Shown here: positions 1 to 43,345 of the stretch, piece by piece | Position numbering within the stretch: position 1 is the stretch's first letter | How the letters are laid out: each line of letters begins with the position of its first letter | From: Escherichia phage AV102 | Strand: one strand, 5' to 3' | DNA length: 43,345 bases | Sequence record: OR352933.1 | Position numbers and translations under genes: made by a program | The notes under the pieces: model-generated | Told to the model about the DNA's origin: nothing | Databases searched by the model: none | What the model saw: only the letters and a program-made list of their open reading frames with translations

Positions 1-16
1 GGGATTCAATCTAGCT
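1..16. repeat. Terminal direct repeat copy: gggattcaatctagct, also the last ~16 nt of the window
   Basis: Exact identity of window start and window end; consistent with terminal redundancy or a circularisation overlap of a complete phage genome. True repeat length cannot be judged from one copy. Confidence 0.6.
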
Positions 17-239
17 TATGTCCTTCGCGGTGTCAACCCTTTTTATCGAGTATCTAACCCTTCACACTATCTAGCTTTAATCCGGCGGAGTCTCCCGACT
101 CTGCCCCGTTCAGCGCCTCAGCGCCTCCCGGTGATTGAACTATAGCGCCAATAAACCAAAAGAAGCAAGTATTTTTTAATGCTTTTTGCAATTATTTATC
201 TCTAAGAGCAAAAAGGGTAAGCAGGGCAAATACTTAGCC

Positions 240-935
240 AATGCTTCCATTCTAGGGATAGCTCTAGGGATAGCCCAATACTAGCCAATACTAGCCAATA
301 CCATCTAACACTACACAAAGCAGAACGTAGTGCCCGTACGAAGTGAAAGGGCACGTAGTGATGCGGTGACTGTGTTGGTAATGCTTACTCCCTACGGTCG
401 TAATATAGGGCATTACTAGGGGATACTAGTGAGTAGTAGTAAGTAGTATGTATCTAGTGCCCTAAAACCCTCCTACTCCTGTAACATCATTTCAAATTAG
501 CTTTCGAATGAAAGTAAGGGTAAGGGATAGCTCTAGGGATAGCAAGGGATAACGCTAGGTGGCGGATAGTGGTGAGTAGTGGATGTGCGCCCTAGTGGGG
601 AGCGCGCAGCGTAGCATATAATCGGCACAATGTAAAGCACTAGAGATAACCCTAGAGATAGCTCTAGAGATAGCATATAGACGCACTAGCGGCGCACTGG
701 GCGGCCCACTACTGGCCCACTAGAGGCCCGCAAAATAAGCAAGGCAGAGCGCACCCCTACGCCCCACAGAGAGCACCCAGAGCGCACGCAGGGATAAACC
801 TAGTGCCTCCCAGAGCTTCCCAGAGCCTCTACAAGGAGCACATAGGGATAGGCATAGGATAGCTCCAGTGATAGCCATTAGACCGCGCAGGGAGCTTCTG
901 CGGCCCTCATGGAGCGCACTAGGGATAGCCATCTA
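240..935. repeat. Repeat-rich noncoding genome terminus with tandem and dispersed CTAG-containing 10-12-mers
   Basis: TCTAGGGATAGC x2 tandem (251-274); CTAGCCAATA x3 tandem (271-300); CTAGAGATA(A/G)C x3 tandem (640-674); further GGGATAGC copies at 524-559, 843-876 and 919-930. No credible ORF. Confidence 0.8.
471..487 (-). promoter_or_regulatory. Copy 1 of the exact 17-bp element (minus-strand ATGTTACAGGAGTAGGA); candidate phage RNA polymerase promoter near the genome end
   Basis: Plus-strand tcctactcctgtaacat, identical to 11157-11173 and 22743-22759. Lies in the noncoding terminus with no gene downstream, positionally like T7 phiOR. Confidence 0.45.
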
Positions 936-1157
936 GCCGTCTAGACACCCCCCCCCATCCTTTATACACTAGGCACCCCCTATGGGGGCACTGGGGCGCG
1001 TTGAGGGTGAGGGAGGGCCTCGCGTGAGTCTAACAAATTTCGAGTTCAGGTATACATCTGCGCAGGGGAGAAGCCCCAGTGATGTTCCAGGCGCTTCTCT
1101 TGTATGCACTTGCAACCCCTAGAGAGTATCTGTGCTCTTTAGGTGTCAGTAATATAA

Positions 1158-2678
1158 CTACCGCTGCGCTGATACCGTCCAGCCAAAGTAGTGGTCCCCC
1201 GATACATTATTACGAACACGTATAATAATGTTCTGACCAGATACCTCAAACCAGAACGGGGCGTTGATATCTGTAGTAGGAGTTACCTGAACGTAGCGAC
1301 CTTGTAAGGCGCGCGATATACCGGTAGGTACAGTAACCGAGTTGGTCCCTGAAGCCATCTTAGCTGCCCCAGTATTATAAGTAACATACTGCGGGCAGTT
1401 CTCGATGGTGACAGCTGCATCGCTAGCATTACTTATTGCACCGTTTACATTACCTCGGGCATCTACGTTAACGAACTTAACACCACTACCAATACCGTCA
1501 GATATAAAGATCCCGTAACCTTGATTATTAAACTCGAATACAGGAGTTGCACCAGCCTTAACGTTTGTGAAGTTCACATTCTGCACCCCGGCCCCTAACT
1601 CTATTCCGTGCTTCTGTCCGCGGGTTGCCATACTGTTAGCATTACAACTGATGTTACTGAAGTTAATGCCTCCTACACTATAACCTGTGAGCAGTATCCC
1701 TGAGCCTTTATTGTTAACACAGGTCAGTCCGTTAAAGTTCAGGTTCTCAAGCCCACCATTCTCAGCATTAAGGTGTACTCCAGGATGTAATGCAGTCGTC
1801 CCACAAGAACTTCCCCAGCAACCGTTGAAGTTCAGGTCTGAGACACTGGCTCCCCCCATAGGGGCAAACATTAACCCACACTCCTTACAGGTATCGCCTA
1901 AGATAGCAGTGTAGAAACTCCCCCTACACTTAGTAGCACCAGACGGTAGCCAGGCGTAACCATACTTCATTCCCAAACAGTCGATGTTAGACGCATAGAC
2001 GCCAGAGGCATTGACCTCCTTAACCCCACATCCTTTACCACCTCCTGACAGTACTAGGTTCTGCAGGAACACATCCTGAACTACAGCCGAAGAGGTATCG
2101 CCTATCACAATAACATCTTCGCTAGTAGTTGCACCGTTAATGGTACAGTTGTTTACGCGGTAAATAAACTGCTGGGGACCGCCGTGCATCTTAAGGAAGT
2201 TATAGAAGGGACCATCTACACGAACATTCTCCAGGCATAAGTTGTATCCGTTAGTCCACGTAATGAAGTCGCCGCGCGTATGTGTCCCATCCACAATAAT
2301 TTGTAGGTCACGGATATGAACATTATTAATATTGGTAGATGCTGTACCGATGGCTGCAAAAGGCACGTTAATTGCAGAGTATAAAAGTACAGTGCTGCCC
2401 TGTCCTGCTCCCACCAAATGCACATTATTATAGAATGTAAGAGAGCCCTTTAAAGTCCATGTACCAGAAGGTACAGTTACGGCCCCTCCTCCTAGGCTGT
2501 GAGCGTGATTAATCGCGGCTTGGAAGGCAGCTCGTGAGTCAGTATTACCTGGAATAGCTCCGAAGTCTGCAACACTAATGTTATCCATTAGTTTAGACTC
2601 CATGGTACGTTCAACTGCACCTGTTGCAGACGCTTTCCAGTTAACTAACCATGTAGCCACTTTGGTAAGATTTAGCAT
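1158..2678 (-). CDS. Tailspike / receptor-binding protein with pectate-lyase-like beta-helix (probable capsule or polysaccharide depolymerase)
   Basis: 506 aa. N-terminal DFGAIPGNTDSRAAFQAAINHA...GGAVTVPSGTW resembles the pectate lyase superfamily signature; Gly/Asn/Ser-rich repetitive body with many Cys; last gene of the genome. Confidence 0.75.
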   Translation of the reverse strand: MLNLTKVATWLVNWKASATGAVERTMESKLMDNISVADFGAIPGNTDSRAAFQAAINHAHSLGGGAVTVPSGTWTLKGSLTFYNNVHLVGAGQGSTVLLYSAINVPFAAIGTASTNINNVHIRDLQIIVDGTHTRGDFITWTNGYNLCLENVRVDGPFYNFLKMHGGPQQFIYRVNNCTINGATTSEDVIVIGDTSSAVVQDVFLQNLVLSGGGKGCGVKEVNASGVYASNIDCLGMKYGYAWLPSGATKCRGSFYTAILGDTCKECGLMFAPMGGASVSDLNFNGCWGSSCGTTALHPGVHLNAENGGLENLNFNGLTCVNNKGSGILLTGYSVGGINFSNISCNANSMATRGQKHGIELGAGVQNVNFTNVKAGATPVFEFNNQGYGIFISDGIGSGVKFVNVDARGNVNGAISNASDAAVTIENCPQYVTYNTGAAKMASGTNSVTVPTGISRALQGRYVQVTPTTDINAPFWFEVSGQNIIIRVRNNVSGDHYFGWTVSAQR

Positions 2679-2687
2679 TCTGTTCCC

Positions 2688-3287
2688 TTATCTAGGTATA
2701 GCGGCAACTGCCGCTTGCGTTGATTTGAATTCATTCCCTATAGCCTTAGATTCCCACATACGGCGCTCCCATAGGCCCCAGCATACCTTATTACGCTGCC
2801 CGTTAATATACTGAGAGCAGTCAAAGGTCCAGCGGTTGCCACCCTTGTACACCCAACCGGTGCCTGGGGATTTCTGCTGGTACTTGCTAATGTAACGCCA
2901 GTTCAGCACAGCCTTTCCAGCCGCTGCGTAATCTAGGTTTTTGAGGTGCCGTTTCACAGCGCTGCCATTGAAGCCGGCTACGCCTACGTTATAGATGAAG
3001 TCTACAGACCCTATCAGAGCCACGTCAGAGAGCTGCATAGGAAGCCCGTCAAGAGCCTTAGCATGTTCCCCTGCTGATTCTATCAGTTGCTTCTGACAGT
3101 CGCTCAGCGTGGCTCTCTGACCCATTTTGACACCCTTTGTCTCCCCGTAGCAGATCGTAGGGATACCGGCACTGTCCTTGTAGGCTGTAAGACTCAAACC
3201 TTCATTGTGCTGGACTACCTCAGTAATAGCCCCGCCAAGCATAGTAGCCCCGGCGAGTGCAGCTATAACCCTAGTCCTTAAACTCAT
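2688..3287 (-). CDS. Endolysin, T4-lysozyme-like muramidase (GH24) with signal-arrest-release N-terminus
   Basis: Catalytic E-x8-D-x5-T context (NEGLSLTAYKDSAGIPTICYGET); Gly/Ala-rich weakly hydrophobic N-terminus RVIAALAGATMLGGAIT. Start moved to the internal Met at 3287 (RBS AAGGGGG upstream); the track ORF extends to 3311. Confidence 0.8.
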   Translation of the reverse strand: MSLRTRVIAALAGATMLGGAITEVVQHNEGLSLTAYKDSAGIPTICYGETKGVKMGQRATLSDCQKQLIESAGEHAKALDGLPMQLSDVALIGSVDFIYNVGVAGFNGSAVKRHLKNLDYAAAGKAVLNWRYISKYQQKSPGTGWVYKGGNRWTFDCSQYINGQRNKVCWGLWERRMWESKAIGNEFKSTQAAVAAIPR

Positions 3288-3522
3288 ATTTAATAGCCCC
3301 CTTACGTGCATGCTCCTCTAGGAGCTTGTATGTGCGCCATTTATAGTACGCATTCCACGCCAGGGTTAGCACTGCACACACCGTCGCAGTGATGAAGCTG
3401 ATAACACTCCAGTCCCAACTCCTTAGCTCTGCCAACCAACCTCCTGAGACTGTAGCACCAGTAACAGCTGCTCCTGCCCGGGTAGCGAGGTCTGCCCCAA
3501 CTACATCTCCCACTTTAATCAT
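3271..3522 (-). CDS. Holin, pinholin-like
   Basis: 83 aa; Gly/Ala-rich weak first TMD, strongly hydrophobic second TMD (WSVISFITATVCAVLTLAW), charged C-terminus; sits directly upstream of the SAR endolysin. Confidence 0.55.
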   Translation of the reverse strand: MIKVGDVVGADLATRAGAAVTGATVSGGWLAELRSWDWSVISFITATVCAVLTLAWNAYYKWRTYKLLEEHARKGAIKYEFKD

Positions 3523-3919
3523 CCTGCTGACCCTTCTTCCTAAATAGCTTACGAATCACCAGAATGGCCACTAGGAAGACCAAAGGGATGCTGGCCCCTG
3601 CTAATCCGGCGAGAATAAGACTATAACTATCGTTGTTAACCACCTGTAGGCGCTCTGCCTGGATTGTGCCTGTACTAATAGTCTGCACTTGCTTCTTGCT
3701 AGAAGTATCCAGTGTACCTACGTTAGAATCCTGTACATCGGTTTTGTTGGTGGTGCTGGAGTCCACCTTATTATTCAGCCCGAGCATCTGCTTAGTATTC
3801 TCAGCGCCAACCTGAGCAGATACTTCCGGCTTAGAACCAACTAAGCCGGTCAGTGCAGAGGTCGCTGAGCAACCAGTCAGAGTAACCGCGAGCAGTAACC
3901 CAGCGACCAGTTTGCGCAT
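3515..3919 (-). CDS. Candidate unimolecular spanin (lipoprotein with C-terminal transmembrane anchor)
   Basis: 134 aa; N-terminal signal with lipobox LTGC; Ser/Thr/Gln-rich periplasmic body; C-terminal TMD SLILAGLAGASIPLVFLVAILVI followed by RKLFRKKGQQDD; within the lysis cassette. Confidence 0.55.
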   Translation of the reverse strand: MRKLVAGLLLAVTLTGCSATSALTGLVGSKPEVSAQVGAENTKQMLGLNNKVDSSTTNKTDVQDSNVGTLDTSSKKQVQTISTGTIQAERLQVVNNDSYSLILAGLAGASIPLVFLVAILVIRKLFRKKGQQDD

Positions 3920-4101
3920 TAGCTAGCCGCCTTCACCGCTGCAATAGCAGCTTCCAGTGCGGCAACCTTAGTGTCGAACGCTACACCAGTCTGGGCTACG
4001 TTCTGAGGCTGTGTAAGGATTGCATACAGGTCCTTACCCAGAATGTTCAGTTGACGCAGCAGCTCCTGCTGCTGTGCTTGTGTCGCCTTAGCAATTGCCA
4101 T
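3919..4101 (-). CDS. Hypothetical protein (60 aa, Ala/Gln-rich helical)
   Basis: ORF abuts neighbours in the compact late operon; no recognisable motif. Confidence 0.4.
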   Translation of the reverse strand: MAIAKATQAQQQELLRQLNILGKDLYAILTQPQNVAQTGVAFDTKVAALEAAIAAVKAAS

Positions 4102-4114
4102 AGTGATTCTCCTA

Positions 4115-4492
4115 TTATGCTGCAGCAGCGTTAGTCGCTGCTACGAAGGCCGACTGTAGGGCCGTGAATGAGTTGTCGAAGTCTGTACCGGAACCCTCAC
4201 CTAGCGGCATACCTGTACCAGTGAGCGCTACGTAGCCGGTCTTGCTAAGCTGGAACAGCATGGAGAACAGTCGCGCCTGCAGGGTGCCATCATCCTTAAA
4301 GGATTCCCCGACAGCTGTAGCCGGGTAGCCTTGGGACTCCATGTAGGTAAAGAACGCGTTGAATTTATCCAGCGCACCCGTACCCACAAAGCCGACATTG
4401 TAGTCAGGGGCCACCTCTTTCTCAAGGTTTTGGCTCTTGCCTACAATGGCGTACTGTACATCCGCAGACTTAGCCGCGATGATTGATGCCAT
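4115..4492 (-). CDS. Hypothetical protein (125 aa)
   Basis: ORF immediately downstream of the large terminase, 1-nt overlap; no recognisable motif. Confidence 0.5.
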   Translation of the reverse strand: MASIIAAKSADVQYAIVGKSQNLEKEVAPDYNVGFVGTGALDKFNAFFTYMESQGYPATAVGESFKDDGTLQARLFSMLFQLSKTGYVALTGTGMPLGEGSGTDFDNSFTALQSAFVAATNAAAA

Positions 4493-6348
4493 TATCGTCT
4501 TCCTCTATGTTGTTTGCCTCTACCCCGACTTTGCAGCCGTGCAGCGACTCCCCGCAACTGTTTCTGGACCATACCCTGCGCCCAGTCCAACGGGTTATTG
4601 ATGAATGCTAGTGCCTGCTTCTCAGACTCTCGTGCAGCTACCACTTTCTCGTCTTCTACTAGATGCCCGTTCAGTACTGCGACCATCATAGCGATGGCGT
4701 CTGCTCGGTCATCCTTAGCCAAGCTACCCCGGTCATACGTAATACCTGCGAGCTGTGCGAACGCAGAGTACAACCAGCGACGATCTCGGGAGTATCGCAT
4801 ACAAGTCCCAATATCATCGTGAATAGCACGCTCATGCACCACTAGGCGGTGTCGTCGAGTTACTGGGCTGATTGTGTCTATAATACGACGTTCTTTCTGC
4901 GTGGTGTTGTTAATGTCACGCACACCAATACCAGCAAGGCGACGCTCCCTCAGGCGGTTCAGAATCAACATAGACACAGTACCGTGCCCCATGTTACTCT
5001 CCACCACCATGTCAGAGATATCCAACTCTACGCACAAATCAATGAGCTTATCGATATTCTCAGTGCTTACGCCTCCTTGGAAACCCCCAACGGAGAACAA
5101 GTGAATGTATGAGTTTGCAGCCCCACCAGCAGCATAGGAGACTTCATCCCCACCACAACCAGCTGGGTCCACCACCAGCACCTTGTGCTGATACGGCAAG
5201 TGCATATCTCCGTAGAATGCCGGGAAGTACATCTGCTGACCCATAATCCCCTCATGCTCGTGCTGGTATAAGTACCGGCGGTCCGCAATATAGGAGAAGG
5301 TCTCTGGGGAGGAATCCTGGCTACCAGAGTAAACCAGCATATCCGAAAGCTTGATACGTGTACGCATCTGGTCGGACAGGGTTGTGTCGAGCATGTACTG
5401 CAGCTGGAAGCCTTCCGGACCAAAGTCCAGCTCCTTCTCAATCAGCGCATCCTCGTCATAGCGCCCGGGGTCCGTGCTCTCCCCTAGCGTCCCGTCGACA
5501 CCGAAGCCGGTGCGTTTATAGCCGCGCTCAATAAGCTCCAGGATATAAGGAGCAAGTGTACTTCCATATCGCTCTTCCATTTCAACAGACGGAATGCGCC
5601 CAGGCCACACGCGGACCTCGAAGCCACGTCCCGGCAGTGTTTTATAGATACTGTCCTTGGTCTGTGGTGTACCCAGGTACAGCGTATCCCCGTGCGTACA
5701 GATGGCCGCGAAGTCTTTAGAAATCGTCAGCAGCTGCTCGCGCTGGGTTTGCGTTAAGCCGTTCTTGGTGGTCTCGATATCGTCCGGAATCAGTAGGTCC
5801 GCACGCTTCCCCTGTAGGGATGCAGTGATACCTACACAGGCTACGCTGGCGGACTTATCCAGAGGTTTCAGGTCACAGTGTACGTCGTAACCTTCAAAGG
5901 AGGTTCGGTCCCCACGTGTAGGGTCAGCCTTCAAGTAGCACAGCAGCGGCCAGGTTTCCAGCATCCGAATGATTAAGTTTGCTACATCGGAAGCCTGCTT
6001 CTCAGCACCCGACACAATCAGGATACGGCAGGATTGGTCCTGGATGAGCCTCCAGACAGCGTAGAGCGCAGCTAGTGTAGACTTAGCCTCACCACGCTGT
6101 GCAGCCACCATGCGCTTCCTAGGGCCCTTCTGCATATACTCCGCAATGTCGGCTTGCATGTCCGTGAGCGTAAAGCCTAGGAAGCGCATGCCTATATATG
6201 CGAACTCCCTGAAATTACTGAGGGTAGCCGCCATCATCATGGCGATATCCTCGCGCTCCTCTTTGGGAATACTGCGCGGGTTCGCATTATAACCAGTAAG
6301 TTTCTGGTTGAGCATGCGCAGTCTTCGCGCAGTCTTCACCGATACCAT
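4492..6348 (-). CDS. Terminase large subunit (DNA maturase B)
   Basis: 618 aa; size and position after the small terminase match T7 gp19-like arrangement. Confidence 0.8.
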   Translation of the reverse strand: MVSVKTARRLRMLNQKLTGYNANPRSIPKEEREDIAMMMAATLSNFREFAYIGMRFLGFTLTDMQADIAEYMQKGPRKRMVAAQRGEAKSTLAALYAVWRLIQDQSCRILIVSGAEKQASDVANLIIRMLETWPLLCYLKADPTRGDRTSFEGYDVHCDLKPLDKSASVACVGITASLQGKRADLLIPDDIETTKNGLTQTQREQLLTISKDFAAICTHGDTLYLGTPQTKDSIYKTLPGRGFEVRVWPGRIPSVEMEERYGSTLAPYILELIERGYKRTGFGVDGTLGESTDPGRYDEDALIEKELDFGPEGFQLQYMLDTTLSDQMRTRIKLSDMLVYSGSQDSSPETFSYIADRRYLYQHEHEGIMGQQMYFPAFYGDMHLPYQHKVLVVDPAGCGGDEVSYAAGGAANSYIHLFSVGGFQGGVSTENIDKLIDLCVELDISDMVVESNMGHGTVSMLILNRLRERRLAGIGVRDINNTTQKERRIIDTISPVTRRHRLVVHERAIHDDIGTCMRYSRDRRWLYSAFAQLAGITYDRGSLAKDDRADAIAMMVAVLNGHLVEDEKVVAARESEKQALAFINNPLDWAQGMVQKQLRGVAARLQSRGRGKQHRGRR

Positions 6349-6656
6349 TAGACAATTCCTTCTAGTAAGTCCTCAGAGTCTGAACCACTAATCTTGTTTA
6401 AAATCTCTTTCTTACGCGCCTCTCTGCGCGCCGCTAGTTCGTCATCGAATTCATCACGTAGCTCCTGCATCTCCTCGGAATCTGCATCGGCGGTGATGTC
6501 ATTGTCTTTCAGGAACTTGGCAATAACAGATTTATCGGCAGCCGGTAAAGGGACCGCATCTTCCCCGGCCTGACGCAGCTCCTCAATGAGCGCCTCCGTG
6601 AACATTCGGTGCAGGTCACTGAGTCTGCTACGCGTTCCTGCCTTGGATACAGCCAT
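6348..6656 (-). CDS. Terminase small subunit (DNA maturase A), putative
   Basis: 102 aa acidic protein immediately upstream of and overlapping the large terminase; position equivalent to T7 gp18. Confidence 0.55.
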   Translation of the reverse strand: MAVSKAGTRSRLSDLHRMFTEALIEELRQAGEDAVPLPAADKSVIAKFLKDNDITADADSEEMQELRDEFDDELAARREARKKEILNKISGSDSEDLLEGIV

Positions 6657-6665
6657 AAACCCTCC

Positions 6666-7007
6666 TTACCAACCCACGGTGTAAATCAAAGTACCCGCTG
6701 GGAGTTCACTGGCGAAAGTTACAGTAGCACCGCTGAGCGTGTAGCTATAGCCGGGAATCTGAATAATCCCATTGATGTAGATATCTACATCAGTGTAGGT
6801 GTTAGTTAAGGTAAAGGTAGTCCCTGCCTTGGATACAGTCAGGTACGCCGATGTACGGACACCCGGCTTAAGCGGCTTACCCCCAGCAGTGCTGCCGTCT
6901 CCAATAGTCAAAGTGTTGCTAGTGGTCAGAAGAACCAACTCCCCGACCTTCAACACCTTGGTTGCCACTACGGCATCAGCACCTCGGCGTAGTTGTAAAG
7001 TTGGCAT
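6666..7007 (-). CDS. Small tail fibre-like protein, paralog of 7020-7466
   Basis: 113 aa; N-terminus MPTLQLRRG...GEL...GDGSTAGG matches the conserved tail-fibre N-terminal motif shared with the upstream ORF. Confidence 0.55.
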   Translation of the reverse strand: MPTLQLRRGADAVVATKVLKVGELVLLTTSNTLTIGDGSTAGGKPLKPGVRTSAYLTVSKAGTTFTLTNTYTDVDIYINGIIQIPGYSYTLSGATVTFASELPAGTLIYTVGW

Positions 7008-7019
7008 TTCTACCCCCTA

Positions 7020-7466
7020 TTAGGTAATGACACCCAGGTCAATATTTCCCAACGTAGTAGCGATGGTAACAGCAACTGAGCCATCAAAGTTAGCTGTACC
7101 AGTAACGGCACCAGACAATGCAATAGCTCTGGCAGTAGTCAGCTTAGCAGCACTACCCGTGGTGTTGACACTAGCAGTACCGGTTAGCAAACTTGCTGGG
7201 ACAGCGGTAACTGCAAACGTAATGTCAGCACTACCGTCGAAACGTCGAGGGGCCGCCGTAATACCGGAGAAGCCAATAGTTCGAGCAGTCTTCAGTTTAT
7301 CGGCGGTGGATGCCGGGGTACCGGCACCTACCGGGAAGCCACCTGCGGTTGTACCATCACCCACGTAGATAATTTTAGCGGTGCTGTCATACACCAGCTC
7401 CCCGGCAAGCGGGATATACTTAGAGACCTGGGCGGTAGTCCCACGTTTAAGTTGTAAAGTTGGCAT
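7020..7466 (-). CDS. Small tail fibre protein with two internal fibre repeats
   Basis: 148 aa; N-terminus MPTLQLKRG...GEL...GDGTTAGG; two internal repeats KLKTARTIGFSGITAAPRRFDGSADITFAVTAV and KLTTARAIALSGAVTGTANFDGSVAVTIATTL typical of phage tail fibre repeats. Confidence 0.6.
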   Translation of the reverse strand: MPTLQLKRGTTAQVSKYIPLAGELVYDSTAKIIYVGDGTTAGGFPVGAGTPASTADKLKTARTIGFSGITAAPRRFDGSADITFAVTAVPASLLTGTASVNTTGSAAKLTTARAIALSGAVTGTANFDGSVAVTIATTLGNIDLGVIT

Positions 7467-8218
7467 CAGAGTTCTCCTAAGTCCATGTTATATACATACT
7501 CTTTTAAGTCGTCGAACTCAGACCGTGACACTGCATCCAAGTCCGTCGAATCCTGTCCGATACGCACAGATACTACTGTACCAGCCGGAATTGTCTCAGC
7601 CAGGATAATCTGGTTGTTCGCAATACTGAACCCGTAACCGATATCCTGGTGCACCCCATCAAGATACAAGGTGGCGCGAGTAAATCGGTACGGCGGGCTG
7701 ATGGTATTAGTCGGGACCGTGGTAACAGTACACCACGGGATAGTCACATCATCCGTGTTTATACCCTGCTCAAGCGCGGTTACACGGGCATCTACCGCAT
7801 CCAGTTGTCCCTTGTTTACAGCGTCGCCAGGATTAACACCATCCCCAAGATTGGTAATCCGGTAGCCGTTCATGCTTATATCCCCGTAGAATCCGGGGAT
7901 GGCCCTACCCTCCACCATCTCTTGAGCTAAGTGTAAGAACTGTGTGTTTTGAGAGTCTACGTTCACCTCGATGAATGGGGAACCACTAGCAAACTCAATG
8001 TACAGATACTCGCGCTCAGTCTTGCGAATGAGCAGTACCGTCGTATCCGCTGTTAAGGCTGTGTTCAGCCTAATATTTGTAGAGCTGGTCCAGGTGTACC
8101 CAGTGGTTTCAACGCCGTCGAGATATACATGAATATAGGACTTGTCCAAATACTCAATATCACACTGGATATCCTGGGTACCAGCTGGCTTGATTTGCTC
8201 TTGCCAGCTGTACGCCAT
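7466..8218 (-). CDS. Tail fibre adaptor protein (homolog of the T7 gp17 N-terminal tail-attachment domain)
   Basis: 250 aa; position directly after the gp16-like gene; N-terminal region resembles T7 gp17 N-terminus; no enzymatic or distal domain. Confidence 0.7.
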   Translation of the reverse strand: MAYSWQEQIKPAGTQDIQCDIEYLDKSYIHVYLDGVETTGYTWTSSTNIRLNTALTADTTVLLIRKTEREYLYIEFASGSPFIEVNVDSQNTQFLHLAQEMVEGRAIPGFYGDISMNGYRITNLGDGVNPGDAVNKGQLDAVDARVTALEQGINTDDVTIPWCTVTTVPTNTISPPYRFTRATLYLDGVHQDIGYGFSIANNQIILAETIPAGTVVSVRIGQDSTDLDAVSRSEFDDLKEYVYNMDLGEL

Positions 8219-8219
8219 A

Positions 8220-11200
8220 TTAATCGTCTCCGAAGTTATTGATGATAGCTCTCGTAGGTGCGAATTCCTGGACCAATGGGACCTGCTTAGTGAAGGTCTG
8301 GATATCCATATTTCCAGTAGCCAGGTCCTGTACCGCCCCCAGTAGACCCGTAACGTAACCCATAGACGCCAGCGAGTGACGTGGAGAGTCCCCAGTGAAG
8401 ATATCCTGCAGAAGCGAGATACCGCCGATGGCGCTCATACCCATAACCGACTCAGCGATAAGCTTCTGAGTGTCGGCCTCTTTGCCGTCCATACCGTGCT
8501 TCGCTATAGTAGCGAGTAGCATCAGCGGGAACTGGTACGCCATGATGTGTGCAACCCCAATCCACCCAGCATCGTTCAGTTCTCGGCGCAGAATCTTGTT
8601 GGTGGCAGCCAGGGCGAAGCTCTGGTAGCCAACGATTACTTTACCAATAGGGTTAAACTGTGCGAAGTGTGAGGTCTCACCGGTACGTACTTGCTGCACC
8701 AGATAATCCATCATTCTGGTACCTACCACCTCAATTTGCATTTGCAGGTCCGGCTGGAACATAGCACCAGGATTAGCTTTGTTAGCAGCAATAGCCCGGT
8801 CAGCGATTTCACGAGTAAGACCGAAACGTTCCAGACGCTTAAACGCCTCAGCGTCGCCCTTGAACATCTGCTGGAGTTCATCCGCTACAATACCTGAGTT
8901 AAGGTTAACCTGCAGTCGATGTACCATACTCATACCGTTGACGTGACGCGCAGCCTGTCCAACGTTCTGGGTGACGTTAAACCAGGAAGCCTGACGGGTC
9001 AGGTCCAAGTTATCGTCTGCGTAGGTATTCAGCCAGCGGAAGCGCATCTCCTTCTGGATACTGCCACGTAGGATTGTATCCAGGCGACTAGCCATGTCCG
9101 GATTACGAATAGCTACGGCACCCTCTTTAAACCAGGGCTGCTCACGCATACTGCGGAGTACTCGGGACATACCAAACTCTTTCAGCGCTAGAGCGGTGTC
9201 AGTAAGCTGGTACAACCCAGAGTTCTTAAGCATGGTAGCGTTGGCCATGTTACCGGCTGCACGGAGCAGGTCCGGCATTTGACCGGCGTCGGCTGGTGCT
9301 CCACCCAGGATAAAGTCAATGGTGTCATTAACGGTCTTCTCCCACTTACCCGAATCGGCTAGGGCGTGTTTGGACTCGTTAATCATCGTCTCCAGCATCT
9401 TGAGGTCAGATACCCCAGCATAAGCCATACCTACACGACCTGACATACGATTGGTGTAACCGTGCATTACCTTGGCTACATCAGTATCCATCAGGTCCTG
9501 CATACGCATAGCCTGACCATCCACGATGTACTCTTTGTCCATGTTGAAGCGGGTACGTTGACGGAGGTTCTTAGCAGGCGAGGTAGCGCCAGATTCTCGG
9601 ACATTACCTGCCAAGAAACTCTGGATTGCACTCTCGTCTACGCCAGCATTACGCATGGCCATAACCACTTCATCATTACCCATACCATTGATGAGTTGCT
9701 TCCACATAGGACCAGAGGCCGAGGAGCGTCCGTTGTAGATACCATCAACCATCTCCTTAGCAACACGTTGAACGACCTCAGGTTCCATAGACGGATACAC
9801 GTCACGTAATGCCTGGCGGAATAAATCTCGGTAGTTATCCAGGGAGCGACCGTTCGCAATACCTTGGCGCATCTTATCGTAGCTGTACTGGCGTGGGAAG
9901 TAGTAGTCTGATTTAATCAGAGTACCTTCATCCACTAAACCGGCAGCGGTCATGTGGTCATGCCACTTACTAGCCCAACCAGAGTTGCGATACGCCTCAA
10001 CAAGCGGAACTAAGTCAGAGTCCGGCAGAGGTACAGGGCGTCCATTAACCTCAGCGCTGTATGCAGAGTCCAAATAACGGCCCAAGCGGTCTTCTAAGTC
10101 AGCGCGAGCTGCTCGGAAGTTGCTACGATGGAAGAAGCGGTCCGTGAAACCTACACCTTTGGCCTTGAGGGCACCAAGTATAGCATCCTCAACTACACTG
10201 GCACTAGCGTCCATCTCCAACGTAAGATTACGTTTGAAGTCCACCACAGACGGTTTACGACCGCCTACAGCAGTAGCGTCAGATACTAATAAGCGTGCCA
10301 GGTCCTCACTACCCTCTGCGATGTTATCATACAGGGAGAACATAGTGGCGAACTTGCGCTTAGCAGTTTCCATCATAGCTTGGGCCTTCAAGGCCTCATG
10401 CTTAACCGATGTATCCGCCAAGTCCTGGAAGGCCTCACTCCGGAAGCTCTGAGCTTGGTCTGCGTAGTCCTTTGCGGTCCACTTGACAGCGTCCTCGTAC
10501 GCGTCCAGAACATCCTCCAGGGCCGAACCCTTGGTACGGACCCCAAGCGCATTCATGATGTACTCACCAATCTGGCGGAGCATGCTTTTACCGGTAGGGG
10601 ATTTAGTTCTAGAGAGGTATTCTACCCACTCAGGGCTGTCGCCTAGTCCGGCCAGCATCTCGTGCACGTCACTGGCATAATACTTAAATTTATCACTAAG
10701 AGTTGAATCTGCTGCTATTGCAGCGCGCACCTCTTCCAGCTTACTAGCAATTTCAGGATTCTGCTTGATGGCTCTGGTGGTGGCAGCGTGAATCAACTCG
10801 TGCACTGCTACTCGGCTAGTGTCCGCATCCATAGCACGCAGAGCATCCCCGGCAGTAGTCCAGGTACTTCCGTTCGCTTTCTTAGGGGCACGTAAAGATA
10901 TAAAACCCCTATCAGTTGTTGATGCTGGTGAAAATCCATAGTGACTACGGTTAGAAGAACCGGCCACCAGTTTAAAGTCGATATCCTGTACTGCGTCACC
11001 CAGGGTGTCCAGGATAGCCTTCTGACCTTTAGATAAGTGTTCAGAGGTCTTGAGGAAACGGACTACGTCCTGCGCTTTCATGTTAACAGCAGCAGTGTTA
11101 TTCCGGCGAACTTGGATAGGTTCATCCAGTACCTTAGTGAGTATTGTGTCCCCTTCTCCTACTCCTGTAACATTAGCATCCCTTGCTGTACGAGTTGTGG

Positions 11201-11918
11201 GCGCGTCCGGGTCAAACATAGGCTCACGCCCAATGCGTGCCTTTGCTGCTGCTTTAGCAGCCTTAGACATGTCCCAGAGCTGGTCTAGTCCGGCTACCCC
11301 TGCTACCAGAGCAGTGACTGCCGCAGACTGTCCCAATTGATCTTGTGCATAGACAGCTGTACCTACATCCGCTGCACGGATAGCAGTACGCACTGCTAAG
11401 CCAGCACGACCAGCGATACCCGCCGCTGACATCGGAGCCAGTATAAATGGAGCATCACCAGCCAGTGCACCGGCGAACCCAGCTACCGTGTTATCAGACA
11501 TCTGACGGTCACGGTCACGCTGTTCTAGCATAGCTTGAATGCGATAATTATAATCATCCAGGGACACCGCCCCGTGCAAGTAATCAATCTCTTCCTGATT
11601 AGGGGTGTAGAGCTTAGCTCGGGAGTCGGTGCTTAGTTGTTTCTTAGCATCAAACCCCTGCTCTGGGACGAATGTTGGGGAGGAGGCCTTTCTAATGGCT
11701 GCAGCTATAATGCTGTTACCAACCCCAGCAGCAAAGCTTTCCCCCGCTGACGTCGCAGGGGTTTTAGCCTGGGCCAGTATAGATGAACGCTGTAGTGCAT
11801 TCAGCCCATCATCTCCTGCGTCATTCCAATCTACGCTTGCAGGCGCAGGTTTAAGTGTTGCGCCCTTAGCAGAATCCTTTTCCTGTGGATTCGGTTCTTG
11901 GTTCAGAAACTGAGCCAT
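8220..11918 (-). CDS. Internal virion protein, gp16-like (ejectosome/core protein); contains an HExxH motif
   Basis: 1232 aa; position and size match T7 gp16; Ala/Gly-rich hydrophobic N-terminal segment; HELIH at residues 373-377 (nt 10788-10802) followed by Glu residues. Confidence 0.75.
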   Translation of the reverse strand: MAQFLNQEPNPQEKDSAKGATLKPAPASVDWNDAGDDGLNALQRSSILAQAKTPATSAGESFAAGVGNSIIAAAIRKASSPTFVPEQGFDAKKQLSTDSRAKLYTPNQEEIDYLHGAVSLDDYNYRIQAMLEQRDRDRQMSDNTVAGFAGALAGDAPFILAPMSAAGIAGRAGLAVRTAIRAADVGTAVYAQDQLGQSAAVTALVAGVAGLDQLWDMSKAAKAAAKARIGREPMFDPDAPTTRTARDANVTGVGEGDTILTKVLDEPIQVRRNNTAAVNMKAQDVVRFLKTSEHLSKGQKAILDTLGDAVQDIDFKLVAGSSNRSHYGFSPASTTDRGFISLRAPKKANGSTWTTAGDALRAMDADTSRVAVHELIHAATTRAIKQNPEIASKLEEVRAAIAADSTLSDKFKYYASDVHEMLAGLGDSPEWVEYLSRTKSPTGKSMLRQIGEYIMNALGVRTKGSALEDVLDAYEDAVKWTAKDYADQAQSFRSEAFQDLADTSVKHEALKAQAMMETAKRKFATMFSLYDNIAEGSEDLARLLVSDATAVGGRKPSVVDFKRNLTLEMDASASVVEDAILGALKAKGVGFTDRFFHRSNFRAARADLEDRLGRYLDSAYSAEVNGRPVPLPDSDLVPLVEAYRNSGWASKWHDHMTAAGLVDEGTLIKSDYYFPRQYSYDKMRQGIANGRSLDNYRDLFRQALRDVYPSMEPEVVQRVAKEMVDGIYNGRSSASGPMWKQLINGMGNDEVVMAMRNAGVDESAIQSFLAGNVRESGATSPAKNLRQRTRFNMDKEYIVDGQAMRMQDLMDTDVAKVMHGYTNRMSGRVGMAYAGVSDLKMLETMINESKHALADSGKWEKTVNDTIDFILGGAPADAGQMPDLLRAAGNMANATMLKNSGLYQLTDTALALKEFGMSRVLRSMREQPWFKEGAVAIRNPDMASRLDTILRGSIQKEMRFRWLNTYADDNLDLTRQASWFNVTQNVGQAARHVNGMSMVHRLQVNLNSGIVADELQQMFKGDAEAFKRLERFGLTREIADRAIAANKANPGAMFQPDLQMQIEVVGTRMMDYLVQQVRTGETSHFAQFNPIGKVIVGYQSFALAATNKILRRELNDAGWIGVAHIMAYQFPLMLLATIAKHGMDGKEADTQKLIAESVMGMSAIGGISLLQDIFTGDSPRHSLASMGYVTGLLGAVQDLATGNMDIQTFTKQVPLVQEFAPTRAIINNFGDD
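11157..11173 (-). promoter_or_regulatory. Copy 2 of the exact 17-bp element, embedded in gp16-like coding sequence
   Basis: Plus-strand tcctactcctgtaacat; encodes NVTGVG in the gp16 frame. Confidence 0.4.
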
Positions 11919-11947
11919 ATTATCTCCTAAAAGAATTTTGATAAGGG

Positions 11948-11965
11948 GAGGCCCCGAAGGGCCTC
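11948..11965 (-). promoter_or_regulatory. Stable hairpin between gp15-like and gp16-like genes: 7-bp GC-rich stem with UUCG tetraloop on the mRNA
   Basis: Plus GAGGCCC cgaa GGGCCTC; on the minus transcript the loop reads UUCG; followed by an interrupted U-rich stretch and the RBS of the gp16-like gene. Confidence 0.55.
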
Positions 11966-11967
11966 TG

Positions 11968-14652
11968 TTAGTGTGTTACCTCAAACATCCAGTTACGCAG
12001 CCCTTGCTCCAGATATTTCTTACGTTTAGGCTGTGCCTGCTTGTAAGCTGGGGTATTGCGCAGTGCTTGCCAAGCCTTACCTTGGGCCTCCGATACAGGA
12101 TACTGGTAAGCCCCTACAGGGGTCTTAGATGCCTTACGTACCTGTGCCACGGCCTCTGCTACAGGGCCAGAACTCCCGTTGCCACCATGATAGTTCAAGT
12201 CAACCATAACCTTCAGGGCATCCGCAGAGGCGCTTAGGCCCTGCCCACGCAGTTGCTTGTTCACGTTCGGGATGTACTGCTGCTCCAGAGAGGATTTCAG
12301 AATGCTGATACCATCGTCGATAGTAACCTTCTTAGGAACAGGCATACCGGAGTTGTTGTGCAGACCAAAACCTACACTGCCGTTACCTCTACCTTCCCGG
12401 AACCCTTCAAACTGCATGATATTGGCGAGAATCTCACTAAATAAAGAGGGTTCTACACCAGCCCCATTACGACCATTGACCTGAACACTTACAGCTCTGC
12501 CGTTGTCATGATCGTAGAAAGTAGCTGGGCGGATACCAACTTGCTCGCTGCCAATCTTCATCTCACCAGCCAGCGCCTTGTTGTAAGCATCCTGCGCAGT
12601 AGATTGAACATCCTGTAGATTCACAGACATAGTCTGAAAGGTACCCTTCTTGTCGAATACGGTGACAGTCATATTCTGTGCTGAGTTGCCTGCTGTAGCA
12701 GCCTGCACTACTACGCGCTCAAGGTTGCTTGGGTCGATTAAGGCGTTGACCTGGTTCTGAATCTGCTGCTGCAGAGACGACTTGAACTGCTCCTGGTCTC
12801 CTCGATAATCCCCCATTAGGGATTGAATAGAAGTCCCAGCTGGCAGGTACACGTGCCGAGGAGCCCCAGAGATATCTAACTCCAGCTTACGGGCTTGGAT
12901 GTTACCTTTGAGCATCGTGTTGATATCATCAGGATCCTTACCAACTAACGCCTCTGGGTTGTGATTGTATACGTACCGATACTCTTCCTCCATAGCGGCG
13001 CGCGCTTCCTGGCGCTGTGCGTCAGCTGTGCCGAAGAAGCTGAACCAGTTAGCAGTGCCACTCGGATCCACCATTTTGTCTGTGGGGTTGCTACTGATGT
13101 TGCTGTAGCGCCCGCTAGCCTTGTTACGGGCCTGGCGACGCAGGTCGTCCAGAATGGTGTTGCTAGCGTTATTGGGGTTCTGTGCAATGGCCTTCTGAAC
13201 CACCCCCTGCCACTCAGATGGGACTTCAGACAGCAGAGCCATCTTACCTAAGTCGGTACTGGTACTATATGCTTGGGCCCACAGGTTGATGCTATTGACA
13301 TTCTCCTTGGACACCTGCCCATCCTCACCTAACTGGTCCAGTGTAGTGAGGGTGCGCGCCATATCCGAGGACATGCGCTTGTATGCTTCATTGATGGCCC
13401 ACGCATCTTTACTATTGCTACCATAAGCCAGTAGCTGCAAGTTCCCCTCTGGAGTGTCTGGGAAGTTTTTGAGTACCTGTGACCGGGCCTTATCCAAATC
13501 CCCTTTAAACATACCAGCTAAGGTGGATGTAGGAAGGTTTCCTGTGATGGCACTACGTAAAGCCTGTGTATCGGCAGTCTTCTCCCTGATAGTCTGAGCC
13601 TTGTTCCAGAACTCCATACTGGTGCCGGGGCTCAGTACATCCGTAGCAGATAGCTCAATCACGCGGTTGCGGATACGCTGCATCGTCTGCTCCTGCTCTT
13701 CTGGGGACTGCCCCTCCAGAGACTGAATTGCATCTGAGATTTCAAAGCGAGCCTGAGTCTCAATCTGAGCCCCAGCACGCTTAAATTCCTGATACAAGGC
13801 AGCATTAACGTCTACAGAGTTAACACCAAGCTCTTTAGTTGCCATTTCCTGCAACTGGTTGATGATTAGAGGGTCCTGGGTCTGCTGCGCTACACTAACC
13901 AGATACTGCTTGGCCCGGTCCAACTTCTTGGACTTATCCAGGTGCTCAGCTGCCAGGATACTATCCAACCCTGTCTTAATTGACATCTGTGCAGCAGCAC
14001 CCTGCCCAGCATCCAGGCGCTGATAGAACTCATCAACGGAGGAGCTGAGCCCACGGTCCAGCGCACGGTCTGCTTGTGCTACTGCAAACTCTGCGCGACC
14101 TTTCTGGAAGGCCGTGTAGTTAGCTAAGCTGGTTGCACGGAGCTGTTGCAGTACCGCCGTAGCGGACTGTTTGGACATATCCGGAAGATACATACCGAGC
14201 TTGTCAGACATAGCTTGAACATGCTCTTGCTCCTGCTGGTGAAATTCCTCATCAGTCAGTCCAGCCTCAGCTGCCTTCTTAGCGCGAGTAATACTATCCG
14301 TACGCCACTTAGCTAGAGAATCGTAGGCCGCAGCAGATACATAACCATCCTGGTAGGCTTCTCGTACAAATAGGTTCTGCTTCTGCACTGCCTCATCTTT
14401 AGAGGCCATTGCATCTACTGCACCCTGGGCATCCATAGCACCCCGCACAGTGGCTGCTGCTGCGTTTTCTTTTACTGCTGCATCAAATCCTATGCCGAAG
14501 TCCTGGACAAAGCCAGAGAGTGCTGCAAGGCGGTTTGCTTTGGACGTGTCTACTACTACATCCCCGACTGTAGAGGGCAAGTTAACCTCGTTGGCCTGCA
14601 ATTGCACGCCGCCGATATTTAGACCCTGTCGGTTGGGTTGAATTACAGGCAT
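11968..14652 (-). CDS. Internal virion protein, gp15-like
   Basis: 894 aa; position between gp14-like and gp16-like genes. Confidence 0.7.
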   Translation of the reverse strand: MPVIQPNRQGLNIGGVQLQANEVNLPSTVGDVVVDTSKANRLAALSGFVQDFGIGFDAAVKENAAAATVRGAMDAQGAVDAMASKDEAVQKQNLFVREAYQDGYVSAAAYDSLAKWRTDSITRAKKAAEAGLTDEEFHQQEQEHVQAMSDKLGMYLPDMSKQSATAVLQQLRATSLANYTAFQKGRAEFAVAQADRALDRGLSSSVDEFYQRLDAGQGAAAQMSIKTGLDSILAAEHLDKSKKLDRAKQYLVSVAQQTQDPLIINQLQEMATKELGVNSVDVNAALYQEFKRAGAQIETQARFEISDAIQSLEGQSPEEQEQTMQRIRNRVIELSATDVLSPGTSMEFWNKAQTIREKTADTQALRSAITGNLPTSTLAGMFKGDLDKARSQVLKNFPDTPEGNLQLLAYGSNSKDAWAINEAYKRMSSDMARTLTTLDQLGEDGQVSKENVNSINLWAQAYSTSTDLGKMALLSEVPSEWQGVVQKAIAQNPNNASNTILDDLRRQARNKASGRYSNISSNPTDKMVDPSGTANWFSFFGTADAQRQEARAAMEEEYRYVYNHNPEALVGKDPDDINTMLKGNIQARKLELDISGAPRHVYLPAGTSIQSLMGDYRGDQEQFKSSLQQQIQNQVNALIDPSNLERVVVQAATAGNSAQNMTVTVFDKKGTFQTMSVNLQDVQSTAQDAYNKALAGEMKIGSEQVGIRPATFYDHDNGRAVSVQVNGRNGAGVEPSLFSEILANIMQFEGFREGRGNGSVGFGLHNNSGMPVPKKVTIDDGISILKSSLEQQYIPNVNKQLRGQGLSASADALKVMVDLNYHGGNGSSGPVAEAVAQVRKASKTPVGAYQYPVSEAQGKAWQALRNTPAYKQAQPKRKKYLEQGLRNWMFEVTH

Positions 14653-14667
14653 TTACTTCCCCTTAGT

Positions 14668-15249
14668 TTACCAGGTGTGTATTTTGCTATTACCCTTGCT
14701 GCCCCATAGGTCATACAAGAATGAATTATCTGCTGCAGGTTCCGGAGCAGTGTCGGTACTATCGGGAGTACTCTTGGATAATTCATTCCCTATGTATTGT
14801 CCGAGCAACTGACCACCGAAGCCTAACGCAGCGTTGAACATCTTATCGTACCCACTCTCCAGGTCCATATTGGCTAGCCCACTATCTACGGCCTTATCTA
14901 CCATCATTCGGTAGCCCTCTTCCTGAGTGGCTTGCTGGGCCCGGATTCCAGATATCTGACGATCTGCTACTGTATTCACGGTTGCTACTGCATCCTTAAC
15001 AGACGCCCCCATAGTACCGGACGCAGCAGCTTGCAGGCCTACCTGACTCTGTGCTTGCAGCTTCTGCTGTTGAACGTTGAACAGGGCAACCTCAGTCCGA
15101 TCCCTGGACTGAGCACGTTGCAGCGCAATATCGTTTAACTGCTTCGCTGTCTGCTGAATTACTGCTTTGTTACGTGCTTTAGCAACCTCGATCTGTGCAC
15201 CAGCACCAAGCAGCTTAGTGCCCGCTAGGGCAGCGACGGCCCACCACAT
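14668..15249 (-). CDS. Internal virion protein, gp14-like
   Basis: Position after tail tubular B. Start moved to the Met at 15249 (RBS GGAGGA upstream, ATG next to the gp12-like stop); the track ORF extends to 15306 inside the upstream gene. Confidence 0.55.
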   Translation of the reverse strand: MWWAVAALAGTKLLGAGAQIEVAKARNKAVIQQTAKQLNDIALQRAQSRDRTEVALFNVQQQKLQAQSQVGLQAAASGTMGASVKDAVATVNTVADRQISGIRAQQATQEEGYRMMVDKAVDSGLANMDLESGYDKMFNAALGFGGQLLGQYIGNELSKSTPDSTDTAPEPAADNSFLYDLWGSKGNSKIHTW

Positions 15250-15250
15250 A

Positions 15251-17629
15251 TTAAATCCTCCGTCTGCGTTGGTTGTAGCGCAGGATATAAGAGATATCCA
15301 GCACATTCAGCTCCTGAGAGCCTTTTGTATACAAAGTGATTTCGGTAGTGTCCGCGTTAGTACGGCACGGGACTGTGATGGTAGCCAAGTCCATACGCAA
15401 GGTCTGCCCCAACGTCAGCTCCTTGGAGTTCATCAAGATACCTGTGAGTTCTCCACTCCAGTCAACATCCCGAGGTGTATCAGTTACATGAACATCAAAG
15501 TGCCCAGAGTTACGTACAGCTACATCCAGACGCAACAAACGCACGTGCCCACTACCAACTAGCTTATCATTCTGATCCCGAAGTACTGGGGTAGTCAGAG
15601 TGAATGCGCTATTGTACCTGCGACCCAGGATATACTGCCCATCAGGAACACCCCGCACTACACTGAGCTGGTTTGTACCGGCAATATCCTTGAGACCCAC
15701 CTCAGTAGGTCCCATAGGACTGTTGGCTGGATACGTGAGGATTAGGTCCTCTTTGTACGTATCTGCCCAACCCACCGGGCGCAGCACTGCGGGCACCTCT
15801 AGCACCCCTCCGCTTACGGTAACTTGTGTCTGCAAGTCCGAGTAGGCGTTAGTGTACTCCATGCCGAGGTTGTATCCTTCGCGTGGGTCCATAGACAGAA
15901 TCAGGAGTTTATTGCCAGGGCTTGGCCCTTGTAGGTACAGGAACACCTCATCTTCGAGCGCCTGCACGCTCAGGATATTATACGGGAATGTCCACTGGTG
16001 CCAGGCTGCTTGCACCTTACCGCCATCCTGTCCACCCCACATGAACTCATATACCAGCAGACTCTTGCGCTGTCCGGACATACGCACAAACGCCATATTA
16101 GTGACACTGGAGTTTTGCATCTGCAGCACCCTCCCAGGGATATACCGAGGGAGGTGCACAGTCGCATCCTGCGTAGTATATTGTGAGGCAGTATACGGGG
16201 ATGGGATAAGCTCCAGAATACCCGCATAGCTGTTGTTGCGCTTGTTTGGGTAAATCACAGTCTGCCCAGCCATTACTGGCGTTACTCGGCTGTCACATTC
16301 GTAGGTGCTAGTGATGCTAATACTGGCGTTAGTTGGAGTAAGCACTACTGACCCAGGCACTACAGCCTGCATGCTATTTGCAAACAGAACCAAGTCTCGG
16401 TTGAATTGTATAGCTGTACGGTACACGGAATCCTGAGCAGATGCCGAGCTAATGCTGATACGGTCTGTATCCAGCAGAGAAGTTACTGTAGAGCGATAGA
16501 ATCGCTGATACAGCCCAGAGGCTGACATGTCCACTACACTACCACTAAGCAGCACCAGACGGCCCTGGAATGCTGCTATACCTGTAATGTAACCATTCTC
16601 AATAAACCCAGGATCCTGATTGTTTTCGTCGTTCCCAGCAAGACGCCCCTCCCATTCACGGGCAATGATGTTATCATCTGATGCCAACTCCCTGGGCATG
16701 TTAGTAATTTTGGAGATGCTACCATAGGCTCCAACTTCAGACCAGGTGCGGGAATTATAGTCGAACTGATACCACGCTGTCTCAGCTGAAGCTGTACCCA
16801 CTTGGCACATCGTACCGTGAGCCTGTGCTGGTAGCTGTGCAGGTAGGTCCTGTTCTTGATGAACCCTACTCTGCCCAGATGCCACGGCGTAGGTGTCTCC
16901 AGCAGACGTACTAACTACGAGATTGGGCAGCCCGGATATATACATATACCCCTCAAAACGGCTTATACTTCCACCAGCCGCCGTAATAGCTGAGCCTATA
17001 CCCTGACCATTAGGATCTCCGTCGATTAAGGCCCTAACTACATACGACGCGGAAACCCACTCTGCGGATTCGCTGTGACTTGCATCAGGGGCATTGTAAT
17101 AACCTGATACGGAACCACCTGTCCAGGATACAGTAACCTCCCAGCGCTTCTGGAAGGCCACTGTCTTGATGTAGAAGAATCCCGTGGTGCTCGGGTCAAT
17201 TCGACCGGTGTTGTCCACGGTCGCATTTGGGGCCATCTCCGTATTCAGGATGTAGGTCAACCCAGCAATGCTCGCAGTCTGGATAGAGGTTTGACCTACC
17301 GTTGTTACGAAGTACGGGTCGTTCCCGCTGTTTACAATAGATTTACCGTCCTTGGACAATAGCCACCAATTACCGTTACTGGTGTTAATCAGCAGGTGCC
17401 TACCGTCGGAACCACGCTCAACGTATTCTGTATACAGGGAGTCTAGGTCCGGATTGTCAATACTACTCTCCCATACAATCTCTGCTGGGGGTCGTCTACG
17501 TATTCCGGATACCGGGTCACTGAGCATGTTCAGTTGCGCCCCAAGTTGCCCAGGCTGGCGCTCTCTTGGAATCTGCTGGGACACGCCCTGGAGCAAACTC
17601 TGAATGGTACCCTCTAGGGACTGGGCCAT
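15251..17629 (-). CDS. Tail tubular protein B (gp12-like)
   Basis: 792 aa, almost the size of T7 gp12 (794 aa); position after tubular protein A. Confidence 0.8.
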   Translation of the reverse strand: MAQSLEGTIQSLLQGVSQQIPRERQPGQLGAQLNMLSDPVSGIRRRPPAEIVWESSIDNPDLDSLYTEYVERGSDGRHLLINTSNGNWWLLSKDGKSIVNSGNDPYFVTTVGQTSIQTASIAGLTYILNTEMAPNATVDNTGRIDPSTTGFFYIKTVAFQKRWEVTVSWTGGSVSGYYNAPDASHSESAEWVSASYVVRALIDGDPNGQGIGSAITAAGGSISRFEGYMYISGLPNLVVSTSAGDTYAVASGQSRVHQEQDLPAQLPAQAHGTMCQVGTASAETAWYQFDYNSRTWSEVGAYGSISKITNMPRELASDDNIIAREWEGRLAGNDENNQDPGFIENGYITGIAAFQGRLVLLSGSVVDMSASGLYQRFYRSTVTSLLDTDRISISSASAQDSVYRTAIQFNRDLVLFANSMQAVVPGSVVLTPTNASISITSTYECDSRVTPVMAGQTVIYPNKRNNSYAGILELIPSPYTASQYTTQDATVHLPRYIPGRVLQMQNSSVTNMAFVRMSGQRKSLLVYEFMWGGQDGGKVQAAWHQWTFPYNILSVQALEDEVFLYLQGPSPGNKLLILSMDPREGYNLGMEYTNAYSDLQTQVTVSGGVLEVPAVLRPVGWADTYKEDLILTYPANSPMGPTEVGLKDIAGTNQLSVVRGVPDGQYILGRRYNSAFTLTTPVLRDQNDKLVGSGHVRLLRLDVAVRNSGHFDVHVTDTPRDVDWSGELTGILMNSKELTLGQTLRMDLATITVPCRTNADTTEITLYTKGSQELNVLDISYILRYNQRRRRI

Positions 17630-17638
17630 GTGCCCTCC

Positions 17639-18199
17639 TTAAATCATGAAGCGTGCACGACGAATACGACGTGCGAATCTAGTCTTACTGGTACTGTACT
17701 TCTGGTTACGCAGATGCTCTCGCAACACCAGGGACTTGTACCGCTCTGCCTCTGCAGCGTAGTTGGCGTAGTTACCGTCACTGCCGAGGTCGTTCAGGTA
17801 CACCTGCGCAGCAGTGTAGTTTGCAATCCACATGGCGGCATGCTCCGGAAGATCCTCAAAGTTAAGGTCCAGTACCACCTTAATCTTAACAGGGGAATCG
17901 AAGTACTCGTCCTGCTCGACCAGGTTGTAAAGGTTCCCGTCGCGTACGCCGTACTTATTGTCGGAGCACGCATCATACACAGCTAGCTGGTTCCATGGAA
18001 TTTTAATAAAACCATCAGTCGTAGGAGTAACCTCCCGCTCAACTACGTTGAACCAGTAACCGGTACTGAGCAATCCTCGGCGATTACGCGCGAGCGCAGA
18101 GCGTGCTAACCCCGCACTAGGGTTTGAAGTGTTGATATCCATAACGCGAGACTCCCCCAGGGCTTCCAGCGTCAAATTAATGGCGTCTAACTCTCTCAT
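17639..18199 (-). CDS. Tail tubular protein A (gp11-like)
   Basis: Start moved to MRELDAINLTLEALG at 18199 (RBS AGAGGA); the track ORF start at 18325 runs through the terminator and poly-A/T tract and is an artefact. Confidence 0.75.
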   Translation of the reverse strand: MRELDAINLTLEALGESRVMDINTSNPSAGLARSALARNRRGLLSTGYWFNVVEREVTPTTDGFIKIPWNQLAVYDACSDNKYGVRDGNLYNLVEQDEYFDSPVKIKVVLDLNFEDLPEHAAMWIANYTAAQVYLNDLGSDGNYANYAAEAERYKSLVLREHLRNQKYSTSKTRFARRIRRARFMI

Positions 18200-18244
18200 A
18201 TTTGTTCCTCTATTAAAGACCCCTAGGACCCTTAAGACAGGGAC

Positions 18245-18290
18245 AAAAAAAAAAAAAAAAGCCCCCGGCACCCGAAGGCACCAGGGGCGC
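18245..18290 (-). terminator. Intrinsic terminator after the capsid module: 12-bp stem with UUCG tetraloop followed by U16
   Basis: Minus transcript GCCCCUGGUGCC-UUCG-GGUGCCGGGGGC then 16 U (plus-strand A16 at 18245-18260); three G-U wobble pairs mean it folds well only on the minus transcript. Position equivalent to T7 Tphi. Confidence 0.8.
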
Positions 18291-18293
18291 ATA

Positions 18294-18491
18294 TTACTCT
18301 TTAGTTTCTGTACCTGCTGCTGCATCAGCTACTGCATCAACAGCTTTGCGGGTACGCTTAGTAGCTTTGCGGCCAGATTCGACCGAACCTACTTGAATGT
18401 GCTTCGCTACCTCAGAGGCGGCTTTTACCGCCTCACGTTGAGCAGCGTTGGCCTGGAGAGTCTCCAGACCGAACACGGCGATCACTGCCAT
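18294..18491 (-). CDS. Hypothetical small protein (65 aa) between capsid gene and terminator
   Basis: Own RBS GGAGG 4-5 nt before the ATG; Ala/Lys-rich. Confidence 0.5.
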   Translation of the reverse strand: MAVIAVFGLETLQANAAQREAVKAASEVAKHIQVGSVESGRKATKRTRKAVDAVADAAAGTETKE

Positions 18492-18502
18492 TTAACCTCC
18501 AA

Positions 18503-19522
18503 TTAGGGCTTGGTGGTGAAGGTGAACTTAGTCACTGCCGCTGTATCAGGACGACGCAGACCGATGTTATACATCGCGTAGCAGTCCAGAACGTTGTTGA
18601 ACTCGCGCTGGTCATCCCAGATACGAGAAGTGAATGGTTTAGCTTCTACCGTCACCAAGGTCTTGGACTTACTGAAAGTTACCATGCGACATTTCGCATC
18701 ATCCTCAGTGACCGTGTAAGCGGTACCCAGCGGATGCGTACCAGCCTCAGTTGGGAACTCAGTACACTCTACTACCGGCACACCGTTCATCTTCACAACC
18801 CGGCGGTTCTTGTAACCATCGTCGTTGGTTGCGCCGAACTCAATATTTAACAGCTTCGGATGCTCCAGCAGACGCGAATAGGTATCGACATCCACCAGGG
18901 TAATCATGTCCGCCAGCGGAGTCTTACGCTTGATGAGTTCATCAATACCAGCCTTGTGGGCCAGGTTGATGTTCATGGCGTTCGCTTCCATCTCAGCCTG
19001 AGTCAGCTGCTTATCTGGAGTACTACCCGCTACGAGGATGGAGGCACCGACTTCAATACCGTCGTTGAATGCAGGCTTCAGGTGCGCTGGTGCAACCCAG
19101 GAACGGCCCTTGATGAGCTGAATCAGGTGCGCCTGGTCAAAGGTCTCCGCGAACTCTGAACCGTTGTTCTGACCTAGCTCAGAGAGGAAGTCCGGACCAG
19201 TCCAGTCGTCCTGGTAGTCGATTGGGTTACGGATGTACAGCACCGTATCCACTACGATAATCATCTTATCGTTACGGACCGGAGTGCTATCCAGCGCTTC
19301 ACCAGAACGACGACCCTTCACCGCAGAGGTATTCAGGCGGTCGATACGGTAGGTGTTAGAGCCGCTGATAGAGCGCTGGCTAGAGAGGCCTAGGAACAGC
19401 GCCTGGTACTGGAAGCGGGTGTCCACTTCGTTCTGGTACACTTCCAGGTGAATATCGACGTCGGACGCCGCGCCGCCCCAATGTGGACGAGTGTCACCAG
19501 CTTTATAAATAGTATCTGCCAT
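18503..19522 (-). CDS. Major capsid protein
   Basis: 339 aa; position after scaffold; size typical of T7-like gp10. Confidence 0.85.
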   Translation of the reverse strand: MADTIYKAGDTRPHWGGAASDVDIHLEVYQNEVDTRFQYQALFLGLSSQRSISGSNTYRIDRLNTSAVKGRRSGEALDSTPVRNDKMIIVVDTVLYIRNPIDYQDDWTGPDFLSELGQNNGSEFAETFDQAHLIQLIKGRSWVAPAHLKPAFNDGIEVGASILVAGSTPDKQLTQAEMEANAMNINLAHKAGIDELIKRKTPLADMITLVDVDTYSRLLEHPKLLNIEFGATNDDGYKNRRVVKMNGVPVVECTEFPTEAGTHPLGTAYTVTEDDAKCRMVTFSKSKTLVTVEAKPFTSRIWDDQREFNNVLDCYAMYNIGLRRPDTAAVTKFTFTTKP

Positions 19523-19546
19523 GTATTACTTTCCTTTTAAATGATA

Positions 19547-20419
19547 TTAAAGACCTACGCGTTTACCGGCTTCACGGCGTGCGAGTAAATCGTGGTAACG
19601 TTGACGGAACTGCTGGGATTCCAAGCTTCGGTTCCCTGCCTCCTGACGCAGTTTAGCATACTCTACTTTGAAGTCCGCAGCGGACAAGGCATTGTTGCCA
19701 GGGACACCACGTACCAATGGATTTGAGGTCTTGATAAGACCCATATCACGGCAGTAACCTGCCACCAACTCTGCTGCCTGTTTAAGCTCACCAGAATCAG
19801 CCAGGACTCGTGCAGCCTTACGCAGAGGCTCGGGAGCCTTGGAATTAAACAGCTGCGCTGCTACCTCCCAATTCTCCTTCCCACCTACGAGGTCATACGC
19901 TTCCTGTACAGCCTTAGTGGCTTGTCCCACCTGGTCTTCAAGATACGCCTTAGCCAGCAGCTCTGCATACGCAGCGTGCTCACCGAAGCGCTCCTTGATG
20001 AAGGCCGTATCGATTAGGTTAGGGTCCTGATACTCCAGGGCCTTACTAAGTGCCCGCACCATGTCCGAGTCAGTTAACCCAGAGACTTGCTTCAACATCG
20101 CTACACCGGCATCAATCGTCGGGTTGCCTGTTTGAGCCAGCTCCTGAGGCTGCTCTTTGGCGCTTTCGCCACCCTTGTCATTAAGGGCCGCTTTTAGGGC
20201 TTCGATATCCAGAGGAATCTGTGCTGGAGCTACTGCCGGAACTACTGCAGGTGCAGGGGAATCTTTGCCCTGTTGCTGCTGCATAGAGATCTGCGCATCC
20301 TGCACACCCTGATTATTTGGGGCGTTAAGAGGAGCGCCCAGGCCCGGAATCTTAGGGCCGCCTTGGTTCTCTACCTGGGTAGTTGTTACGTTAGTTTGAG
20401 TGGTTTCTACGCCGTCCAT
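19547..20419 (-). CDS. Scaffolding protein
   Basis: 290 aa, acidic, Ala/Gln-rich; lies between portal and capsid. Confidence 0.7.
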   Translation of the reverse strand: MDGVETTQTNVTTTQVENQGGPKIPGLGAPLNAPNNQGVQDAQISMQQQQGKDSPAPAVVPAVAPAQIPLDIEALKAALNDKGGESAKEQPQELAQTGNPTIDAGVAMLKQVSGLTDSDMVRALSKALEYQDPNLIDTAFIKERFGEHAAYAELLAKAYLEDQVGQATKAVQEAYDLVGGKENWEVAAQLFNSKAPEPLRKAARVLADSGELKQAAELVAGYCRDMGLIKTSNPLVRGVPGNNALSAADFKVEYAKLRQEAGNRSLESQQFRQRYHDLLARREAGKRVGL

Positions 20420-20433
20420 TTATACCTCTGTTG

Positions 20434-22029
20434 TTAGCCCGGTAACAGGCCTAGTTGTTGTCCTGCTACGGCAGGATCCGCTGCCTGGAGATCTTGTACC
20501 TGCGACTGTGCTTGTGCTGCTGATGCCGCCGCTGCATTATCTTGAACTTGCTGCTTCTCTTGCAGTTGCTCTTCTGTGAGCATGAACGGTCCACTTACAA
20601 TACCGTATGCATCCAAGTACCAATCTACGCATGCATCTTCATTAAAGCGAGGAGTAAGCTGTTTGAGCACAGGAATAGCCAGCTGCATAGCCTGGGTAGC
20701 TTCTAGCAGTTTATCTGCTGCTGCTGCTTTAGCTAGTGCTGCAGTACCTACCATCACGTTGATATCCACTACACCCTCGGTGAGGTACACCTTGAACTTA
20801 GGATATGCCACGATAGTATACAGGTACGCGAGCTTACGCAGCCAGGAGTCACTGAGGATGCTGAATCCACCACCCATAGCGTACTCTGCCTCTTTAGCAT
20901 TCTGACGAATCTCATAAGCAGTTACACGCTCACCCTGTCGAGCATTGCCGGTGTACATAAACGCACGAGCCAGTTTCTGCTCAAGCATCTGAATGTCGCT
21001 AGCAATCCACTGAATCTTTTGAGCTGCACCGCCTTCATAAGCTGTGACAGGAGACTTGGTGTTACCATTACTACCACCACCACCAACCTGTACGGCCTCA
21101 CCGGTCTCGGCTTGAGAGAACTCGTCAACGTCCAAGCCGGAACTGGCATCGACCATAGGGATAAGACGGGAGGCTTCAATCTCGTAGTTGGTCAACGCTT
21201 CGGTCAGCACAGACAGTCGCGCAAAGTCACCCGCATAGTCTTCCACCAGACCGCGTCCATAGTGCTCACCGTTAACCAGGTTCCACACCAATACGTTATA
21301 CGGAAGTTCCAGCTCAGGGTAGGTGCTGCTCTCGCCTAGGCGACGACCATCAACTTCTTGATACACCTCATAGCTTACTGCTTCTTCTCCATTTGGAAGG
21401 TGCTTAATCTTACGACAAGCGGCAGTGTAGATATCAATGTCGCTGTATGGGTCCCGGCCGTTGTAGTATGTTCTTTGGATATCTTCTGGGAGGTCCTGGA
21501 TGCTGGCGCGCTCTTTGATAATGAGTCGCAGCACGTTCCCGCTACCATCCCTTCGAACGGTAAAGTTACGGACCGAGTAGATAATGGATTTCCCGGTTCT
21601 TTCATCGATATACTCCAATGCGTTCCCGGTGATAAGCAGCAACTTCACAGCTTGAAGCTTAGCAGCATACCCATCCTTCTCAAACACCTTCTGAGAGGCG
21701 GTGTTCTCTACCTCGGATAAACGGGATTCCGCAGTGCTGGAACTTCCCAGACTACTAATAAAGTTGTCAAGGGCTGCACTCTTAGAGAACCGAAAGAAGC
21801 TAGTACCTTGCGGGAATAATGCACCTACAATTTTAGTCGCTGCTGTATTGACCAGCTGAGCACCTGTACTCTGATAGTCTCGACTAAGCTGCATACGCCG
21901 CCCATCAGTATAGAGCTCTCGGGTAAAGATTGTAGGTAGCGTCCACTCAGCAAACTTCTCTGACGCATCCAGTACGCCAGCATCCTGGTCCCCCAGGAAT
22001 AGTTCCGCTAATGTCTTTTTATAGTCCAA
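20434..22029 (-). CDS. Portal (head-tail connector) protein
   Basis: 531 aa (T7 gp8 is 536 aa); first large gene of the structural module. Confidence 0.85.
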   Translation of the reverse strand: MDYKKTLAELFLGDQDAGVLDASEKFAEWTLPTIFTRELYTDGRRMQLSRDYQSTGAQLVNTAATKIVGALFPQGTSFFRFSKSAALDNFISSLGSSSTAESRLSEVENTASQKVFEKDGYAAKLQAVKLLLITGNALEYIDERTGKSIIYSVRNFTVRRDGSGNVLRLIIKERASIQDLPEDIQRTYYNGRDPYSDIDIYTAACRKIKHLPNGEEAVSYEVYQEVDGRRLGESSTYPELELPYNVLVWNLVNGEHYGRGLVEDYAGDFARLSVLTEALTNYEIEASRLIPMVDASSGLDVDEFSQAETGEAVQVGGGGSNGNTKSPVTAYEGGAAQKIQWIASDIQMLEQKLARAFMYTGNARQGERVTAYEIRQNAKEAEYAMGGGFSILSDSWLRKLAYLYTIVAYPKFKVYLTEGVVDINVMVGTAALAKAAAADKLLEATQAMQLAIPVLKQLTPRFNEDACVDWYLDAYGIVSGPFMLTEEQLQEKQQVQDNAAAASAAQAQSQVQDLQAADPAVAGQQLGLLPG

Positions 22030-22038
22030 GCTTCCTCC

Positions 22039-22302
22039 TTACAGGCCCAGGGGGTTGCTCTGCCCTGCCCGTCGCCGTTTCTTCTGCTCAGACGTAATTG
22101 CATCTGCAGATGCAGAGGCCGCCCCGGAGGGGTTGATCTCAGCAATATTGTCAGCTGCACTGTTTGCCTCTAAGGCTGCCTGCTGTTTTGCTGCCTCAGC
22201 CTGCTGCTCAGCCATGCGCTGCTGTTGTTCTAATCCTTCGTTATCAGTAAGGCCAAGCATATCCGTGGCCTTACCTAACAGTTTACCTAATCCACCGCTC
22301 AT
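22039..22302 (-). CDS. Hypothetical protein (87 aa, Ala/Gln-rich), possibly virion-associated
   Basis: ORF immediately upstream of the portal gene. Confidence 0.45.
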   Translation of the reverse strand: MSGGLGKLLGKATDMLGLTDNEGLEQQQRMAEQQAEAAKQQAALEANSAADNIAEINPSGAASASADAITSEQKKRRRAGQSNPLGL

Positions 22303-22742
22303 GCTGACCTCACTAAATGGTAAGTTGTTTTGTAAGTATTATCCGATGTATTGCGACTAATGGCGATGCGCCCAGCTCGCATACACTTAGCGATTGCTTG
22401 CAGACCCTTCATAACTACAAGCATTGCCTCACTGTTTCCTGGTTTCAATACGAAGAAGTCTGTGTACAACACAGGCTCTACGTAATGGCAGTCCTCTACA
22501 GCTTCTGGGTAGTAACTGACAGCGCCTACTAAGTCGCCCCGAGAGTCATAGACCCCTAGTATATACTGTTTACCTAGTATACTTTTTAGTACTCTCCAAT
22601 AGTGTTGCTCTGTGGTAAGGCCCCGACTAATGCCGTGACCAAGTTCGTGCAGAGCTCTCACTGCTTTTCTGATATCATCGTGATTATGCAGAACTTTTAG
22701 GGAGTAAGTATTAGGTGTTTTACTAGTGTGTTTTAACTTCAT
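22299..22742 (-). CDS. Hypothetical protein with HELGH (HExxH) motif
   Basis: Start set at MKLKHTSK (22742; AGGAG 6 nt upstream); the track N-terminal extension to 22805 overlaps the upstream gene. HELGH lies near the N-terminus. Confidence 0.5.
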   Translation of the reverse strand: MKLKHTSKTPNTYSLKVLHNHDDIRKAVRALHELGHGISRGLTTEQHYWRVLKSILGKQYILGVYDSRGDLVGAVSYYPEAVEDCHYVEPVLYTDFFVLKPGNSEAMLVVMKGLQAIAKCMRAGRIAISRNTSDNTYKTTYHLVRSA

Positions 22743-22759
22743 TCCTACTCCTGTAACAT
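22743..22759 (-). promoter_or_regulatory. Copy 3 of the exact 17-bp element, between the SLOG-like gene and the next ORF
   Basis: Plus-strand tcctactcctgtaacat; minus-strand AGGAG within it also serves as the RBS of the downstream ORF. Confidence 0.45.
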
Positions 22760-22765
22760 TAAATT

Positions 22766-23104
22766 TTAGTAGGGTTCCCAAACCGGTATACCTGCCTTTC
22801 TGCACAGTTCAACCATACCAGCGGTCCCCCTTCCTCCAGGAAAGGCAACACAGTATTCAGGAAAGGCCAGGGATATCATGGCGGCGTTCCTACGTATACC
22901 CGCAGATTTACCTTGTGCATCCCACAGTGCGGGCATACGCAGAACAAATACACCAGATTCCAGGGCCCACCTATCTGCCAGTGCATCCGCCCCTCTGGCA
23001 TTTCCATGTATCACTACAGATGGCTTGTTTGGCAGCATATCCATTGCGGTTTTTAGTGCTAGGTAGTCTGAGTAATCACGCCCACCAGTTACCAGTACTC
23101 TCAT
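22766..23104 (-). CDS. Small SLOG/DprA/LOG-like Rossmann-fold protein (DUF2493-like), function unknown
   Basis: 112 aa; RVLVTGGRDY N-terminal glycine motif, HGNARGADALADRWA (DprA-like), PGGRGTAGMVE (LOG-like PGGxGTxxE). Confidence 0.5.
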   Translation of the reverse strand: MRVLVTGGRDYSDYLALKTAMDMLPNKPSVVIHGNARGADALADRWALESGVFVLRMPALWDAQGKSAGIRRNAAMISLAFPEYCVAFPGGRGTAGMVELCRKAGIPVWEPY

Positions 23105-23113
23105 ACGATTCCC

Positions 23114-25582
23114 TCAACAAAAGAAGAATGGAGATTCAAGCACTTGTCGGATGTCCAAAGTACCGATTGCAGGCATCTCTAAATCTGTGAGGTCTGCCCC
23201 TGCTTCGGCAGCTGCCCGGGTAATATCTCCAAGCAGATCGTGCTCCTCGTACAACTTCACAAACTGTTCACGGATATGTCGGTGCAGGGCATCTACATCA
23301 ACCGCGTGAGTAGCCATTGAGTCGTGAATCGGGACAATATCCAGACCCTCTGCAGCACAGAGCACCATCATGAGGTGTGTGCTATCTAGGCTATGCACAA
23401 AGTTCGGGGCAATACCAGAGGCAGCCTTGCGCTTATTACAGGTCTTAAAGTCACGGTTGTGCACCAGCACGGCAGATAGGTTCATACAATCAATACGTAC
23501 ACGCACCTCCTCTCGCTGAGAGTACCGGTTCATCACCAGCCCACCTAGCGGGGTCTTCCACTGCAGATGCTGACTAGCAGGTACACGCCTAGCGAGGTTC
23601 TGCAGATACCCCATAGCTGCTGCTGCTGCTGGGTTAGCTTCCTCAATAGCGCTACGCATTCTAGGGGCAAGGTAGCAGGATAAGTTCCAGAGACTGTGCG
23701 TGTCTGTTCCTTCATACCCCTCTTCACAGGCCCCTGCAAAGATGTAGTCGCTGCAGCTGCGCACCGTGGCGCTGTAGAAGTAGGTCATGCTAGGACGCTT
23801 GGTCATGTTTCGAGTAATCTCGTTCTCTCTCCAGTACGTGCTCTGGATAACGAAATCCTCTTTGTCCAGGTCCAGTATCACCTTCTCGTCCGTACGGCGC
23901 TTCACGTCCATATACAGATCCGCTTTCTTGTCGTTACCCTCCCAGTACAGGTTCGTCAGGCGTCCGCCTACAGGGTCTCTCAGGAGCGCTGAGAGGTGCT
24001 GCCCACCTGAGTTTGTAGCATCCATAGCAACTGGGATTCGGCTAATATACTCTTCTGGGCATCCAGAACGTACAGCATTAACCAAGTCGATAGCGGATGC
24101 TAGGAAGCACCAAGGGCTGTCGGCGGAGGTAAAAGCAGGGCAATCAAAAGGAGAATCCGCGAGCTGCTCAATCTCTGCAAAGTTTGCATCAACCCAAGCT
24201 GCGCGGTCTTCGAATAGGGTTTTGTCATAACCAAAGCAGGTAGCGACGTGCACTTTAAGCCAGAATAACCCTCTCTCTCCCAGAGGTTTACCTCGTCCGA
24301 ATTCAAGAAGTGCCTTCTGCAAATCAGAACCTTGGGGGTGCAGTGAGGACTTGAAGTACAGCCGGTACCGCCAATCCACACAGGTTGGGAAGTACAGGGC
24401 TTTCTCATCTTTGAATTCCTCTGCCATCTCTAGCGTGGTCAATAGACTACGTAGTTGCGACACACGTTTACGGTCGGCGCTGTACCATAAGGACATACGC
24501 GTCTTCCACTCTCCGAAGCGGTCGAGTTCCTCCTCGGTGTAATTCTCTTTTGGTACACCATCTAAGTACCACTCAGGTTTCGGATCTGGCACTGAGCGCG
24601 GCATACCTACACCAATACCTAAGGCCCGTGCTTCTTGTACCAGTTCCAGTATTCGCTTATTAATGCGATAAGGAGTTTCCTGCGCCTTATTAAGTGCCTT
24701 CTTGATACCGTCCGCAGACTTAAATGCTTCCGCTACTTCACGCAGTCTGGCGCGGTCAATGTGTGAGTTGTGGTACGTCCCACGGTTATCGATTGGGGTG
24801 AGGTATCCACCATCCCACAATGTAGTATGTGGCACCGGCGGTACCAGCATCGGAGGCTTCATAGTTACAGTGTCAGCAGATTCCACTAACTGCTGAAATG
24901 CTTCCATAACATTATCTGCGGGATAGAGCATACTCAAGTTCCCGCTACCAGTCTTCCACTGGAACAGCCCCGTCTCAAACACTGCGGAACACAGCAGACG
25001 TCCCACAGCAATATTCTGAGCGTTGGTCCAAGGCTCATGCCCATAGTGCACGTTCTCAGCACTGGCGCGGAGCGTACGCAGAATGTGCGTAGGCGACTTA
25101 GTACGGCGCTCAGTGAGGTATTCATATACCCGGTCCATATATGCTGGGGCAACATTACGCAGTTGTAGGGCCAGCAGCTCTGACTGTACATTCCTACCCA
25201 GAGCGGACATCACTGCCTGAGCTGTCTGGCGGCGACTGGCGGACTCACCAGGGGCGACACTGAACGCCTCAAACATTGTGCACAGGCTCAGAGTAGTTAG
25301 GACATCCAAGGGGACTAAGCGTAGGAATCGGCGGTACTTTCCACCGATACCCGGGGCTTTGACGTTACGCATTTCCTCAATGGCTGCAGAGGCCACGTCG
25401 TACGCAGAGGTTAGCATGCGCTGAGCCATAGGCAGGTTCATAATCCCGCCGTTTTGCAGAGCATCGGTAATCAATTTGCGAGCACGTTCAATGCCGCGAA
25501 TCTTGTAGGTCTCTTCAAGCTCCAACTGACGTTCCACCAGCGCTTCATCTGGTACTACAACCGTATTCAGGGCGCTAATCAT
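23114..25582 (-). CDS. Single-subunit DNA-dependent RNA polymerase (T7-like)
   Basis: 822 aa; AMDATNSGGQHLSALLRD and IHDSMATHA resemble conserved T7 RNA polymerase catalytic motifs; located late, next to the structural genes. Confidence 0.9.
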   Translation of the reverse strand: MISALNTVVVPDEALVERQLELEETYKIRGIERARKLITDALQNGGIMNLPMAQRMLTSAYDVASAAIEEMRNVKAPGIGGKYRRFLRLVPLDVLTTLSLCTMFEAFSVAPGESASRRQTAQAVMSALGRNVQSELLALQLRNVAPAYMDRVYEYLTERRTKSPTHILRTLRASAENVHYGHEPWTNAQNIAVGRLLCSAVFETGLFQWKTGSGNLSMLYPADNVMEAFQQLVESADTVTMKPPMLVPPVPHTTLWDGGYLTPIDNRGTYHNSHIDRARLREVAEAFKSADGIKKALNKAQETPYRINKRILELVQEARALGIGVGMPRSVPDPKPEWYLDGVPKENYTEEELDRFGEWKTRMSLWYSADRKRVSQLRSLLTTLEMAEEFKDEKALYFPTCVDWRYRLYFKSSLHPQGSDLQKALLEFGRGKPLGERGLFWLKVHVATCFGYDKTLFEDRAAWVDANFAEIEQLADSPFDCPAFTSADSPWCFLASAIDLVNAVRSGCPEEYISRIPVAMDATNSGGQHLSALLRDPVGGRLTNLYWEGNDKKADLYMDVKRRTDEKVILDLDKEDFVIQSTYWRENEITRNMTKRPSMTYFYSATVRSCSDYIFAGACEEGYEGTDTHSLWNLSCYLAPRMRSAIEEANPAAAAAMGYLQNLARRVPASQHLQWKTPLGGLVMNRYSQREEVRVRIDCMNLSAVLVHNRDFKTCNKRKAASGIAPNFVHSLDSTHLMMVLCAAEGLDIVPIHDSMATHAVDVDALHRHIREQFVKLYEEHDLLGDITRAAAEAGADLTDLEMPAIGTLDIRQVLESPFFFC

Positions 25583-25723
25583 AGGCGCTTAATCTCCTTG
25601 GTTATGTCCGGTATCTCTAATTACTGGTTTCGACTTACCCAGAGATTGTACATCTCCAGGTAGTCATTAGCGGAGCTTTCATCACCCCGCTCTATTGCTG
25701 CTTGCCACATCTGGTGGCACCAC

Positions 25724-26038
25724 TCACTTGGAAGCATCTTCTCGCTGCTCTAATTCCAGAATAAACAAGGCGCAACACGCGGCGTGTGCTAGATGCGGAA
25801 GCCCGCTCTCGGCATCCGTTAACTCCCCATTAGCATGGGCCGTTAGGTGGCGCAGAAGCGCGGCTTTGTACCGAGACCGCCCCTCCTCAACAGTGTGCCA
25901 GCTATGTGCCGCATACTTCTGAGCTCCGAATGTAAGTACATCACTAATGCGGAGCAACGCATTAGGACACCCATCCAGCAGCAGATCCATACGAGGTTTG
26001 CCTGCGTCAGACTTCATACCAGTACCTACTGCGCTCAT
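25724..26038 (-). CDS. Hypothetical protein (104 aa), possibly nucleotide pyrophosphohydrolase-like
   Basis: Segment KYAAHSWHTVEEGRSRYKAALLRHLTAHANGELTDAESGLPHLAHAACCALFILE; the functional assignment is a weak recollection, not verified. Confidence 0.4.
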   Translation of the reverse strand: MSAVGTGMKSDAGKPRMDLLLDGCPNALLRISDVLTFGAQKYAAHSWHTVEEGRSRYKAALLRHLTAHANGELTDAESGLPHLAHAACCALFILELEQREDASK

Positions 26039-26529
26039 ACTAATTCCTCCACCCCATGAGATTTTAAATCAGTCCGATGTTCCGCCGCGCCGTAGTCACA
26101 TACAGCGTAAGTAGTGATACCCAGTCGGCGGAAATGCTCAATCACTGCAGGACTATCGTCCCAAGCTGCTACGATATTCTCTAACCCTACCTTGTTGCGC
26201 AGGAACTCCTCTTTGATAATGATGTCCTTTCGGTTGTCGCTGTGTGACCGCATAACCAGCTCAGAGTACAAAACGGAGTTGCGCTCCAGCCAGGCCTCTG
26301 TCTCTGCTCTGACTATATCTGAGCGACCGGTCAATATGATAACCCGTAGCCCTGCTCGCGCCATGATGTTACACACGTCGATAGTGTCCTGGAATGGAGG
26401 GTCATCCTTAGAGGCTCGGTTGAACTCGTTCCAACTATCGGTCAGATGCAAATCCACAGTGGGTAGCAAGTGCAAGCGATGCTTACCATCAGCCAACGTG
26501 CCATCCAAGTCAAAAATCACCGTCCTCAC
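26035..26529 (-). CDS. HAD-superfamily phosphatase (polynucleotide 3'-phosphatase or nucleotidase-like)
   Basis: N-terminal FDLDGTLAD HAD motif I; 164 aa. Confidence 0.65.
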   Translation of the reverse strand: MRTVIFDLDGTLADGKHRLHLLPTVDLHLTDSWNEFNRASKDDPPFQDTIDVCNIMARAGLRVIILTGRSDIVRAETEAWLERNSVLYSELVMRSHSDNRKDIIIKEEFLRNKVGLENIVAAWDDSPAVIEHFRRLGITTYAVCDYGAAEHRTDLKSHGVEELV

Positions 26530-26948
26530 TTAATAATCTCCCGTGCTTTGCGTCGTGCCCTGGCCTTGCGGGCCTTGAGCTTCTGTGCCTGTGCCTGTTC
26601 TTCCGGTGTCTTATATGTATAGTATAGCATATCCGTGGGTTCACGGTCTAGGTAGTCGGCAACCCTACGCAGAGATTCAGCAATAGCGCTAGAAGATTGC
26701 ATGCTACCAACAATCCAACGCCCAGCCGCAGAGGCCACTTTCCCCTCTCCACCATTGCATGAGCGATGCAGAGCACCCCGGATGCGCCCAGTAATGTGAC
26801 AATGGTCAACAACAACAGAATCACCAGTCACGCCTCTGATTGTAAAGTCCAATGGTTTACCGCAGAGCAGGCACAACCCACCCTGGTCCTTAGCTAGCTT
26901 AATAGCTACTGAGCGTATCTGCGCCCGGGTAATCTTACGCAGCGCCAT
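26526..26948 (-). CDS. Endonuclease VII-like Holliday junction resolvase
   Basis: VVVDHCHITGRIRGALHRSCN matches the endonuclease VII zinc-binding and catalytic signature. Confidence 0.75.
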   Translation of the reverse strand: MALRKITRAQIRSVAIKLAKDQGGLCLLCGKPLDFTIRGVTGDSVVVDHCHITGRIRGALHRSCNGGEGKVASAAGRWIVGSMQSSSAIAESLRRVADYLDREPTDMLYYTYKTPEEQAQAQKLKARKARARRKAREIIK

Positions 26949-27101
26949 CTGGAGCCTCCTCGAACCACTTTGACGGGTACATACCTATATAACGCCCGCC
27001 CCGTATGTGCACATACGCATCTATGTCCGCCATGGAATCCACATAATAAACACTACCAAGTTCTAGGACCTTTTCGGAATCTGCTCGTATGCACCGAACT
27101 C

Positions 27102-27302
27102 TTACCATAACTGAATCTCCGCTACGCTATCCAAGTCAGCTTGCTCGTGAATGATAGAATCCAGATGCTCAACTGTTCTTCGATGAGTTTTGGGTGCTCG
27201 TTCACGCAACGCATCCAGAATAGTTTCAAGTTCATCATGTTTCCCCTCATAGTATAACTCAATCGCCCGCAGGCTCATTTCCTTCGCAGACATCTTCGCC
27301 AT
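27102..27302 (-). CDS. Hypothetical small protein, overlaps the 3' end of the exonuclease gene
   Basis: Probable start MAKMSAKEM at 27302; the track extends to 27371. Overlaps the exonuclease ORF by about 44 nt in another frame. Confidence 0.4.
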   Translation of the reverse strand: MAKMSAKEMSLRAIELYYEGKHDELETILDALRERAPKTHRRTVEHLDSIIHEQADLDSVAEIQLW

Positions 27303-28227
27303 TGTCTGGGTGCTCCTGTATCCACTGTATGTGCTGTTTATGGTACTCGTGCAGCGAATGCACCCAGTCACGTAGACTGGGAGTAGTCAACAGTGACATC
27401 AGATACTGATAGGCAGAATCTGATTGGGAGCGTCTCAGCCACAGGCATTCTGCCTCTGCGAGTACGTCTTGGTTGTTTCTAGCATAAGCCGCTACAACGA
27501 ACTCTGCGGCGTCTTGCTCTGAGGTAATAGGGTAGATAGCATCAAAGGCCGTTCGCTTGCCACAGGGCTTCCCATCAAGCAACGTGATGCCTTTGACGTT
27601 ATCTGCGTCGTCTCCTGCTAGCATCTGCCACCAGAAGAACTTCAACCCGTGTGCTCGTACAGGCATAGCCTGGGTGTCATCCCACTTAATCCATCCGAAG
27701 GGATCCTCCAGTGCAGGCCACACTGTACCGGTTGAGATATCAAACCGGGCCATAGGGCTGAGCCAGGAGTCCTTGTCCTGTGACATTAGTATACCGCGCT
27801 CACCGAAAGCGTATGAGTCCATTATGAATAGATCATCCGCCTCGAAGAAGTCGCTACTAACTACTTGGATACCTTGCTCAGAATACTGGTCCGGATTATC
27901 AATCAGGTGCCGCTTCAAAGGGGCCTTCAGTGGTAGCTCCTGCCGGTTAGCTCGCTGCCCCTGGTACGGCTTAGCTGTGGGTAGGTGCCAACGCAGACAC
28001 TTAGCACAACCAGCAGGAGTCAGATACGCCACTGCTTCCGAGCAGCCCACCAAGAACATGTCCTCAAGCACTAGCTGATAGAAGCGACGTATCGCCGTAT
28101 CCAAACGTTTCACTGTAGCGGCGGCTTTGTACACGCAAAAATCTGCGTCATATAGCAGAATCTTCCCAGAGTTCTGCGGGGCTAGCTGCTCCCCGAGCTG
28201 GGACAAGTCAACCCCGTTGATAATCAT
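27259..28227 (-). CDS. 5'-3' exonuclease (T7 gp6-like, FEN family)
   Basis: 322 aa; N-terminal ILLYDADFCVYKAA resembles the T7 gene 6 exonuclease N-terminus with acidic metal ligands. Confidence 0.75.
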   Translation of the reverse strand: MIINGVDLSQLGEQLAPQNSGKILLYDADFCVYKAAATVKRLDTAIRRFYQLVLEDMFLVGCSEAVAYLTPAGCAKCLRWHLPTAKPYQGQRANRQELPLKAPLKRHLIDNPDQYSEQGIQVVSSDFFEADDLFIMDSYAFGERGILMSQDKDSWLSPMARFDISTGTVWPALEDPFGWIKWDDTQAMPVRAHGLKFFWWQMLAGDDADNVKGITLLDGKPCGKRTAFDAIYPITSEQDAAEFVVAAYARNNQDVLAEAECLWLRRSQSDSAYQYLMSLLTTPSLRDWVHSLHEYHKQHIQWIQEHPDNGEDVCEGNEPAGD

Positions 28228-28385
28228 TAGCGCCCCGTAATATCGCGGGCCTTCTTGTCGGCCCAGTTAACCCAACGCTCCGCCCACTTCGCCTTGCTGA
28301 GCTTATCGCCCAGGTAGCAGAGTCCCGCTAGGGGGATTAGTGGGAGAATCAAAGCTACGTAAATTGCACGAGATACGTAAAGCAT
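28227..28385 (-). CDS. Small hydrophobic protein (52 aa), not in the ORF track
   Basis: My translation: MLYVSRAIYVALILPLIPLAGLCYLGDKLSKAKWAERWVNWADKKARDITGR; stop overlaps the exonuclease ATG (TAATG). Confidence 0.4.
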   Translation of the reverse strand: MLYVSRAIYVALILPLIPLAGLCYLGDKLSKAKWAERWVNWADKKARDITGR

Positions 28386-28387
28386 TC

Positions 28388-28552
28388 TTAAATCTCCAAA
28401 TTAGCTGTGAAAGCGCGTATTGCACGAGTCAGCACAGACACGCCCTTTGCGCCCCCTGCCACACTAAGCGCCAGCGCCATTAACGTCAAACCAATTGCAA
28501 GTAACGCTAGTGCGGGAAATAGGAATATGTAGGATATAACTTTACGCATCAT
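28388..28552 (-). CDS. Small membrane protein (54 aa), not in the ORF track
   Basis: My translation: MMRKVISYIFLFPALALLAIGLTLMALALSVAGGAKGVSVLTRAIRAFTANLEI; start overlaps the upstream stop (ATGA). Confidence 0.4.
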   Translation of the reverse strand: MMRKVISYIFLFPALALLAIGLTLMALALSVAGGAKGVSVLTRAIRAFTANLEI

Positions 28553-28926
28553 TTACCCTCTAGTTCAGACAGCACCAGCACGGTACCAAGCATGTCCCCG
28601 ATTACTTCCGGCGTACGCAGGCTCTGGTCTACATCGTAGATACAGGAACCAATCTCCGCCAACCCGATACTGAGAGTACCTACGATGCGGATAACTGCCA
28701 GATCGTCCCCCTTCAACTTATCGGCATGTGCCGCCAGGTCGTTGTGTTCCTTGAAGGCGGTAGCGGCCAGCTCCAGATCCATGCCGTATAGGGCAGCCAG
28801 TTTATCCAGCGCATCATAGAGTGTGCCCAACCCATCATCTACAACACAATCATGCGCCGAGTCGTATACCACTGAAGCTACAGCTTTAGCCAGATTCTTG
28901 TATGCATCTAACACTTTATCCATCAA
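28549..28926 (-). CDS. Hypothetical protein (125 aa, acidic)
   Basis: ORF in the tightly packed middle operon. Confidence 0.5.
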   Translation of the reverse strand: MMDKVLDAYKNLAKAVASVVYDSAHDCVVDDGLGTLYDALDKLAALYGMDLELAATAFKEHNDLAAHADKLKGDDLAVIRIVGTLSIGLAEIGSCIYDVDQSLRTPEVIGDMLGTVLVLSELEGK

Positions 28927-29181
28927 TCACACCCCCAGAAAGTTTACTACTTCATCACGCTTAGCGCGCAGTTTATCAGCCTGTTCAGCGCACTTAGCCG
29001 CTTCAGCTTTGCTGTGTTTGGAGGCTTCTACTCGTGCCTCGGATTGTGCCGCCAGGCGCACTGCATCATCTGCAAACTTAATCGACAACTGCTCATTCAG
29101 TTGTGCCTTAGCGTCAGCACGTTTAGCTTCTGCCGTATAAGCTGCACTTAGGAGTTTGATGAGAATCTTGATGATATTCAT
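28927..29181 (-). CDS. Hypothetical coiled-coil protein (84 aa)
   Basis: Ala/Lys/Glu-rich helical heptad-like sequence. Confidence 0.45.
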   Translation of the reverse strand: MNIIKILIKLLSAAYTAEAKRADAKAQLNEQLSIKFADDAVRLAAQSEARVEASKHSKAEAAKCAEQADKLRAKRDEVVNFLGV

Positions 29182-29233
29182 AGGCTTCCTCTAAGGCCCC
29201 AGGCGGGGCCATATTAGTTAATAATAGGGTTGC

Positions 29234-30103
29234 TTAGGCTTGCGGTGCAGCAGGCGCTGCGGGGGCTGCAGGAGCCACTGGCGCTGCCGGTGCTACAGGG
29301 GCACTTGGTGCTGCTGGTGCTACTGGAGCACTCGGTGCCGCTGGTGCAGTGGGCGCAGCCGGGGCTGCGGGGGCTGCAGGAGCAGCCGGGGCCTGCATAG
29401 ACTGAGGACTCGGAACCGAACCAGCATTCAGCATAATATCCAACGCACTGCCTGGGAAGTCTACGGCCTTGTACATGTCCTCCTGAATCCAGTTTTTACT
29501 CTTACCATCATCCTTGGTACCTTCGATATACAAGCTATCCCAGGTTTCTTTGGTAGGGTTGTTCCACAAGAACAGCTTAATCTCGGAAGCATCCAGCTCA
29601 GGCATTTTAATCGGCTCACCGGTATTCGGGTCGAACTTCGGAATCGGACGGATTGCCGCGAGGTCTACAATGTTGGACTTCTTACCCGCTGCGCTGGTGT
29701 GCTCATCCACCTGGAATACAAATGCTTGTCCCAGTCGCTGTGCAGCATGCTTAATACTGCCATCGTAGTTGAGCTTGTCGAAGAACTTCTTGAAGCCCGC
29801 ACGCTCAAAGTTGCTAATAGTCATCGGATACGGACGGATACGCTTCACCTCACCGTTCGGGCCGTACACCACAATCCCGATGCGAACGTTCGCCGCGGCA
29901 GGCTTACCGGTAGGCTTACCACCTTTAGTCGGCAGGCGCTTACCAATTTCCACGTACTCAGTAAAGTAACCGTAGTACTCACCCTTCGGCAGAAGCACAT
30001 CCTCATACGCACCACCCTGGGCGGTTTCGGTCATATCAACTTCTTGGGTTTCAATCGCAGCAGCAACCAGGGAGTTCAGAGTGTCCAGTGCATTCATAGT
30101 CAT
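29234..30103 (-). CDS. Hypothetical protein with C-terminal Pro-Ala repeat tail; possibly a DNA-binding or SSB-like protein by position
   Basis: 289 aa; last ~50 residues are PAAPAAPAAP-type repeats ending in PQA and stop; position between replication genes. Confidence 0.55.
   Translation of the reverse strand: MTMNALDTLNSLVAAAIETQEVDMTETAQGGAYEDVLLPKGEYYGYFTEYVEIGKRLPTKGGKPTGKPAAANVRIGIVVYGPNGEVKRIRPYPMTISNFERAGFKKFFDKLNYDGSIKHAAQRLGQAFVFQVDEHTSAAGKKSNIVDLAAIRPIPKFDPNTGEPIKMPELDASEIKLFLWNNPTKETWDSLYIEGTKDDGKSKNWIQEDMYKAVDFPGSALDIMLNAGSVPSPQSMQAPAAPAAPAAPAAPTAPAAPSAPVAPAAPSAPVAPAAPVAPAAPAAPAAPQA
29237..29395 (-). repeat. Tandem GCN/CCN-rich nucleotide repeats encoding the Pro-Ala tail
   Basis: Repeated gctgcaggagc / ggtgctgctggtgc units on the plus strand within the CDS 3' end. 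Confidence 0.7.
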
Positions 30104-30154
30104 ATAATTATGTCCTCGTTTAGTTCAAATAATATTTACGTGCAGATGCAGGGC

Positions 30155-30319
30155 TTAGCGTTTTGAAGCGACGGCGGCGGCAACGAACACCAGGATTATA
30201 GCTAGCGCAGCAGGACCCCAGAACGGGAGCAGCACCCACAGCCAAGACCAGGCGATAACTCCGGTCAGTTTCAGGGTTACGAAGATAAGGCCTAGTACAG
30301 AACAGATTCCCATTTTCAT
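30155..30319 (-). CDS. Small two-TMD membrane protein (54 aa), not in the ORF track
   Basis: My translation: MKMGICSVLGLIFVTLKLTGVIAWSWLWVLLPFWGPAALAIILVFVAAAVASKR; AGGAG 6 nt upstream. Confidence 0.45.
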   Translation of the reverse strand: MKMGICSVLGLIFVTLKLTGVIAWSWLWVLLPFWGPAALAIILVFVAAAVASKR

Positions 30320-30331
30320 TGGTACTCCTAA

Positions 30332-30511
30332 TTAGGTTTTGATTGTGTCGCCAACTTTTAAACTCAGAGCTGAGGCTTCATCTTTATACCACCGCTCCGT
30401 CTCAGACTTGTGTCCCCAGCAGTCATACTCTAGGGTTACACGGTACACCTGGTATTGCTCATCCCATACAGGTGCATCTACTCGGGTGACGGTTGAATCG
30501 AGTACATTCAT
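30332..30511 (-). CDS. Hypothetical small protein
   Basis: Probable start MNVLDSTV at 30511 (RBS AGGAAG; ATGA overlap with the upstream stop); the track ORF extends to 30571. Confidence 0.4.
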   Translation of the reverse strand: MNVLDSTVTRVDAPVWDEQYQVYRVTLEYDCWGHKSETERWYKDEASALSLKVGDTIKT

Positions 30512-31542
30512 TTGCTTCTTCCTACCCAACGACCATCGTCGTCGAGCAGCATCGGAATTAATTGTGGGCAACCCTCTGTGATTACCAGTACACCCAGGAT
30601 TGGTTTCTTACGGGCTAACCTACCGTATGCAAAGGCCAGACTCTTACGGTCAATCAAGCAGCCTGCATACGCGCCAAAATATAGTGCCGTCGAAGACGCT
30701 GCATACTGAACTTCGAATCTGCCATGCTCATGCCCCAAGACCAAAGAAGTGCGCTCATGCGATGCGTTAAGCATGAAGTCACCTGATACCTGATGTTGGA
30801 AGCGGACCGGTCCGAGCGGTGTATTGAGCACCCAAGCATCGGCCCACGACCATGCCGGAGCACCGTGCTCAGGGAACAAGATATCGCGGTACTTCTTAAT
30901 AAATTGCACCGGCAAACCGTGAGCCTTGGCGCGACGATACACCAGACTTCCGTGATTGGAATCGCATACGAGAAGATTCGGGAAGAGTTCATGCAGCTGC
31001 TCCAGTACTAACTTAGCCTTCTCCAGTTCCACCCCGGCGCTATCCAGGTTCGGGTCGGAGTCGTGGAAACTAATTGCGTGCCCATCCGTCTCGTCGCCCA
31101 CCTGCACCACCATGTCCGGACAGTACTCATCCCGCACGCTTCGCAAGAAGTCCATAGCATCTACGTGAGTATAAGGAGCATGCAAATCACCCACAACAAG
31201 AATACGGTGACAGGTACTAGGAACGCTAGTATTTCCAATGTCGTCGGTTGGGCTCGGCTGAATAAGCTTACGAGCTTCCTGTAAACCACGGTTAGCATTC
31301 GCTTTGCTCCCGTTGTTATCCATGAAGATGCTACGCCAGTAGCGCACAAGCTGGCGGGACACCACACACTCTGCAGTACCGGGGGTGCTGTAGTATTCAG
31401 CAGTCTCCTTGTACTGTGGTATCTCCCCATAAGCCAATAGTACGTTATATGCTTTAGCGGCAGTAGAGTTATCCAAGTACTGGCCCAGGATTGCCTGGTG
31501 CTGCTCTTTGGTGAATAGTTTGATTAGACTTACTTTAGCCAA
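30508..31542 (-). CDS. Calcineurin-like metallophosphoesterase with ~110-aa N-terminal extension
   Basis: Ordered motifs GDLH, GDETDGH and DSNHGS of the calcineurin-like phosphoesterase fold; apparent TTG start codon with RBS GAGAGG. Confidence 0.65.
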   Translation of the reverse strand: MAKVSLIKLFTKEQHQAILGQYLDNSTAAKAYNVLLAYGEIPQYKETAEYYSTPGTAECVVSRQLVRYWRSIFMDNNGSKANANRGLQEARKLIQPSPTDDIGNTSVPSTCHRILVVGDLHAPYTHVDAMDFLRSVRDEYCPDMVVQVGDETDGHAISFHDSDPNLDSAGVELEKAKLVLEQLHELFPNLLVCDSNHGSLVYRRAKAHGLPVQFIKKYRDILFPEHGAPAWSWADAWVLNTPLGPVRFQHQVSGDFMLNASHERTSLVLGHEHGRFEVQYAASSTALYFGAYAGCLIDRKSLAFAYGRLARKKPILGVLVITEGCPQLIPMLLDDDGRWVGRSK

Positions 31543-31563
31543 GGGTTGCCTCTCTTATGTTGT

Positions 31564-31584
31564 TCCTACTCGTATCACATTAAT
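31564..31584 (-). promoter_or_regulatory. Diverged copy of the conserved element (minus TAATGTGATACGAGTAGGA) in the intergenic region upstream of the phosphoesterase gene
   Basis: 14 of 17 core positions match the exact element; lies in the only sizeable intergenic gap of the replication module (31543-31704), about 22 nt upstream of the gene start. Confidence 0.45.
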
Positions 31585-31704
31585 TCTCTGTGAATCACAA
31601 AATCAAGCCAGAGTCAACAAATAATTTTATTTAATTACCTGCTTGACCCCAGCTAATTCTCATGTTACCCTAACCCCCTACACCACCCAAGGGTCCACCT
31701 ATCA

Positions 31705-31926
31705 TCACTCCGCTATAAGTTTGTACTCTCCAGAGAAGAAGGTAATACCATCCCCAGGCTTCTCTGAATTATTGTCTGGATTCATTAACTCCACCTCCCA
31801 GAATTCGGGGTCATAAGATATCACACGATGCTGAGTGCCTGGTGCAAAGTAATCACGATGTCTAGGCTCTAAGGGTTCCGGCCCAAGTCCTAGTATCTCC
31901 ACAATACTACCCGGTTTAATAGTCAC
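31705..31926 (-). CDS. Hypothetical protein (73 aa)
   Basis: ORF immediately downstream of the DNA polymerase gene, 4-nt overlap. Confidence 0.5.
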   Translation of the reverse strand: MTIKPGSIVEILGLGPEPLEPRHRDYFAPGTQHRVISYDPEFWEVELMNPDNNSEKPGDGITFFSGEYKLIAE

Positions 31927-34289
31927 TCTACTTTCTCCTTACTGTACATACTTGTACCCATTTCAGCTTCCGCTGGAAACGGGACTTCGCCAATGATGCC
32001 GTAGTTAGGCCAGAGCTGGTGAATACGCTTAGGTGCATCCTCCATACACTGCTTAACTAACAGGCTCGCTTCTCTACCTACTTCCGGATTAGCACTATCC
32101 AGATACAATGCATCGTGCACGTTCGTAATCAAGCACACCTGATTATTGAACCAATCCCGTGCCAGCATTGCACGCAGAACCATACCAGCTGCTACCGCCA
32201 TCAGGAAGAATGCCTCACCCTGACACCAGTAGTTAGCCATCTCAGTTTCTTTGTAGTCCATCACCTTTTGTTTGCGCTGGCCAGGGACTACTTCCTTCCA
32301 CTGCTCCTTCTGGCGGAAGCTGTACCGTGCACCAGCTGGGCTGGTCCAGGTGCCAATGCGGTAGATGCGGTAGCTGCCATCATCCGCTTGCTCCCGGTAC
32401 ATGCGCCCAGCCGCCCCGGTGCGCTCTACCTCCTCCTTTACTACCGCCCGGAATCCGATGGTGTCTGGGAACAGCTTCGCCTCGTTATCCAGGAACGACT
32501 GTGCATACTCCACTGTACAGCCTGTAGCAAACGCAATCCCTTTAGCCGTAGCCCCGTACTGTGCAGCAAAGCTCGGAGGCTTAATGTCCGTACGCTGCTG
32601 CTTCCAGTATTTGTAGTCCGGCCCATCTGCGTTGTGGCAGAGGTCGTACATCTCTTCGTAGGTTTTGCCCTCCTTGAACGCTAGGCGGTAGCAGTGCATA
32701 TCCGTGCCGTTCTGCAGCAAACCCAACAGCTTCCTGTCTCCGGTGTGCACACAAGACATAACCACTTCCAGGGCAGAGTAATCAACCTCAGTGATACGAC
32801 CGGATTCCCCGAAACGGGAAGTGAACATCTGTTTTACTTTACTAGTTCCATCTCGCGGGAGGTTCTGGAGGTTTGGGTTAGAGCCAGATAGTCGCCCGGT
32901 AACAGTAGCACAGGTGTTAAGGCGGTGGTGGATAATACCCGAACCATCAGGGTTCTGAGGTATAACATATTGGAGCATGCCTGAGGTCTTTTTAATTGAC
33001 CCATCTTCGTTATACTCCGTTCGTAGATAGTAAGTTCCTGTATCCTTTTCCAGAGCGCCCAGCTCGTTCACCAATCTACAGAACTCAAACCCATGACGGG
33101 CCAGCGCTTCCATTGCGTCTGTACTGGTGCTGTAGACTGGTGTGCCGTCCTGCAGGCACCGGGCTTGCCTGAACTCTCCGCGCTCAGCATATTTCTCTCG
33201 GAGTACCTCTGGGAGCTCTTGGATGTTAACCAGGCCCGGGCAGAAGTAGAGGTCGTCCTCCCATTTGAGTTTCTCTTCCGCTGTATCTATGCGGAAAACT
33301 TTTGGTAAGCCCTTGTTCTTACCGGCCTTGTAAGTAACGAAGTTGTGTGCACCACTGACATCCGTACTTTCACAAGGTACAAACGTCCCCTCTGTACCTT
33401 GCACTAGATAGGCATCCACCTTCACATACTGCGGTGGGTCGTAGGGCACCTTCTTGCGGTACTTGATAGGGCCGCCATATACCAGCGCAGACATGTGGAA
33501 GTCAGACCCGAAGTTGAAATCCAACGTCTCCGGTAAGTCCTTGGGGATATACTGCTGCAGCTCCTGCTTAATCTCCAGGATACGCTGCTCCTGTTCCTCT
33601 TGGTTCTTGCGTGCAATAGGCATGTTCACGAACAGGCCGAACCATTCGCAGTAGGCCCAAGCCAGCAACGCATCCATACGCTCCCATACGTACTGCATCT
33701 GATTACGCTGGGCGAAGATATTGCACTGCCCGTAGAAGCACATGGCCGTGTTCGGGATATCCCCATTAACCAGGTAGTCGTGCAGCAGCATCGGGTCAAT
33801 CTGGGAGGTTAACACGCCCTGCTCCCAGAGAATCTTAACCCCATCTACTTTGTGCGTACCACCATACTTAGGAGCCGTCTCGTCCAGTGACGGATACATG
33901 CTCTGAAAGTCCGAGGCGATGTATTCCCCGTGCATTGTGCAGAACACCCTGCCGCCGCGCTTGAGGAAGGCCTCAAACTGCTGCCGCTGGTACGTGAGAA
34001 ACCAAGAAATCTCATAGGCTGCGTTGTGCGCAACAATAAGCCAGCAATCCTCGGGGATATGAAACCACCGGCAGCCTTCTGCTGCACTGTTTCCCGCCAA
34101 GAAATCAGCTCTTGAATTGAAGCGCACCGATTGAGTCGCGCCAACAGTGGTAGTACCGTCAGCCTGTGTCGTGTCGATACGCCATGCGGACTCAACAACA
34201 TAGTTGTCAGGGCAGTATGGGCTTGCTTTAGAGCCATAATATTCATTGTTCTCCGTCTCCAAGTCGATGTGCATTATACTGGTTGTCAT
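31923..34289 (-). CDS. DNA polymerase, family A (T7 gp5-like) with 3'-5' exonuclease domain
   Basis: IDLETEN (Exo I), DYSALEVV (motif A), KPPSFAAQYGATAKG (motif B), NVHDALYLD (motif C). Start set at MTTSIM (34289; RBS GGGAGG); the track ORF extends to 34307. Confidence 0.9.
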   Translation of the reverse strand: MTTSIMHIDLETENNEYYGSKASPYCPDNYVVESAWRIDTTQADGTTTVGATQSVRFNSRADFLAGNSAAEGCRWFHIPEDCWLIVAHNAAYEISWFLTYQRQQFEAFLKRGGRVFCTMHGEYIASDFQSMYPSLDETAPKYGGTHKVDGVKILWEQGVLTSQIDPMLLHDYLVNGDIPNTAMCFYGQCNIFAQRNQMQYVWERMDALLAWAYCEWFGLFVNMPIARKNQEEQEQRILEIKQELQQYIPKDLPETLDFNFGSDFHMSALVYGGPIKYRKKVPYDPPQYVKVDAYLVQGTEGTFVPCESTDVSGAHNFVTYKAGKNKGLPKVFRIDTAEEKLKWEDDLYFCPGLVNIQELPEVLREKYAERGEFRQARCLQDGTPVYSTSTDAMEALARHGFEFCRLVNELGALEKDTGTYYLRTEYNEDGSIKKTSGMLQYVIPQNPDGSGIIHHRLNTCATVTGRLSGSNPNLQNLPRDGTSKVKQMFTSRFGESGRITEVDYSALEVVMSCVHTGDRKLLGLLQNGTDMHCYRLAFKEGKTYEEMYDLCHNADGPDYKYWKQQRTDIKPPSFAAQYGATAKGIAFATGCTVEYAQSFLDNEAKLFPDTIGFRAVVKEEVERTGAAGRMYREQADDGSYRIYRIGTWTSPAGARYSFRQKEQWKEVVPGQRKQKVMDYKETEMANYWCQGEAFFLMAVAAGMVLRAMLARDWFNNQVCLITNVHDALYLDSANPEVGREASLLVKQCMEDAPKRIHQLWPNYGIIGEVPFPAEAEMGTSMYSKEKVE

Positions 34290-34468
34290 TGTACAGTTGC
34301 CTCCCACACTTGGAATCTACCTGTTACGTACTGGGCAGTGCATTCATCTGCTACAGCTTTACCGTGAGCCTCTGCGTCTTCCTTTTTGTGCCACAAGGTT
34401 ATATGCTCACCGAAGTGGTCATACCCGTCTGTTTCCCAAGTCTCACATACCCATACTTTCATTTCCAT
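34286..34468 (-). CDS. Hypothetical protein (60 aa)
   Basis: ORF abutting the polymerase start; preceded by a further possible 51-aa ORF (34459-34614) with a GGAGG RBS. Confidence 0.4.
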   Translation of the reverse strand: MEMKVWVCETWETDGYDHFGEHITLWHKKEDAEAHGKAVADECTAQYVTGRFQVWEATVQ

Positions 34469-34636
34469 TTAGCCCTCCGAGCCTTGTTAATTGCCAAGTG
34501 CACAATCAGCTGGCTGCTATCCAGTGCGAACCGTTTACGGAAAGTACCTGCAGATGCAGCGTACGCCTTGATTACCTCATCGTCGAGATAGTTAATGTCT
34601 AGTGGTTTAAGCATGGTAGCCTCCTATGTACCTACA

Positions 34637-34659
34637 TAGCGCCCTCTAGGAAGGCGCTA
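34637..34659 (-). promoter_or_regulatory. Hairpin downstream of the helicase gene, related to the early-region hairpin family
   Basis: 7-bp stem TAGCGCC/GGCGCTA with 9-nt loop; shares the 3' flank GGGCGCTATGT (minus strand) with the hairpins at 41871 and 42656. Confidence 0.45.
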
Positions 34660-34665
34660 GGGAAG

Positions 34666-35946
34666 TCACTTGTTAATCTGCCCTTCGTTAAAGCGGCACC
34701 TACCTGGGTCGAACGCTACCTCGAACTGTAGTAGCGACTCTTTACCTGATAGAGCCATCTTGTTTTTTGGTGTGCTGATACCACGAATGTTTTGCATATG
34801 CGGCTGCTCGTTCCTGTCCAAGCACCCCATCATAATCGCCAAATCCAAAGCACCTTGTACACCAATCTTACTCTGTTTCATTGCCGTGAGCGGAGGGAAC
34901 AGCAGGTTGTAACCTTCGAGTGAAAGCTGCATAGTACCGATAACGGCACAGTCATTCTCACACCCCAGGATACGCAGCTCCTGCCACTTCGCTTCTAGAT
35001 TCTGGTGCTCGCTCTCCATAGTACCACCACGGATGTTCGCCACCATGTCAATGATGATTACCGCTGGGCGCATCTCCTCCATGAGCGTAGAGATTTGAGC
35101 CATCGTAAGGGAGTGCGCTGCCTTGATACGGATGCGGTCTGCCCTACCTACTTTCTCCAGATAGGCTGGCACAAACTCTTGCTTACTGTGCCTGTCCTTA
35201 ATCTCAGCCAGAGTCCAATGCAGCGCCGCTTGATATACCCTCGGCACAGTGCGCGTCGCCGGGCCTTCATTAACCAACCATAGAATCGGACGGTCTCCGT
35301 ATACTTCCGGTTGTTGCTGCATCTGCTTAGCAAAGTCCACAGCAATAGCAGCGAGTAGGCTAGTTTTACCAGAATCAACAGGGGCAGCCACAGCAATACA
35401 ATCACCACCGCGAAGCCCACGGATGTTATTAGAGAGTTGCTCAAATACACCCAGCTTAAGACCGCCACTTTCATCAGTTGCGGCAAGTATCTCATCAACA
35501 CTTCCGCTCTCCCACTCTAGTAGCGAATCATGAACAGCAGCACCATCACCGTACTTGCGCTGGAGGTGCTTCATCTCCAGCAGATAATCAACCTCCTCGC
35601 CGTCTTGGTAGCGCTGTGTGAGCGCTGCAACCTCTCCGCTGTACGCCAGCTCGTTCAGGGTCTGCACAATCCCCACCACAGAATCCTGTGGTACGGCTTG
35701 TACTCCTCGCATAAGCTCGTCCATGATTACCCTCTCTTCCCGGGATAAGTGTCCGGCCCGGAGATTGAGCATACTCTGCATTGCGTCCCACTGCACCTCC
35801 TGGTGCTCCGGGTACGTGTTCCAGTACAACCCCACCCAGTCCAGTAGGTTAGAGGTATCGGGGGCGAGCATGCTCTTGGGTATCTGCTCTCGCAGTCGGT
35901 TCCAGACCTTCTGTGTGCACATTGCCTTGACTACTATTAGGTCCAA
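34666..35946 (-). CDS. Replicative DNA helicase (DnaB/gp4 helicase-like)
   Basis: Walker A AAPVDSGKTSLL; 426 aa; separate from the primase. Confidence 0.8.
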   Translation of the reverse strand: MDLIVVKAMCTQKVWNRLREQIPKSMLAPDTSNLLDWVGLYWNTYPEHQEVQWDAMQSMLNLRAGHLSREERVIMDELMRGVQAVPQDSVVGIVQTLNELAYSGEVAALTQRYQDGEEVDYLLEMKHLQRKYGDGAAVHDSLLEWESGSVDEILAATDESGGLKLGVFEQLSNNIRGLRGGDCIAVAAPVDSGKTSLLAAIAVDFAKQMQQQPEVYGDRPILWLVNEGPATRTVPRVYQAALHWTLAEIKDRHSKQEFVPAYLEKVGRADRIRIKAAHSLTMAQISTLMEEMRPAVIIIDMVANIRGGTMESEHQNLEAKWQELRILGCENDCAVIGTMQLSLEGYNLLFPPLTAMKQSKIGVQGALDLAIMMGCLDRNEQPHMQNIRGISTPKNKMALSGKESLLQFEVAFDPGRCRFNEGQINK

Positions 35947-36171
35947 TTATACAAACTCCACTCTGATAGTTCTGTTTGGGCCACCAACTTCATGAACATA
36001 GTGACGGAAGTATTCTAACTGCAGTCGCCGCTTTGCATCTTCCAGTGCTTGGTGGTACTGTACCAGCTTATGCTCCTCCCGCTTGCTACGGCAGTATCCA
36101 CACTTAAGGTCGTGCCAGGAGCGATAACCTTTTCCACAGTCACAAACATGGCTAATTAATTGTACGCCCAT
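35947..36171 (-). CDS. Small zinc-ribbon protein
   Basis: CDCGKGY...CGYC; start MGVQ at 36171 (RBS GGAGG; TAATG overlap with upstream stop); the track ORF extends to 36219. Confidence 0.5.
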   Translation of the reverse strand: MGVQLISHVCDCGKGYRSWHDLKCGYCRSKREEHKLVQYHQALEDAKRRLQLEYFRHYVHEVGGPNRTIRVEFV

Positions 36172-36377
36172 TAAACCTCCACTTTGTGGATGGTACTCTT
36201 TCTGGCATGTACTCGACACAGGCTCTCTGCCTCATGAAGGTTGGGGTACGTGTTAGTACCCACCCCACGCCCGGATCTGCACAGTTGCCACCAGCGCACC
36301 GGAAACCACCAGAACTTAACCTGCGCCTCAAATCCTGCGTAGTTGTCCTGCACTACTCTGTACTTATTCTTAAACAT
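36171..36377 (-). CDS. Hypothetical protein (68 aa, Trp-rich)
   Basis: ORF between primase and the zinc-ribbon protein. Confidence 0.45.
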   Translation of the reverse strand: MFKNKYRVVQDNYAGFEAQVKFWWFPVRWWQLCRSGRGVGTNTYPNLHEAESLCRVHARKSTIHKVEV

Positions 36378-37158
36378 TCAAAGCCTCCAGTATTTCTTTG
36401 ATTTCTGCGTCCTTAGGATCTGCAGCGAAGTAGTGTTCTCGGCACTGCATGAACGGGCGCAGTGCTCGGCGTGCTGCTGCTACCCCAGCATGCCCTGCCT
36501 GGTCATTGTCCAGCATCAGAATCACTTCCGGGCGATTCTGAATCAGCCAGGCTCGCAGCTGCGTGGGCAAGCGTGTACCCAGCATAGCTATAGCCTGCAC
36601 GTTCAACGCACTGTAGCTCGTAACTGCGTGCTGTATCTTCCGGGCTGAGAGTAAGTCCTCGGTGAGCACGACCTTTAGAGGTGCGGCCACAGCTACAGCC
36701 GGTGCTACGGCAGGTGCCGCGACAGCGAAAGCTATTGGCTGGCCGTACATTACCCACTTCGGTTGCTGTCGGGCATGAACAGCACGACCCAGTACAGCAC
36801 CCCCGACACGGAATAGTATCCGCTGTTTCTCGTTGCTCCACTCTGCATCCTCCACCATTTCAGGCATGATTCCTTTTGAAGCAAGGAATCCGTAAATAAA
36901 ACTCTGCGTTTCCGCAGGCGCTTGGTTAATGCAAATTGCATCTGCAGGTGCAGAGGGCTGCACCCTCGGCTCTTCCTGTAACTGTATGCGCTGGTACTGC
37001 TTGCGCTCCTTGCCTACCTGTTTGCAGCGGTGACAGTAGTATTCCCAGGCATCCGGGTTATTATAGAGCACCCCGGCGGCGTCCCTGCCGCAGCACCGAA
37101 AGCGTGCCCTCTGCCCCACGGCCAGGCGCTTGCACGCTCTAAGCCAGGGCTGGTCCAT
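36370..37158 (-). CDS. DNA primase (zinc-ribbon + TOPRIM)
   Basis: N-terminal Cys cluster CKRLAVGQRARFRCCGRD...YYCHRC; TOPRIM-like acidic motifs VVLTEDLLSARK and ILMLDNDQAG. Confidence 0.8.
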   Translation of the reverse strand: MDQPWLRACKRLAVGQRARFRCCGRDAAGVLYNNPDAWEYYCHRCKQVGKERKQYQRIQLQEEPRVQPSAPADAICINQAPAETQSFIYGFLASKGIMPEMVEDAEWSNEKQRILFRVGGAVLGRAVHARQQPKWVMYGQPIAFAVAAPAVAPAVAVAAPLKVVLTEDLLSARKIQHAVTSYSALNVQAIAMLGTRLPTQLRAWLIQNRPEVILMLDNDQAGHAGVAAARRALRPFMQCREHYFAADPKDAEIKEILEALNV

Positions 37159-37361
37159 TACTTAATCTCGATACTGTTAGCGTATACTATTCCACACAAT
37201 AAAATGTCTCTTTCGGGTACATTCACCTTCCGCCCATCGTCCAGACGGTATATGTAGCCACCCTCTACCTTTATAGCCCAAAAACTGCGTGATCCCCAAG
37301 TGAACGGGATACCAACCACAATACTCTTAGGTGGCATTTTGTACGTGATAATTTTATGCAC
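37158..37361 (-). CDS. Hypothetical protein (67 aa)
   Basis: ORF coupled to neighbours. Confidence 0.45.
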   Translation of the reverse strand: MHKIITYKMPPKSIVVGIPFTWGSRSFWAIKVEGGYIYRLDDGRKVNVPERDILLCGIVYANSIEIK

Positions 37362-37830
37362 CTGCTTTCTCCTTACGTTTGATATCCATAGCCATACGAC
37401 GAAGATCGTGCGCCAGTTGCAGGGCTGCGTCGGGACTCATATTAATACCGATCTCCCGCTCCGCCCGGGTGCTGTTCTTTTTAGGAACTATTCCGATGTA
37501 GAGTAGGTTCTCATCAGTCCAACTGCATCTTTCTAGGACTAGCCGCTGGTCGTTGCCGCGGTCGCGCTTGGAGTTCATGTAAGCCACACTAGCTGGAACC
37601 GGTGGCAGCTCGTCGTCCGGCTCTTGGTACAGTTTGAAGTATTCAGCGCACCAGGGAACTGGGTCCCCATAACGCTGCATACCGTCAAGCTGCAACCAGT
37701 AACCACCAGCACTAGTGCGTGTTACAGTATAATAATCCTTGACGCCTTGATTATATCTCAAGAGTTCCATGAACCCGGGACCTGCTTCGCCTACTACTTT
37801 ATCACCAACTTTAAACTTAGCCATAATCAA
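37354..37830 (-). CDS. Hypothetical protein (158 aa)
   Basis: ORF with ATGA overlap to the upstream peptidase-like gene. Confidence 0.55.
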   Translation of the reverse strand: MIMAKFKVGDKVVGEAGPGFMELLRYNQGVKDYYTVTRTSAGGYWLQLDGMQRYGDPVPWCAEYFKLYQEPDDELPPVPASVAYMNSKRDRGNDQRLVLERCSWTDENLLYIGIVPKKNSTRAEREIGINMSPDAALQLAHDLRRMAMDIKRKEKAGA

Positions 37831-38861
37831 CCCTCCACAATATTATCATATCCACCCCAGTCCTCTACAACTCGGGTGCCTAGTTCAATCAGTTCTTCTT
37901 TGAAGCCATAATCAGAATACACCATGATGTACTCTGCCGCCCTTGCTGGATTATCTAGCACCCAGCTAATCAGTTGCTGCTTAGAAAGTTGTGACACCTC
38001 CTTAAACGCTGCTAGTAAATGTGGATCCTCCGTAGGGGGAACATCCAATGGCATCGTTAGGGGATGCGTATAGGCAGATAACCACGCATCCGGTTCCACT
38101 ACTTTAGGATCACGCTCAATCGGTAGGTGCTTGAATGTACCCGGACTAAGTACGTGCTCCAGTACGCTACCAAGAATGCTAAGGTCCAGCACCTCATCCG
38201 GAGTATGCTCGTGCATGTACCCTACACCTACGTTAGTGCATTCTGGGATAATCTGCATGAACTCAGCGGAGTCAGTGTATACTCCTTTCTGTAAGTGCGC
38301 ATCCGTCCGCCCCAGTCGAGCCGCCAGTTCTTTTGCGAACGTATCAGAGCAGCAACGCTGGTACCGTTGATGCGTAATGATACCATCACCTCGGCGGTCA
38401 AAACTGATCATTGCCTTGACACCAGTCCAGAAGCCAGTGTCGTCCTTGGCGGATGCATTGCTACCTTCACAGCCTACCTCTTCATCCACGAAGAAGCAGT
38501 AACGTCCATGTACTCCCCGCTTAATCATCTCCAGCATCAGGTAAATACCGGCACCACAGTCCGCTCCGAGGCAGTCTGCAACCTGCGGGTTACGCAGGAA
38601 CATTACACCCTTGTTAGTGATTGCAATGTCTGGCGCAGCGCTACCAGGCCGGGCCACTGTATCCAGATGTGAAGTAAACGCTACATCACTCTGTTCAGAG
38701 CCACCAATAAGCACAAAGTAGTTACCATGAGCGTCTCTTACATAGTGCTCTGCACCAGCAAGAGCGCTACTAAGTAGAGGTTCAAACCATTTGGTACTAC
38801 CCCAGCTAGGTCGGTGCGTTGTTAGTATCTTTGTCAGTAGTTTAAGGTCAACACCATACAT
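37827..38861 (-). CDS. M28/M20-like dinuclear zinc exopeptidase-fold protein
   Basis: Ordered motifs SHLDTV (His/Asp), GADCGAG (bridging Asp), VDEEVGCEGS (Glu-Glu), HEHTPDE (His...Asp) match the M28 aminopeptidase signature order. Confidence 0.6.
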   Translation of the reverse strand: MYGVDLKLLTKILTTHRPSWGSTKWFEPLLSSALAGAEHYVRDAHGNYFVLIGGSEQSDVAFTSHLDTVARPGSAAPDIAITNKGVMFLRNPQVADCLGADCGAGIYLMLEMIKRGVHGRYCFFVDEEVGCEGSNASAKDDTGFWTGVKAMISFDRRGDGIITHQRYQRCCSDTFAKELAARLGRTDAHLQKGVYTDSAEFMQIIPECTNVGVGYMHEHTPDEVLDLSILGSVLEHVLSPGTFKHLPIERDPKVVEPDAWLSAYTHPLTMPLDVPPTEDPHLLAAFKEVSQLSKQQLISWVLDNPARAAEYIMVYSDYGFKEELIELGTRVVEDWGGYDNIVEG

Positions 38862-40858
38862 TAAGCTGCCTCCTGTTCTGCTTTAGCTTCTTTGTCTTCT
38901 TCGGCTTCTTCATTACCGAGGTAGGGCTCATCCAATACGGACGCAGCATACTCCGTGAGAATCATACCGTGCACTGGGTGCTCTTCGGCATGCACACTCA
39001 GAACATTGTACCCTTGTACGCACACCATTGGCCCCATATCATGAACTGTGCCCTCTACAGCACAATGTTTTACGTCACAGTCAAGTACCCAAGAATCGTG
39101 GTAATCGGACCATGAACAATCCCATGATGGGTACACCCGGTCGCGCCCTACTACTTGTACGTAAGTATCCCCAATGCAGTGGGTACATACATAACCACCA
39201 TCAGCAGCTATGTACATGTCCTCCTCGTCGAAACGTCCCCCACACTCTGCACAAGCACTGCGACCATCATCAATCCAAATGTACCCATCAGCGTCCTGCG
39301 CTTCGTAGTCGTAGCAGTCGCAGATAACGAATGCATCCCCGCCCAATTCATCAACCCCGTCTTGGTTCCCATCCAAGTACGGCATAAGCACGGCACCATC
39401 ATGCTCCGGGTGCGGGATACGCGCCAGTAGTGCGCCATCTAAGCAGTCTGTATCGCACTCATATCCATTAGCACGCAGGATGGCATCTGCAGCATCCCCA
39501 TATGCACGGACGTATTCATTGGTTTTGATGTTAACGATAGCACGGGCGTGTACTTTAAAGTCATCGCCAAAAAGTTCACCTGTATACTGAATAAACAGTC
39601 GCAGATTATTGTCAGGCAGGCCGTGACTGGTCGTAGCGTATACACGCACCGGGCTATATTCGAATTTGTATCTGGTCATGCAGCTACTAGGGCCATTCTC
39701 GTACGCGTTGTACCACTCCCGCTCGGTCTTACAAAGATATGTAGTAGGTTCCACGTTCATAGCTTTGAGGTCTTCAATACATTCCCGGAAGTCTACACCG
39801 CTGCCGTAGTAGTTAGCGAGCCACTTACCTACACGCATCTCCACACAGCGATACTCAGTAACAGCGGCATAATCTTTGTGCAACCGCGGTTGCCCCAGCA
39901 TTACTACAGGCTCACCGTTGCGGAAGCCAAAACCCAGCGGGATTGCAAACCTAGACACTACAAATCCGTGCAACTGCATAAGCAAGGTTGCTGCCCAGTA
40001 ATCTCCCTCACGCCCAGTGTACGCGCCGCAAGTGTATTTGGCCCGGAGGGAGTACGTAGGTGCTAGCATAATCTCTTCGAACAACTCTATAGCCTGCTTG
40101 TGCACTTTGTATCCGGTAAAGTATTGGACCGCTTCTACTACGCGTTCTGTAACTACGTCGGGGCCATCATAGAAGGTTCTGCTAGATAAACCGAATGCCT
40201 GGTCGCAGGTGGCTGCAGGGTCAAGGAGTTTATGCAGGAGAGTGTCACTAATAGAAACTGTGCCCAGCGGCCCAGTAAAGTTACCCAACTCCTCTCCTGC
40301 AGCTGTAAAGTTGCCGAGTGCTACAATAGGTCCCGGCAGCACCCTTGACAACATATAAACGCCATGCAAAAGCGCACGTGTTTTGTTACTTCGCACGCGC
40401 ACACGGCCTTGAGTTGATAGGTAGGGAAGTTGGCACCAGTAATCCCCGGAAGAGTACATACTATCCTTCAGTGGAAGAGCATTGGCCCCTTCTGGAAATT
40501 TGATGGTCCAACTCTCATAGACAGGTACTTTTACGTCTACAGTTACTTTGTTAGTCTCTTGCATTTTCTTTGTCTCCGGTGTTAGTAGTAACTCATCATA
40601 CGTTAAAAGTTCAGCGCGCATACCACGCAGAGAGTTGTCGCTGCTTGTAGTAGGCGCGGAGTGCTCTTCTAAATTGCGTATAAGCCCCGCGATACCCATA
40701 CTTCCGTAGCGCTGCAACCACATCAAATGCGATATGCTCTTGAAGTTTCCGCGCGGCAGATTCTGTATACTCCCGGTATGCTTTGAGCACAACCGTTGTG
40801 TCTTGCCTGCGCACTCTAAGTATTCGGCGATCGACCGGTACAATTCCTTTGAGTTCAT
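38861..40858 (-). CDS. Large early orphan protein with Cys/Asp-rich C-terminal region and acidic tail
   Basis: Up to 665 aa; start uncertain (alternative ATGs at 40621 and 40564; the first 82 codons overlap the upstream ORF). C-terminal region has CxxC...CxxC pairs (CAECGG...CTHC); no enzyme motif recognised. Confidence 0.55.
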   Translation of the reverse strand: MNSKELYRSIAEYLECAGKTQRLCSKHTGSIQNLPRGNFKSISHLMWLQRYGSMGIAGLIRNLEEHSAPTTSSDNSLRGMRAELLTYDELLLTPETKKMQETNKVTVDVKVPVYESWTIKFPEGANALPLKDSMYSSGDYWCQLPYLSTQGRVRVRSNKTRALLHGVYMLSRVLPGPIVALGNFTAAGEELGNFTGPLGTVSISDTLLHKLLDPAATCDQAFGLSSRTFYDGPDVVTERVVEAVQYFTGYKVHKQAIELFEEIMLAPTYSLRAKYTCGAYTGREGDYWAATLLMQLHGFVVSRFAIPLGFGFRNGEPVVMLGQPRLHKDYAAVTEYRCVEMRVGKWLANYYGSGVDFRECIEDLKAMNVEPTTYLCKTEREWYNAYENGPSSCMTRYKFEYSPVRVYATTSHGLPDNNLRLFIQYTGELFGDDFKVHARAIVNIKTNEYVRAYGDAADAILRANGYECDTDCLDGALLARIPHPEHDGAVLMPYLDGNQDGVDELGGDAFVICDCYDYEAQDADGYIWIDDGRSACAECGGRFDEEDMYIAADGGYVCTHCIGDTYVQVVGRDRVYPSWDCSWSDYHDSWVLDCDVKHCAVEGTVHDMGPMVCVQGYNVLSVHAEEHPVHGMILTEYAASVLDEPYLGNEEAEEDKEAKAEQEAA

Positions 40859-40955
40859 CTGGAACCTCTTTGAATATTTCCCACGGGCAGCCGCACTTGC
40901 CCTGCGTTTCTAGCAAGCGCCAACACAGTAGCGCTGTTTCGTCTACTGTAAGCAT
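40611..40955 (-). CDS. Hypothetical basic protein (114 aa)
   Basis: Arg/Lys/Tyr-rich early ORF. Confidence 0.5.
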   Translation of the reverse strand: MLTVDETALLCWRLLETQGKCGCPWEIFKEVPDELKGIVPVDRRILRVRRQDTTVVLKAYREYTESAARKLQEHIAFDVVAALRKYGYRGAYTQFRRALRAYYKQRQLSAWYAR

Positions 40956-40957
40956 AC

Positions 40958-41173
40958 TTAATCCTTGAATACTACGTTGCGGGCCACTAGTGTATTCTTG
41001 TCGCTGAATATTACACCGCCAATTTTACGGTATGATGCACTCCAACGGTTTGTATTAGGTACAGCGACTTCCGCACCGAAATACAGGGGGCTGTCTAAGT
41101 TCACCCGGTATAGCAGACCATTTGGACGCTTGTATACGTCGTATCTAACCGACTTGTTCTTACTATTGTTCAT
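40958..41173 (-). CDS. Hypothetical protein (71 aa)
   Basis: Early-region ORF. Confidence 0.45.
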   Translation of the reverse strand: MNNSKNKSVRYDVYKRPNGLLYRVNLDSPLYFGAEVAVPNTNRWSASYRKIGGVIFSDKNTLVARNVVFKD

Positions 41174-41355
41174 ACTACACCTCGCACATTAAAACGGTGA
41201 CAATAACCGCGCAAGGTCATACCCAGGCGCTTTGCTTGTTTCTCATAGTGCTGGCGCAGTGCTGCCTTTGCGCTATACTCCCGCGCCAGCCCGTCAATAG
41301 TTTGCTGCTGCTTACGTATAAGCAGCATCTCGGGATTCTTTCCGTACATACTCAC
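41170..41355 (-). CDS. Hypothetical protein (61 aa)
   Basis: Early-region ORF. Confidence 0.45.
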   Translation of the reverse strand: MSMYGKNPEMLLIRKQQQTIDGLAREYSAKAALRQHYEKQAKRLGMTLRGYCHRFNVRGVV

Positions 41356-41368
41356 CTCAATACTTACC

Positions 41369-41632
41369 TCAGATACCGTTGTTGCTTACACCGTCCACGG
41401 TCAGAGTTACAGCGATGTTGGGTTCTTGCTCTCGCACCGCCTTGAGTAGACGGGCACCTAATGCCTTACAACCGCCCTCTGGATTCTCAAAGAGGTCGTA
41501 CTCAGGGCGTGGTTGCTGCTCTTGGTGCTGCTCTTGTTGAACGTGTACAGTGCAATAAGGCACTGGGTTATTCACGTCGTTGCCTAGCACCAGCATAGCG
41601 CTGGTAACAATGATATTGACAACACTAGTCAT
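41369..41632 (-). CDS. Hypothetical protein (87 aa)
   Basis: Early-region ORF. Confidence 0.5.
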   Translation of the reverse strand: MTSVVNIIVTSAMLVLGNDVNNPVPYCTVHVQQEQHQEQQPRPEYDLFENPEGGCKALGARLLKAVREQEPNIAVTLTVDGVSNNGI

Positions 41633-41846
41633 AAAGTTGTCTCCAGTCGGTAATAATACCGAGATTCACGGCATCCAGCAAAGTACGCGCCGCTGCTTCG
41701 GTATAGGTGTCTACGAGATCTAAAGGGAATTCCTGATTGGTGTCGCGGTCAGAGAATATCATCACAGTATAGTTATACTCTGCGTGCACTTGATTGCACC
41801 ATAAGGGCCAGAGTATATGCCCCGGATAGATTAGCTTTGCTTTCAT
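41625..41846 (-). CDS. Hypothetical protein (73 aa)
   Basis: Early-region ORF with GAGG RBS, about 25 nt downstream of a conserved hairpin. Confidence 0.55.
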   Translation of the reverse strand: MKAKLIYPGHILWPLWCNQVHAEYNYTVMIFSDRDTNQEFPLDLVDTYTEAAARTLLDAVNLGIITDWRQLYD

Positions 41847-41870
41847 TTGAAACCTCGTTGTTAACGGTAT

Positions 41871-41901
41871 TCACATAGCGCCCCGCAGGACGCTATAGGC
41901 T
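41871..41901 (-). promoter_or_regulatory. Conserved early-region hairpin element, copy 1
   Basis: Minus transcript AGCCUAUAGCGUCC-UGCG-GGGCGCUAUGUGA: 10-bp stem including G-U pairs, so strand-specific. Confidence 0.55.
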
Positions 41902-42034
41902 TACCATTATACGTATTCTCCCAATCCCTCATAGTGCCACCTGTTATGGCGGCCCCGGGTTGGCACATCAAAGGCGTCAGAGTCGTTAGCTGCCGGAATC
42001 AATGCCCACCACTTGATAGCTTGAATCTTATAAA

Positions 42035-42619
42035 TCATGCCGCTACCTTCAAAGTTGCATCCAATACAGCGCGTACATCCACGCCCTGACTGATAAGCAT
42101 AGATACCAAATCAGAGTCGCTCACCCCAGTTTCTTTAGCCTTCTTGATAGCGTTTTTAACGCGCCCCAGCGCTTGCAGGCGCACTGCATCGGCATCAAGG
42201 GCATCATTCTTCACTTGTTCCGCTTCGGCAGCGTACAGGGCCATGCAGGCGCTGTAGAAGCTGGACACAATCTCTTCCCGGCCTTGCTTATCAGCTTGTT
42301 TATAATCCAGACGCACGGCGTCCAGCTCGATACCCAGTTTCTCGGCTGATGTATAGCACTTTTTGGCGTGGAACTCGTACTTGCCCGACTCCTTGTTGAA
42401 CTTGATAGGTAACAAGGTACGCAGAACCATATCGAAATCAGCGGCATCACTGCGCTGCATATCCGTTGCCCATGAAACGTTACTACTAATCAGGCCGTGA
42501 AACAGTGCGCTGATAGTGATGTTGCGTTTTGCTTCCACTACATCGCCCAGCGCTTTACGGATGCTACCCGCAGCAGTTAACTTGAATACTTTGGCAGTTG
42601 CATTGGTTGCTTTAGTCAT
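42035..42619 (-). CDS. Hypothetical early protein (194 aa)
   Basis: ORF with AGAGGTG RBS; no recognisable motif; not strongly acidic. Confidence 0.6.
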   Translation of the reverse strand: MTKATNATAKVFKLTAAGSIRKALGDVVEAKRNITISALFHGLISSNVSWATDMQRSDAADFDMVLRTLLPIKFNKESGKYEFHAKKCYTSAEKLGIELDAVRLDYKQADKQGREEIVSSFYSACMALYAAEAEQVKNDALDADAVRLQALGRVKNAIKKAKETGVSDSDLVSMLISQGVDVRAVLDATLKVAA

Positions 42620-42655
42620 GATGCACCTCTTTGATTGGTTGTTTAGGTAATTACT

Positions 42656-42686
42656 TCACATAGCACCCCATAGGATGCTATAGGCT
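42656..42686 (-). promoter_or_regulatory. Conserved early-region hairpin element, copy 2
   Basis: Minus transcript AGCCUAUAGCAUCC-UAUG-GGGUGCUAUGUGA: same 10-bp stem as copy 1 with one G-C pair replaced by A-U. Confidence 0.55.
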
Positions 42687-42690
42687 GTAA

Positions 42691-42906
42691 TTAGCGTCCG
42701 AACTGCCCAGCAGTGTACCAGCCTTGCGGGGCCTTGCTGCTTCCCTTTGTTTTGGTCTTACCGCGTACATTCGTACTAAACGTCGCAGATTGCTTCATCC
42801 GCATATACCCAGCACGATTAAGTGCATCCCGGCGTTTTCTCAATTCCGAACCGGATAGCTTCTCAAGTCCAGCGAATTGCTGTGCTAACTTCTCACGATA
42901 TTTCAT
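42691..42906 (-). CDS. First early gene, small basic protein
   Basis: Start MKYREKLAQQF at 42906 (GAGGTG RBS); the track ORF starts 15 nt upstream. Confidence 0.5.
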   Translation of the reverse strand: MKYREKLAQQFAGLEKLSGSELRKRRDALNRAGYMRMKQSATFSTNVRGKTKTKGSSKAPQGWYTAGQFGR

Positions 42907-43179
42907 TGTACACCTCATCAAAGTTAATGGTTAGCGCCCTAGCAGTGTTTAGCAGGACGCTAACTTTTAACCTTGTTGCCCACTGCACTACCGTGGAACC
43001 TGTGGTTCAGGTTTCGGCGCTATTCTTTTAAGGGGCAGCGCCTCAGCGCCCCCGCCGTTTGTCGTCTCGGCCCTTGACGTTACATCTTTGCTGCACTGAT
43101 TATCTAGGATTGGTCGTCATCGTACCAGTCAAGGTACTGGGCCTCACCGCAAATCAGCTTACTACGTTGTTCGCTATCT

Positions 43180-43208
43180 AAGTTACTAGGTGAATCGGAA
43201 CTTGTCAA
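43180..43208 (-). promoter_or_regulatory. Candidate host sigma70-type early promoter
   Basis: Minus-strand TTGACA (43208-43203), 17-nt spacer, weak -10 TAACTT (43185-43180); AT-rich upstream; about 270 nt before the first gene. Confidence 0.3.
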
Positions 43209-43329
43209 GCGTTTATTTCTTACTACCTGTTAGCGCCTCCTTGCGCGTCCTACCTTGCATCTTCCGATGCCTCCCCGTTGAAGCCTTTTAACGTGATGCT
43301 AATCACCTATCGGGAAGTCTTCTTACTTC

Positions 43330-43345
43330 GGGATTCAATCTAGCT
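43330..43345. repeat. Terminal direct repeat copy matching positions 1-16
   Basis: Same 16-mer as the window start; boundary is approximate by 1 nt. Confidence 0.6.

Follow-up and report, generated by a model that had tools for sequence, protein, structure and literature searches.

We identified the DNA deposited as OR352933.1 (Escherichia phage AV102; 43,345 nucleotides, the whole of which was analyzed and is hereafter called the window) as the complete genome of a Drulisvirus, a KP34-like podophage of the T7 supergroup (Autographiviridae, Slopekvirinae). Our preferred reading, to which we assign a probability of about 85%, is that the record is a closed assembly, written as the reverse complement and opened arbitrarily in the early noncoding region with a 16-base overlap between its ends, and that the direct terminal repeat of the virion DNA would correspond to positions 747-1012. 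Circularization overlaps and the T7-like repeat of Drulisvirus are both already well known, and the value of the result is mainly practical. An end overlap in an assembly is a sign of completeness and not a locator of the terminal repeat; here the two are ~730 bp apart. To represent the virion DNA, the record would be trimmed by 16 bases, reverse-complemented, reopened at window position 1012 and extended at its far end with the 266-bp repeat, for a length of ~43,595 bp.

A complete Drulisvirus genome in reverse orientation

BLAST searches of the phage collection returned between 245 and 304 related records, nearly all of them Drulisvirus phages of Klebsiella, Escherichia or Shigella, with Klebsiella phages in the majority. 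The closest genome was that of Minorna (MK598851, Drulisvirus minorna), which is 96.5% identical over window positions 999-26948 and 85-94% identical elsewhere; the highest identity over a long stretch to any record of the collection was 96.7%, and a 40-mer specific to the window had no match in IMG/VR. The two genomes align in seven collinear blocks that run from window position 2 to 43187 and continue across the ends, with position 1 of Minorna at window position 999. The assignment to Drulisvirus rests on the 96.5-96.7% identity to Drulisvirus minorna, on the single-subunit RNA polymerase and on the location of the genes on one strand. All of the long ORFs with homologues among annotated genes lie on the minus strand, and the window shows the usual early-to-late order in reverse complement.

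A first-pass annotation made from the letters of the window had described it as a probable whole phage genome with a full early-to-late gene set. The collinearity with the complete genome of Minorna over the full length confirms the first statement, and the same collinearity together with PHROG and Pfam matches to the key genes (Table 1) supports the second. Trimming one copy of the 16-mer shared by the two ends leaves one full genome, with nothing absent or doubled by comparison with Minorna, and a unique length of 43,329 bp in a genus whose records span 42.5-44.8 kb. This length is also the published size of fHe-Kpn01, a coincidence between different phages, as the fHe-Kpn01 figure counts both copies of its terminal repeat.

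Table 1. Features of the window relevant to its completeness, orientation and ends (positions on the deposited strand)
Feature	Position	Strand	Evidence or remark
16-mer, genuine single genomic copy	1-16	+	Single copy in relatives
Sigma-70-type early promoter, TTGACA-17 nt-TAGATT	8-36	-	Consensus scan, 10/12 matches
CTAG(G/A)GATAGC short-repeat cluster, partly 12-nt tandem	252-929	+	8 of the 10 matches; in and next to the predicted repeat
Predicted direct terminal repeat, 266 bp	747-1012	-	Alignment with relatives' ends; one copy here
Hairpin motif CCCCCATAGGGGG, 5-bp G:C stem, 3-nt loop	976-988	-	nt 25-37 from the predicted left end
Unique spacer, tailspike stop to right repeat copy	1013-1157	-	145 bp
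Tailspike, pectate-lyase-like domain, last gene	1158-2678	-	PF12708, E = 1.9e-14; Minorna homologue is a pectate lyase superfamily protein
Endolysin	2688-3311	-	PHROGs/Pfam
Terminase large subunit, T7 type	4492-6348	-	PF22530 Terminase-T7_RNaseH-like, E = 9e-31, 106.8 bits (cut-off 27); PHROG 38
Terminase small subunit	6348-6656	-	PF11123 DNA_Packaging_2, E = 4e-19, 68.8 bits (cut-off 27.5); PHROG 891
Capsid	18503-19522	-	PHROGs/Pfam
Portal	20434-22029	-	PHROGs/Pfam
Single-subunit RNA polymerase	23114-25582	-	PHROG 414, E = 5e-275; PF00940
DNA polymerase	31923-34307	-	PHROGs/Pfam
Helicase	34666-35946	-	PHROGs/Pfam
Primase	36370-37158	-	PHROGs/Pfam
First conserved early gene (71 aa)	42691-42906	-	Homologues SU552A_01, KP34 gp1, AttikonH1_6 and Minorna_056, each 216 nt
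16-mer duplicate, circularization overlap, to trim	43330-43345	+	Gap-free join with one copy

The last gene ends at position 1158 and the first conserved early gene, which forms the inner limit of the noncoding left-end region, begins at 42906. The noncoding stretch between them (42907-43345 plus 17-1157) measures ~1.58 kb and contains no ORF longer than 76 aa, in agreement with the 1.6-kb noncoding region over the window ends that had been described before. Small ORFs in 1-1157, some of them annotated as hypothetical in relatives, are all of 70 aa or less and lie in repeat-rich sequence. On the late side of this region, the tailspike gene is common to the window and Minorna only; the other relatives align from ~2730 onward, which points to the tailspike as an exchangeable host-range module. 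No PHROG match to the tailspike was found at 1e-10, and a search for an identical protein on record also gave none. In SAA231, KpV71, NTUH-K2044-K1-1, Bp5 and BUCT86, an HNH endonuclease is annotated under the stretch homologous to window positions 1013-1157; the HNH gene of SAA231 sits between the tail fiber gene and the right repeat.

A direct terminal repeat predicted from the ends of relatives

Five relatives (fHe-Kpn01, AttikonH1, SAA231, KP34 and KpV71) are deposited with the terminal repeat at both ends. The repeat was mapped experimentally in fHe-Kpn01 (MN380459; 222 bp) and is present at both record ends in AttikonH1 (247 bp) and SAA231 (268 bp). In KP34 (NC_013649) we read the left repeat, which is 216 bp long (1-216), and in KpV71 the element is annotated as a 'long_terminal_repeat'. 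The length in the genus thus ranges from 216 to 268 bp, and it is the borders of the repeat, not its length, that are conserved. The ends of fHe-Kpn01 are blunt, as established with PhageTerm, restriction digests, fragment ligation and Sanger sequencing (PMC7291057).

We mapped the borders on the window by multiple alignment with the reverse complement of positions 1200-601. The left ends of fHe-Kpn01, AttikonH1, SAA231 and KP34 all start with CCTCACCCT(C/G)AACG, with one extra C in KP34, and this start corresponds to window position 1012 and the sequence downward from it. The repeats of the relatives finish with ...GGG(T)GCGCTC or ...GGGTGCGCTC at window position 747, except that the repeat of SAA231 is two bases longer and extends to 745. 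In a separate BLAST comparison, the records of KpV71, NTUH-K2044-K1-1 and SAA231 had their right ends at window positions 745-747. By homology, the left physical end would be at 1012 and the right one at 747 (745 if as in SAA231 and KpV71). The left-end motif was present in all nine of the relatives' sequences searched. In eight of these the inner-border motif followed 215-301 nt past it, the inner border of fHe-Kpn01 being a variant; the spacing in the window is 266 nt. Furthermore, the records of four relatives end within 14 nt of window position 1012 (EC22.5-2 at 1023, KPV811 and cmc20192 at 1010, and Minorna at 998/999). From these alignments we predict a direct terminal repeat of ~266 bp at 747-1012 and virion DNA of ~43,595 bp.

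The resemblance to fHe-Kpn01 and KP34 extends beyond the left-end motif to the hairpin motif at nt 25-37 or 26-38, the inner border (...G(T)GCGCTC), the gene order and the early promoter with the 16-mer ~0.9-1.0 kb from the left end. Unlike these two records, the window is rotated, is in reverse complement and has a single repeat copy. Its predicted repeat is also longer than theirs (266 bp), with ~75-80% identity inside, and its nearest relatives infect E. coli and Shigella, whereas fHe-Kpn01 and KP34 are Klebsiella phages. SU552A proved unsuitable for placing the repeat: the repeat annotated at its left end (1-149) disagrees with the 32 bp annotated at its right end, and the record begins inside the repeat. 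The left end of phiKMV was likewise set aside as a guide, as its resemblance is partial (CCCCCGTAGG) and uninformative.

The first-pass annotation had proposed that the true repeat is longer than the 16-mer and lies in the noncoding region across the window ends. The homology-based prediction of 266 bp upholds the greater length and the noncoding location but not the position across the ends, since 747-1012 is wholly inside the window. Nor could we retain the 16-mer as a part or marker of the terminal repeat, given the distance to the predicted repeat (~730 bp) and its single copy in the relatives.

The presence of one repeat copy in the record is what assembly would be expected to produce. 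Reads from the two copies, or from concatemers, would merge, so that the repeat collapses and the graph closes to a circle. Assemblers routinely collapse the Drulisvirus terminal repeat, as two independent contigs illustrate: an IMG/VR contig (L011) and a Logan contig (L015, SRR30938820_47944) both pass from the late genes into the early region with just one copy of the repeat in between. The Logan contig, from an unrelated SRA run, is 96.4% identical to the window and is the only sequence in which an identical large terminase was found. Its end (13860-13989) consists of CACTAGTATT in tandem, the counterpart of window positions ~414-450; short tandem repeats of the left noncoding region break assemblies.

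On the late side, the 28 nt that adjoin the repeat (AAATTTGTTAGACTCACGCGAGGCCCTC, 1013-1040) are conserved, and the upstream 30-mer beside the repeat is kept in the window, Minorna, the IMG/VR contig and the Logan contig, which are the sequences that reach that far. We infer that AAATTTGTTAGACTCACGCGAGGCCCTC could provide a context for recognition or cutting by the terminase. Other details of the sequence in and around the predicted repeat concern its composition. A run of nine C occupies positions 948-956, and the G run at the same place on the canonical strand comprises 11 G in AttikonH1 and SAA231 and reads GGGGGCGGGG in fHe-Kpn01 and KP34; sequencing errors are a risk in this homopolymer, whose length likely varies. 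At 744-767 on the minus strand, a terminator-like hairpin with CTTGCTTATT after it lies across the inner border of the repeat at 747, and TGCCTTGCTTATTTTG, just beyond this border, is conserved genus-wide.

Putative T7-like signals for end processing

The T7-type terminase of the window (Table 1) is accompanied by T7-like motifs at the predicted left end. The terminal hexamer, YCTCAC in both phages, reads CCTCAC in the window and TCTCAC in T7. The 13-nt hairpin motif 25-26 nt from the left end is identical in the two phages and has one exact copy in the window, on the minus strand; it occupies nt 25-37 in fHe-Kpn01 and nt 26-38 in KP34 and T7. The phages also share arrays of short repeats around the terminal repeat (CCTAAAG in T7 and CTAGGGATAGC in the window) and host promoters after it. 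The short, exact direct terminal repeat of T7, which measures 160 bp, resembles in kind the one predicted here, yet the repeat sequences are otherwise unrelated and T7 belongs to the Studiervirinae rather than the Slopekvirinae. Because the T7 hexamer and the position of the hairpin are conserved in a different subfamily, the comparison suggests that end processing is common to the Autographiviridae.

By homology, the virion DNA of the phage would be linear, with an exact direct terminal repeat of ~266 bp. If the T7 pathway applies, replication would generate concatemers joined through one repeat copy, and the T7-type terminase would cut them between ...GAGGCCCTC and CCTCACCC... and between ...GGGTGCGCTC and TGCCTT... 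Packaging would then duplicate the repeat, possibly via a hairpin intermediate such as the one that Chung, Nardone and Hinkle reportedly proposed for T7 in 1990. To our knowledge, hairpin-primed duplication has been studied in T7 and T3 alone. By analogy, the conserved CCCCCATAGGGGG hairpin, which lies 25 nt inside the left end, probably has here the function proposed for it in T7. Cohesive ends were considered and dropped, since the family, the type of terminase and the blunt ends of fHe-Kpn01 all oppose them.

Headful packaging and the Minorna announcement

The least improbable alternative is a headful-packaged genome, circularly permuted and terminally redundant, without fixed ends. Under it, the 16-mer would remain an overlap of the assembly, and no defined repeat would exist at 747-1012. 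Support for this alternative comes from the announcement of Minorna, in which PhageTerm predicted headful packaging (PMC6554615). This is the sole read-based statement for the E. coli-infecting subclade. It is also the kind of outcome that the first-pass annotation had named as contrary to a terminal repeat, now reported for the closest relative of the phage (PMC6554615). Furthermore, none of the Minorna-like, E. coli-infecting subclade members examined is deposited with the repeat at both ends.

Minorna is in most respects a counterpart of the window: the genomes are collinear, written in the same reversed orientation and equipped with the same tailspike, and each record holds one repeat copy. 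They differ in that the record of Minorna opens at window position 998/999, 13 nt from the predicted end, without an overlap, and in that its early region is only 85-92% identical. The announcement, however, calls this podophage a myophage and describes its Drulisvirus relatives KPV811 and KpV48 as 'T1-like' (PMC6554615), in conflict with the GenBank taxonomy, the gene content and the terminase type, all of which make Minorna a Drulisvirus podophage. The window and Minorna alike retain both border motifs of the repeat and the terminal hairpin in full. Because of the errors in the announcement, the T7-type terminase and the intact end motifs of Minorna, we give the headful report little weight. 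Fixed, blunt ends have been demonstrated experimentally in close relatives, and several assemblies have a break no more than 14 nt from the predicted end, all of which makes headful packaging of this phage unlikely. A more specific version, in which the Minorna-like, E. coli-infecting branch really switched to headful packaging while keeping the T7-type terminase, the borders and the hairpin, so that 747-1012 would be a relic or a pac region, is in our judgment very unlikely.

The 16-mer at the record ends is a circularization overlap

The overlap at the ends of the closed assembly consists of GGGATTCAATCTAGCT, which an exact search of the window located at 1-16 and 43330-43345 of the plus strand (16/16 identical). 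The positions given in the first-pass annotation were exact, and no further copy with up to two mismatches was found on either strand of the window. By chance, 0.02 matches would be expected, and none of 100 shuffles gave two. The match reaches both window ends and cannot be extended, as the adjoining sequences are TATGTCC... at 17-40 and ...CTTACTTC at 43306-43329.

Seven relatives (AttikonH1, SAA231, EC22.5-2, Minorna, SU552A, fHe-Kpn01 and KP34) carry the 16-mer once, with 0-2 mismatches. Joined so that position 1 follows position 43329 and the 16-mer is kept once, the sequence forms one unbroken alignment block with EC22.5-2 and one with SAA231, and the other relatives also align over the join without a gap; the alignment with EC22.5-2 is near-identical at the base level on both sides of the join, without a gap. 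In support of this join, an exact 35-mer spanning it was found in an independent IMG/VR contig (IMGVR_UViG_3300029996_000023). The site also has an identity of its own, as the 16-mer spans the -10 box of the early promoter and the likely start region just downstream. This promoter (Table 1) is the homologue of the annotated KP34 promoter at 931-959 (TTGACACCGCGAAGAACATAAGCTAGATT), and the annotated promoter of SU552A at 874-902 is its counterpart, judged by the position of the 16-mer. The single copy in relatives, the continuity of the sequence through it and the presence of a promoter -10 box show that the 16-mer is one internal genomic site printed twice, that is, a circularization overlap and not a terminal repeat. 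Of the two readings that the first-pass annotation had left side by side, the gap-free join thus favors the overlap, and the single copy in relatives, ~1 kb inside the left end, counts against the terminal repeat.

It could still be argued that the 16-mer is the genuine terminal repeat, or its outer part, and that the virion ends are the window ends, given that a genome-length record has identical ends and that the family does have direct terminal repeats. Yet every relative examined has the site once, in the interior of its genome. The left ends of fHe-Kpn01, KP34 and AttikonH1 are ~1,000 nt away from it (894-1024 nt in SU552A, KP34 and fHe-Kpn01), and the site overlaps with a conserved promoter. 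Among the 30 listed relatives there is no record that ends there, and the repeats of the genus are 216-268 bp long. We consider this explanation highly improbable. The notion of a real duplication, dispersed or tandem, in an incomplete linear contig that broke at both copies of the 16-mer, which could draw on the tendency of assemblers to break at repeats and on the richness of the noncoding region in short repeats, is barely credible in view of a unique length typical for the genus, a comparison with complete Minorna in which nothing is absent, and a one-copy join that is gap-free to EC22.5-2 and SAA231.

As a circularization overlap, the 16-mer is similar to the end overlaps that tools such as CheckV label 'DTR', in which a closed assembly is likewise recognized by a k-mer that both ends of a genome-length contig share, and the 'DTR' label has served as a completeness call for a Drulisvirus. 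The overlap differs from these in its size. The usual detection threshold for end repeats is 20 bases, and automatic tools would probably miss an overlap of 16. It is also shorter than the overlaps typical of common assemblers and their k values.

Short repeats and a conservation step around the opening point

The noncoding region in which the closed assembly was opened is rich in short repeats (families D1-D4). The motif CTAG(G/A)GATAGC, for which 3.8 matches would be expected in the whole window, was found 10 times, with eight of the matches in 252-929 and 12-nt tandem copies at 252-274 and 640-674. Conservation shifts sharply ~10 nt to the left of the 16-mer (43229-43329 versus 1-160). Genus-wide conservation covers the promoter and, in the orientation of the phage, 160 nt upstream of it. 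The transcribed leader (43229-43320) varies among relatives or has been replaced in them. Such a step between leader and promoter could, in a mixed sample, form a branch in the assembly graph, which might account for the point at which the record was opened.

Follow-up and report, generated by a model that had tools for sequence, protein, structure and literature searches.

A probable orthologue of the KP34 promoter S2 inside the predicted left end of the Escherichia phage AV102 genome

The stretch of DNA analysed here, referred to as the window, is the 43,345-nt sequence of Escherichia phage AV102 (OR352933.1), in which all long open reading frames lie on the minus strand. Some 245 to 258 records of Drulisvirus (KP34-like, Autographiviridae) match both its first 1.2 kb and its polymerase region, and the window is therefore a KP34-like podovirus genome given in reverse complement; its closest relative is Escherichia phage Minorna, with 97.7% identity over the polymerase region. 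Near the start of the window lies a predicted promoter for the phage's own RNA polymerase, which belongs with two further copies and with the polymerase gene itself:

489..474, minus strand: predicted phage RNA polymerase strong promoter of the S2 type, TGATGTTACAGGAGTA, an exact match to KP34 S2 (KP34 nt 475-490)
473, minus strand: predicted transcription start, the +1 G of GGAGGG, placed from KP34 5'-RACE (start at the base directly after the 16-mer)
22761..22746, minus strand: S1 promoter copy TAATGTTACAGGAGTA, downstream of the RNA polymerase gene and orthologous to KP34 22197-22212
11175..11160, minus strand: S1 promoter copy TAATGTTACAGGAGTA, 743 nt into the gene for a 1232-aa internal virion protein, as KP34 33721-33736 is in gene 48
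23114..25582, minus strand: single-subunit RNA polymerase gene, 822 aa, product 95% identical to the KP34 and 99% to the Minorna RNA polymerase

A sequence-only reading had proposed a promoter-like element at 471-487 in a noncoding region adjoining a genome terminus, and both points stand. The minus strand of this interval, ATGTTACAGGAGTAGGA, corresponds to -14..+3 of an element whose full 16-mer is TGATGTTACAGGAGTA; in AV102 the 16-mer is followed by GGAGGGTTTTAG, the same as in KP34, with the first 12 transcribed bases (+1..+12) identical. A search with the 17-mer GTTACAGGAGTAGGAGG at up to three mismatches returned three sites, all on the minus strand (469-485, 11155-11171 and 22741-22757), as compared to 0.09 expected from shuffles, none of 100 of which reached three, and across the three aligned copies the conserved block widens to T(A/G)ATGTTACAGGAGTAGGA. 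No credible copy of the promoter was found on the opposite strand, and the left-end copy lies on the same strand as all genes in the window, in KP34 and in Minorna. An ORF check gave no credible gene in the approximately 1.15 kb around the element: the small open reading frames in 1-1150 are at most 70 aa long and overlap repeats, and they were not counted as genes; relatives annotate some of them inconsistently. In Minorna a 52-aa CDS is annotated at 42721-42879, overlapping the left-end promoter copy of that phage, and is probably spurious.

We note that the corresponding promoters of KP34 have been characterised biochemically. Lu et al. (2019, PMC6834552) purified the KP34 RNA polymerase, mapped a start at nt 22213 by 5'-RACE and defined the strong promoter as 5'-T(A/G)ATGTTACAGGAGTA-3', with S1 (TAATG...) at 22197-22212 and 33721-33736 and S2 (TGATG...) at 475-490; in vitro, the activities of S1 and S2 were similar and the 16-mer alone was sufficient, while a 14-nt core was much weaker. 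The AV102 element conforms to this definition in its S2 form, and the two sites elsewhere are S1 forms. All three AV102 copies lie at the corresponding KP34 positions, so that both phages share one layout, in which S2 occupies the left end, one S1 copy follows the polymerase gene and the other falls within the gp16-like gene; S2 in each lies on the sense strand between the left terminal repeat and a sigma-70 early promoter. The cognate polymerase for a KP34-type promoter is encoded in the same AV102 genome, its specificity-loop segment NLSAVLVHNRD being the same as that of KP34. Taking together the exact 16-mer, its flanks, the shared positions and the 95% identical polymerase, we think it quite probable that the element is the orthologue of the already characterised KP34 promoter S2, serving the phage's own T7-like RNA polymerase. 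AV102 is a different phage, closest to Minorna, and the in-vitro activity is known for the KP34 sequence and would carry over to the AV102 copy by identity; the KP34 work of 2019 had already described the sequence of this promoter, its layout in three copies and its activity in vitro, and it is the presumed orthologue that AV102 carries.

The same sequence-only reading had suggested a second, degenerate promoter-like sequence at about 383-405. The sequence, TATTACGACCGTAGGGAGTAAG, is present at 405..384 on the minus strand, but its best register has seven mismatches to the promoter over 16 positions, and 1229 sites in the window have exactly seven mismatches and about 450 have six or fewer. 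With approximately 1,700 sites equal or better, its resemblance to the promoter is at chance level; relatives moreover have indels or another allele at this place, and 405..384 was rejected as a promoter of either the KP34 or the T7 type. It instead makes up the loop, inner stem and bulge of a hairpin:

416..378, minus strand, +58..+96 from the predicted start: conserved hairpin H1 (RNAalifold on nine distinct relatives)

Four of the 11 pairs of H1 show compensatory changes among the nine distinct relatives (RNAalifold), the pairs are formed in 99% of cells as compared to 20-50% with slid partners, and the covariation score is 0.374 as compared to at most 0.071 with slid partners. The stem GTAATGC/GCATTAC becomes GTATGTC/GACATAC, GTATGGC/GCCATA or GGATAGC/GCTATCC in relatives; 405..384 has indels in some of them and in others gives way to the other H1 allele (...CCCTGTGCCTACGCAGTAGGCTGACATAC...), which keeps the pairing. 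A single-sequence fold of +1..+134 is no more stable than shuffles (z = -1.07). On this covariation the interval 416..378 is a conserved stem-loop and not a promoter, the comparative support applying to H1 only. Downstream of H1, at 330-354 (minus strand), a second hairpin GTGCCC...GGGCAC can be drawn, which reads GTGTCC/GGACAC, GTGCC/GGCAC or GTGAC/GTCAC in relatives and is absent from KP34 and AttikonH1.

Comparison of AV102 with annotated GenBank relatives placed the left-end promoter at the homologous position in 18 of the 18 sampled, in a region otherwise rich in indels; a scan of IMG/VR for TRATGTTACAGGAGTA was too noisy to use, its at least 120 stretches seeming to come mostly from contigs whose lengths do not fit these phages. 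The left-end 16-mer takes the following forms:

TGATGTTACAGGAGTA: AV102 window, KP34, RCIP0043, AltoGao and KpV475
TGATGTTACACGAGTA: Minorna and EC22.5-2
TGATGTTACCGGAGTA: KpV2883
TGAAGTTACCGGAGTA: fHeKpn01, PWKp3 and Henu2_3
TGAAGTAACCGGAGTA: AttikonH1 and seven others

In eight genomes the other two promoter sites and the polymerase were compared as well. Where the polymerase loop reads NL-SAVL-VHNRD, each of the three sites has A at -7 (window, KP34, Minorna and AltoGao), and where it reads NL-TIMR-VHNRD, each of them has C there (AttikonH1, fHeKpn01, KpV2883 and JKT1), so that the -7 base agrees with the four-residue difference in the specificity loop in 8/8 genomes, although few independent events may underlie this agreement. 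The hairpin alleles beside the promoter do not follow the SAVL/TIMR split, given that AttikonH1 and KpV2883 have the allele of the window while AltoGao and KpV475 have the other, and the match between the -7 base and the polymerase is thus not just linkage. That the -7 base tracks the polymerase type argues that the left-end copy is a maintained promoter. Minorna and EC22.5-2, the nearest relatives, share a private G>C change at -6 in the left-end copy only, from which selection may be looser there than on S1. In the literature searched we found no in-vivo transcription start maps or transcript data for any Drulisvirus.

The interpretation of the element depends on where the genome ends. It had been described as pointing at the genome end with no ORF downstream, and this did not survive comparison with relatives, the ends of the window being the arbitrary point at which a circular assembly was opened and not physical ends. 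Two features bear on this:

1..16, duplicated at 43330-43345: 16-bp sequence GGGATTCAATCTAGCT, an exact end overlap, the assembly overlap of a circularised contig
747..1013: predicted direct terminal repeat, collapsed into a single copy, by homology to relatives with annotated repeats

The alignment of AttikonH1 is unbroken from window 1012 through position 1 and on to 43319. The record opens 8 nt downstream of the sigma-70 promoter TTGACACCGCGAAGGACATAAGCTAGATT (36..8), and the conserved sequence that follows this promoter in relatives, GAATCCC and then GAAGTAAG, spans the window junction. In the alignments the first base of KP34 falls on window 1013 and that of AttikonH1 on window 1012, and the annotated left direct repeats of KP34 (216 bp) and AttikonH1 (247 bp) both end at the column of window 747. 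The left end of KP34 (1-250) aligns to window 1013-713. The sequence unique to its right end, 43553-43593, matches window 1054-1014 and from there continues into the repeat, KP34 43809 falling on 747. Flanked in this way by right-end and by left-end sequence, 747-1013 would be a single collapsed copy of the repeat. At the inner repeat boundary, where GGGGTGCGCTC meets TGCCTTGC, KP34 and KpV475 have the identical sequence and AttikonH1 a nearly identical one; in JKT6 the boundary is shifted by 2 nt, and in fHeKpn01 it can still be aligned although the sequence has diverged. Records of this group are opened at various points: many relatives' records start 350-400 nt before the homologue of window 700, and the break in the Minorna record falls at window 998. 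By homology, the physical left end of AV102 is predicted at window 1013, reading the minus strand, and judging from these alignments the "terminus" near the element is a linearisation artefact of a circularly permuted, reverse-complemented genome.

Within the predicted repeat, at 976-988 (minus strand) and hence 25-37 nt from the predicted left end, lies a palindrome, CCCCCATAGGGGG, that is invariant in the window, KP34 and AttikonH1 and is followed by a run of nine G (948-956); palindrome and run are possible terminase or end-processing signals. The region also holds iteron-like 11-mers, GCTATC[CT]CTAG, at 252-929 (minus strand), often in 12-nt tandem. Seven of the nine matches in the whole window fall in 252-929, all on one strand, as compared to 1.8 by chance, and they occur inside the predicted terminal repeat and on both sides of the promoter. 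An Rfam scan of 1-1300 with E up to 1 gave no match.

Counted from the predicted left end (window 1013), the map then reads:

1-267: terminal repeat
525-540: promoter, about 258 nt to the right of the repeat of about 267 bp and pointing inward
541: predicted transcription start
598-636: hairpin H1
978-1006 (window 36..8, minus strand): first sigma-70-type early promoter, TTGACA-17-TAGATT, found by scan with 10/12 matches
1135-1163 (window 43208..43180, minus strand): second sigma-70-type early promoter, TTGACA-17-TAACTT, read from the sequence
1437 (window 42906..42691, minus strand): ATG of gene 1, the gp1 homologue and first early gene downstream, 94% identical to KP34 gp1

The sequence at the first sigma-70 promoter is that given as a promoter for SU503, NTUH-K2044-K1-1 and F19 (Eriksson et al. 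2015, PMC4411677), and the KP34 record annotates the same promoter at 931-959; the second matches the second host promoter of SU503, NTUH-K2044-K1-1 and F19 (PMC4411677, Table 3). The ATG of gene 1 lies at about +897 from the predicted start. In the 896-nt leader between promoter and gene 1 we found neither an ATCTGTT class II signal nor a hairpin followed by a U-run; scanned terminator matches at 767..744 and 669..650 are weak and lie upstream of the promoter. Approximately 260-320 nt downstream of the promoter is a stretch with 25% GC.

On this map the RNA polymerase, once made from 25582..23114, would bind 489..474 and start at G473, and the transcript would run through H1, the AT-rich stretch and the two host-type early promoters into gene 1 and beyond. 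The phage enzyme would thereby probably transcribe the half of the genome that holds the early and middle genes, its own gene among them, independently of the host polymerase.

The sequence-only reading had drawn a comparison with the T7 promoters phiOL and phiOR, of which the phiOL-like position holds (to the right of the repeat, upstream of host-type early promoters and directed rightward) while the phiOR geometry does not. Like phiOL, the AV102 element is a promoter that serves the phage-encoded polymerase, stands a few hundred bases in from the left end and on the right of the repeat, precedes the strong host early promoters and fires rightward. In T7 the repeat is 160 bp, with phiOL at approximately 405, A1 at approximately 498 and gene 0.3 at approximately 925; the AV102 counterparts are a repeat of about 267 bp, the promoter at 525-540, the first sigma-70 promoter at about 978 and gene 1 at about 1437. 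The two phages differ in that the AV102 promoter sequence is unrelated to the T7 consensus TAATACGACTCACTATA, that the polymerase gene closes the middle region in AV102 and belongs to the early genes in T7, and that the AV102 group has 3-4 promoters per genome as compared to 17 in T7. phiOR likewise is a polymerase promoter near a terminal repeat. Its place, however, is behind the last gene, from where it directs transcription outward through the right repeat and the concatemer junction, whereas the AV102 element lies across the repeat from that place and is directed away from the repeat. By analogy of position, T7 phiOL would be the closest working analogue. It is regarded as weakly used in T7 (PMC6171733), and the contribution of the AV102 copy to expression could accordingly be minor if the analogy extends so far.

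A further point of comparison is Phikmvvirus LUZ19, in which P001 is a conserved copy of the phage polymerase promoter in the early left-end region and further copies directly follow the polymerase gene or lie within the structural region (Putzeys et al. 2024, PMC10914365). P001 is antisense, with transcripts directed toward the genome end and into the right-end structural genes, whereas the AV102 copy is sense; the LUZ19 consensus GgtTATGTCACacACAnnGG also differs from the Drulisvirus one.

How far, then, might the element be something other than an inward-firing promoter? If the ends of the window were physical, the promoter would fire outward, as T7 phiOR or LUZ19 P001 does; there is indeed no minus-strand ORF between 473 and 1 in the window as given, and the LUZ19 left-end phage promoter does point outward and antisense (PMC10914365). 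We give this almost no credence, given the 16-bp overlap of the window ends, the alignment of AttikonH1 across the junction, the sigma-70 promoter abutting that junction with its conserved downstream sequence crossing it, the five relatives with annotated repeats that put the ends at 1013 and 747, and the orthologous KP34 copy at 475-490, on the coding strand and upstream of gene 1. Equally hard to believe is an inactive relic or a chance match without function: the private substitution in the Minorna and EC22.5-2 copy and the weak use of T7 phiOL would suit such a view, but an exact 16-mer match has a chance of approximately 1e-4 in 87 kb, in-vitro activity has been shown for the same sequence from KP34, and the copy is kept in all 18 relatives amid indels with a -7 base that tracks the polymerase type.

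Roles in replication and in genome entry are of another kind. On the corrected map, the replication or packaging role raised by the sequence-only reading would mean that transcription from the left end opens or primes an origin, or aids concatemer processing beside the terminal repeat, in place of expressing genes; such a role would be compatible with an orthologue of S2 that transcribes the early genes. The embedding of the promoter in the iteron-like array, the 25% GC stretch downstream and the conserved hairpins of the region speak for an origin, and T7 phiOL and phiOR are said to have been named by Dunn and Studier in 1983 for their association with possible origins. Even so, 258 nt separate the promoter from the repeat on its left, and its transcripts, directed away from the repeat, miss both the repeat and the concatemer junction, unlike those of T7 phiOR; no promoter site with three or fewer mismatches occurs upstream of the repeat in 1014-1157, that is, between the repeat and the stop of the last gene at 1158; and the primase and replication system are unlike those of T7. 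A replication or packaging role is thus in our view unlikely, if worth keeping in mind. Alternatively, newly made or virion-carried polymerase might engage the left-end promoter and pull in the genome, as T7 RNA polymerase can from phiOL. Evolved T7 lines were found with phiOL duplicated, which their authors attribute to genome entry mediated by the RNA polymerase (PMC6171733), the AV102 promoter lies within the first approximately 540 nt of the leading end, and the fHeKpn01 record (MN380459, 1118-3586) states that the RNA polymerase was detected in virions by LC-MS/MS. The polymerase gene, however, lies about 18 kb in and would be expressed only after entry driven by the host polymerase, and the fHeKpn01 virion list also holds non-structural enzymes, for example endonuclease VII, which suggests carry-over; we consider this role very doubtful. 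A broader speculation, to which we would attach only a small chance, is that the promoter, H1 and the one-stranded GCTATC[CT]CTAG array form one module, either a transcription-activated origin or the source of a structured leader RNA, or else that virion-carried polymerase acts in genome entry. Were any of these true, it would give phiOL-type promoters a defined job.

The preferred reading is an orthologue of KP34 S2 firing inward from the left end, and the analysis makes two modest additions to what was published for KP34. The first is that the left-end copy tracks the polymerase loop type across the genus, which would constitute comparative evidence of in-vivo use, and the pattern of loop and -7 base could guide the choice of orthogonal polymerase-promoter pairs. 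The second is the covarying hairpin just downstream of the promoter. The purpose of phiOL-type promoters is a small question that the Drulisvirus group could help to address. For annotation, the lesson is that permuted, reverse-complemented assemblies of terminally repetitive podoviruses create false termini, and that the features adjoining these are then misread.

Several minor observations concern the other promoter sites of this genome. KP34 S1 begins 5 nt past the polymerase stop, whereas in AV102 a 112-aa ORF at 22766-23104 (minus strand) is inserted between the polymerase stop and S1; Minorna and AltoGao annotate its homologue as "GTP-binding domain", and in fHeKpn01 the place is taken by an HNH endonuclease. 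The 3' end of the polymerase gene contains, at 23161..23142 (minus strand), a homologue of the weak promoter W of KP34, ACTTTGGACATCCGACAAGT, with one mismatch. A 32-nt hairpin-like motif, AGCCTATAGC(A/G)TCCT.(T/C)GGGG(T/C)GCTATGTGAA, occurs at 42686..42655 and 41901..41870 (minus strand); it was proposed as a phage promoter by Eriksson et al. (2015, PMC4411677), and a template with this motif was inactive with the KP34 RNA polymerase (Lu et al. 2019, PMC6834552). Finally, an intergenic gap within the DNA-metabolism region contains, at 31567-31582 (minus strand), TAATGTGATACGAGTA followed by GGAACAACATAA; the site differs from S1 at three positions, and KP34 (12983-12998, upstream of gene 22) and Minorna (30424-30409) have the same sequence with the same flanks. 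This site may be an extra, unreported variant of the polymerase promoter.

Follow-up and report, generated by a model that had tools for sequence, protein, structure and literature searches.

The left end of phage T7, whose sequence was checked for this work, is made up of a 160-bp terminal repeat, a short-repeat array (SRL) of the CCTAAAG type with a period of about 13 nt, the promoter phiOL and the promoters A1-A3, names that reportedly go back to Dunn and Studier in 1983. Arrays of this kind are found in other phages with different units. The SP6 left end harbors 12 copies of CTTAGTG, a lineage-specific unit unlike the GATAGC described below, and Acinetobacter phage Fri1 carries nine same-orientation copies of CTTATCA in and after its terminal repeat. 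Across T7, SP6, Fri1, LIMElight and phiKDA1, between 7 and 16 short repeats in the same orientation, mostly 10-13 nt apart, lie in and just after the terminal repeat, and in T7 and SP6 the inner boundary of this repeat also bears a class II ATCTGTT signal. The role of the T7 terminal short-repeat arrays is, to our knowledge, unproven, and in the literature on T7 SRL and SRR, on pacB and on Drulisvirus transcription starts we found no description of GATAGC-type repeats or of their function. The repeat-rich stretch dealt with here, at positions 240-935 of the Escherichia phage AV102 record (OR352933.1), is ordinary for its family and is the local version of the T7-type end repeat arrays.

The window, meaning the whole 43,345-nt stretch of DNA that was analysed, is the genome of a Drulisvirus (KP34-like, Autographiviridae) in which all genes are on the minus strand; the features given below lie on this strand unless stated otherwise. 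Its nearest relative is Minorna, at 96.7% identity, and the region is common to 256 phage records, almost all of them from Drulisvirus. Bases 1-16 of the window are the same as bases 43330-43345, so the assembly is circular and its start and end are therefore not the physical ends. In the related phage fHe-Kpn01, blunt ends and a 222-bp direct terminal repeat (DTR) have been established by PhageTerm, restriction digests, ligation and Sanger sequencing (PMC7291057). The first base of fHe-Kpn01 aligns to window position 1012, and the region aligns base for base to this mapped end. The DTRs annotated in KP34, AttikonH1 and Dlv622 have the same start and the same inner boundary; in the alignment all four phages begin with CCTCACCC and their repeats all end in GCGCTC|TGCCTT. 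From this we infer that the left physical end is window position 1012 (CCTCACCCTCAACG...) and that a DTR of 266 nt spans 747-1012, with its inner boundary at 747, where it ends in GGGGTGCGCTC. Since the assembly is circular, the DTR is present as a single collapsed copy and its duplication is not visible. With the DTR so placed, region 240-935 comprises part of it together with about 500 nt behind it, and lies, by homology to the termini of relatives, 77-772 nt from the left physical end. The sequence-only reading had regarded the region as a T7-like genome end. By homology it is one, though the reading owed something to luck, as the start of the window is an assembly breakpoint and the physical end is inferred at 1012.

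Many Drulisvirus database records have been opened at arbitrary points, and many carry spurious "hypothetical protein" calls across the non-coding end; recognition of the DTR, the repeats and the promoters corrects both. The Minorna record begins 14 nt inside the homologous end. Headful packaging was deduced for Minorna from PhageTerm, in a paper that calls it a T1-like myophage (PMC6554615), and we counted this report against the explanation favored below.

The resemblance to T7 begins at the terminus itself. The first 45 or so nucleotides (window 1012-968 against T7 1-47) include a 19-nt match, CCCCCATAGGGGGTRCCTA, at the same offset (E=4e-4). In both phages the terminal repeat begins YCTCAC and has CCCCCATAGGGGGT some 25 nt in. 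Short repeats of one orientation, for the most part 10-13 nt apart, occupy the terminal repeat and the DNA just behind it, and a phage-polymerase promoter comes next, all within a non-coding leader of around 1 kb or more; host promoters, here mostly predicted, follow. The layout of terminal repeat and adjoining same-orientation short repeats, for which the sequence-only reading had drawn on T7, is thus present. The terminal palindrome, CCCCCATAGGGGG at 976-988 (no strand assigned), is 25 nt from the left end, is invariant in 16 Drulisvirus left ends, and is found at the equal position in T7 (26-38), phiKDA1 and CB5, with a shorter form in SP6. When viral contigs were scanned for CCCCCATAGGGGGT, more than 120 loci came up, and because most of these are unrelated or chance contexts the scan is good only for gathering Drulisvirus ends and phiKDA1. 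The DTR also contains a homopolymer, C9 at 948-956 (G9 on the coding strand; no strand assigned), which ranges from about 5 to more than 15 G in the aligned relatives.

The two ends also differ in several respects. The motif here is GYTATCYCTAG whereas that of T7 is CCTAAAG, and it is arranged in clusters of two to three copies over about 700 nt, among promoters, rather than in one continuous 13-copy array. There is no counterpart of SRR, as the unique spacer at the right end (1013-1157), which separates the DTR from the stop of the tailspike gene, is without a repeat array and holds at most one degenerate copy, at 1116-1130. Finally, the inner boundary is without the ATCTGTT pause signal and has a conserved box, TGCCTTGCTTATTTTG, in its place. 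This box (TGCCTTGCTTATTTTGCGG, 728-746, from the alignment) lies directly outside the inner boundary of the DTR, and boxes related to it come after the boundary in phiKDA1, LIMElight, Fri1 and phiKMV.

Region 240-935 is far more repetitive than chance would give. It contains 71 redundant 8-mers, against 7.6 +/- 3.6 (maximum 20) in 1000 dinucleotide shuffles and a mean of 7.1 (maximum 29) in 408 coding windows of equal size, an excess of about tenfold, and TRF, run on the whole 43-kb window, has 12 of its 40 rows in 110-944. The three tandem arrays named by the sequence-only reading are all where it had placed them: TCTAGGGATAGC x2 at 251-274 (100%), CCAATACTAG x2.7 at 275-301 (100%) and a 12-mer x3.3 at 636-675. 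TRF adds further arrays at 684-729 (an 11-mer x4.1), 522-551, 808-826 and 841-862. That the region is non-coding is likewise borne out. Seven of its ORFs reach 30 aa or more, but each of them is disrupted in all 15 related left ends, and coding potential was rejected because no ORF is conserved. An Rfam scan of 1-1300 in E-value mode gave zero matches.

Prominent among the repeats is the motif GYTATCYCTAG with the core GATAGC, which is present in around 15 same-orientation copies, in clusters of two to three, both within the DTR and over the 500 or so nucleotides behind it. At least four further GGGATAGC-type copies had been noticed beyond the tandem arrays; the total is 15, all reading on the plus strand, with GATA at 257, 269, 422, 526, 538, 548, 565, 645, 657, 669, 793, 847, 858, 870 and 924. 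A stricter pattern finds 12 copies on one strand and 0 on the other, with a spacing of 10-12 nt within clusters. The motif is also confined to this end of the genome: AGGGATAG occurs six times in 1-1157 and not once in the other 42 kb, both strands counted, and the six exact copies of GCTATCYCTAG in the window are all within 252-929. Relative to the left cut, clusters are found at 84-270 nt, and they lie on both sides of the inner boundary; in all they extend to about 760 nt from the end and adjoin promoters.

Within the DTR, a single copy (ACTAGGGATAGC on the plus strand) is found at 918-929, three tandem copies with spacings of 12 and 11 nt at 841-875, and a degenerate copy (GCAGGGATAAAC, from the motif scan) at 788-799. 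Behind the boundary, three tandem 12-nt copies (GCTATCTCTAGA, GCTATCTCTAGG and GTTATCTCTAGT; TRF and motif scan) occupy 639-674, and three to four copies (TAAGGGATAGC, TCTAGGGATAGC, AAGGGATAAC and the degenerate GGCGGATAGT) lie at 521-570. A single variant copy picked up by the motif scan (CTAGGGGATACT, 416-427) sits in a TAG-rich stretch, and two exact tandem copies (GCTATCCCTAGA; TRF) are found at 251-274. Clusters are present at equivalent places in 16 of 16 Drulisvirus left ends, among which copy number varies. The triple cluster at 841-875 is the best conserved of them, with conservation of 0.9-1.0, and the columns of the DTR cluster are among the most conserved of the region in the alignment of the 16 left ends. 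Two further arrays have other units. One, at 684-729, has a unit of about 11 nt of the CCTAGTGGGCC type, with 2 to about 8 units in relatives. The other, at 275-313, consists of a 10-nt unit (TATTGGCTAG x2.7; TRF) followed by a degenerate continuation, and its unit and copy number vary among relatives.

The repeats are interspersed with promoters. A KP34-type strong promoter for the phage RNA polymerase, TGATGTTACAGGAGTA, the analogue of phiOL, lies at 474-489 as an exact match; the identical 16-mer at KP34 nt 475-490 drives transcription by the KP34 RNA polymerase in vitro (PMC6834552). Hairpins that had earlier been predicted as promoters in the early region were inactive with the KP34 polymerase in the work of Lu et al. 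(PMC6834552), and we rejected such hairpins as promoters on this ground. A predicted sigma-70-like promoter, P1, at 608-636 (TTTACA, 17 nt, TGc-TACGCT with an extended -10) is invariant in 16 relatives; it was read from the sequence and missed by a strict consensus scan, so it is a prediction only. P2, also predicted, is a conserved sigma-70-like promoter read from the sequence at 139-168 (TTGCTT, 18 nt, TATAGT), and P3, at 8-36 (TTGACA, 17 nt, TAGATT), is a consensus-grade call of the scan and is annotated in the KP34 record; both are outside 240-935. The sequence-only reading had missed the phage RNA-polymerase promoter and the host-type promoter within the region. We are highly confident of this anatomy as a whole: a DTR, the GATAGC clusters, two other short arrays, a KP34-type promoter and sigma-70-type early promoters.

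The GATAGC core extends beyond Drulisvirus. Enterobacter phage phiKDA1 (Koutsourovirus) and Pantoea phage LIMElight (Limelightvirus) have the same core with the same 10-12-nt spacing, in clusters that likewise straddle the inner boundary of the DTR, but without the CTAG flank and without the extra inner clusters near promoters. These clusters were seen in the database records, and we found no published description of them. The phiKDA1 terminus is 88% identical over 42 nt, and GGGATAGC occurs there at 91, 144, 156 and 167 nt from the end, compared with 84, 138, 150 and 161 nt here; the equivalent of the copy at 918-929 is thus at a near-equal distance, inverted. On the motif strand of phiKDA1, GGATAGC is found at the two ends only. 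The phiKDA1 motif has the Drulisvirus spacing on the opposite strand. A simple inversion of the block between the two was rejected, since the order of single site and triple cluster is unchanged and GAGGCTCTGGGA, a neighboring match on the forward strand, is situated at the cluster's other side. Because phiKDA1 keeps sites and spacing on the opposite strand, the flip fits a duplex-binding protein better than a strand-specific signal.

As the best overall explanation, to which we would give slightly less than an even chance, the region is a left-end control region that includes sites for the packaging machinery. The GATAGC clusters would be double-stranded binding sites for the maturation and packaging machinery of the phage, and the most plausible binder would be the oligomeric small terminase, whose candidate gene is at 6348-6656 (PHROG 891, E=7e-30). 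In concatemers, binding could flag the junction and determine where the two DTR boundaries, 1012 and 747, are cut, and the promoters in the stretch would work after infection, when the left end enters the cell first. We put forward tentatively, as the less probable side of the question, that the clusters are putative sites for this machinery with the small terminase as their likeliest binder. Position and analogy are the grounds for a link to concatemer processing and packaging, which the sequence-only reading had also drawn. The more general proposal, that they form a recognition element of the terminases of the KP34 supergroup, is doubtful at present; it is suggested because the clusters keep their distances from the end in three genera, on either strand, and because of an invariant small-terminase segment. 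The three genera with GATAGC have this segment of 25 aa, IPLPAADKSVIAKFLKDNDITADAD, in identical form, whereas CB5 and Fri1, whose repeats are of other kinds, differ in it. This co-variation is confounded by phylogeny, as large-terminase identity runs in the same order (79, 70, 60, 47%). The small terminase has no sequence relative in PDB, and its single-sequence AlphaFold model (pLDDT 61.5) is not good enough for a DNA-binding fold to be recognized.

The mechanistic model followed here is that of small-terminase recognition sites built from repeated elements, as known from the R1-R3 sites of lambda cosB and the pacL and pacR boxes of SPP1. As in these, several short repeated sites lie here within a few hundred bp of a terminase cut. 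However, the sites reach much further from the cut, and packaging follows the DTR strategy and not the cos or headful one. Also counting against a packaging function is the lack of an array on the right-unique side, where T7 has its SRR. Should the terminase-recognition proposal prove true, it would provide the first defined function for the T7-like terminal short-repeat arrays, which have been unexplained since the T7 sequence of 1983, and a portable packaging signal with which Klebsiella and E. coli phages could be engineered. Drulisviruses are leading candidates for therapy against these hosts, and rebooting, genome engineering and the construction of transducing particles all require the true ends and the packaging signal. 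A GATAGC motif conserved in position in three genera, with a co-conserved small-terminase segment, offers a handle on the function of the T7 short repeats.

For the clusters that adjoin promoters, one of them abutting the -35 of P1, a transcriptional role would fit equally well. The clusters as a whole could be operator-like, with a phage early protein or a host factor tuning P1, the phiOL-like promoter and P2, for example to shut them off or boost them. The positions are suggestive, as the three-copy array at 639-674 ends 2 nt short of the P1 -35, that at 521-553 is about 30 nt upstream of the phage promoter and that at 251-274 is upstream of the P2 block, while in phiKDA1 the last copies precede a similar promoter, TTGCAC-17-TGcTAAGCT, by about 25 nt; a spacing of 10-12 nt is also typical for cooperatively bound operators. 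Yet the best-conserved cluster, 841-875, is inside the DTR with no promoter after it, and the LIMElight arrays stop over 100 nt short of the first promoter annotated there. The early proteins, moreover, show poor conservation from one motif-bearing genus to another, and searches of the seven early ORFs against Pfam and PHROG gave no informative match, no DNA-binding domain and no recognisable initiator-type protein. An operator role for the clusters is in our view unlikely.

That the repeats have no sequence-specific function, and that the end is a slippage-tolerant spacer in which arrays arise as neutral by-products, is decidedly unlikely. In its favor, the copy number and even the unit of arrays such as 684-729 and 275-313 vary freely among close relatives, and tandem duplication automatically gives copies in the same orientation. 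The GATAGC core, however, is kept across three genera whose surrounding sequences are unalignable, at equal distances from the genome end even where the orientation is flipped. Its absence from the other 42 kb and the conservation of the DTR cluster also argue against neutrality.

A left-end replication origin, in which iteron-like sites would accompany a phage promoter and an AT-rich patch, comparable to the proposed secondary origin near T7 phiOL, is very unlikely. The promoter at 474-489, the low GC content (37-41% at 401-550, 32% at 151-250) and direct repeats about one helical turn apart would all be in keeping with such an origin. T7-type origins, however, are not known to need more than a phage promoter and AT-rich DNA and do without iterons, many of the copies here lie in the GC-rich DTR, and the seven early ORFs, scanned against Pfam and PHROG, include no recognisable initiator-type protein.

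It is very improbable indeed that the phage RNA polymerase pauses or terminates specifically at the copies as it crosses the concatemer junction, as at the class II signal of T7 and SP6. In those phages (C/G)CTATCTGTT sits right at the inner boundary of the terminal repeat, the Drulisvirus motif GCTATCT/CCTAG has CTATC in common with it and is, for the direction transcribed, on the non-template strand, and no strong terminator is found between the last gene and the DTR. Class II signals are, however, reported to be inactive after any base change in ATCTGTT, and the phiKDA1 motif is on the opposite strand at the same positions. HATCTGTT is absent from 1-1157, and its three matches genome-wide equal the chance expectation; a T7-type class II signal was rejected because ATCTGTT is absent from the region.

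The abundance of CTAG, which the sequence-only reading had found striking and had linked to protein binding or to a restriction-related footprint, is real as a local feature. There are 17 CTAG in the 696 nt (24.4/kb), about nine times the density of the coding part (2.75/kb), against expectations of 2.6 from mononucleotide composition and 9.6 +/- 2.6 in dinucleotide shuffles, and the density is 18-27 per kb in all 16 Drulisvirus left ends. Eight of the 17, however, just flank the GATA motif on its 5' side, and phiKDA1 and LIMElight retain the GATAGC repeats with one to two CTAG per 900 nt (one in Koutsourovirus), so that, judged across genera, the conserved core is GATAGC and CTAG is not. A restriction-related footprint or a CTAG-specific binding signal is hardly credible, and this cross-genus comparison largely refutes it. 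Genome-wide selection on CTAG is not indicated either, since the coding part holds 114 against 129 expected under a Markov model; the tetranucleotide actually avoided there is GATC, with 37 observed against 148 expected.

The 43,345-nucleotide window is a complete phage genome whose long ORFs all lie on the minus strand, and its megablast matches assign it to Drulisvirus (Autographiviridae, Slopekvirinae, KP34-like), with Escherichia phage Minorna as the nearest record at 96.7% identity. The repeat-rich stretch at 240-935 falls, on the circular map, inside about 1.58 kb of non-coding DNA bounded on one side by the stop codon of the tailspike gene (1158-2678, minus strand), the last of the late genes, and on the other by the first early ORF, which starts at 42906 (minus strand). 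The region at 1-1200 is common to 256 phage records. Not one of the seven small ORFs in 240-935 survives intact in any of the 15 related left ends compared, and the region is therefore non-coding, as the sequence-only reading had held; Rfam gave no match in the region. Several relatives' records carry annotated "hypothetical proteins" across this end, and some Klebsiella phages an HNH endonuclease gene under the aligned stretch.

Tandem Repeats Finder recovers all three arrays originally noticed, at 251-274 (12 nt, 2 copies), 275-301 (10 nt, 2.7 copies) and 636-675 (12 nt, 3.3 copies), and adds others at 684-729, 522-551, 808-826 and 841-862; 12 of its 40 rows for the whole window lie within 110-944. 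The stretch has 71 redundant 8-mers, where dinucleotide shuffles give 7.6 +/- 3.6 and none of 408 coding windows exceeds 29; this repetitiveness is well beyond chance. At least four further motif copies had been claimed; listing every plus-strand GATA yields 15 of the form (C)TAG(G/A)GATA(G/A)C, from 257 to 924, in a single orientation. The sequence AGGGATAG occurs six times in 1-1157 and nowhere else in the window on either strand, and exact GCTATCYCTAG six times, all within 252-929. One oppositely oriented, degenerate copy (reading TTATCTCTAAG on the plus strand) is found at 194-204, in a conserved block upstream of the promoter P2, and the equivalent site is occupied in 14 of 16 relatives. 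Elsewhere, a 9/27-nt periodic repeat at 29244-29401 encodes a low-complexity (P-A-A)n tail, about 55 residues long, at the C-terminus of a 289-amino-acid protein (ORF 29234-30103, minus strand).

The record is a circularised assembly. Positions 1-16 and 43330-43345 are the same 16 nt (GGGATTCAATCTAGCT), so the assembly is circularly closed and the window ends are not physical ends; the breakpoint lies directly past the -10 element of the promoter P3, where relatives cease to align. The description of the region as a genome end nevertheless stands in another sense, since homology to relatives places it at the T7-like left end. PhageTerm, restriction mapping, ligation and Sanger sequencing showed phage fHe-Kpn01 to be blunt-ended, with a direct terminal repeat (DTR) of 222 bp (PMC7291057); the first base of its genome, in CCTCACCCTGAACG..., corresponds in the alignment to window 1012 (minus strand). 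The annotated DTRs of AttikonH1 (247 nt), KP34 (216 nt), Dlv622 (278 nt) and fHe-Kpn01 (222 nt) have a common start and a common inner boundary, between ...GGTGCGCTC and TGCCTT..., at window 747. From these shared limits we infer a DTR of 266 nt in AV102, at 747-1012, present in one copy because the assembler collapsed two. The stretch at 240-935 would then take in the innermost 190 nt of the DTR and, beyond it, about 500 nt of unique DNA of the left end. A PhageTerm result of headful packaging is given in the Minorna announcement (PMC6554615); this statement, contrary to fixed DTR ends, merits little weight. The same announcement terms the podovirus a T1-like myophage (PMC6554615), and the Minorna record starts 14 nt inside the homologous end. 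We hold the identification as the Drulisvirus left genome end with high confidence.

On the coding strand, where x equals 1013 minus the window coordinate, the region opens with a conserved terminus containing the palindrome CCCCCATAGGGGG (x 1-45), followed within the DTR by a variable-length G-run (x 57-65; C9 on the plus strand at 948-956) and by motif copies at x 84, 138, 150, 161 and 216. Relatives have between about 5 and more than 15 residues in this homopolymer, a spread that could reflect genuine slippage or an error of sequencing. Beyond the DTR boundary at x 266 and its conserved box TGCCTTGCTTATTTTGCGG come an array of CCTAGTGGGCC-type 11-mers (x 285-330), which comparison of repeat number with relatives reveals as hypervariable, and three tandem GCTATCTCTAG units (x 340-375) that end 2 nt ahead of P1, a predicted sigma-70-like promoter (TTTACA-17-TGcTACGCT). 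Three further motif copies (x 461-492) precede the 16-mer TGATGTTACAGGAGTA (x 524-539; window 474-489), which is the KP34 RNA-polymerase strong promoter. An TATTGGCTAG array (x 700-738) and two exact GCTATCCCTAGA units (x 738-762) are followed by the predicted P2 (TTGCTT-18-TATAGT) and by P3 (TTGACA-17-TAGATT). Among 16 Drulisvirus left ends, the most constrained blocks are the terminus, the DTR triple cluster, the DTR boundary, P1, the phage promoter block, P2 and P3. The strong promoter is active in vitro, the copy at KP34 nt 475-490 included (Lu et al., PMC6834552), and has exactly three copies in the window, at the sites expected from KP34. The other two exact copies, TAATGTTACAGGAGTA, lie at 11160-11175 and 22746-22761 (minus strand), in the same places as in KP34, one of them past the RNA-polymerase gene, the other within or ahead of the large internal-virion-protein gene.

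Genome-end regions of this kind have been known since T7; the one in AV102 is real, conserved and non-coding. The 160-nt terminal repeat of T7 starts TCTCAC... and carries CCCCCATAGGGGGTACCTA at 26-44, which AV102 matches over 19 nt at an equal offset (E=4e-4). It also holds three of 16 CCTAAAG-type units, in one orientation and mostly 13 nt apart, the others lying at 175-355, ahead of phiOL, a phage-polymerase promoter, at 405 and A1-A3 at 498-750. Left-end arrays are built from CTTAGTG in SP6, CTTATCA in Acinetobacter phage Fri1, GGCTATC in Pantoea phage LIMElight and GGGATAGC in Enterobacter phage phiKDA1; these lineage-specific units show the layout of terminal repeat plus array to be a family trait, of which AV102 carries the Drulisvirus form. 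Unlike T7, AV102 has a motif of other sequence, several small clusters interleaved with promoters instead of one long array, and a right-unique side (1013-1157) free of any array. The class II ATCTGTT, present at the repeat boundary in T7 and SP6, was not found at that of AV102. Just outside the inner boundary (728-746), similar boxes occur across subfamilies: TGCCTTGCTTATTTTG in AV102, GCTTACCTCTTTTG in phiKDA1, TGCCTTTTG in LIMElight, TGCCTCT in Fri1 and CCTTGCC in phiKMV. This box may belong to the signal for the right-end cut.

Attention had been drawn to CTAG, and its local richness is real (24.4 per kb, against 2.75 per kb in genes). Its role as the key element is not supported. The phiKDA1 terminus is 88% identical to that of AV102 over 42 nt, and at distances of 91, 144, 156 and 167 nt from the end (84, 138, 150 and 161 nt in AV102) its motif copies keep the spacing but lie on the opposite strand; the core GATAGC is kept there with one CTAG in 900 nt. 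Eight of the 17 CTAGs in the AV102 stretch are the 5' flank of a GATA motif. The proposed restriction-related footprint is not supported by the genome-wide count, 114 against 129 expected. With the phiKDA1 comparison, this near-expected count identifies CTAG as a lineage-specific flank of the GATAGC core. GATC, by contrast, is strongly avoided, with 37 occurrences in the coding part where about 148 would be expected, and none in 1-1157; CTAG and most other 4-nt palindromes are near expectation.

Copies of the motif occur only at the genome end, and in phiKDA1 the 7-mer GGATAGC on the motif strand is restricted to the two ends of the genome. Their position is conserved between genera, and they lie on both sides of the DTR boundary, at which the maturation cuts have to be made; in LIMElight, GGCTATC recurs six to seven times, 10-11 nt apart, across that boundary. 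Orientation is uniform within one genome and flippable between genera, and the flip favours a protein that binds duplex DNA over a strand-specific signal. The favoured binder would be the small terminase (gene 6348-6656; PHROG 891). Its 25-residue segment IPLPAADKSVIAKFLKDNDITADAD is 100% identical in AV102, phiKDA1 and LIMElight, at an overall identity of only 63-73%, and differs in CB5 and Fri1, whose repeats are other sequences; this co-variation is weak support, because relatedness has the same order (large terminase 79, 70, 60 and 47%). Other phages have repeated small-terminase sites. By analogy, the motif clusters would be bound by the small terminase and needed for packaging, a tentative proposal that is somewhat more probably wrong than right.

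Neutral slippage fits in part, suiting the hypervariable 11-mer and 10-mer arrays but leaving the GATAGC core unexplained. The repeats could instead belong to a replication origin, given the phage promoter and AT-rich patches in the region, although no recognisable initiator was found among the seven early ORFs. Operator-like control of neighbouring promoters draws on the array abutting P1, and is weakened by the promoterless DTR cluster, by the LIMElight arrangement and by the failure to find a conserved early DNA-binding protein. Polymerase pausing, suggested by the resemblance of CTATC to the T7/SP6 junction signal, is contradicted by the opposite strand of the motif in phiKDA1 and the absence of ATCTGTT. 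No description of the GATAGC motif family was found in the literature or databases searched; the region is ordinary for its family and of modest interest as a way into a long-standing question.

Related intergenic hairpins, with stem TAGCG/ACC...GCTA, lie between early ORFs at 41852-41900, 42643-42695 and 42922-42968 (minus strand), with folding z-scores of -1.9, -3.0 and -5.2. The KP34 version, once a predicted phage promoter, was inactive with the KP34 polymerase (Lu et al., PMC6834552). By analogy with the T7 early region, these hairpins may be RNase III sites or terminators.

Follow-up and report, generated by a model that had tools for sequence, protein, structure and literature searches.

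A predicted unimolecular spanin, holin and SAR endolysin lysis cassette of the KP34-like type in Escherichia phage AV102

The DNA analyzed here, i.e., a stretch of 43,345 nt from Escherichia phage AV102 (hereafter referred to as the window), is coded entirely on the minus strand and contains, at positions 2688 - 3919, a late lysis cassette of three consecutive, overlapping ORFs, all on the minus strand, in agreement with the original prediction for this region. In the order of reading, these ORFs represent genes for a putative unimolecular spanin (u-spanin) of 134 aa (3515..3919), a probable pinholin of 83 aa (3271..3522) and a putative SAR (signal-anchor-release) endolysin of 199 aa with a GH24 lysozyme domain (2688..3287). 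The end of the spanin gene shares 8 nt with the beginning of the holin gene (ATGATTAA), and with the endolysin start placed at 3287, 17 nt are common to the holin and endolysin genes. On their upstream side, the three genes are preceded by the two terminase genes (small and large) and by two small, conserved genes without a known function; a gene for a tailspike with a pectate-lyase fold follows downstream. A megablast search with positions 2400 - 4600 yielded 249 phage records, nearly all of them Klebsiella or (less commonly) Escherichia phages of the genus Drulisvirus (KP34-like Autographiviridae); the best match was Escherichia phage Minorna, with 98.1% DNA identity over 100% of the query, in which the three genes are annotated as unimolecular spanin, holin and endolysin. 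The genome represented by the window is that of a Drulisvirus, i.e., a typical KP34-like phage. An NCBIfam search covering all three lysis proteins placed none of them above a family threshold.

The 134-aa protein had been predicted to combine an N-terminal lipobox with a C-terminal transmembrane helix, and both elements were found. Its N-terminus (MRKLVAGLLLAVTLTGC) comprises basic residues, a hydrophobic core and the lipobox LTGC, which forms the end of a predicted lipoprotein signal peptide (residues 1 - 17; 3869..3919, minus strand) recognized by motif scans and by the Pfam model LPAM_1 (20.3 bits, just above the cutoff of 20). The lipoprotein signal, in whose absence the original prediction was to be given up, is thus present. 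The putative lipid-attachment residue Cys17 (codon at 3869..3871, minus strand) is the sole cysteine of the protein, which fits the reported absence of periplasmic cysteines in u-spanins. Asp at position +2 represents the enterobacterial signal for retention in the inner membrane; as the residue at +2 after Cys17 is Ser rather than Asp, the spanin lacks this retention signal. At the other end of the protein, residues ~99 - 122 are strongly hydrophobic, with mean Kyte-Doolittle (KD) values of up to 2.53, and are followed by RKLFRKKGQQDD, including a basic, presumably cytoplasmic tail (RKLFRKK). Hydropathy, AlphaFold modeling and conservation among relatives all point to a transmembrane helix here (residues ~100 - 122; 3554..3622, minus strand); in the AlphaFold model, residues 98 - 133 are helical (pLDDT of 78 - 91). 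The AlphaFold monomer also shows an N-terminal helix reaching to residue 26, while residues 37 - 77 have pLDDT values below 50, and because of these low values the model does not reproduce the beta-rich periplasmic pattern (one short helix and then several beta strands) described for the gp11 family.

Homology searches agreed with the proposed assignment of this protein as a unimolecular spanin. The protein matched the "Rz-like spanin" family phrog_1804 from end to end (E = 2e-50), and an alignment with gp11 of phage T1, the experimentally tested prototype of the u-spanins, showed 50 identical residues out of 125 (40%) with 93% of the protein covered (E = 7e-26); these values place it within the family of gp11 u-spanins, for which PMC6139136 sets a minimum of 40% both for identity and for the share of the length covered. 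Moreover, it is 100% identical to the Minorna protein QBP07055, which is annotated as "unimolecular spanin". A tblastn search with the spanin retrieved 1,140 phage records, approx. 250 of which represent near-identical Drulisvirus sequences; the remaining records are mostly T1-like siphophages with 38 - 50% identity, many of them with a u-spanin annotation. A HMMER scan of 1.8 billion cluster representatives identified 49 representatives of the spanin family, and 38 diverse relatives (25 - 50% identity) from this set were used for an alignment. In this alignment all sequences share the lipid-attachment Cys, the motif AQVGAENTKQ shows almost no variation, and a lipobox can be recognized in 37 of the 38 relatives, with Asp at +2 in none of these 37. 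A C-terminal hydrophobic helix with a Lys/Arg tail is found in 36 of the 38 relatives (the two relatives without the helix look truncated or frameshifted). With an invariant Cys and a helix in 36 of 38 relatives, the dual-anchor topology is a conserved property of the spanin family rather than a chance feature of one protein. Judged by its sequence, the 134-aa protein is a member of the T1 gp11 unimolecular-spanin family.

As the 134-aa protein is a small phage lipoprotein, one could also hypothesize that it acts in superinfection exclusion or receptor blocking, like Cor or Llp, and not in lysis; its match to the NCBIfam model spanin2_3, which remained sub-threshold (19 bits vs. a cutoff of 80), would be in line with such a role. 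This explanation is at odds with the full-length homology to T1 gp11, as T1 gene 11 complements the lysis defect of lambda Rz/Rz1 (PMC6139136). It also conflicts with the overlap between the 134-aa gene and the holin gene inside a lysis cassette, and with the conservation of a dual-anchor topology that is missing from exclusion lipoproteins. In addition, lysis of Gram-negative cells normally needs a spanin, and the genome offers no other spanin candidate. Overall, we consider an exclusion function of this lipoprotein very improbable.

The second finding on which the original prediction was to be given up was a separate, embedded two-component spanin pair, and the window was therefore scanned in all six frames. 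A strict scan of the whole window for lipoprotein signals detected only the spanin ORF itself and, on the non-coding strand, a single ORF of 38 aa. A relaxed lipobox scan in six frames added only Cys-rich out-of-frame ORFs, which either lie on the non-coding strand or are embedded in large genes for structural proteins or replication. Other ORFs with a hydrophobic helix on the coding strand include three proteins of 52 - 54 aa with a single transmembrane domain (TMD) in the early/middle region, none of which is adjoined by a lipoprotein ORF, as well as a number of large enzymes, structural proteins and two short ORFs (47 aa and 70 aa) in the terminal region without annotation that follows the tailspike. 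No ORF resembling an i-spanin was found beside a lipoprotein ORF among the coding-strand ORFs of the window with a hydrophobic helix. A two-component spanin is absent from the window. The view that a hidden, embedded Rz/Rz1-like pair performs the outer-membrane step, with the 134-aa protein as an accessory, gained no supporting point from the six-frame scans of the whole window; it is contradicted both by the strict and relaxed lipobox scans, which gave only junk ORFs, and by the lack of an adjoining lipoprotein ORF next to the small (52 - 54 aa) membrane ORFs of the coding strand, and we give it almost no credence.

The 83-aa product of the second gene (3271..3522, minus strand) matched phrog_20 (E = 8e-16) and showed 34% identity to the T1 holin gp13 over 35 residues representing the TMD and the C-terminal tail (E = 2e-6). 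Residues 27 - 66 also matched the Pfam model PF04971 ("P21 holin S"); with a score of 26.6 bits (E = 6e-6), this match is marginal, as it lies 0.6 bits above the cutoff of 26, and a PF04971 match is precomputed for most relatives of the holin. A profile comparison by hhalign aligned residues 29 - 65 with residues 27 - 63 of S21, the pinholin of phage 21 (E = 3e-4; probability of only 39%), a region of S21 that extends from the last part of TMD1 across the loop and TMD2 into the first part of the tail; no homology between S21 TMD1 and the first segment of the holin was detectable by hhalign. The holin gene adjoins and overlaps the SAR endolysin gene. This pairing, together with the homologies, suggests that the holin is likely pinholin-like, as originally proposed.

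The number of TMDs in the holin had been given as two, with a Gly/Ala-rich first TMD. One TMD is clear: residues ~38 - 58 (3349..3411, minus strand) have a mean KD of 1.81, AlphaFold places a helix at residues 38 - 73 (pLDDT of about 80), and many residues of this main TMD are invariant in the holin family. The other is plausible; it would be formed by a Gly/Ala/Ser/Thr-rich N-terminal segment (residues 8 - 31; 3430..3501, minus strand) with 67% small residues and a mean KD of 1.06, which represents, by its composition, a candidate SAR-like TMD1. If this segment is left out of the membrane, the holin would be a canonical single-TMD (class III) holin that forms large holes, and the SAR endolysin would be freed by the depolarization that is common to any holin. 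Published annotations of Drulisvirus holins with one TMD (PMC4411677; PMC6554615) are consistent with this alternative, and so are the hydropathy profile, in which residues 38 - 58 are the sole segment that passes the usual threshold, the conserved charged pair D11/R15 within the N-terminal segment, and the hhalign match to S21, which is centered on TMD2. On the other hand, TMD1 of S21, which has been established by experiment, stays at or below 0.7 on the KD scale and is thus less hydrophobic than residues 8 - 31 of the holin studied here; in view of this comparison, predictor calls of "one TMD" are not decisive. The match to the Pfam P21 holin model also argues against a class III holin, as do an N-terminal helix of 22 residues (residues 4 - 25) that AlphaFold predicts with low confidence only, and the classification of such cassettes as pinholin plus SAR endolysin by Kongari et al. 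(2018; PMC6139136).

A dual-start (antiholin) motif was also considered. The candidate motif, M1-I-K-V4 with a GTG codon at position 4, was rejected, as it is not conserved; codon 4 encodes Pro, Leu, Ile or Ala in relatives. While this lack of conservation would agree with a single-TMD holin, the dual-start motif is typical of S21 and is not obligatory for pinholins. We regard a single-TMD holin with large holes as rather unlikely. A more specific version of the pinholin reading holds that the protein is a two-TMD pinholin of the S21 type with D11/R15 inside the membrane, and that the cassette is a permuted form of the T1 module that was exchanged between siphoviruses and T7-like podoviruses; this combined proposal is a tentative one, which may be correct but for which we would not claim an even chance.

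The third protein contains a PF00959 lysozyme domain (E = 8e-21), and the closest proteins with a solved structure are the phage 21 enzyme R21 (3hde, 3hdf) and RrrD of an E. coli prophage (4zpu), with E = 4e-10 for the best hits (3hde and 4zpu) and R21 (3hde) at the top. The N-terminus of the endolysin (MSLRTRVIAALAGATMLGGAITEVV), which had been predicted to be of the SAR type, consists of a basic MSLRTR followed by VIAALAGATMLGGAITEVV, with a mean KD of 1.79 and 53% Gly/Ala/Ser/Thr, as compared to a mean KD of 2.11 and 58% Gly/Ala/Ser/Thr for the N-terminal helix of R21. The putative SAR domain (residues 1 - 25; 3213..3287, minus strand) is thus delimited by its composition and by alignment to the SAR segment of R21; the alignment between the two proteins begins inside this segment (SLRTRVIAALAGAT vs. 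SLRKAVAAAIGGGA). The catalytic triad E-x8-D-x5-T is intact (E29-x8-D38-x5-T44 in the numbering of the 199-aa protein; EGLSLTAYKDSAGIPT; 3156..3203, minus strand), and R21 shows the same pattern (EGVSYIPYKDIVGVWT). An alignment with T1 gp12 (28% identity, E = 8e-14) extends from residue 1. These comparisons identify the protein as a homologue of the SAR endolysin R21, with the SAR segment included, and the prediction for the N-terminus is borne out to that extent; the signal-anchor would presumably remain uncleaved.

The longest ORF for the endolysin comprises 207 aa and starts at the ATG at 3311, but this start was rejected in favor of the ATG at 3287 (199 aa). A Shine-Dalgarno sequence (AAGGGGG) is located 8 nt upstream of the latter, the endolysin of Minorna is annotated with the equivalent start, and T1 gp12 aligns residue for residue from its own Met1 (MSLKNNV vs. 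MSLRTRV of the 199-aa protein). On these three grounds, the ATG at 3287 most likely represents the true start. The Minorna announcement (PMC6554615) mentions two TMDs in the endolysin. The only hydrophobic stretch other than the SAR segment begins at residues ~80 - 91 (199-aa numbering; mean KD of ~1.3), and as this weak stretch lies inside the lysozyme domain, we did not accept it as a second TMD.

Overall, the three genes very probably represent the late lysis cassette of a KP34-like podophage, with products that work as spanin, holin and SAR endolysin. The cassette would belong to the late operon transcript, in which it follows the terminase genes, and its three genes may be translationally coupled through their overlaps. 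The endolysin would be exported by the Sec system, and its SAR helix, which is weakly hydrophobic, would keep it inactive on the periplasmic side of the inner membrane; the holin would accumulate in the inner membrane, trigger at a set time and depolarize the membrane. Depolarization would most likely proceed through small "pinholes" formed by the holin, as release of the endolysin needs no large hole. The SAR helix would then exit the bilayer, and the lysozyme would refold into its active form and degrade the peptidoglycan. The spanin would be anchored in the inner membrane by its C-terminal helix, with its single chain passing through the meshes of the peptidoglycan and so across the periplasm; after the loss of the wall, the protein could move laterally, oligomerize and remove the outer membrane, probably by fusion with the inner membrane. 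We infer all functional steps of this mechanism from the homologues T1 gp11, R21 and S21; for u-spanins in general, PMC6139136 noted that physiological and biochemical data on the mode of action were lacking at that time.

The original interpretation of this locus is thus supported as correct, and it is not new, as a cassette with spanin, holin and SAR endolysin has already been published as a trait of the KP34-like genus. In section 3.7 of PMC4411677, Eriksson et al. (2015) described the KP34-like cassette as characteristic of the genus, with the spanin gene followed by those for the holin and the endolysin; they reported a u-spanin and an N-terminal SAR domain of the endolysin, and inferred that the holins are pinholins. 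Kongari et al. (2018; PMC6139136, Table 5) assigned proteins of KP34, F19, NTUH-K2044-K1-1 and phiKDA1 to the T1 gp11 u-spanin family, and nearly all members of this family were found beside a pinholin and a SAR endolysin (PMC6139136). The same cassette layout was described for Phimunavirus (Buttimer et al. 2018; PMC6115819), and the Minorna announcement (PMC6554615) reported the spanin, holin and SAR endolysin cassette in a phage with an identical spanin. Beyond correct annotation, the cassette matters little, and it confirms that this is a typical KP34-like phage. A Drulisvirus that infects E. coli would represent a convenient genetic system for studies on the mechanism of the u-spanin family; genetic access to u-spanins is already offered by phages Minorna and T1.

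Among known systems, phiKMV shows the same architecture at the level of the Autographiviridae and the same pinholin/SAR strategy, with the pinholin gp44 and the SAR endolysin gp45 (PMC4411677). Unlike the cassette described here, it carries a two-component spanin (Rz/Rz1) and the order holin, endolysin, spanin; the sequence similarity between the phiKMV and KP34-like cassettes was reported to be low (PMC4411677). The likeness to phage 21 is found in the endolysin, which aligns with R21 over the SAR segment and has the same catalytic triad, and in the holin, with its PF04971 match and its alignment to part of S21. Conversely, phage 21 encodes an embedded two-component Rz/Rz1 spanin where a single protein is found here, and the dual-start antiholin arrangement of S21 is absent from the holin described here. 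In phage T1, all three proteins of the cassette, i.e., the gp13 holin, the gp12 SAR endolysin and the gp11 u-spanin, are homologous to the proteins described here, and gp11 has the same type of lipobox and the same dual-anchor topology. The genes stand in a permuted order, as the spanin gene comes first here and last in T1; T1 is a siphovirus, whereas the phage analyzed here is a T7-like podovirus, and its endolysin is ~37 residues longer than T1 gp12. Klebsiella phages of the genus Drulisvirus encode spanins with 94 - 97% identity and holins with ~90% identity to those found here, although most of these phages have a downstream tailspike module that differs from the one found here. The closest system is that of Minorna, with 100% identity for the spanin, 98.8% for the holin and 98.1% at the DNA level; Minorna and other Drulisvirus phages share with the phage analyzed here both the gene order u-spanin, holin, SAR endolysin and the position of the cassette after the terminase genes.

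At the genome end, the endolysin gene of the lysis cassette is directly adjoined by a 506-aa tailspike or depolymerase gene with a pectate-lyase fold (1158..2678, minus strand; PF12708). DNA comparison with phage records showed that the DNA of this tailspike gene is shared only with Escherichia phage Minorna, the best match to the cassette region. In other Drulisvirus phages, the DNA matches start only at approx. position 2676-2764 of the window, i.e., at or within the endolysin gene's 3' end. This pattern suggests that the receptor-binding module has been exchanged, with the breakpoint in this place.

The endolysin is approx. 35 residues longer than R21, the SAR endolysin of phage 21 and its best solved relative. 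The final 50-55 residues (2688..2860, minus strand), which include Trp and Cys, were not covered by the alignments to solved lysozymes and possibly represent an insertion or a C-terminal extension.

Two conserved genes, encoding proteins of 60 aa (3919..4101; phrog_7375) and 125 aa (4115..4492; phrog_7128), are placed on the minus strand between the large terminase gene and the spanin gene; the start of the latter overlaps the stop of the 60-aa gene (TAATG). Inspection of the two protein sequences by eye found no obvious hydrophobic stretch in either.

The window is probably a complete phage genome in reverse orientation; its sequence revealed no long direct terminal repeat. Three minus-strand ORFs of 52-54 aa in the early/middle region (28227..28385, 28388..28552 and 30155..30319), located apart from the lysis cassette, each encode a single strongly hydrophobic helix (mean Kyte-Doolittle hydropathy of 2.2-2.5) and could possibly represent small membrane proteins. 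Also on the minus strand, a 289-aa ORF (29234..30103) carries approx. 55 residues of Ala-Pro-Ala-type tripeptide repeats at its C-terminus, encoded by a 9-nt unit that is repeated in tandem at least 14 times (29244-29401).

When the cassette (2688..3919) was compared to the lysis region of phage T1 (42878..43982), all three lysis proteins were homologous to T1 proteins, i.e., gp13 (holin), gp12 (SAR endolysin) and gp11 (u-spanin). Gene order, on the other hand, was permuted, as the window presents spanin, holin and endolysin while T1 presents holin, endolysin and spanin. Homology of all three proteins combined with a permuted gene order points to a lysis module that Drexlerviridae and Slopekvirinae would have in common, in rearranged form.

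What the first reader, a model, noticed from the sequence alone, without database searches (positions are those of the whole stretch)
6666..8218. Modular receptor-binding locus: gp17-like adaptor plus two tandem small fibre paralogs, with the tailspike at the other end of the late operon
The 250-aa fibre protein has only the tail-attachment part of a T7-type fibre. Two short ORFs follow that share a near-identical N-terminal motif (MPTLQL(K/R)RG...GEL...GDG(T/S)TAGG) but differ in their C-termini, one with duplicated fibre repeats. The beta-helix tailspike is encoded about 5 kb away, after the terminase and lysis genes. This suggests a branched or exchangeable receptor-binding apparatus and recent duplication.
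Basis: partly seen in the sequence, partly recalled or inferred. Interest (0 to 1): 0.45.

Follow-up and report, generated by a model that had tools for sequence, protein, structure and literature searches.

The report
Three-piece snap-together phage side fibre
In this T7-like (Drulisvirus) phage the short tail-fibre adaptor and the two small genes after it most likely snap together head-to-tail into one segmented fibre. The proposed joint is a short C-terminal "plug" peptide that fits an N-terminal "socket" domain, and the same sequence pattern is found at fibre joints of phage T4 and Bordetella phage BPP-1.

Summary
Window 6666-8218 (- strand) holds a 250-aa T7-gp17-like anchor and two small ORFs, A (148 aa) and B (113 aa). 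A and B share only an N-terminal Mtd_N domain. The pectate-lyase-like tailspike lies at 1158-2678.

The window is about 96.5% identical to Escherichia phage Minorna, where these ORFs are annotated only as putative tail fibres. An anchor paired with a distant tailspike is the known KP34-group-A architecture.

What is new is how the small ORFs fit in. The anchor and ORF A both end in Φ-D-x-G-x-Φ (NMDLGEL, NIDLGVIT). ORF A and ORF B both start with Mtd_N. ORF B, the last gene, has no such tail.

In viral contigs sampled only by an Mtd_N core peptide, 25 of 33 distinct tightly linked upstream genes end in this motif, against 0.4% of background ORFs. Natural fusions keep the motif just before Mtd_N. 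BPP-1 Bbp9→Mtd and T4 gp36→gp37 fit the pattern.

Best reading: a non-covalent chain anchor→A→B. A is a stalk of variable length. B is a cap carrying a T4gp10-like docking domain.

"Exchangeable" and "branched" are supported. "Recent duplication" is not supported. No virion or binding data exist.

The parts
7466..8218 (-). Anchor / tailspike adaptor, 250 aa, homologous to the KP34-type 'tail fiber' and to HRP29 gp44.
   Evidence: Pfam PF03906. phrog_2710, E=4e-102. PDB sequence hits 23sh_r gp9 (E=2.5e-100) and 8es4_G HRP29 gp44 (E=7.8e-83). Its stop codon overlaps the ORF A start by 1 nt (TGATG).
7784..8218 (-). Anchor residues 1-145: the T7 gp17 N-terminal tail-attachment domain plus a short YadA-stalk-like neck.
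   Evidence: Pfam PF03906 over residues 13-140 and PF05662 over 120-156. Residues 1-120 are 95-100% identical to KPV811 and IK_ECO1.
7550..7702 (-). Anchor residues 173-223: T4gp10-like branching (docking) domain.
   Evidence: A profile of this domain hits the same region of 8vbx_R, 8es4_G, 23sh_r, 9k4a_A, 7y22_e and 6w4q_A. Latka 2019 maps the T4gp10-like fragment to aa 186-242 of KP34-type anchors.
7469..7489 (-). Plug 1: the anchor's C-terminal tail NMDLGEL (residues 244-250).
   Evidence: Present only in anchors that are followed by an Mtd_N ORF (window, L008, L009, L011). Absent from HRP29, KPV811 and IK_ECO1. One of only 2 motif-ending ORFs among 178 in the window.
7020..7466 (-). ORF A, 148 aa: a connector/stalk subunit made of an Mtd_N socket, two fibre repeats and a plug.
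   Evidence: Shine-Dalgarno sequence AGGAG lies upstream. Homologues of 96-235 aa keep both ends.
7329..7466 (-). Socket 1: the Mtd_N domain of ORF A (residues 1-46).
   Evidence: PF18454, E=3.5e-12. AF2 pLDDT is 87-95 over residues 1-40. The model superposes on Mtd 1yu1/1yu3 at 1.4-1.6 Å over 45 residues.
7206..7307 (-). ORF A fibre repeat 1 (residues 54-87).
   Evidence: Self-alignment. PHROG fibre and decoration families match in two stretches.
7053..7154 (-). ORF A fibre repeat 2 (residues 105-138), similar to the C-terminal part of the phage L Dec protein.
   Evidence: 6e3c_C Dec protein, E=8e-8, query residues 82-140. Self-alignment.
7023..7046 (-). Plug 2: the ORF A C-terminal tail NIDLGVIT (residues 141-148).
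   Evidence: Conserved as (I/V)DLG(V/T)L in all close ORF A homologues. The second of the only two motif-ending ORFs in the window.
6666..7007 (-). ORF B, 113 aa: the terminal subunit, made of an Mtd_N socket and a T4gp10-like β-sandwich, with no plug.
   Evidence: dN/dS is 0.23 against Minorna.
6870..7007 (-). Socket 2: the Mtd_N domain of ORF B (residues 1-46).
   Evidence: PF18454, E=1.5e-8.
6669..6839 (-). ORF B residues 57-113: a paralog of the anchor's branching domain.
   Evidence: phrog_2710 positions 193-247. PDB hits 9k4a_A 118-171 (E=7.7e-9), 23sh_r 191-240, 8vbx_R and 8es4_G. Identity matrix.
6348..6656 (-). Small terminase subunit. It marks the downstream border of the exchangeable cassette.
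   Evidence: Minorna annotation. Homology with other Drulisviruses resumes here.
1158..2678 (-). Tailspike (RBP2), 506 aa, with a pectate-lyase-like β-helix and a short hydrophobic N-terminal peptide MLNLTKV.
   Evidence: PF12708. Annotated as tail spike in Minorna. N-termini of related tailspikes compared.

Best explanation
Proposed structure: the locus encodes a segmented, non-covalently joined side fibre built on the tailspike adaptor.

1. The trimeric anchor binds the tail through its T7-gp17-like N-domain.
2. The anchor's T4gp10-like domain docks the N-terminal peptide of the distantly encoded tailspike, as in KP34-type phages.
3. The anchor's last seven residues (NMDLGEL) act as a 'plug' that engages the N-terminal Mtd_N 'socket' of ORF A.
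4. ORF A is a short trimeric β-helical stalk whose length varies by repeat number. It ends in a second plug (NIDLGVIT), which engages the Mtd_N socket of ORF B.
5. ORF B has no plug and so ends the chain. It displays a second T4gp10-like β-sandwich. This is either the distal tip or a second docking site for the tailspike.

What is shown and what is inferred:
- Shown: the domain content, the gene order, the conservation, the mosaic origin of the cassette, and the strong, sequence-level association of the plug motif with a following Mtd_N gene.
- Inferred: physical plug-socket binding, presence of A and B in virions, and which gp10-like domain holds the tailspike. I favour the anchor's domain at about 55%, ORF B's or both at about 40%.
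For: Within the window:
- Exactly two ORFs of 178 end in D.G.[LIVMFY].{0,3}$ and exactly two start with Mtd_N. They are consecutive genes: anchor, A, B.
- The genes are translationally coupled or tightly packed, each has its own Shine-Dalgarno sequence, and there is no internal - strand terminator.

Conservation of the set:
- The same three-gene set occurs in the diverged contigs L008, L009/L010 and L011. Both plugs are conserved there, and ORF B lacks a plug in all of them.
- Anchors that have no A/B downstream (HRP29 gp44, KPV811, IK_ECO1) lack the plug.

Generality of the plug-socket pattern:
- Unrelated upstream proteins in Ep4, phiB1_1, GP100 and L013-L023 also end in the motif directly before an Mtd_N gene.
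- An independent sample was drawn using only the peptide GDGTTAGG. The motif is found in 35 of 78 upstream ORFs, and in 25 of 33 distinct tails when the genes abut. The background is 10 of 2480. Odds ratio about 770, Fisher p about 4e-45.
- The motif uses all four Gly codons and both Asp codons, and lies 11-72 nt from the next start codon. It is therefore a protein-level signal, not a ribosome-binding site.
- Natural fusions keep the motif 5-6 residues before Mtd_N (L083, L055).

Experimentally anchored cases that fit:
- BPP-1 Bbp9 ends in LADLGGIA, directly upstream of mtd. Mtd sits at the ends of the tail fibres (PMC2408619).
- T4 gp36 ends in QDFGYY, and this is invariant in T4-like phages down to 40% gp36 identity.
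- The gp37 N-terminus matches the Mtd_N profile (hhalign 82%, E=1e-5).
- Trimeric gp36 binds the N-terminal region of gp37 (PMC3004832).

ORF A and ORF B as real, structural genes:
- ORF A homologues vary from 96 to 235 aa by repeat number but keep both ends.
- ORF B-like proteins elsewhere are followed by tailspike or fibre genes (L013, L148, L149/150).
- Reading frames are kept across saturated synonymous divergence.
Against: - There is no virion proteomics, no binding data and no complex model for this phage or for Minorna.
- The Mtd_N junction has never been seen in a solved structure. The PDB holds Mtd_N only in isolated Mtd and HylP crystals.
- About half of the Mtd_N genes in the unbiased sample have no adjacent plug-bearing gene. 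One large family follows an ORF ending RTKxFMKKRK.
- The loci are phylogenetically related, so the p-values overstate independence.
- The ORF B structure model was poor (pLDDT 44).
- The tailspike N-terminus (MLNLTKV) does not match the KP34 MALxxLV heptapeptide exactly, so its docking site is not settled.
- T4 gp37 does not reach Pfam's Mtd_N threshold.
Confidence: 0.6

Rival explanations
1. Linear chain ending in the tailspike. ORF B is a dedicated docking adaptor, and the tailspike's N-terminal peptide binds ORF B's T4gp10-like domain rather than (or as well as) the anchor's. The order would be anchor→A→B→tailspike. This keeps the plug-socket joints and changes only where the enzyme sits.
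For: - In L013 and L148 a B-like protein is followed directly by a tailspike with Tail_spike_N and pectate-lyase domains.
- In L149/L150 a B-like protein sits between two large fibre genes.
- ORF B's domain is homologous to the branching domains that dock second receptor-binding proteins.
Against: - The anchor keeps its own branching domain, conserved with the HRP29 and KP34-type anchors that carry tailspikes without any A/B.
- L011 has both A/B and a KP34-like MALTGLI tailspike N-terminus.
- ORF B's domain shows no special co-variation with the tailspike or the anchor.
Confidence: 0.3
2. Two alternative fibres. ORF A and ORF B each bind the anchor's plug independently and compete for it, giving a mixed population of short fibres rather than a three-piece chain.
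For: - Both carry the same Mtd_N socket.
- No strict plug-socket specificity code could be read from the sequences.
Against: - ORF A has its own conserved plug in every lineage and ORF B never does. This is unexplained if nothing binds behind A.
- The A-specific and B-specific Mtd_N signatures are conserved across lineages.
Confidence: 0.12
3. Non-structural helpers. ORF A and/or ORF B are fibre-assembly chaperones encoded next to the fibre gene and absent from virions.
For: Fibre chaperones are often small and encoded just downstream of fibre genes (general knowledge). There are no virion data.
Against: - No chaperone family matches.
- All Pfam, PHROG and PDB hits are to structural fibre, decoration or receptor-binding protein parts.
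- Mtd_N is the N-terminal domain of proteins known to be on virions: Mtd, HylP and, probably, T4 gp37.
Confidence: 0.05
4. Decaying remnants of a longer fibre gene (such as the 502-aa IK_ECO1 fibre), split by mutations and no longer functional.
For: 250+148+113 = 511 aa, close to the 502-aa fused fibre of IK_ECO1.
Against: - IK_ECO1's distal part is not homologous and has no Mtd_N.
- Each ORF has its own ATG and Shine-Dalgarno sequence.
- The split set is conserved, with intact frames, in lineages whose synonymous sites are saturated.
Confidence: 0.03

Closest known systems
KP34virus (Drulisvirus) group A anchor-branch receptor-binding system (Latka et al. 2019, PMC6872550; tested in phage KP32 (KP34 RBP2 used as donor) by Latka et al. 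2026, PMC13352976)
   Same: - A truncated first receptor-binding protein with a T7-gp17 N-terminal anchor and a T4gp10-like branching fragment.
- An enzymatic β-helix second receptor-binding protein encoded after the terminase and lysis genes.
- A short hydrophobic N-terminal peptide on that second protein.
   Different: - KP34-type anchors (about 307-318 aa) are followed directly by terS and end in an α-helical tail without the plug.
- Here the anchor is 250 aa, ends in NMDLGEL, and is followed by two extra Mtd_N genes.
- The tailspike starts MLNLTKV, not MALxxLV.
T4 long-tail-fibre distal half: the gp36-gp37 joint (Leiman et al. 2010, PMC3004832)
   Same: - A small trimeric subunit (gp36) whose C-terminus ends in D-F-G-Y-Y.
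- It is encoded directly upstream of, and is known to bind, the N-terminal region of the next subunit (gp37).
- That N-terminus resembles Mtd_N (hhalign 82%).
   Different: - A myovirus with long fibres.
- gp37 does not reach Pfam's Mtd_N threshold.
- A monomeric knee protein (gp35) and chaperones take part.
- The interface has not been described at residue level in any paper or PDB entry I could find.
Bordetella phage BPP-1: fibre protein Bbp9 plus the major tropism determinant Mtd
   Same: - Mtd is the founding member of Mtd_N.
- It sits at the distal ends of the tail fibres.
- The upstream fibre gene ends in ...LADLGGIA.
   Different: - Mtd carries a C-type-lectin tip diversified by a retroelement.
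- Only one joint, with no connector subunit.
- A different phage family (Rauchvirus).
phiKMV-like Ar-KM fibre complex gp44-gp47 (bioRxiv 10.64898/2026.05.18.726046)
   Same: - A 251-aa T7-like anchor fibre followed by several small, fast-evolving ORFs.
- Those ORFs are present in virions by mass spectrometry and are proposed to form a flexible fibre complex.
   Different: - The joint there is an N-terminal hydrophobic helix of gp45 inserted into the anchor's knob, with a 3:1 symmetry mismatch.
- It is not a C-terminal plug meeting an Mtd_N socket.
Anchor → Mtd_N fibre → β-helix modules of Pseudomonas phages Ep4, phiB1_1 and GP100
   Same: The anchor ends in PLD(F/M)G(S/A/V)L directly before a fibre gene that starts with Mtd_N. 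A β-helix protein completes the set.
   Different: - One long Mtd_N fibre (292-307 aa) with its own tip, rather than a connector plus a cap.
- The β-helix gene is adjacent to the fibre gene, not displaced to the end of the operon.
- The anchor's C-terminal domain is unrelated.
SP6 / K1-5 gp37-type adaptor and G7C gp66/gp63.1 branching
   Same: T4gp10-like domains serve as docking sites for short N-terminal peptides of tailspikes (as summarised in PMC6872550).
   Different: Those systems branch from one adaptor polypeptide. None uses Mtd_N-capped connector subunits.

Membership tests
KP34virus group A anchor-branch RBP system | First RBP with a T7 gp17 N-terminal anchor domain. | tested here: met
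   PF03906, E=1.6e-17. 23sh_r and 8es4_G hits.
KP34virus group A anchor-branch RBP system | T4gp10-like branching fragment near the C-terminus of the anchor. | tested here: met
   Residues 173-223 are homologous to the same region of KP34-type anchors, HRP29 gp44 and PhiM1 gp47, and to the N-terminal region (residues 34-78) of 6w4q_A. Direct similarity to T4 gp10 itself was not detected by sequence and rests on Latka 2019.
KP34virus group A anchor-branch RBP system | Enzymatic second RBP encoded after the terminase and lysis genes. | tested here: met
   506-aa PF12708 protein at 1158-2678, after the endolysin.
KP34virus group A anchor-branch RBP system | Conserved N-terminal heptapeptide MALxxLV on the second RBP. 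| tested here: inconclusive
   The window has MLNLTKV, which is hydrophobic with similar spacing but not the motif. L011 has MALTGLI, and L008 has MLTKLV.
KP34virus group A anchor-branch RBP system | Anchor gene directly followed by the small terminase (two RBP genes only). | tested here: not met
   Two extra genes, ORF A and ORF B, lie between the anchor and terS. KPV811, HRP29 and IK_ECO1 have none.
Mtd_N (PF18454) N-terminal domain proteins | Score above Pfam's gathering threshold, positioned at the N-terminus. | tested here: met
   ORF A 46.5 bits and ORF B 34.9 bits against a cut-off of 26.3; residues 5-40 in both.
Mtd_N (PF18454) N-terminal domain proteins | Fold like the N-terminal domain of Mtd. 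| tested here: met
   The ORF A model (pLDDT about 90 for residues 1-40) superposes on 1yu1/1yu3 at 1.4-1.6 Å over 45 residues. The ORF B model was too poor to test.
Plug-socket fibre joint (T4 gp36-gp37 / BPP-1 Bbp9-Mtd type, as defined here) | The upstream subunit ends in Φ-D-x-G-x-Φ within 0-3 residues of its C-terminus. | tested here: met
   Anchor NMDLGEL and ORF A NIDLGVIT.
Plug-socket fibre joint (T4 gp36-gp37 / BPP-1 Bbp9-Mtd type, as defined here) | The next gene starts with an Mtd_N(-like) domain and is tightly linked. | tested here: met
   1-nt overlap between anchor and A; 12-nt gap between A and B.
Plug-socket fibre joint (T4 gp36-gp37 / BPP-1 Bbp9-Mtd type, as defined here) | Physical binding of the C-terminal tail to the Mtd_N trimer. 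| not testable with these tools
   Only monomer prediction was available. No solved structure contains the junction.
phiKMV-type multi-subunit fibre (Ar-KM gp44-47) | The next subunit's N-terminal hydrophobic helix inserts into the anchor's C-terminal knob. | tested here: not met
   ORF A starts with an Mtd_N β-domain, not a hydrophobic helix. The anchor's C-terminus is a gp10-like domain plus a tail, not a knob.
phiKMV-type multi-subunit fibre (Ar-KM gp44-47) | The small downstream ORFs are virion components. | not testable with these tools
   No proteomics exist for Minorna or this phage.
Tail-fibre assembly chaperones | Match to a known chaperone or assembly family. | tested here: not met
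   No such hits in Pfam or PHROGs. All hits are structural.

The most novel reading that the evidence does not exclude
The C-terminal Φ-D-x-G-x-Φ tail and the N-terminal Mtd_N domain would together form a universal, portable 'plug-and-socket' joint. Tailed phages of very different kinds would use it to bolt separately encoded fibre segments together: T4 gp36→gp37, BPP-1 Bbp9→Mtd, Drulisvirus anchor→A→B, Pseudomonas and marine phages.

The assembly order of multi-gene fibres could then be read from sequence. A protein with a socket only is a terminal piece. A protein with both socket and plug is a connector. Fibres could be re-wired by swapping pieces at the joint.

In the Minorna lineage, ORF A would be a length-tunable spacer and ORF B a chain terminator that carries a second docking platform.
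Probability: 0.5. Interest if true: 0.75.

Novelty: new variant of a known kind. Interest (0 to 1): 0.55.

Why it matters
- Host range of therapeutic podophages is set by these receptor-binding assemblies, and current engineering relies on the anchor, branching-domain and conserved-peptide rules.
- A second, sequence-readable joint (plug tail plus Mtd_N socket) would explain what the many small "putative tail fiber" ORFs next to adaptors do.
- It would let annotators order multi-gene fibres without structures, and it would offer a natural splice point for modular fibre design.
- It gives a concrete, testable residue-level hypothesis for the gp36-gp37 junction of T4, for which I found no residue-level description in the PDB copy or the searchable literature, and for how Mtd is held on BPP-1 fibres.
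- For this phage specifically, it predicts a fibre in addition to the tailspike. That may matter for infection of hosts such as the E. coli K-12 strain on which its close relative Minorna was isolated.

Tried and rejected
- Ribosome-binding-site artefact. The plug codons of the anchor (GAC TTA GGA GAA CTC) contain the AGGAG Shine-Dalgarno sequence of ORF A. Across 30 distinct loci, however, the motif uses all four Gly codons and both Asp codons, lies 11-72 nt from the next start, and holds an SD-like string in only 9 of 30. Fusion proteins also keep it. Rejected.
- Recent duplication. Rejected by the ortholog/paralog identity matrix.
- Split or decayed long fibre. Rejected.
- Concerted evolution between ORF B's domain and the anchor's branching domain, as a clue to a shared ligand. 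There is no clear signal. Only L011_B is as close to its own anchor (53%) as to other B domains.
- Fold search with ORF B. The AF2 model was too poor (pLDDT 44, 3-sequence alignment), so it was not searched.
- A solved structure showing the joint. An Mtd_N profile against the PDB and Foldseek with the ORF A model return only isolated Mtd and HylP crystals. T4 gp36 has no PDB entry.
- Literature. Searches for Mtd_N or Mtd combined with tail fibre and N-terminal domain, for Bbp9, and for gp36/gp37 with cryo-EM found no description of this joint. The search library is incomplete, so this is not proof that it is unpublished.
- The search for related loci with the 20-sequence Mtd_N alignment failed because no stretch was conserved enough. 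It was replaced by a degenerate DNA pattern for GDGTTAGG.
- Plug-socket specificity code. For example, DYG plugs might pair with KGG sockets, but L017 breaks this pattern. Left open.
- The HRP29 cryo-EM entry as a model for where the tailspike docks. The tailspike chain gp52 is not in the PDB copy under its own sequence.
Full report
**Identity of the window.** All genes lie on the - strand and GC skew is negative throughout. The region 6300-8500 is 96.5% identical to Escherichia phage Minorna (Autographiviridae, Slopekvirinae, Drulisvirus). About 250 other records, mostly Klebsiella Drulisviruses, match only the flanks: the internal virion protein with the 5' half of the anchor gene, and terS/terL. 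In Minorna the three genes are annotated 'tail fiber protein', 'long tail fiber protein distal subunit' or 'putative tail fiber protein', and 'putative tail fiber protein'. The genome announcement does not discuss them.

**The observation.**
- The ORFs are the anchor (7466-8218, 250 aa), ORF A (7020-7466, 148 aa) and ORF B (6666-7007, 113 aa).
- The anchor has the T7 tail-fibre N-terminal domain (PF03906, E=1.6e-17) and a YadA-stalk-like neck.
- ORF A and ORF B both pass Pfam's threshold for Mtd_N. They align only over their first 53 residues (47% identity, E=3e-12).
- ORF A's residues 54-87 and 105-138 are a real duplication (score 73 against 25.8±4.7 for shuffles, 0 of 2000). The second copy resembles the C-terminal part of the phage L Dec protein (6e3c_C, E=8e-8). 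From my own knowledge that part is a trimeric β-helix stalk.
- ORF B's residues 57-113 are homologous to the region of KP34-type anchors that Latka et al. call T4gp10-like. They also match similar domains in K64-1/RaK2 fibres, a K1 depolymerase (9k4a), HRP29 gp44, PhiM1 gp47 and the 6w4q_A tail-fibre chain (which I recall as CBA120 TSP2).
- The anchor carries the same domain at residues 173-223.
- The tailspike (1158-2678, 506 aa, PF12708) follows terS, terL, two small ORFs, spanin, holin and endolysin.

**Known background.** Latka et al. 2019 (PMC6872550) describe KP34virus group A. It has an anchor of about 300 aa with a T7 N-domain and a T4gp10-like fragment, and a depolymerase encoded five to eight genes away that carries an N-terminal MALxxLV peptide. 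Phage engineering has shown that the branching domain and the conserved peptide are both required to incorporate the second receptor-binding protein (PMC13352976). HRP29 gp44 (8ES4) is a solved 'tailspike adapter' of this kind. The adaptor with a distant tailspike is thus already known. The two small genes are not part of that scheme. KPV811, HRP29 and IK_ECO1 have terS directly after the anchor or fibre gene.

**The set is conserved, old and exchangeable.**
- ORF A homologues lead to metagenomic contigs with the same order. That order is anchor (252-287 aa), A (96-150 aa), B (112-114 aa), terS, terL, lysis genes and a tailspike of 603-643 aa. The contigs are L008, L009/L010 and the distant L011.
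- Orthologous Mtd_N domains are closer (A-A 65-76%, B-B 63-80%) than the paralogs within a genome (43-57%; L011 is the exception at 72%). The duplication therefore predates these lineages.
- Frames and lengths survive saturated synonymous divergence. Against Minorna, dN/dS is 0.09 for the anchor, 0.23 for B, 0.04-0.08 for the neighbours, but about 0.9 for A. ORF A has 12 non-synonymous against 5 synonymous changes, all in the stalk repeats.
- The anchor is a mosaic. Residues 1-120 are 95-100% identical to KPV811 and IK_ECO1. Residues 121-250 are nearer to L008/L009 (56-78%) than to KPV811 (20-49%).
- So [anchor C-half + A + B] moves as a cassette between the conserved anchor N-domain and terS.

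**The key finding: the ends of the proteins.**
- The anchor ends in NMDLGEL and ORF A ends in NIDLGVIT. ORF B ends in IYTVGW.
- In L008, L009 and L011 the anchors end in NMDLGEL or PIDLGKLP, the A proteins end in (I/V)DLGVL(T), and the B proteins have no such tail.
- Anchors without A/B lack the tail.
- In the window, only these two of 178 ORFs end in D.G.[LIVMFY].{0,3}$, and only ORF A and ORF B begin with an Mtd_N-like motif.
- The same pairing occurs with unrelated upstream proteins:
  - Ep4, phiB1_1 and GP100 (PLDFGSL, PLDFGAL, PLDMGVLP before a 292-307-aa Mtd_N fibre).
  - L013 (LDMGVI → A-like protein ending DLGAL → B-like protein → tailspike).
  - L014-L018 (anchor ending D-Y-G-(E/T/V)-L → 94-99-aa connector ending (V/L)D(L/M)G(T/V)L → 184-186-aa tip protein; in L017 the anchor is followed directly by a 219-aa tip protein).
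  - L019-L023.

**An unbiased test.** I scanned viral contigs for the DNA pattern encoding GDGTTAGG, which places no condition on neighbouring genes.
- Of 78 N-terminal Mtd_N ORFs with an upstream ORF, 35 follow a protein ending in the motif (27 of 54 distinct tails).
- Among upstream genes whose stop lies within 20 nt of the start, the figure is 25 of 33 distinct tails.
- Background ORFs of at least 100 aa give 10 of 2480 (0.4%). Odds ratio about 770, Fisher p about 4e-45. Relatedness among loci inflates this.
- The near-misses are conservative (E for D, N for D).
- The signal is at the protein level. All four Gly codons and both Asp codons are used, the motif lies 11-72 nt from the next start, and only 9 of 30 contain an SD-like string.
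- In natural fusions the motif sits 5-6 residues before the Mtd_N domain: L083 NYDFGTF-LAPASQ-RFRLRRG and L055 TIDGGTG-AAPLK-RIQLRRD.
- P0063 has two Mtd_N domains, a gp10-like domain and a terminal VDGGNF, so it is a connector with both kinds of end.

**Two experimentally anchored joints fit.**
- BPP-1: the fibre protein Bbp9, encoded directly upstream of mtd, ends in LADLGGIA. Mtd is located at the ends of the tail fibres (PMC2408619).
- T4: gp36 ends in QDFGYY and gp37 starts MATLKQIQFKRS...EGELAIN.... This start aligns to my Mtd_N profile with 82% hhalign probability (E=1e-5), although Pfam's own model does not detect it.
- Leiman et al. 2010 state that trimeric gp36 binds the N-terminal region of gp37 (PMC3004832).
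- In T4-like contigs whose gp36 is only 40% identical overall, the tail (Q/E/I)DFG(Y/T)Y(S) and the first 50 residues or so of gp37 remain nearly invariant.
- No solved structure shows this joint. The PDB holds Mtd_N only in isolated Mtd and phage hyaluronidase crystals, and gp36 is absent.
- Literature searches found no description of it.

**Mechanism proposed.** The fibre would be built as follows.
1. The anchor trimer sits on the tail. Its gp10-like domain docks the tailspike's N-terminal peptide. This is inferred by homology to the KP34 and HRP29 systems. The tailspike N-termini here are short and hydrophobic (MLNLTKV, MLTKLV, MALTGLI).
2. The anchor's C-terminal plug engages ORF A's Mtd_N socket.
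3. ORF A forms a short β-helical stalk. Its length varies between relatives by repeat number (96, 133, 148-150 and 235 aa) while both ends are kept.
4. ORF A's plug engages ORF B's socket.
5. ORF B lacks a plug, so it caps the chain and shows a second gp10-like domain.

Supporting details:
- The 1-nt stop/start overlap of anchor and A (also in L008, L009 and Ep4), the 9-12-nt gaps, the individual Shine-Dalgarno sequences and the absence of internal - strand terminators fit co-expression at matched levels.
- The ORF A model has a confident N-domain (pLDDT 87-95) that superposes on Mtd at 1.4-1.6 Å.

**What remains open.**
- It is unclear whether the tailspike sits on the anchor's domain, on ORF B's, or on both.
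- B-like proteins elsewhere are followed by a tailspike (L013, L148) or by large fibre genes (L149/150). This favours an adaptor role for B.
- The retained anchor domain, and the phages that carry tailspikes without A/B, favour the anchor.
- Pairing specificity (why A rather than B binds the anchor) and self-polymerisation of A cannot be judged from sequence.
- The ORF B model was unusable. The B family is rare: about ten clusters with the full architecture among 1.84 billion representatives.
- There are no virion data for Minorna. In the analogous phiKMV-like phage Ar-KM, the small ORFs after the 251-aa anchor are virion proteins by mass spectrometry, but they use a different joint.

**Verdict.**
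- The locus is a new variant of the known anchor-branch system.
- The more interesting result is the plug-socket rule it exposes. It is strongly supported as a sequence association and fits two classical joints, but it is not yet shown physically.

Noticed in passing
window 29234-30103 (- strand), repeat at 29244-29401: A 289-aa ORF (phrog_862, unknown function) ends in a tract of about 55 aa of P-A-A / P-S-A / P-V-A triplets. The tract is encoded by a 9-nt periodic repeat with 14 overlapping copies.
   Followed up: partly
window 7020-7466 versus Minorna gp10 (L001 6022-6468): ORF A shows 12 non-synonymous against 5 synonymous differences (dN/dS about 0.9), all in the two stalk repeats. Neighbouring genes have dN/dS of 0.04-0.09. 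This suggests relaxed or diversifying selection on the stalk surface, but the counts are small.
   Followed up: partly
Minorna genome announcement (PMC6554615): The paper calls Minorna a 'myophage', compares it to 'T1-like' phages and predicts headful packaging. The genome is a T7-like Drulisvirus encoding an RNA polymerase. The phage was isolated on E. coli JE-1 carrying the IncA/C plasmid pRA1, and whether infection depends on the plasmid is not stated.
   Followed up: no
L154-L177 (T4-like viral contigs) and L151 (T4): The gp36 C-terminal tail (Q/E/I)DFG(Y/T)Y(S) and the first 50 residues or so of gp37 are the most conserved parts of these proteins, even where gp36 identity falls to 40%.
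   Followed up: yes
L033, L035, L038, L041, L044 and other loci: About 19 of 54 distinct Mtd_N genes follow a 110-145-aa ORF that ends in RTKxFMKKRK, with a 42-75-nt gap and no plug motif. This is a separate family whose plug partner, if it has one, is not adjacent.
   Followed up: no
L005 4871-6481, L006 4874-6559, L007 1787-3298, L014-L018: The β-helix proteins encoded after the Mtd_N fibre share a conserved N-terminus, MSTLR(x)(D/T)xLxTxDxxY, across Slopekvirinae, Krylovirinae and Zobellviridae phages. It is probably another portable docking peptide.
   Followed up: no
L014-L018 and L002 (IK_ECO1 fibre): The 184-186-aa Mtd_N tip proteins of L014-L016 and L018, and the 219-aa tip protein of L017, end in ...(Y/F)I(R/E)ARR(V/I/A)R. 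This is the same C-terminal ending as the fused 502-aa IK_ECO1 fibre (...GYIRARRVR). The same tip module therefore occurs both covalently fused and as a separate Mtd_N-capped subunit.
   Followed up: partly
window 7027-7368 (+) and 6799-7023 (+): Antisense ORFs of 113 and 74 aa overlap ORF A and ORF B. The 113-aa ORF has no PHROG match (the 74-aa ORF was not searched), and both are most likely shadow ORFs of the Ala/Thr/Gly-rich genes on the other strand.
   Followed up: partly

Follow-up and report, generated by a model that had tools for sequence, protein, structure and literature searches.

Probable late intrinsic terminator at the capsid-tail junction of a Drulisvirus genome: structure, conservation and counterparts in other Autographiviridae

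Gene organization around the capsid-tail junction

The stretch of DNA analysed here (hereafter the window) comprises the 43,345 nucleotides of Escherichia phage AV102 (OR352933.1), and all of its long ORFs are located on the minus strand. In the direction of transcription, the annotation of relatives and profile matches place the genes for the RNA polymerase (23114-25582), the portal (20434-22029) and the scaffold (19547-20419), followed by those for the major capsid protein (18503-19522; phrog_267, E = 1.5e-94, in line with the annotation of relatives) and for a 65-aa protein (18294-18491; phrog_7403, E = 2.3e-36). Next come the genes for tail tubular protein A (17639-18199; phrog_446, E = 1.6e-61, also annotated in relatives), tail tubular protein B (15251-17629; annotation of relatives and profile matches) and a protein assigned by a family match to the T7 gp14 family (14668-15306). 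The gap between the 65-aa gene and the tail tubular protein A gene contains a hairpin and a long run of T residues. A sequence-only reading of this DNA had placed a terminator after the capsid gene and a 65-aa ORF and before tail tubular protein A, and the matches to phrog_267, phrog_7403 and phrog_446 bear out this position.

The 65-aa gene, the last in the putative terminated unit, is an annotated CDS in phages Minorna, phiHAO78-1 and SFN6B, and its identities at the three codon positions follow the pattern 0.95/0.95/0.81. The stem of the hairpin starts 5 nt past its TAA stop codon. The first gene downstream of the terminator is that of tail tubular protein A. A listed 228-aa ORF (17639-18325) runs across the terminator, but the true start of this gene is the ATG at 18199-18197, which is also the annotated start in Minorna and phiHAO78-1. 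The ATG lies 61 nt from the end of the stem and 45 nt from the end of the T tract.

In about one fifth of the relatives, a 155-aa HNH(-AP2) homing endonuclease gene is inserted right where the tail tubular protein A gene begins, approximately 45 nt past the T tract (twelve loci, e.g. positions 1794-2261 of locus L128). The inserted gene appropriates the Shine-Dalgarno sequence, the ATG and the first three codons (MRE) of the tail tubular protein A gene, whose annotated start in such genomes falls, in a different frame, within the 3' end of the HNH gene; in SFN6B this gives a 21-aa N-terminal extension. One further relative carries a remnant of the 3' end of the insert only.

Across the region, identity is 95-97% with Escherichia phages EC22.5-2, phiHAO78-1, Minorna and PSK2, and 82-94% with about 290 more phages, mostly Klebsiella phages of the genus Drulisvirus. 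The gene order across the region is the same as in Drulisvirus minorna (96% identity), and the terminator separates the KP34p43 homologue from tail tubular protein A. The window represents a genome of Drulisvirus (KP34-like; Autographiviridae, Slopekvirinae). It appears to be complete, with a circular permutation with respect to KP34: the features of the KP34 left end, i.e. a promoter of the TGATG type (KP34 nt 475; window 489-474) and a sigma-70 promoter, TTGACA..TAGATT (KP34 nt 931; window 36-8), are found at the end and not at the start of its minus strand. Two repeats were also recorded. The 21-nt sequence AGGGATAGCTCTAGGGATAGC occurs in six copies within 254-929, and positions 29244-29401 comprise about 17 units of 9-nt period, GGNGCNGCN-like on the plus strand. 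The latter array is located inside overlapping long ORFs (29234-30103 on the minus and 29240-30166 on the plus strand), and on the coding minus strand it would encode a 3-residue repeat in the C-terminal part of the protein.

Structure and strand-specificity of the hairpin

Direct reading of the minus strand (5' to 3') gives GCCCCTGGTGCC at 18288-18277, TTCG at 18276-18273, GGTGCCGGGGGC at 18272-18261 and 16 T residues at 18260-18245, followed by GTCCC. The two arms of the hairpin (18261-18288) form 12 uninterrupted base pairs, nine G-C and three G.U (U6.G, U9.G and G10.U), and the UUCG tetraloop is closed by a C-G pair (cUUCGg). The T16 tract, U16 in RNA, begins at the base next to the last stem pair; it would constitute the release tract and is at the same time a homopolymer of variable length. 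The element thus has the organization of an intrinsic or T7 class I terminator: a stable, GC-rich stem-loop in the nascent RNA, a U run directly 3' of it, and a location on the coding strand in an intergenic gap past a stop codon.

In ViennaRNA, the minimum-energy and the centroid structure of the minus-strand RNA are both the 12-bp hairpin, with a free energy of -27.6 kcal/mol (z = -3.47), and none of 200 shuffled sequences was equally stable. The plus-strand RNA reaches only -16.9 kcal/mol (z = -1.1) and its stem is broken, because the G.U pairs become C/A mismatches. Moreover, the plus strand has no 3' U tract, its A16 being located upstream (5') of the stem. The weak plus-strand fold and the position of A16 make the element strand-specific, as had been proposed from the G-U pairs.

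A consensus terminator scan of the whole window yielded 28 weak candidates, about as many terminator-like sites as in shuffled sequences, and the hairpin ranked first among them as a clear outlier. It has 12 pairs, nine of them G-C, and a tail of ten or more T residues, and is the only candidate in the window combining more than 10 pairs with a full T run; all the others have 5-10 pairs and poor tails. In a separate test, the longest perfect stem directly preceding a tract with at least 8 T in 10 was determined in the window and in 200 dinucleotide-preserving shuffles. The best stem of the window has 12 bp, that of the shuffles did not exceed 11 bp in any of the 200 and 9 bp in 199 of them. 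The A16/T16 run is the longest homopolymer of the window (the runner-up is C9), and the longest in the shuffles was 11. The hairpin and T tract at 18245-18288 are far above chance and form the sole strong terminator-like site in the window. Direct reading, folding, the scan and the shuffles agree that the earlier description, a textbook intrinsic terminator with a 12-bp stem, UUCG loop and U16, is exact.

Two other types of RNA signal were considered and rejected. The processing sites of RNase III in T7-like phages need an imperfect duplex of about 20 bp or more, and the 12-bp stem cannot be extended into its flanks. The T7 class II signal, in which ATCTGTT precedes a U run and a hairpin is unnecessary, is absent near 18245-18290; this motif occurs in the window only at 6525, 30301 and 32827, which corresponds to its chance frequency. 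A search of the whole window against Rfam at gathering thresholds matched no family.

A terminator known in the genus Drulisvirus

The hairpin has been described before. Eriksson et al. 2015 (Viruses 7:1804, Table 3; PMC4411677) listed 'Rho-independent terminators' in phages KP34, SU503, SU552A, NTUH-K2044-K1-1 and F19; the element is located between KP34p43 and p44, and consists of GCCCCTGGTGCCTTCGGGTGCCAGGGGC followed by T9-10. The window hairpin is identical to it in the 22-nt 5' arm and loop, and in the 3' arm the sole difference is A/G at the position corresponding to 18266. A full-text literature search with this 22-mer returned the paper of Eriksson et al. as its sole match. In GenBank, a 'terminator' feature is annotated at the same place in Minorna, KP34, KP-Rio/2015 and Pone.

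The exact 22-nt 5' arm and loop were found in 62 Drulisvirus contigs of IMG/VR, one copy per contig; most of these contigs are about 40-45 kb long, which is consistent with full-length genomes. A 101-nt sequence of the element matched 245 GenBank phage records, namely 230 of Klebsiella, 9 of Escherichia, 2 of Shigella and 2 of Acinetobacter phages, and 2 without a host in the name. A host origin of the hairpin was also considered, and no exact match was found in 185,579 bacterial and archaeal species genomes (one genome each).

The terminator of the genus can be summarized as GCCCCTGGTGCCTTCGGGTGCC(A/G)GGGGC and a T run, with the same flanking genes, on the same strand and in one copy per genome, and that of the window conforms to it. 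It differs in carrying G at 18266 (a U.G pair, as opposed to the U-A pair of the majority), which it has in common with 8-10 of about 60 relatives, and in its T16, as opposed to the T8-T10 usual in the genus. The terminator is therefore already known, having been published in 2015 and annotated in GenBank for the genus, and only the unusually long T tract (16 residues versus the usual 9) is new.

Length of the T tract

In the 62 IMG/VR contigs, the T run has 5-12 residues with a mode of 9 (8-10 in 55 contigs), with one exception, a contig bearing T18 and T19 at its two ends, i.e. a run of at least 18-19. Among the closest relatives of the window, the tract is T8-T10. The only lengths comparable to T16 are those of this contig and of Klebsiella phage PWKp1 from Brazil (T15), a distant member of the genus with the A variant of the stem. 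The tract of the window is thus unusual but not unique, and the distribution of lengths suggests that long tracts arose more than once. A range from 5 to at least 19 among relatives is as expected of a slippage-prone homopolymer, which is what the sequence-only reading had taken the run to be. A variation of T7-T9 after a terminator was also reported for close Yersinia T7-like phages (PMC5923468). On the other hand, T16 itself may be an assembly error.

Seven full-length Drulisvirus contigs of IMG/VR start exactly at the T tract of the terminator, and in several of them the hairpin is found about 100 nt from the opposite end of the contig. The tract evidently troubles assemblers, since these contigs end exactly there, and the hairpin with its homopolymer is a recurrent assembly breakpoint. 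Such breaks, together with the unstable length of the tract and the homing HNH endonuclease gene inserted 45 nt downstream in about one fifth of the relatives, could also be taken as signs of a DNA-level element (a replication, recombination or nicking signal, or a homopolymer hotspot), the RNA hairpin being incidental. We find this hardly credible. The three G.U pairs are good only in the minus-strand RNA and would be mismatches in the arms of a DNA cruciform, the orientation and the site directly past a stop codon are those of a terminator, and contig breaks at a homopolymer beside a hairpin are an expected assembly artefact.

The RNA:DNA hybrid in the transcribing polymerase holds only about 8 U residues. 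For this reason T9 and T16 are expected to differ little in function.

Promoters and the late transcription unit

A repeat search of the window revealed five minus-strand occurrences of the 19-mer TAATGTTACAGGAGTAGGA, which begins with the 16-nt strong promoter of the KP34 RNA polymerase, T(A/G)ATGTTACAGGAGTA. Lu et al. 2019 (PMC6834552) defined this promoter by in vitro transcription and 5'-RACE and located it in KP34 at nt 475, 22197 (just past the RNA polymerase gene) and 33721. An exact match in the window, TAATGTTACAGGAGTA, is present at 22746-22761 on the minus strand, with an expected start site at 22745. The next strong promoter downstream, also an exact match, lies at 11160-11175 (minus strand) inside the gene of a 1232-aa internal virion protein and corresponds to KP34 nt 33721-33736. 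A near-exact match, the TGATG variant, occupies 474-489 on the minus strand. The copies of the strong promoter have a chance expectation of none in the window. In addition, the weak KP34 promoter has a sequence match at 23142-23161 (minus strand), and degenerate 19-mers with 3 mismatches are located at 27770-27788 and 31564-31582, both on the minus strand.

The geometry of promoter, terminator and promoter is the same in both genomes: 22197, 26623-26660 and 33721 in KP34, and 22761, 18288-18245 and 11175 in the window. With a promoter at 22761 and the next one at 11175, the terminator would close a unit of approximately 4.5 kb composed of two small ORFs and the portal, scaffold, capsid and 65-aa genes. 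The following strong promoter is 7.07 kb away, and no promoter match with up to 3 mismatches was found between 18245 and 11175. The genes of tail tubular proteins A and B, the gp14-like protein, an 894-aa protein and most of the 1232-aa protein would thus need read-through. Given the degenerate 19-mers elsewhere, an unrecognised weak promoter may lie between 18245 and 11175, which would weaken this argument. A scan for sigma-70 promoters gave fewer promoter-like sites than expected by chance and none of note near the terminator.

The layout is not restricted to KP34-like phages. An ONT-cappable-seq study of the phiKMV-like phage LUZ19 (PMC10914365) reported two promoters past the RNA polymerase gene and another within the structural region, as in KP34. 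A literature search for a transcriptome of Drulisvirus or of a Klebsiella phage found none. As for termination, a figure legend in the KP34 RNA polymerase paper states that a product was expected to end at a T7 class I hairpin terminator in pUC19.

The region of the strong promoter has some features of its own. In KP34, the gap between the stop codon of the RNA polymerase gene and the strong promoter is only 5 nt according to the coordinates of Lu et al. 2019 (PMC6834552). In the window the two are separated by a 112-aa ORF (22766-23104, minus strand) of the YAcAr (YspA/cpYpsA-related SLOG) family (Pfam PF10686, E = 2e-14). If transcription starts directly after the 16-nt promoter as in KP34, the leader would have 3 nt (GGA) before the ATG at 22742, and an AGGAG resembling a Shine-Dalgarno sequence is located within the promoter (region 22740-22761, minus strand). 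Transcripts from the promoter would therefore have almost no leader for the first late ORF, while those that read through from the RNA polymerase gene would include this Shine-Dalgarno-like sequence.

The early region of the window contains two copies (41870-41901 and 42655-42686, minus strand) of another motif, the internally self-complementary 32-nt AGCCTATAGCGTCCT(A/G)CGGGGCGCTATGTGAA. It was predicted to be a phage promoter by Eriksson et al. 2015 (PMC4411677), but was inactive with the KP34 RNA polymerase in vitro according to Lu et al. 2019 (PMC6834552).

Conservation of the terminator and the downstream spacer

Conservation was assessed in an alignment of 1.1 kb from 33 distinct relatives. 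Mean pairwise identity is 99.0% in the hairpin and 98.0% in the 45-nt spacer that follows the T tract, versus 76-86% (capsid), 81% (65-aa gene) and 65-67% (tail tubular protein A) at the third codon positions of the flanking genes. The non-coding hairpin and spacer thus appear to be under a constraint stronger than that on the surrounding proteins, which points to purifying selection. The sole variable position of the stem is 18266, where A/G exchanges a U-A for a U.G pair, and pairing is retained. Except for this switch, the hairpin is invariant within the genus and provides no compensatory double substitutions; covariation within the genus therefore cannot separate RNA structure from sequence as the selected trait, and positional conservation across distant lineages (see below) was used in its place.

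The near-invariant spacer, GTCCCTGTCTTAAGGGTCCTAGGGGTCTTTAATAGAGGAACAAAT (18200-18244, minus strand), reaches from the T tract to the start codon of tail tubular protein A and contains the Shine-Dalgarno sequence AGAGGA (18211-18206). This accounts for the last third of the spacer only, and a plain terminator does not explain its 98% conservation. Several explanations of the spacer were tried and rejected. It has no match to the strong or the weak KP34 promoter, and the resemblance of its segment GTCCTAGGGGTC to the early 32-nt motif is partial and at chance level (4 matches versus 3.2 expected). As a stable RNA structure it performs no better than shuffled sequences.

One may ask whether the hairpin, T tract and spacer act together, in a sequence-specific manner, as a composite regulatory element. 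A phage or host factor might bind or process it and so tune read-through. Another possibility is that the spacer folds in the read-through RNA and masks the Shine-Dalgarno sequence of tail tubular protein A, so that translation is damped in addition to transcription. Identities of 99% and 98% next to 65-86% at flanking synonymous sites speak for such an arrangement, as a generic terminator would tolerate the compensatory change that is seen in a sister clade (see below). Furthermore, UCCCU of the spacer can pair with AGG/AGAGGA of the Shine-Dalgarno region, and both variable positions are compatible with this fold: 18231 G/A keeps its pair with U and 18225 is located in a loop. However, the fold (-13.8 kcal/mol, z = +0.59) is not above shuffles, there is no match in Rfam, no repeats of the spacer were found elsewhere in the window, and in the sister clade the 45-nt spacer is replaced by about 190 nt of unrelated sequence. 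High identity could also come from frequent recombination across a short conserved junction. We therefore regard a composite element as unlikely. It is also quite unlikely, in a more far-reaching form of this proposal, that the terminator and spacer are one element read by the KP34-type RNA polymerase or a phage factor, gating both transcription and translation into the promoter-less 7-kb block, with the expansions of the T tract (T15, T16 and at least T18-19 versus T9) serving as a fast-mutating dial and not representing sequencing noise.

Post-capsid terminators in other Autographiviridae

The sister clade mentioned above was found in IMG/VR and shares 63% identity in tail tubular protein A. 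Directly past the homologous small ORF, it carries GGCCCCGTGCTTCC-TTAACT-GGAGGT(A/G)CGGGGC-T6, a stem of 14-15 bp with a 6-nt loop that has been remodelled save for the outer GCCCC/GGGGC. Ten further lineages of the Autographiviridae were fetched besides this clade. A hairpin with a T tract is present in nine of the 11 lineages sampled, and in the other two there is a hairpin with a weak T tail. Unrelated GC-rich hairpins with T-rich tails lie between the capsid and tail tubular protein A genes of Proteus phage PM75, Vibrio phage VP93, Sphaerotilus phage SnaP-R1 and Acinetobacter phage APK116 (Friunavirus), and likewise in Pseudomonas phage LUZ19v (two hairpins), P. putida phage Luke-3, Ralstonia phage PY04L1 and the T7-like Yersinia phage fPS-9, where the terminator is annotated. 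Pectobacterium phage Nobby_B4 and Caulobacter phage BL199 have a hairpin with a short T tail in the same interval. On this sampling, a terminator after the capsid module seems to be a family-wide trait.

The individual elements differ in detail. The post-capsid stems of phiKMV-like and other Autographiviridae phages are unrelated in sequence to that of the window, although the UUCG tetraloop recurs in VP93 and in the first hairpin of LUZ19. LUZ19 has the promoter layout of KP34, but two tandem hairpins. In Friunavirus and in PY04L1, the terminator is located directly after the capsid gene and before the small ORFs, whereas in the window it follows the 65-aa gene. The tails of several unrelated post-capsid terminators are similar, being built of a T run, G(T/C)(C/G) and a second short T run (six loci, among them L057 at 1504-1540 and L060 at 1548-1590), e.g. 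TTTTTGTCGTTTTG in both PM75 and SnaP-R1 and TTTTTTGCGTTTAGGAG in Luke-3. This common pattern may reflect a shared preference of single-subunit polymerases.

The sequence-only reading had likened the element to Tphi of T7, and with regard to position the comparison holds: the annotated terminator of fPS-9 occupies the same interval, and a hairpin with a T tract is found there in nine of the 11 further lineages. Tphi is a class I terminator, a hairpin with a U run, between gene 10 (capsid) and gene 11 (tail tubular protein A). Genes 11 and 12 of T7 lie between Tphi and the phi13 promoter. As would be the case in the window, these tail-tube genes lack promoters of their own, and read-through is needed as far as the next one. 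In sequence there is no similarity, as the hairpin of fPS-9, with a stem of about 19 bp and a UAAC-type loop (CCUUAACGG loop region), cannot be aligned with the 12-bp UUCG hairpin. The two systems also differ in polymerase and promoter specificity, and in the extra 65-aa gene between the capsid gene and the terminator of the window. The terminator of the window and Tphi are thus analogues by position and mechanism, an analogy supported by the post-capsid hairpins throughout the family, rather than demonstrable homologues.

The range of lineages also bears on the possibility that the hairpin is primarily an mRNA 3'-end stability element or a processing product, i.e. that transcription continues and the hairpin blocks 3'->5' exonucleases after an endonucleolytic cleavage downstream. 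Hairpins that are GC-rich and capped by UUCG are effective barriers to exonucleases, abundance matters most for the capsid message, and a site directly past the last head gene would suit such a role. Stabilization would, however, make the T tract unnecessary, yet every Drulisvirus has at least 5 T, usually 8-10, directly after the stem, and unrelated Autographiviridae keep the tract as well; a 12-bp stem is also too short for an RNase III site. As the primary function, stabilization thus appears very unlikely, although the roles of stabilizer and terminator are not mutually exclusive.

Putative role of the terminator

Taking these observations together, we consider it highly probable that the hairpin and T tract are an intrinsic terminator of late transcription, conserved in Drulisvirus and equivalent to T7 Tphi in position and function. 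From the structure, strand-specificity, position, conservation and promoter matches described above, we infer termination in vivo, the polymerase that is terminated and the efficiency of the process. The phage single-subunit RNA polymerase would start at the strong promoter 22761-22746 and transcribe about 4.5 kb, comprising the two small ORFs and the portal, scaffold, capsid and 65-aa genes. The nascent RNA would then fold into the GC-rich 12-bp hairpin with its very stable cUUCGg loop while the polymerase is located on the weak rU:dA hybrid of the T tract, and hairpin-dependent ('class I') termination would release most transcripts there. Termination would have to be incomplete, since no phage promoter was recognised between the terminator and 11175, and the tail and core genes would be reached by read-through.

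Acting in this way as an attenuator, the terminator would make head mRNA much more abundant than the mRNA for tail and core, which matches the several hundred copies of capsid and scaffold proteins as opposed to about a dozen copies of tail-tube proteins per virion. An excess of capsid-module over tail mRNA had also been predicted by the sequence-only reading, and the KP34 promoter 4.5 kb upstream, with the next one 7 kb downstream, strengthens this prediction. At the 3' end of the released transcripts, the hairpin should in addition guard the capsid message against degradation by 3' exonucleases.

As a discovery, the element carries little weight, having been in the literature since 2015 and in GenBank, while a post-capsid terminator occurs family-wide in T7-like phages. 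It may be of more use in annotation and engineering, as the terminator and the published KP34 promoters define a compact late unit from 22745 to about 18250. In these Klebsiella and E. coli phages, which are used in therapy, the genes for the tail tube and internal core would also depend on read-through of this terminator, which is relevant to payload insertion and to swaps of receptor-binding genes.

Follow-up and report, generated by a model that had tools for sequence, protein, structure and literature searches.

A repeated element in Escherichia phage AV102 is very probably the KP34-type promoter of the phage's own RNA polymerase

Introduction

Phage T7 has 17 copies of its promoter, and its class III and phiOL promoters read TAATACGACTCACTATAGGGAGA. 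The closest described counterpart of the element studied here is the strong promoter of phage KP34. The KP34 RNA polymerase has been purified, and the 5' end of a transcript was mapped by RACE to KP34 nucleotide (nt) 22213 (Lu et al. 2019, Front Microbiol, PMC6834552). Two strong KP34 promoters, S1 (TAATGTTACAGGAGTA, nt 22197-22212 and 33721-33736) and S2 (TGATGTTACAGGAGTA, nt 475-490), showed equal activity in run-off transcription in vitro, and the 14-nt core shared by both was much weaker on its own than the full 16-mer (PMC6834552). PhageProm has since catalogued 467 KP34-like promoters in 135 genomes (PMC11880802). A literature search for a Drulisvirus transcriptome found none.

Promoters have also been described in more distant phages. 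In LUZ19, promoters were mapped by ONT-cappable-seq at 21115, 21312 and 35590 and, in antisense orientation, at 736; this layout agrees with that of KP34, as the authors of the LUZ19 study note (PMC10914365). The record of LIMElight (FR687252) carries features annotated as "putative phage specific promotor" at 14061, 15535 and 22024. A different kind of repeated motif is the phiKMV-type nick consensus CGACNNNNNCCTACTCCGG, which was reported by Kulakov et al. 2009, as cited in PMC3604761 and PMC4482731. The RefSeq entry of LUZ19 still labels four nick-associated CGACN5CCTACTCCGG motifs, at 3130, 6753, 14413 and 24765, as "phage-specific promoter sequence"; the promoters of LUZ19 mapped by ONT-cappable-seq contain another motif.

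The DNA analyzed here is the complete 43,345-nt stretch of Escherichia phage AV102 (record OR352933.1), referred to below as the window. The original prediction, made from the letters of the window, had proposed that an exact 17-bp element present three times is the core of a phage RNA polymerase promoter.

Results

Compared with Escherichia phage Minorna and with KP34, the window proved to be a Drulisvirus genome in reverse complement and in circular permutation. Minorna is 97.5% identical over a 6-kb stretch, and some 240 further genomes of Drulisvirus (KP34-like) follow at 80 to 90% identity. KP34 nt 1 corresponds to window position ~1013. The direct terminal repeat is present in a single copy (~1013->747), and the window is thus a permuted, collapsed assembly and not the linear virion genome. 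Positions 1-16 and 43330-43345 are identical, which resembles a circular-assembly overlap. An early host sigma-70 promoter (TTGACACCGCGAAGGACATAAGCTAGATT, 36->8, minus strand) reads over the window junction into 43345 and downward. A strong intrinsic terminator (18251..18288, minus strand), consisting of a 12-bp stem followed by T10, is located 3' of the capsid gene block and is a homologue of the terminator annotated in KP34 at 26623-26660.

A search of the window recovered all three identical 17-mers (TCCTACTCCTGTAACAT, plus strand) exactly, at 471-487, 11157-11173 and 22743-22759. The variant that had been listed with 14 of 17 matching positions is real and corresponds to a copy with three mismatches at 31564-31580. 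The search for further degenerate copies, proposed as a check, added a second three-mismatch copy at 27770-27786, which the first list did not contain. With up to three mismatches, TCCTACTCCTGTAACAT has five matches in the window versus 0.18 expected from dinucleotide-preserving shuffles (n=100), none of which contained more than one match; the repeat is beyond chance, as had been claimed. Seven further matches with four mismatches stand against about three expected according to our own binomial estimate. An Rfam search of the window gave no matches.

Every long ORF of the window lies on the minus strand, so that the functional reading of TCCTACTCCTGTAACAT is ATGTTACAGGAGTAGGA. In this coding form, the element is T(A/G)ATGTTACAGGAGTA|GGA, in which T(A/G)ATGTTACAGGAGTA represents promoter positions -16 to -1 and the following GGA the initiating bases. 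The left-end copy reads TGATGTTACAGGAGTAGGA in its context (489->471), and the contexts of the other two copies (11175->11157 and 22761->22743) are both TAATGTTACAGGAGTAGGA. The extended minus-strand form had been described as beginning with TAAT, which applies to 22761->22746 and 11175->11160 and not to 489->474, where the sequence starts with TGATG.

Comparison with KP34 revealed that the 16-mers of the window are letter for letter the promoters S1 and S2, the left-end copy being S2 and the two others S1. Each of the three copies is followed by GGA, is located on the gene strand and is syntenic with one of the three strong promoters of KP34. The window encodes a single-subunit RNA polymerase (RNAP) of 822 amino acids (23114..25582, minus strand; Pfam RNA_pol, 4.9e-89), which is identical to the KP34 RNAP in 781 of 822 residues (95%). 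Its specificity loop, NLSAVLVHNRDF, is identical to that of KP34, with SAVL at residues 703-706, and the SGIAPNF and DATNSGGQH motifs are kept, as is Y603, the residue of the KP34 RNAP that was mutated by Lu et al. (PMC6834552). In the 16-mers, the GGA start, the three genomic positions and the polymerase, the two phages show no difference of substance. This identity of sequence, synteny and polymerase supports the promoter reading of the original prediction, and we consider it very probable that the phage's own RNA polymerase, a T7-like single-subunit enzyme of the KP34/Drulisvirus type, uses the repeated element as its promoter. By analogy with KP34, from which the start points and unit boundaries are transferred, the polymerase of the window phage would initiate at the G that follows GTA. 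A homologue of the weak KP34 promoter W (nt 22144-22163), ACTTTGGACATCCGACAAGT, was detected with one mismatch at the 3' end of the RNA polymerase gene (23142..23161, minus strand); it lies in coding sequence, and its conservation alone therefore says little.

The late promoter (22746..22761, minus strand) is an exact match to the S1 copy at KP34 nt 22197-22212. Its inferred start is the G at 22745, and the ATG of the next gene (22299..22742) begins at +4. The same arrangement is present in KP34, where transcription starts at nt 22213 and the ATG of gene 38 is located at 22216. An ATG at +4 results in a transcript with a leader of 3 nt (GGA AUG), an odd design for the first gene of a unit. GGAATG is conserved at this site (22740-22761, minus strand) in the relatives, with GGGATG in two contigs. 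The AGGAG inside the late promoter can at most act as a Shine-Dalgarno sequence on read-through transcripts from upstream. A promoter copy directly precedes the gene-38 homologue in 62 of 64 related loci, and it is kept whether or not the polymerase gene is followed by inserted cargo (SLOG or HNH). In the window, this cargo is a SLOG gene (22766-23104, minus strand; 112 amino acids; YspA/SLOG family, Pfam PF10686, 2.2e-14), which separates the polymerase gene from the late promoter. In KP34 this position is empty, and the promoter follows the polymerase stop codon after 6 nt. Other relatives carry an HNH endonuclease gene there, which indicates a cargo-insertion hotspot. The predicted location of this copy at the head of the structural operon is accurate in that the copy directly precedes the first head-region gene, with the qualification that the SLOG gene separates it from the RNAP gene.

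The internal late promoter (S1 type, 11160..11175, minus strand) has the same sequence as KP34 33721-33736. It is positioned 743 nt inside the internal-virion-protein gene (8220..11918, 1,232 amino acids), at the same offset as in KP34, in agreement with the predicted copy inside a gp16-like gene. Its putative start is at 11159, and in the protein it encodes N-V-T-G-V-G. Synonymous third positions are frozen inside this promoter, with a mean entropy of 0.19 versus 0.62 outside. Among 45 distinct sequences, four of the six silent third-codon positions inside the promoter are invariant, one is the same in 44 of 45, and the sixth is the A/C switch at promoter position -7 described below (ACA/ACC, both Thr); outside the promoter, 79% of the potentially silent third-codon positions vary. 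In five loci (L247-L249, L252 and L259), an insertion of ~564 nt is present in the internal-virion-protein gene upstream of the promoter, and in two others (L051 and L052), ~784 nt are inserted inside the RNAP gene match. These insertions could be introns, inteins or homing elements.

The left-end promoter (S2 type, 474..489, minus strand) is identical to the S2 copy at KP34 nt 475-490. Its start is predicted at 473, and it lies upstream of the sigma-70 promoter (36->8) and the early genes, with no obvious gene to serve. This copy had been assigned to the genome end. Its proximity to the start of the window results from the reverse-complemented, permuted assembly; because KP34 nt 1 maps to ~1013, the copy is located ~0.5 kb inside the physical left end. 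The left-end copy of Minorna carries a G->C exchange at promoter position 11 (-6) and reads TGATGTTACACGAGTA.

The promoter sites and the polymerase were compared across IMG/VR loci that cover the polymerase gene (64 loci), the N-terminal part of the internal-virion-protein gene (66 loci) and the first early gene (43 loci). The related polymerase loci are L003-L066; of the 63 "longest ORFs" gathered, six did not encode polymerases and were left out. Natural promoter variants begin with TAAT, TGAA or TGAT and have either A or C at position 10 (-7). In the 57 contigs with at least two sites, the base at -7 is A throughout (27 contigs) or C throughout (30 contigs), and no contig is discordant. 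The polymerases differ in the same manner: residues 703-706 are SAVL in all 28 A-type polymerases and TI(M/L/V)R in all 29 C-type polymerases. These residues align with T7 L757-T760 in an ungapped register to the shared SGIAPNF motif. In T7, L757-T760 belong to the specificity loop, which reads the bases from -11 to -7.

The A and C types do not form clades. On rough UPGMA trees, at least six type changes are required for the RNAP backbone and at least nine for the internal-virion-protein fragment. This scattered distribution indicates that a perfect match between promoter and loop is maintained across mosaic backgrounds. The A/C concordance, the match with the loop, the scattered types and the frozen silent positions together indicate that the three sites are read by one trans-acting protein, the phage polymerase.

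Three other explanations of the element were weighed against the promoter. The late copy resembles a translation-initiation module, composed of the Shine-Dalgarno sequence AGGAG, a spacer and ATG, that would have been copied before genes: 22743-22759 reads AGGAGTAGGAATG, its ATG is the annotated start of the next gene, and the Minorna record marks a ribosome-binding site at the late copy. Such a module fits the late copy alone; the other two copies, one in frame in the 1,232-amino-acid gene and one in the noncoding left end, have no start codon after them. Moreover, the conserved segment reaches 10 nt upstream of AGGAG, and -7 covaries with the polymerase and with nothing ribosomal, which makes this explanation very improbable. 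Passive repeats, such as recombination junctions or duplication relics without present function, would agree with two patterns that are typical of mosaic junctions: cargo genes (SLOG here, HNH elsewhere) lie beside the late copy, and varied genes follow the variant copy at 31564-31580. The sites are, however, fixed in sequence, strand and position across the related contigs (57 with at least two sites covered), their synonymous positions are frozen, and even on mosaic backgrounds all sites switch between A and C together and in step with the polymerase loop. Passive repeats, the least probable of the readings weighed here, are excluded by this conservation and covariation.

The third alternative, which is just as improbable as the translation module, is a site-specific nick motif of virion DNA like CGACNNNNNCCTACTCCGG, instead of or besides a promoter. 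The plus strand of the window reads CCTACTCCTG, and C-type relatives contain in the reverse complement of their promoter exactly CCTACTCCGG, the 3' half of the phiKMV nick consensus, which the A-type sequence of the window matches at 9 of 10 positions. In addition, the LUZ19 motif was first annotated as a phage promoter and later linked to nicks. The CGAC-N5 half of the consensus is absent at the window copies, however, and the LUZ19 motif is found on the coding strand, in the orientation opposite that of the element; with an incomplete consensus and inverted orientation, the element does not belong to the phiKMV-type nick sites. In fHe-Kpn01, a C-type Drulisvirus, PhageTerm analysis and S1 nuclease treatment located one nick, at nt 7873, the promoter sites being free of nicks, and no Drulisvirus nick has been reported at these sites. 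For the same sequence, promoter activity has been directly shown in KP34 (PMC6834552).

The variant copy, designated element V (TAATGTGATACGAGTA followed by GGA; 31564..31582, minus strand), is a candidate promoter that matches S1 at 13 of 16 promoter positions and at +1 to +3. It is located ~20 nt upstream of the TTG start of a metallophosphoesterase gene (30508..31542; phrog_221, 4.8e-111), as expected from the predicted copy upstream of the phosphoesterase gene. V is invariant in the window and in all 54 relative loci in which it was found, C-type genomes included. It belongs to an intergenic block of ~90 nt (31545-31640, minus strand), which is conserved in all relatives with a detected V and consists, in this order, of an AT-rich tract, TTGACTCTGGCTTGATTCTGTGATTC, a variable patch of 6 nt, V and GGAACAACAYAAGAGAG; different genes follow the block in different phages. 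The mismatches between V and S1 are at -10, -8 and -6, in the region read by the specificity loop, and V keeps A at -7 even in C-type genomes, without A/C covariation. V accordingly differs from the KP34-type promoters in the strong-promoter sequence and in the covariation with the polymerase type. The text of Lu et al. does not mention V (PMC6834552). V is therefore a putative promoter: no KP34 promoter published so far corresponds to it, and the A/C switch does not extend to it.

Other functions were considered for V. A sigma-70 promoter was rejected because the scan gave no match in 31300-31900 and the best manual fit, TTGATT-N18-TAATGT, reached 7 of 12 positions, and an RNA structure was rejected because the fold z-score of -1.2 is not significant. 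In favor of promoter function, LIMElight and the LIMElight-like contig L057 have phage-promoter copies, annotated or inferred, at the place syntenic with V; this contig and a Koutsourovirus show a V-like pattern with motifs of their own. A module consisting of an AT-rich tract, TTGACW, ~27-28 nt and a promoter-like core is also present in LIMElight, L057 and a Koutsourovirus. Evidence against promoter function comes from the mismatches with S1, from the missing A/C covariation and from LUZ19, whose nick-associated motif at 14413-14432 is likewise syntenic with V and has no reported start site. As judged from sequence comparison, V might be a working promoter of the phage polymerase, but we consider this somewhat doubtful.

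The second three-mismatch look-alike (TAATGTCACAGGACAA, 27773..27788, minus strand) is located inside the exonuclease gene, and two of its three mismatches are in the -1 to -5 segment. KP34 has no counterpart with four or fewer mismatches, and the copy in Minorna has four. With mismatches in the -1 to -5 segment and no conservation in KP34, it was treated as a chance occurrence in coding sequence and is probably nonfunctional. The primase gene contains another promoter-like sequence, TACAGTTACAGGAAGA (36971-36986, minus strand), whose conservation extends to KP34, Minorna and fHe-Kpn01; the site that corresponds to the sole mapped nick of fHe-Kpn01 (nt 7873) follows ~20 nt downstream.

Eriksson et al. 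2015 had predicted another motif as the phage promoter; its two copies in the window (41870-41901 and 42655-42686, minus strand) were set aside, as the motif showed no activity in vitro in KP34 (PMC6834552). Each copy folds into a long hairpin composed of an inner stem of 10 bp, a tetraloop and an outer stem (z = -5.1 and -3.1, respectively), and the outer stems pair in the same way in spite of different sequences. In the early transcripts, these hairpins resemble those that act in RNA processing or stability. An exact scan of IMG/VR with GTTACMGGAGTAGGA gave matches that, among those listed, were mostly in unrelated contigs. One of these unrelated contigs (L084, IMGVR_UViG_3300020435_000035) contains three GATGTTACAGGAGTAGGAAC copies within 450 nt (2431-2874). 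They belong to a tandemly repeated coding segment (..DVTGVGTA..), which indicates a coincidental match and no promoter cluster.

Comparison with T7 revealed a homologous single-subunit polymerase, ~16-17 bp of promoter upstream of +1, a TAAT start and initiation with G, and both phages have a left-end copy upstream of host promoters as well as copies in the late region. The promoter sequences, in contrast, diverge between -13 and -1: in an alignment by eye, the T7 consensus is not matched, and only TAAT, A-10/C-9 and the G start coincide. There are three canonical copies here versus 17 in T7, and the polymerase gene is located at the end of the middle genes and not at the start. The T7-like distribution stated in the original prediction is valid as an analogy, with few promoters and left-end, late-head and internal late copies; the sequence itself is not of the T7 group.

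The promoters of LUZ19 and other members of Phikmvvirus, GgtTATGTCACacACAnnGG, are unrelated in sequence (PMC10914365). LUZ19 resembles the window phage in having few promoters, located directly after the polymerase gene and inside the large internal-virion-protein gene (35590), and differs in its tandem pair of copies behind the polymerase gene and in an antisense copy close to the left end. LIMElight has one copy behind the polymerase gene, and a second occupies the place of V, with the DNA polymerase gene and a small ORF ahead of it. Its middle-region copies are preceded by the same upstream module (AT-rich tract, TTGACA, ~27 nt). These copies share the full core, ACGTTATAGAGAG, with the late copy of LIMElight, whereas V of Drulisvirus departs from the strong promoter at -10, -8 and -6.

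Discussion

The repeated element of phage AV102 is already known and is ordinary for KP34-like phages. It brings no new biology, since experiments on KP34 had already established this 16-mer in 2019 and the catalogue of its occurrences covers 135 genomes. Its recovery here shows that repeat statistics and placement let a sequence-only reader find a real phage promoter.

The position of the polymerase gene at the end of the middle genes implies that the host polymerase must transcribe the early and middle regions first, from the sigma-70 promoter at 36->8. In the scheme that we propose, the phage polymerase (23114..25582) would be made at the end of the middle region from these host-polymerase transcripts, would bind its duplex sites, melt the GTA|GG segment and start with G. 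The copy at 22761->22746 (start 22745) would drive the head genes up to the terminator at 18288->18261, which, by analogy with KP34, would bound the first late transcription unit. Re-initiation at the copy at 11175->11160 (start 11159) would supply the tail-fibre, terminase, lysis and tailspike genes. The copy at 489->474 (start 473) would read into the early region, as phiOL does in T7, and by this analogy may serve replication or packaging rather than gene expression. The span of each transcription unit and the function of the left-end copy are our inference.

Element V is a fully invariant, promoter-like candidate in the middle region. As a tentative reading, held with the same reserve as its promoter activity, V would be an unreported fourth promoter, deliberately weak, upstream of the middle and polymerase genes; it would provide positive feedback, and the module would extend across Drulisvirus, Koutsourovirus and Limelightvirus. 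The LUZ19 case advises caution, since there a syntenic repeated intergenic motif was first called a promoter and was later found to mark nicks.

The alternative bases at -7 and the residues of the specificity loop suggest a further aspect of the KP34-type phages. The combinations of -7 A with SAVL and of -7 C with TIMR may be natural matched specificity types and may represent orthogonal pairs. The covariation between -7 and the loop could be of use in designing KP34-type polymerases and promoters that work as orthogonal pairs in RNA synthesis.
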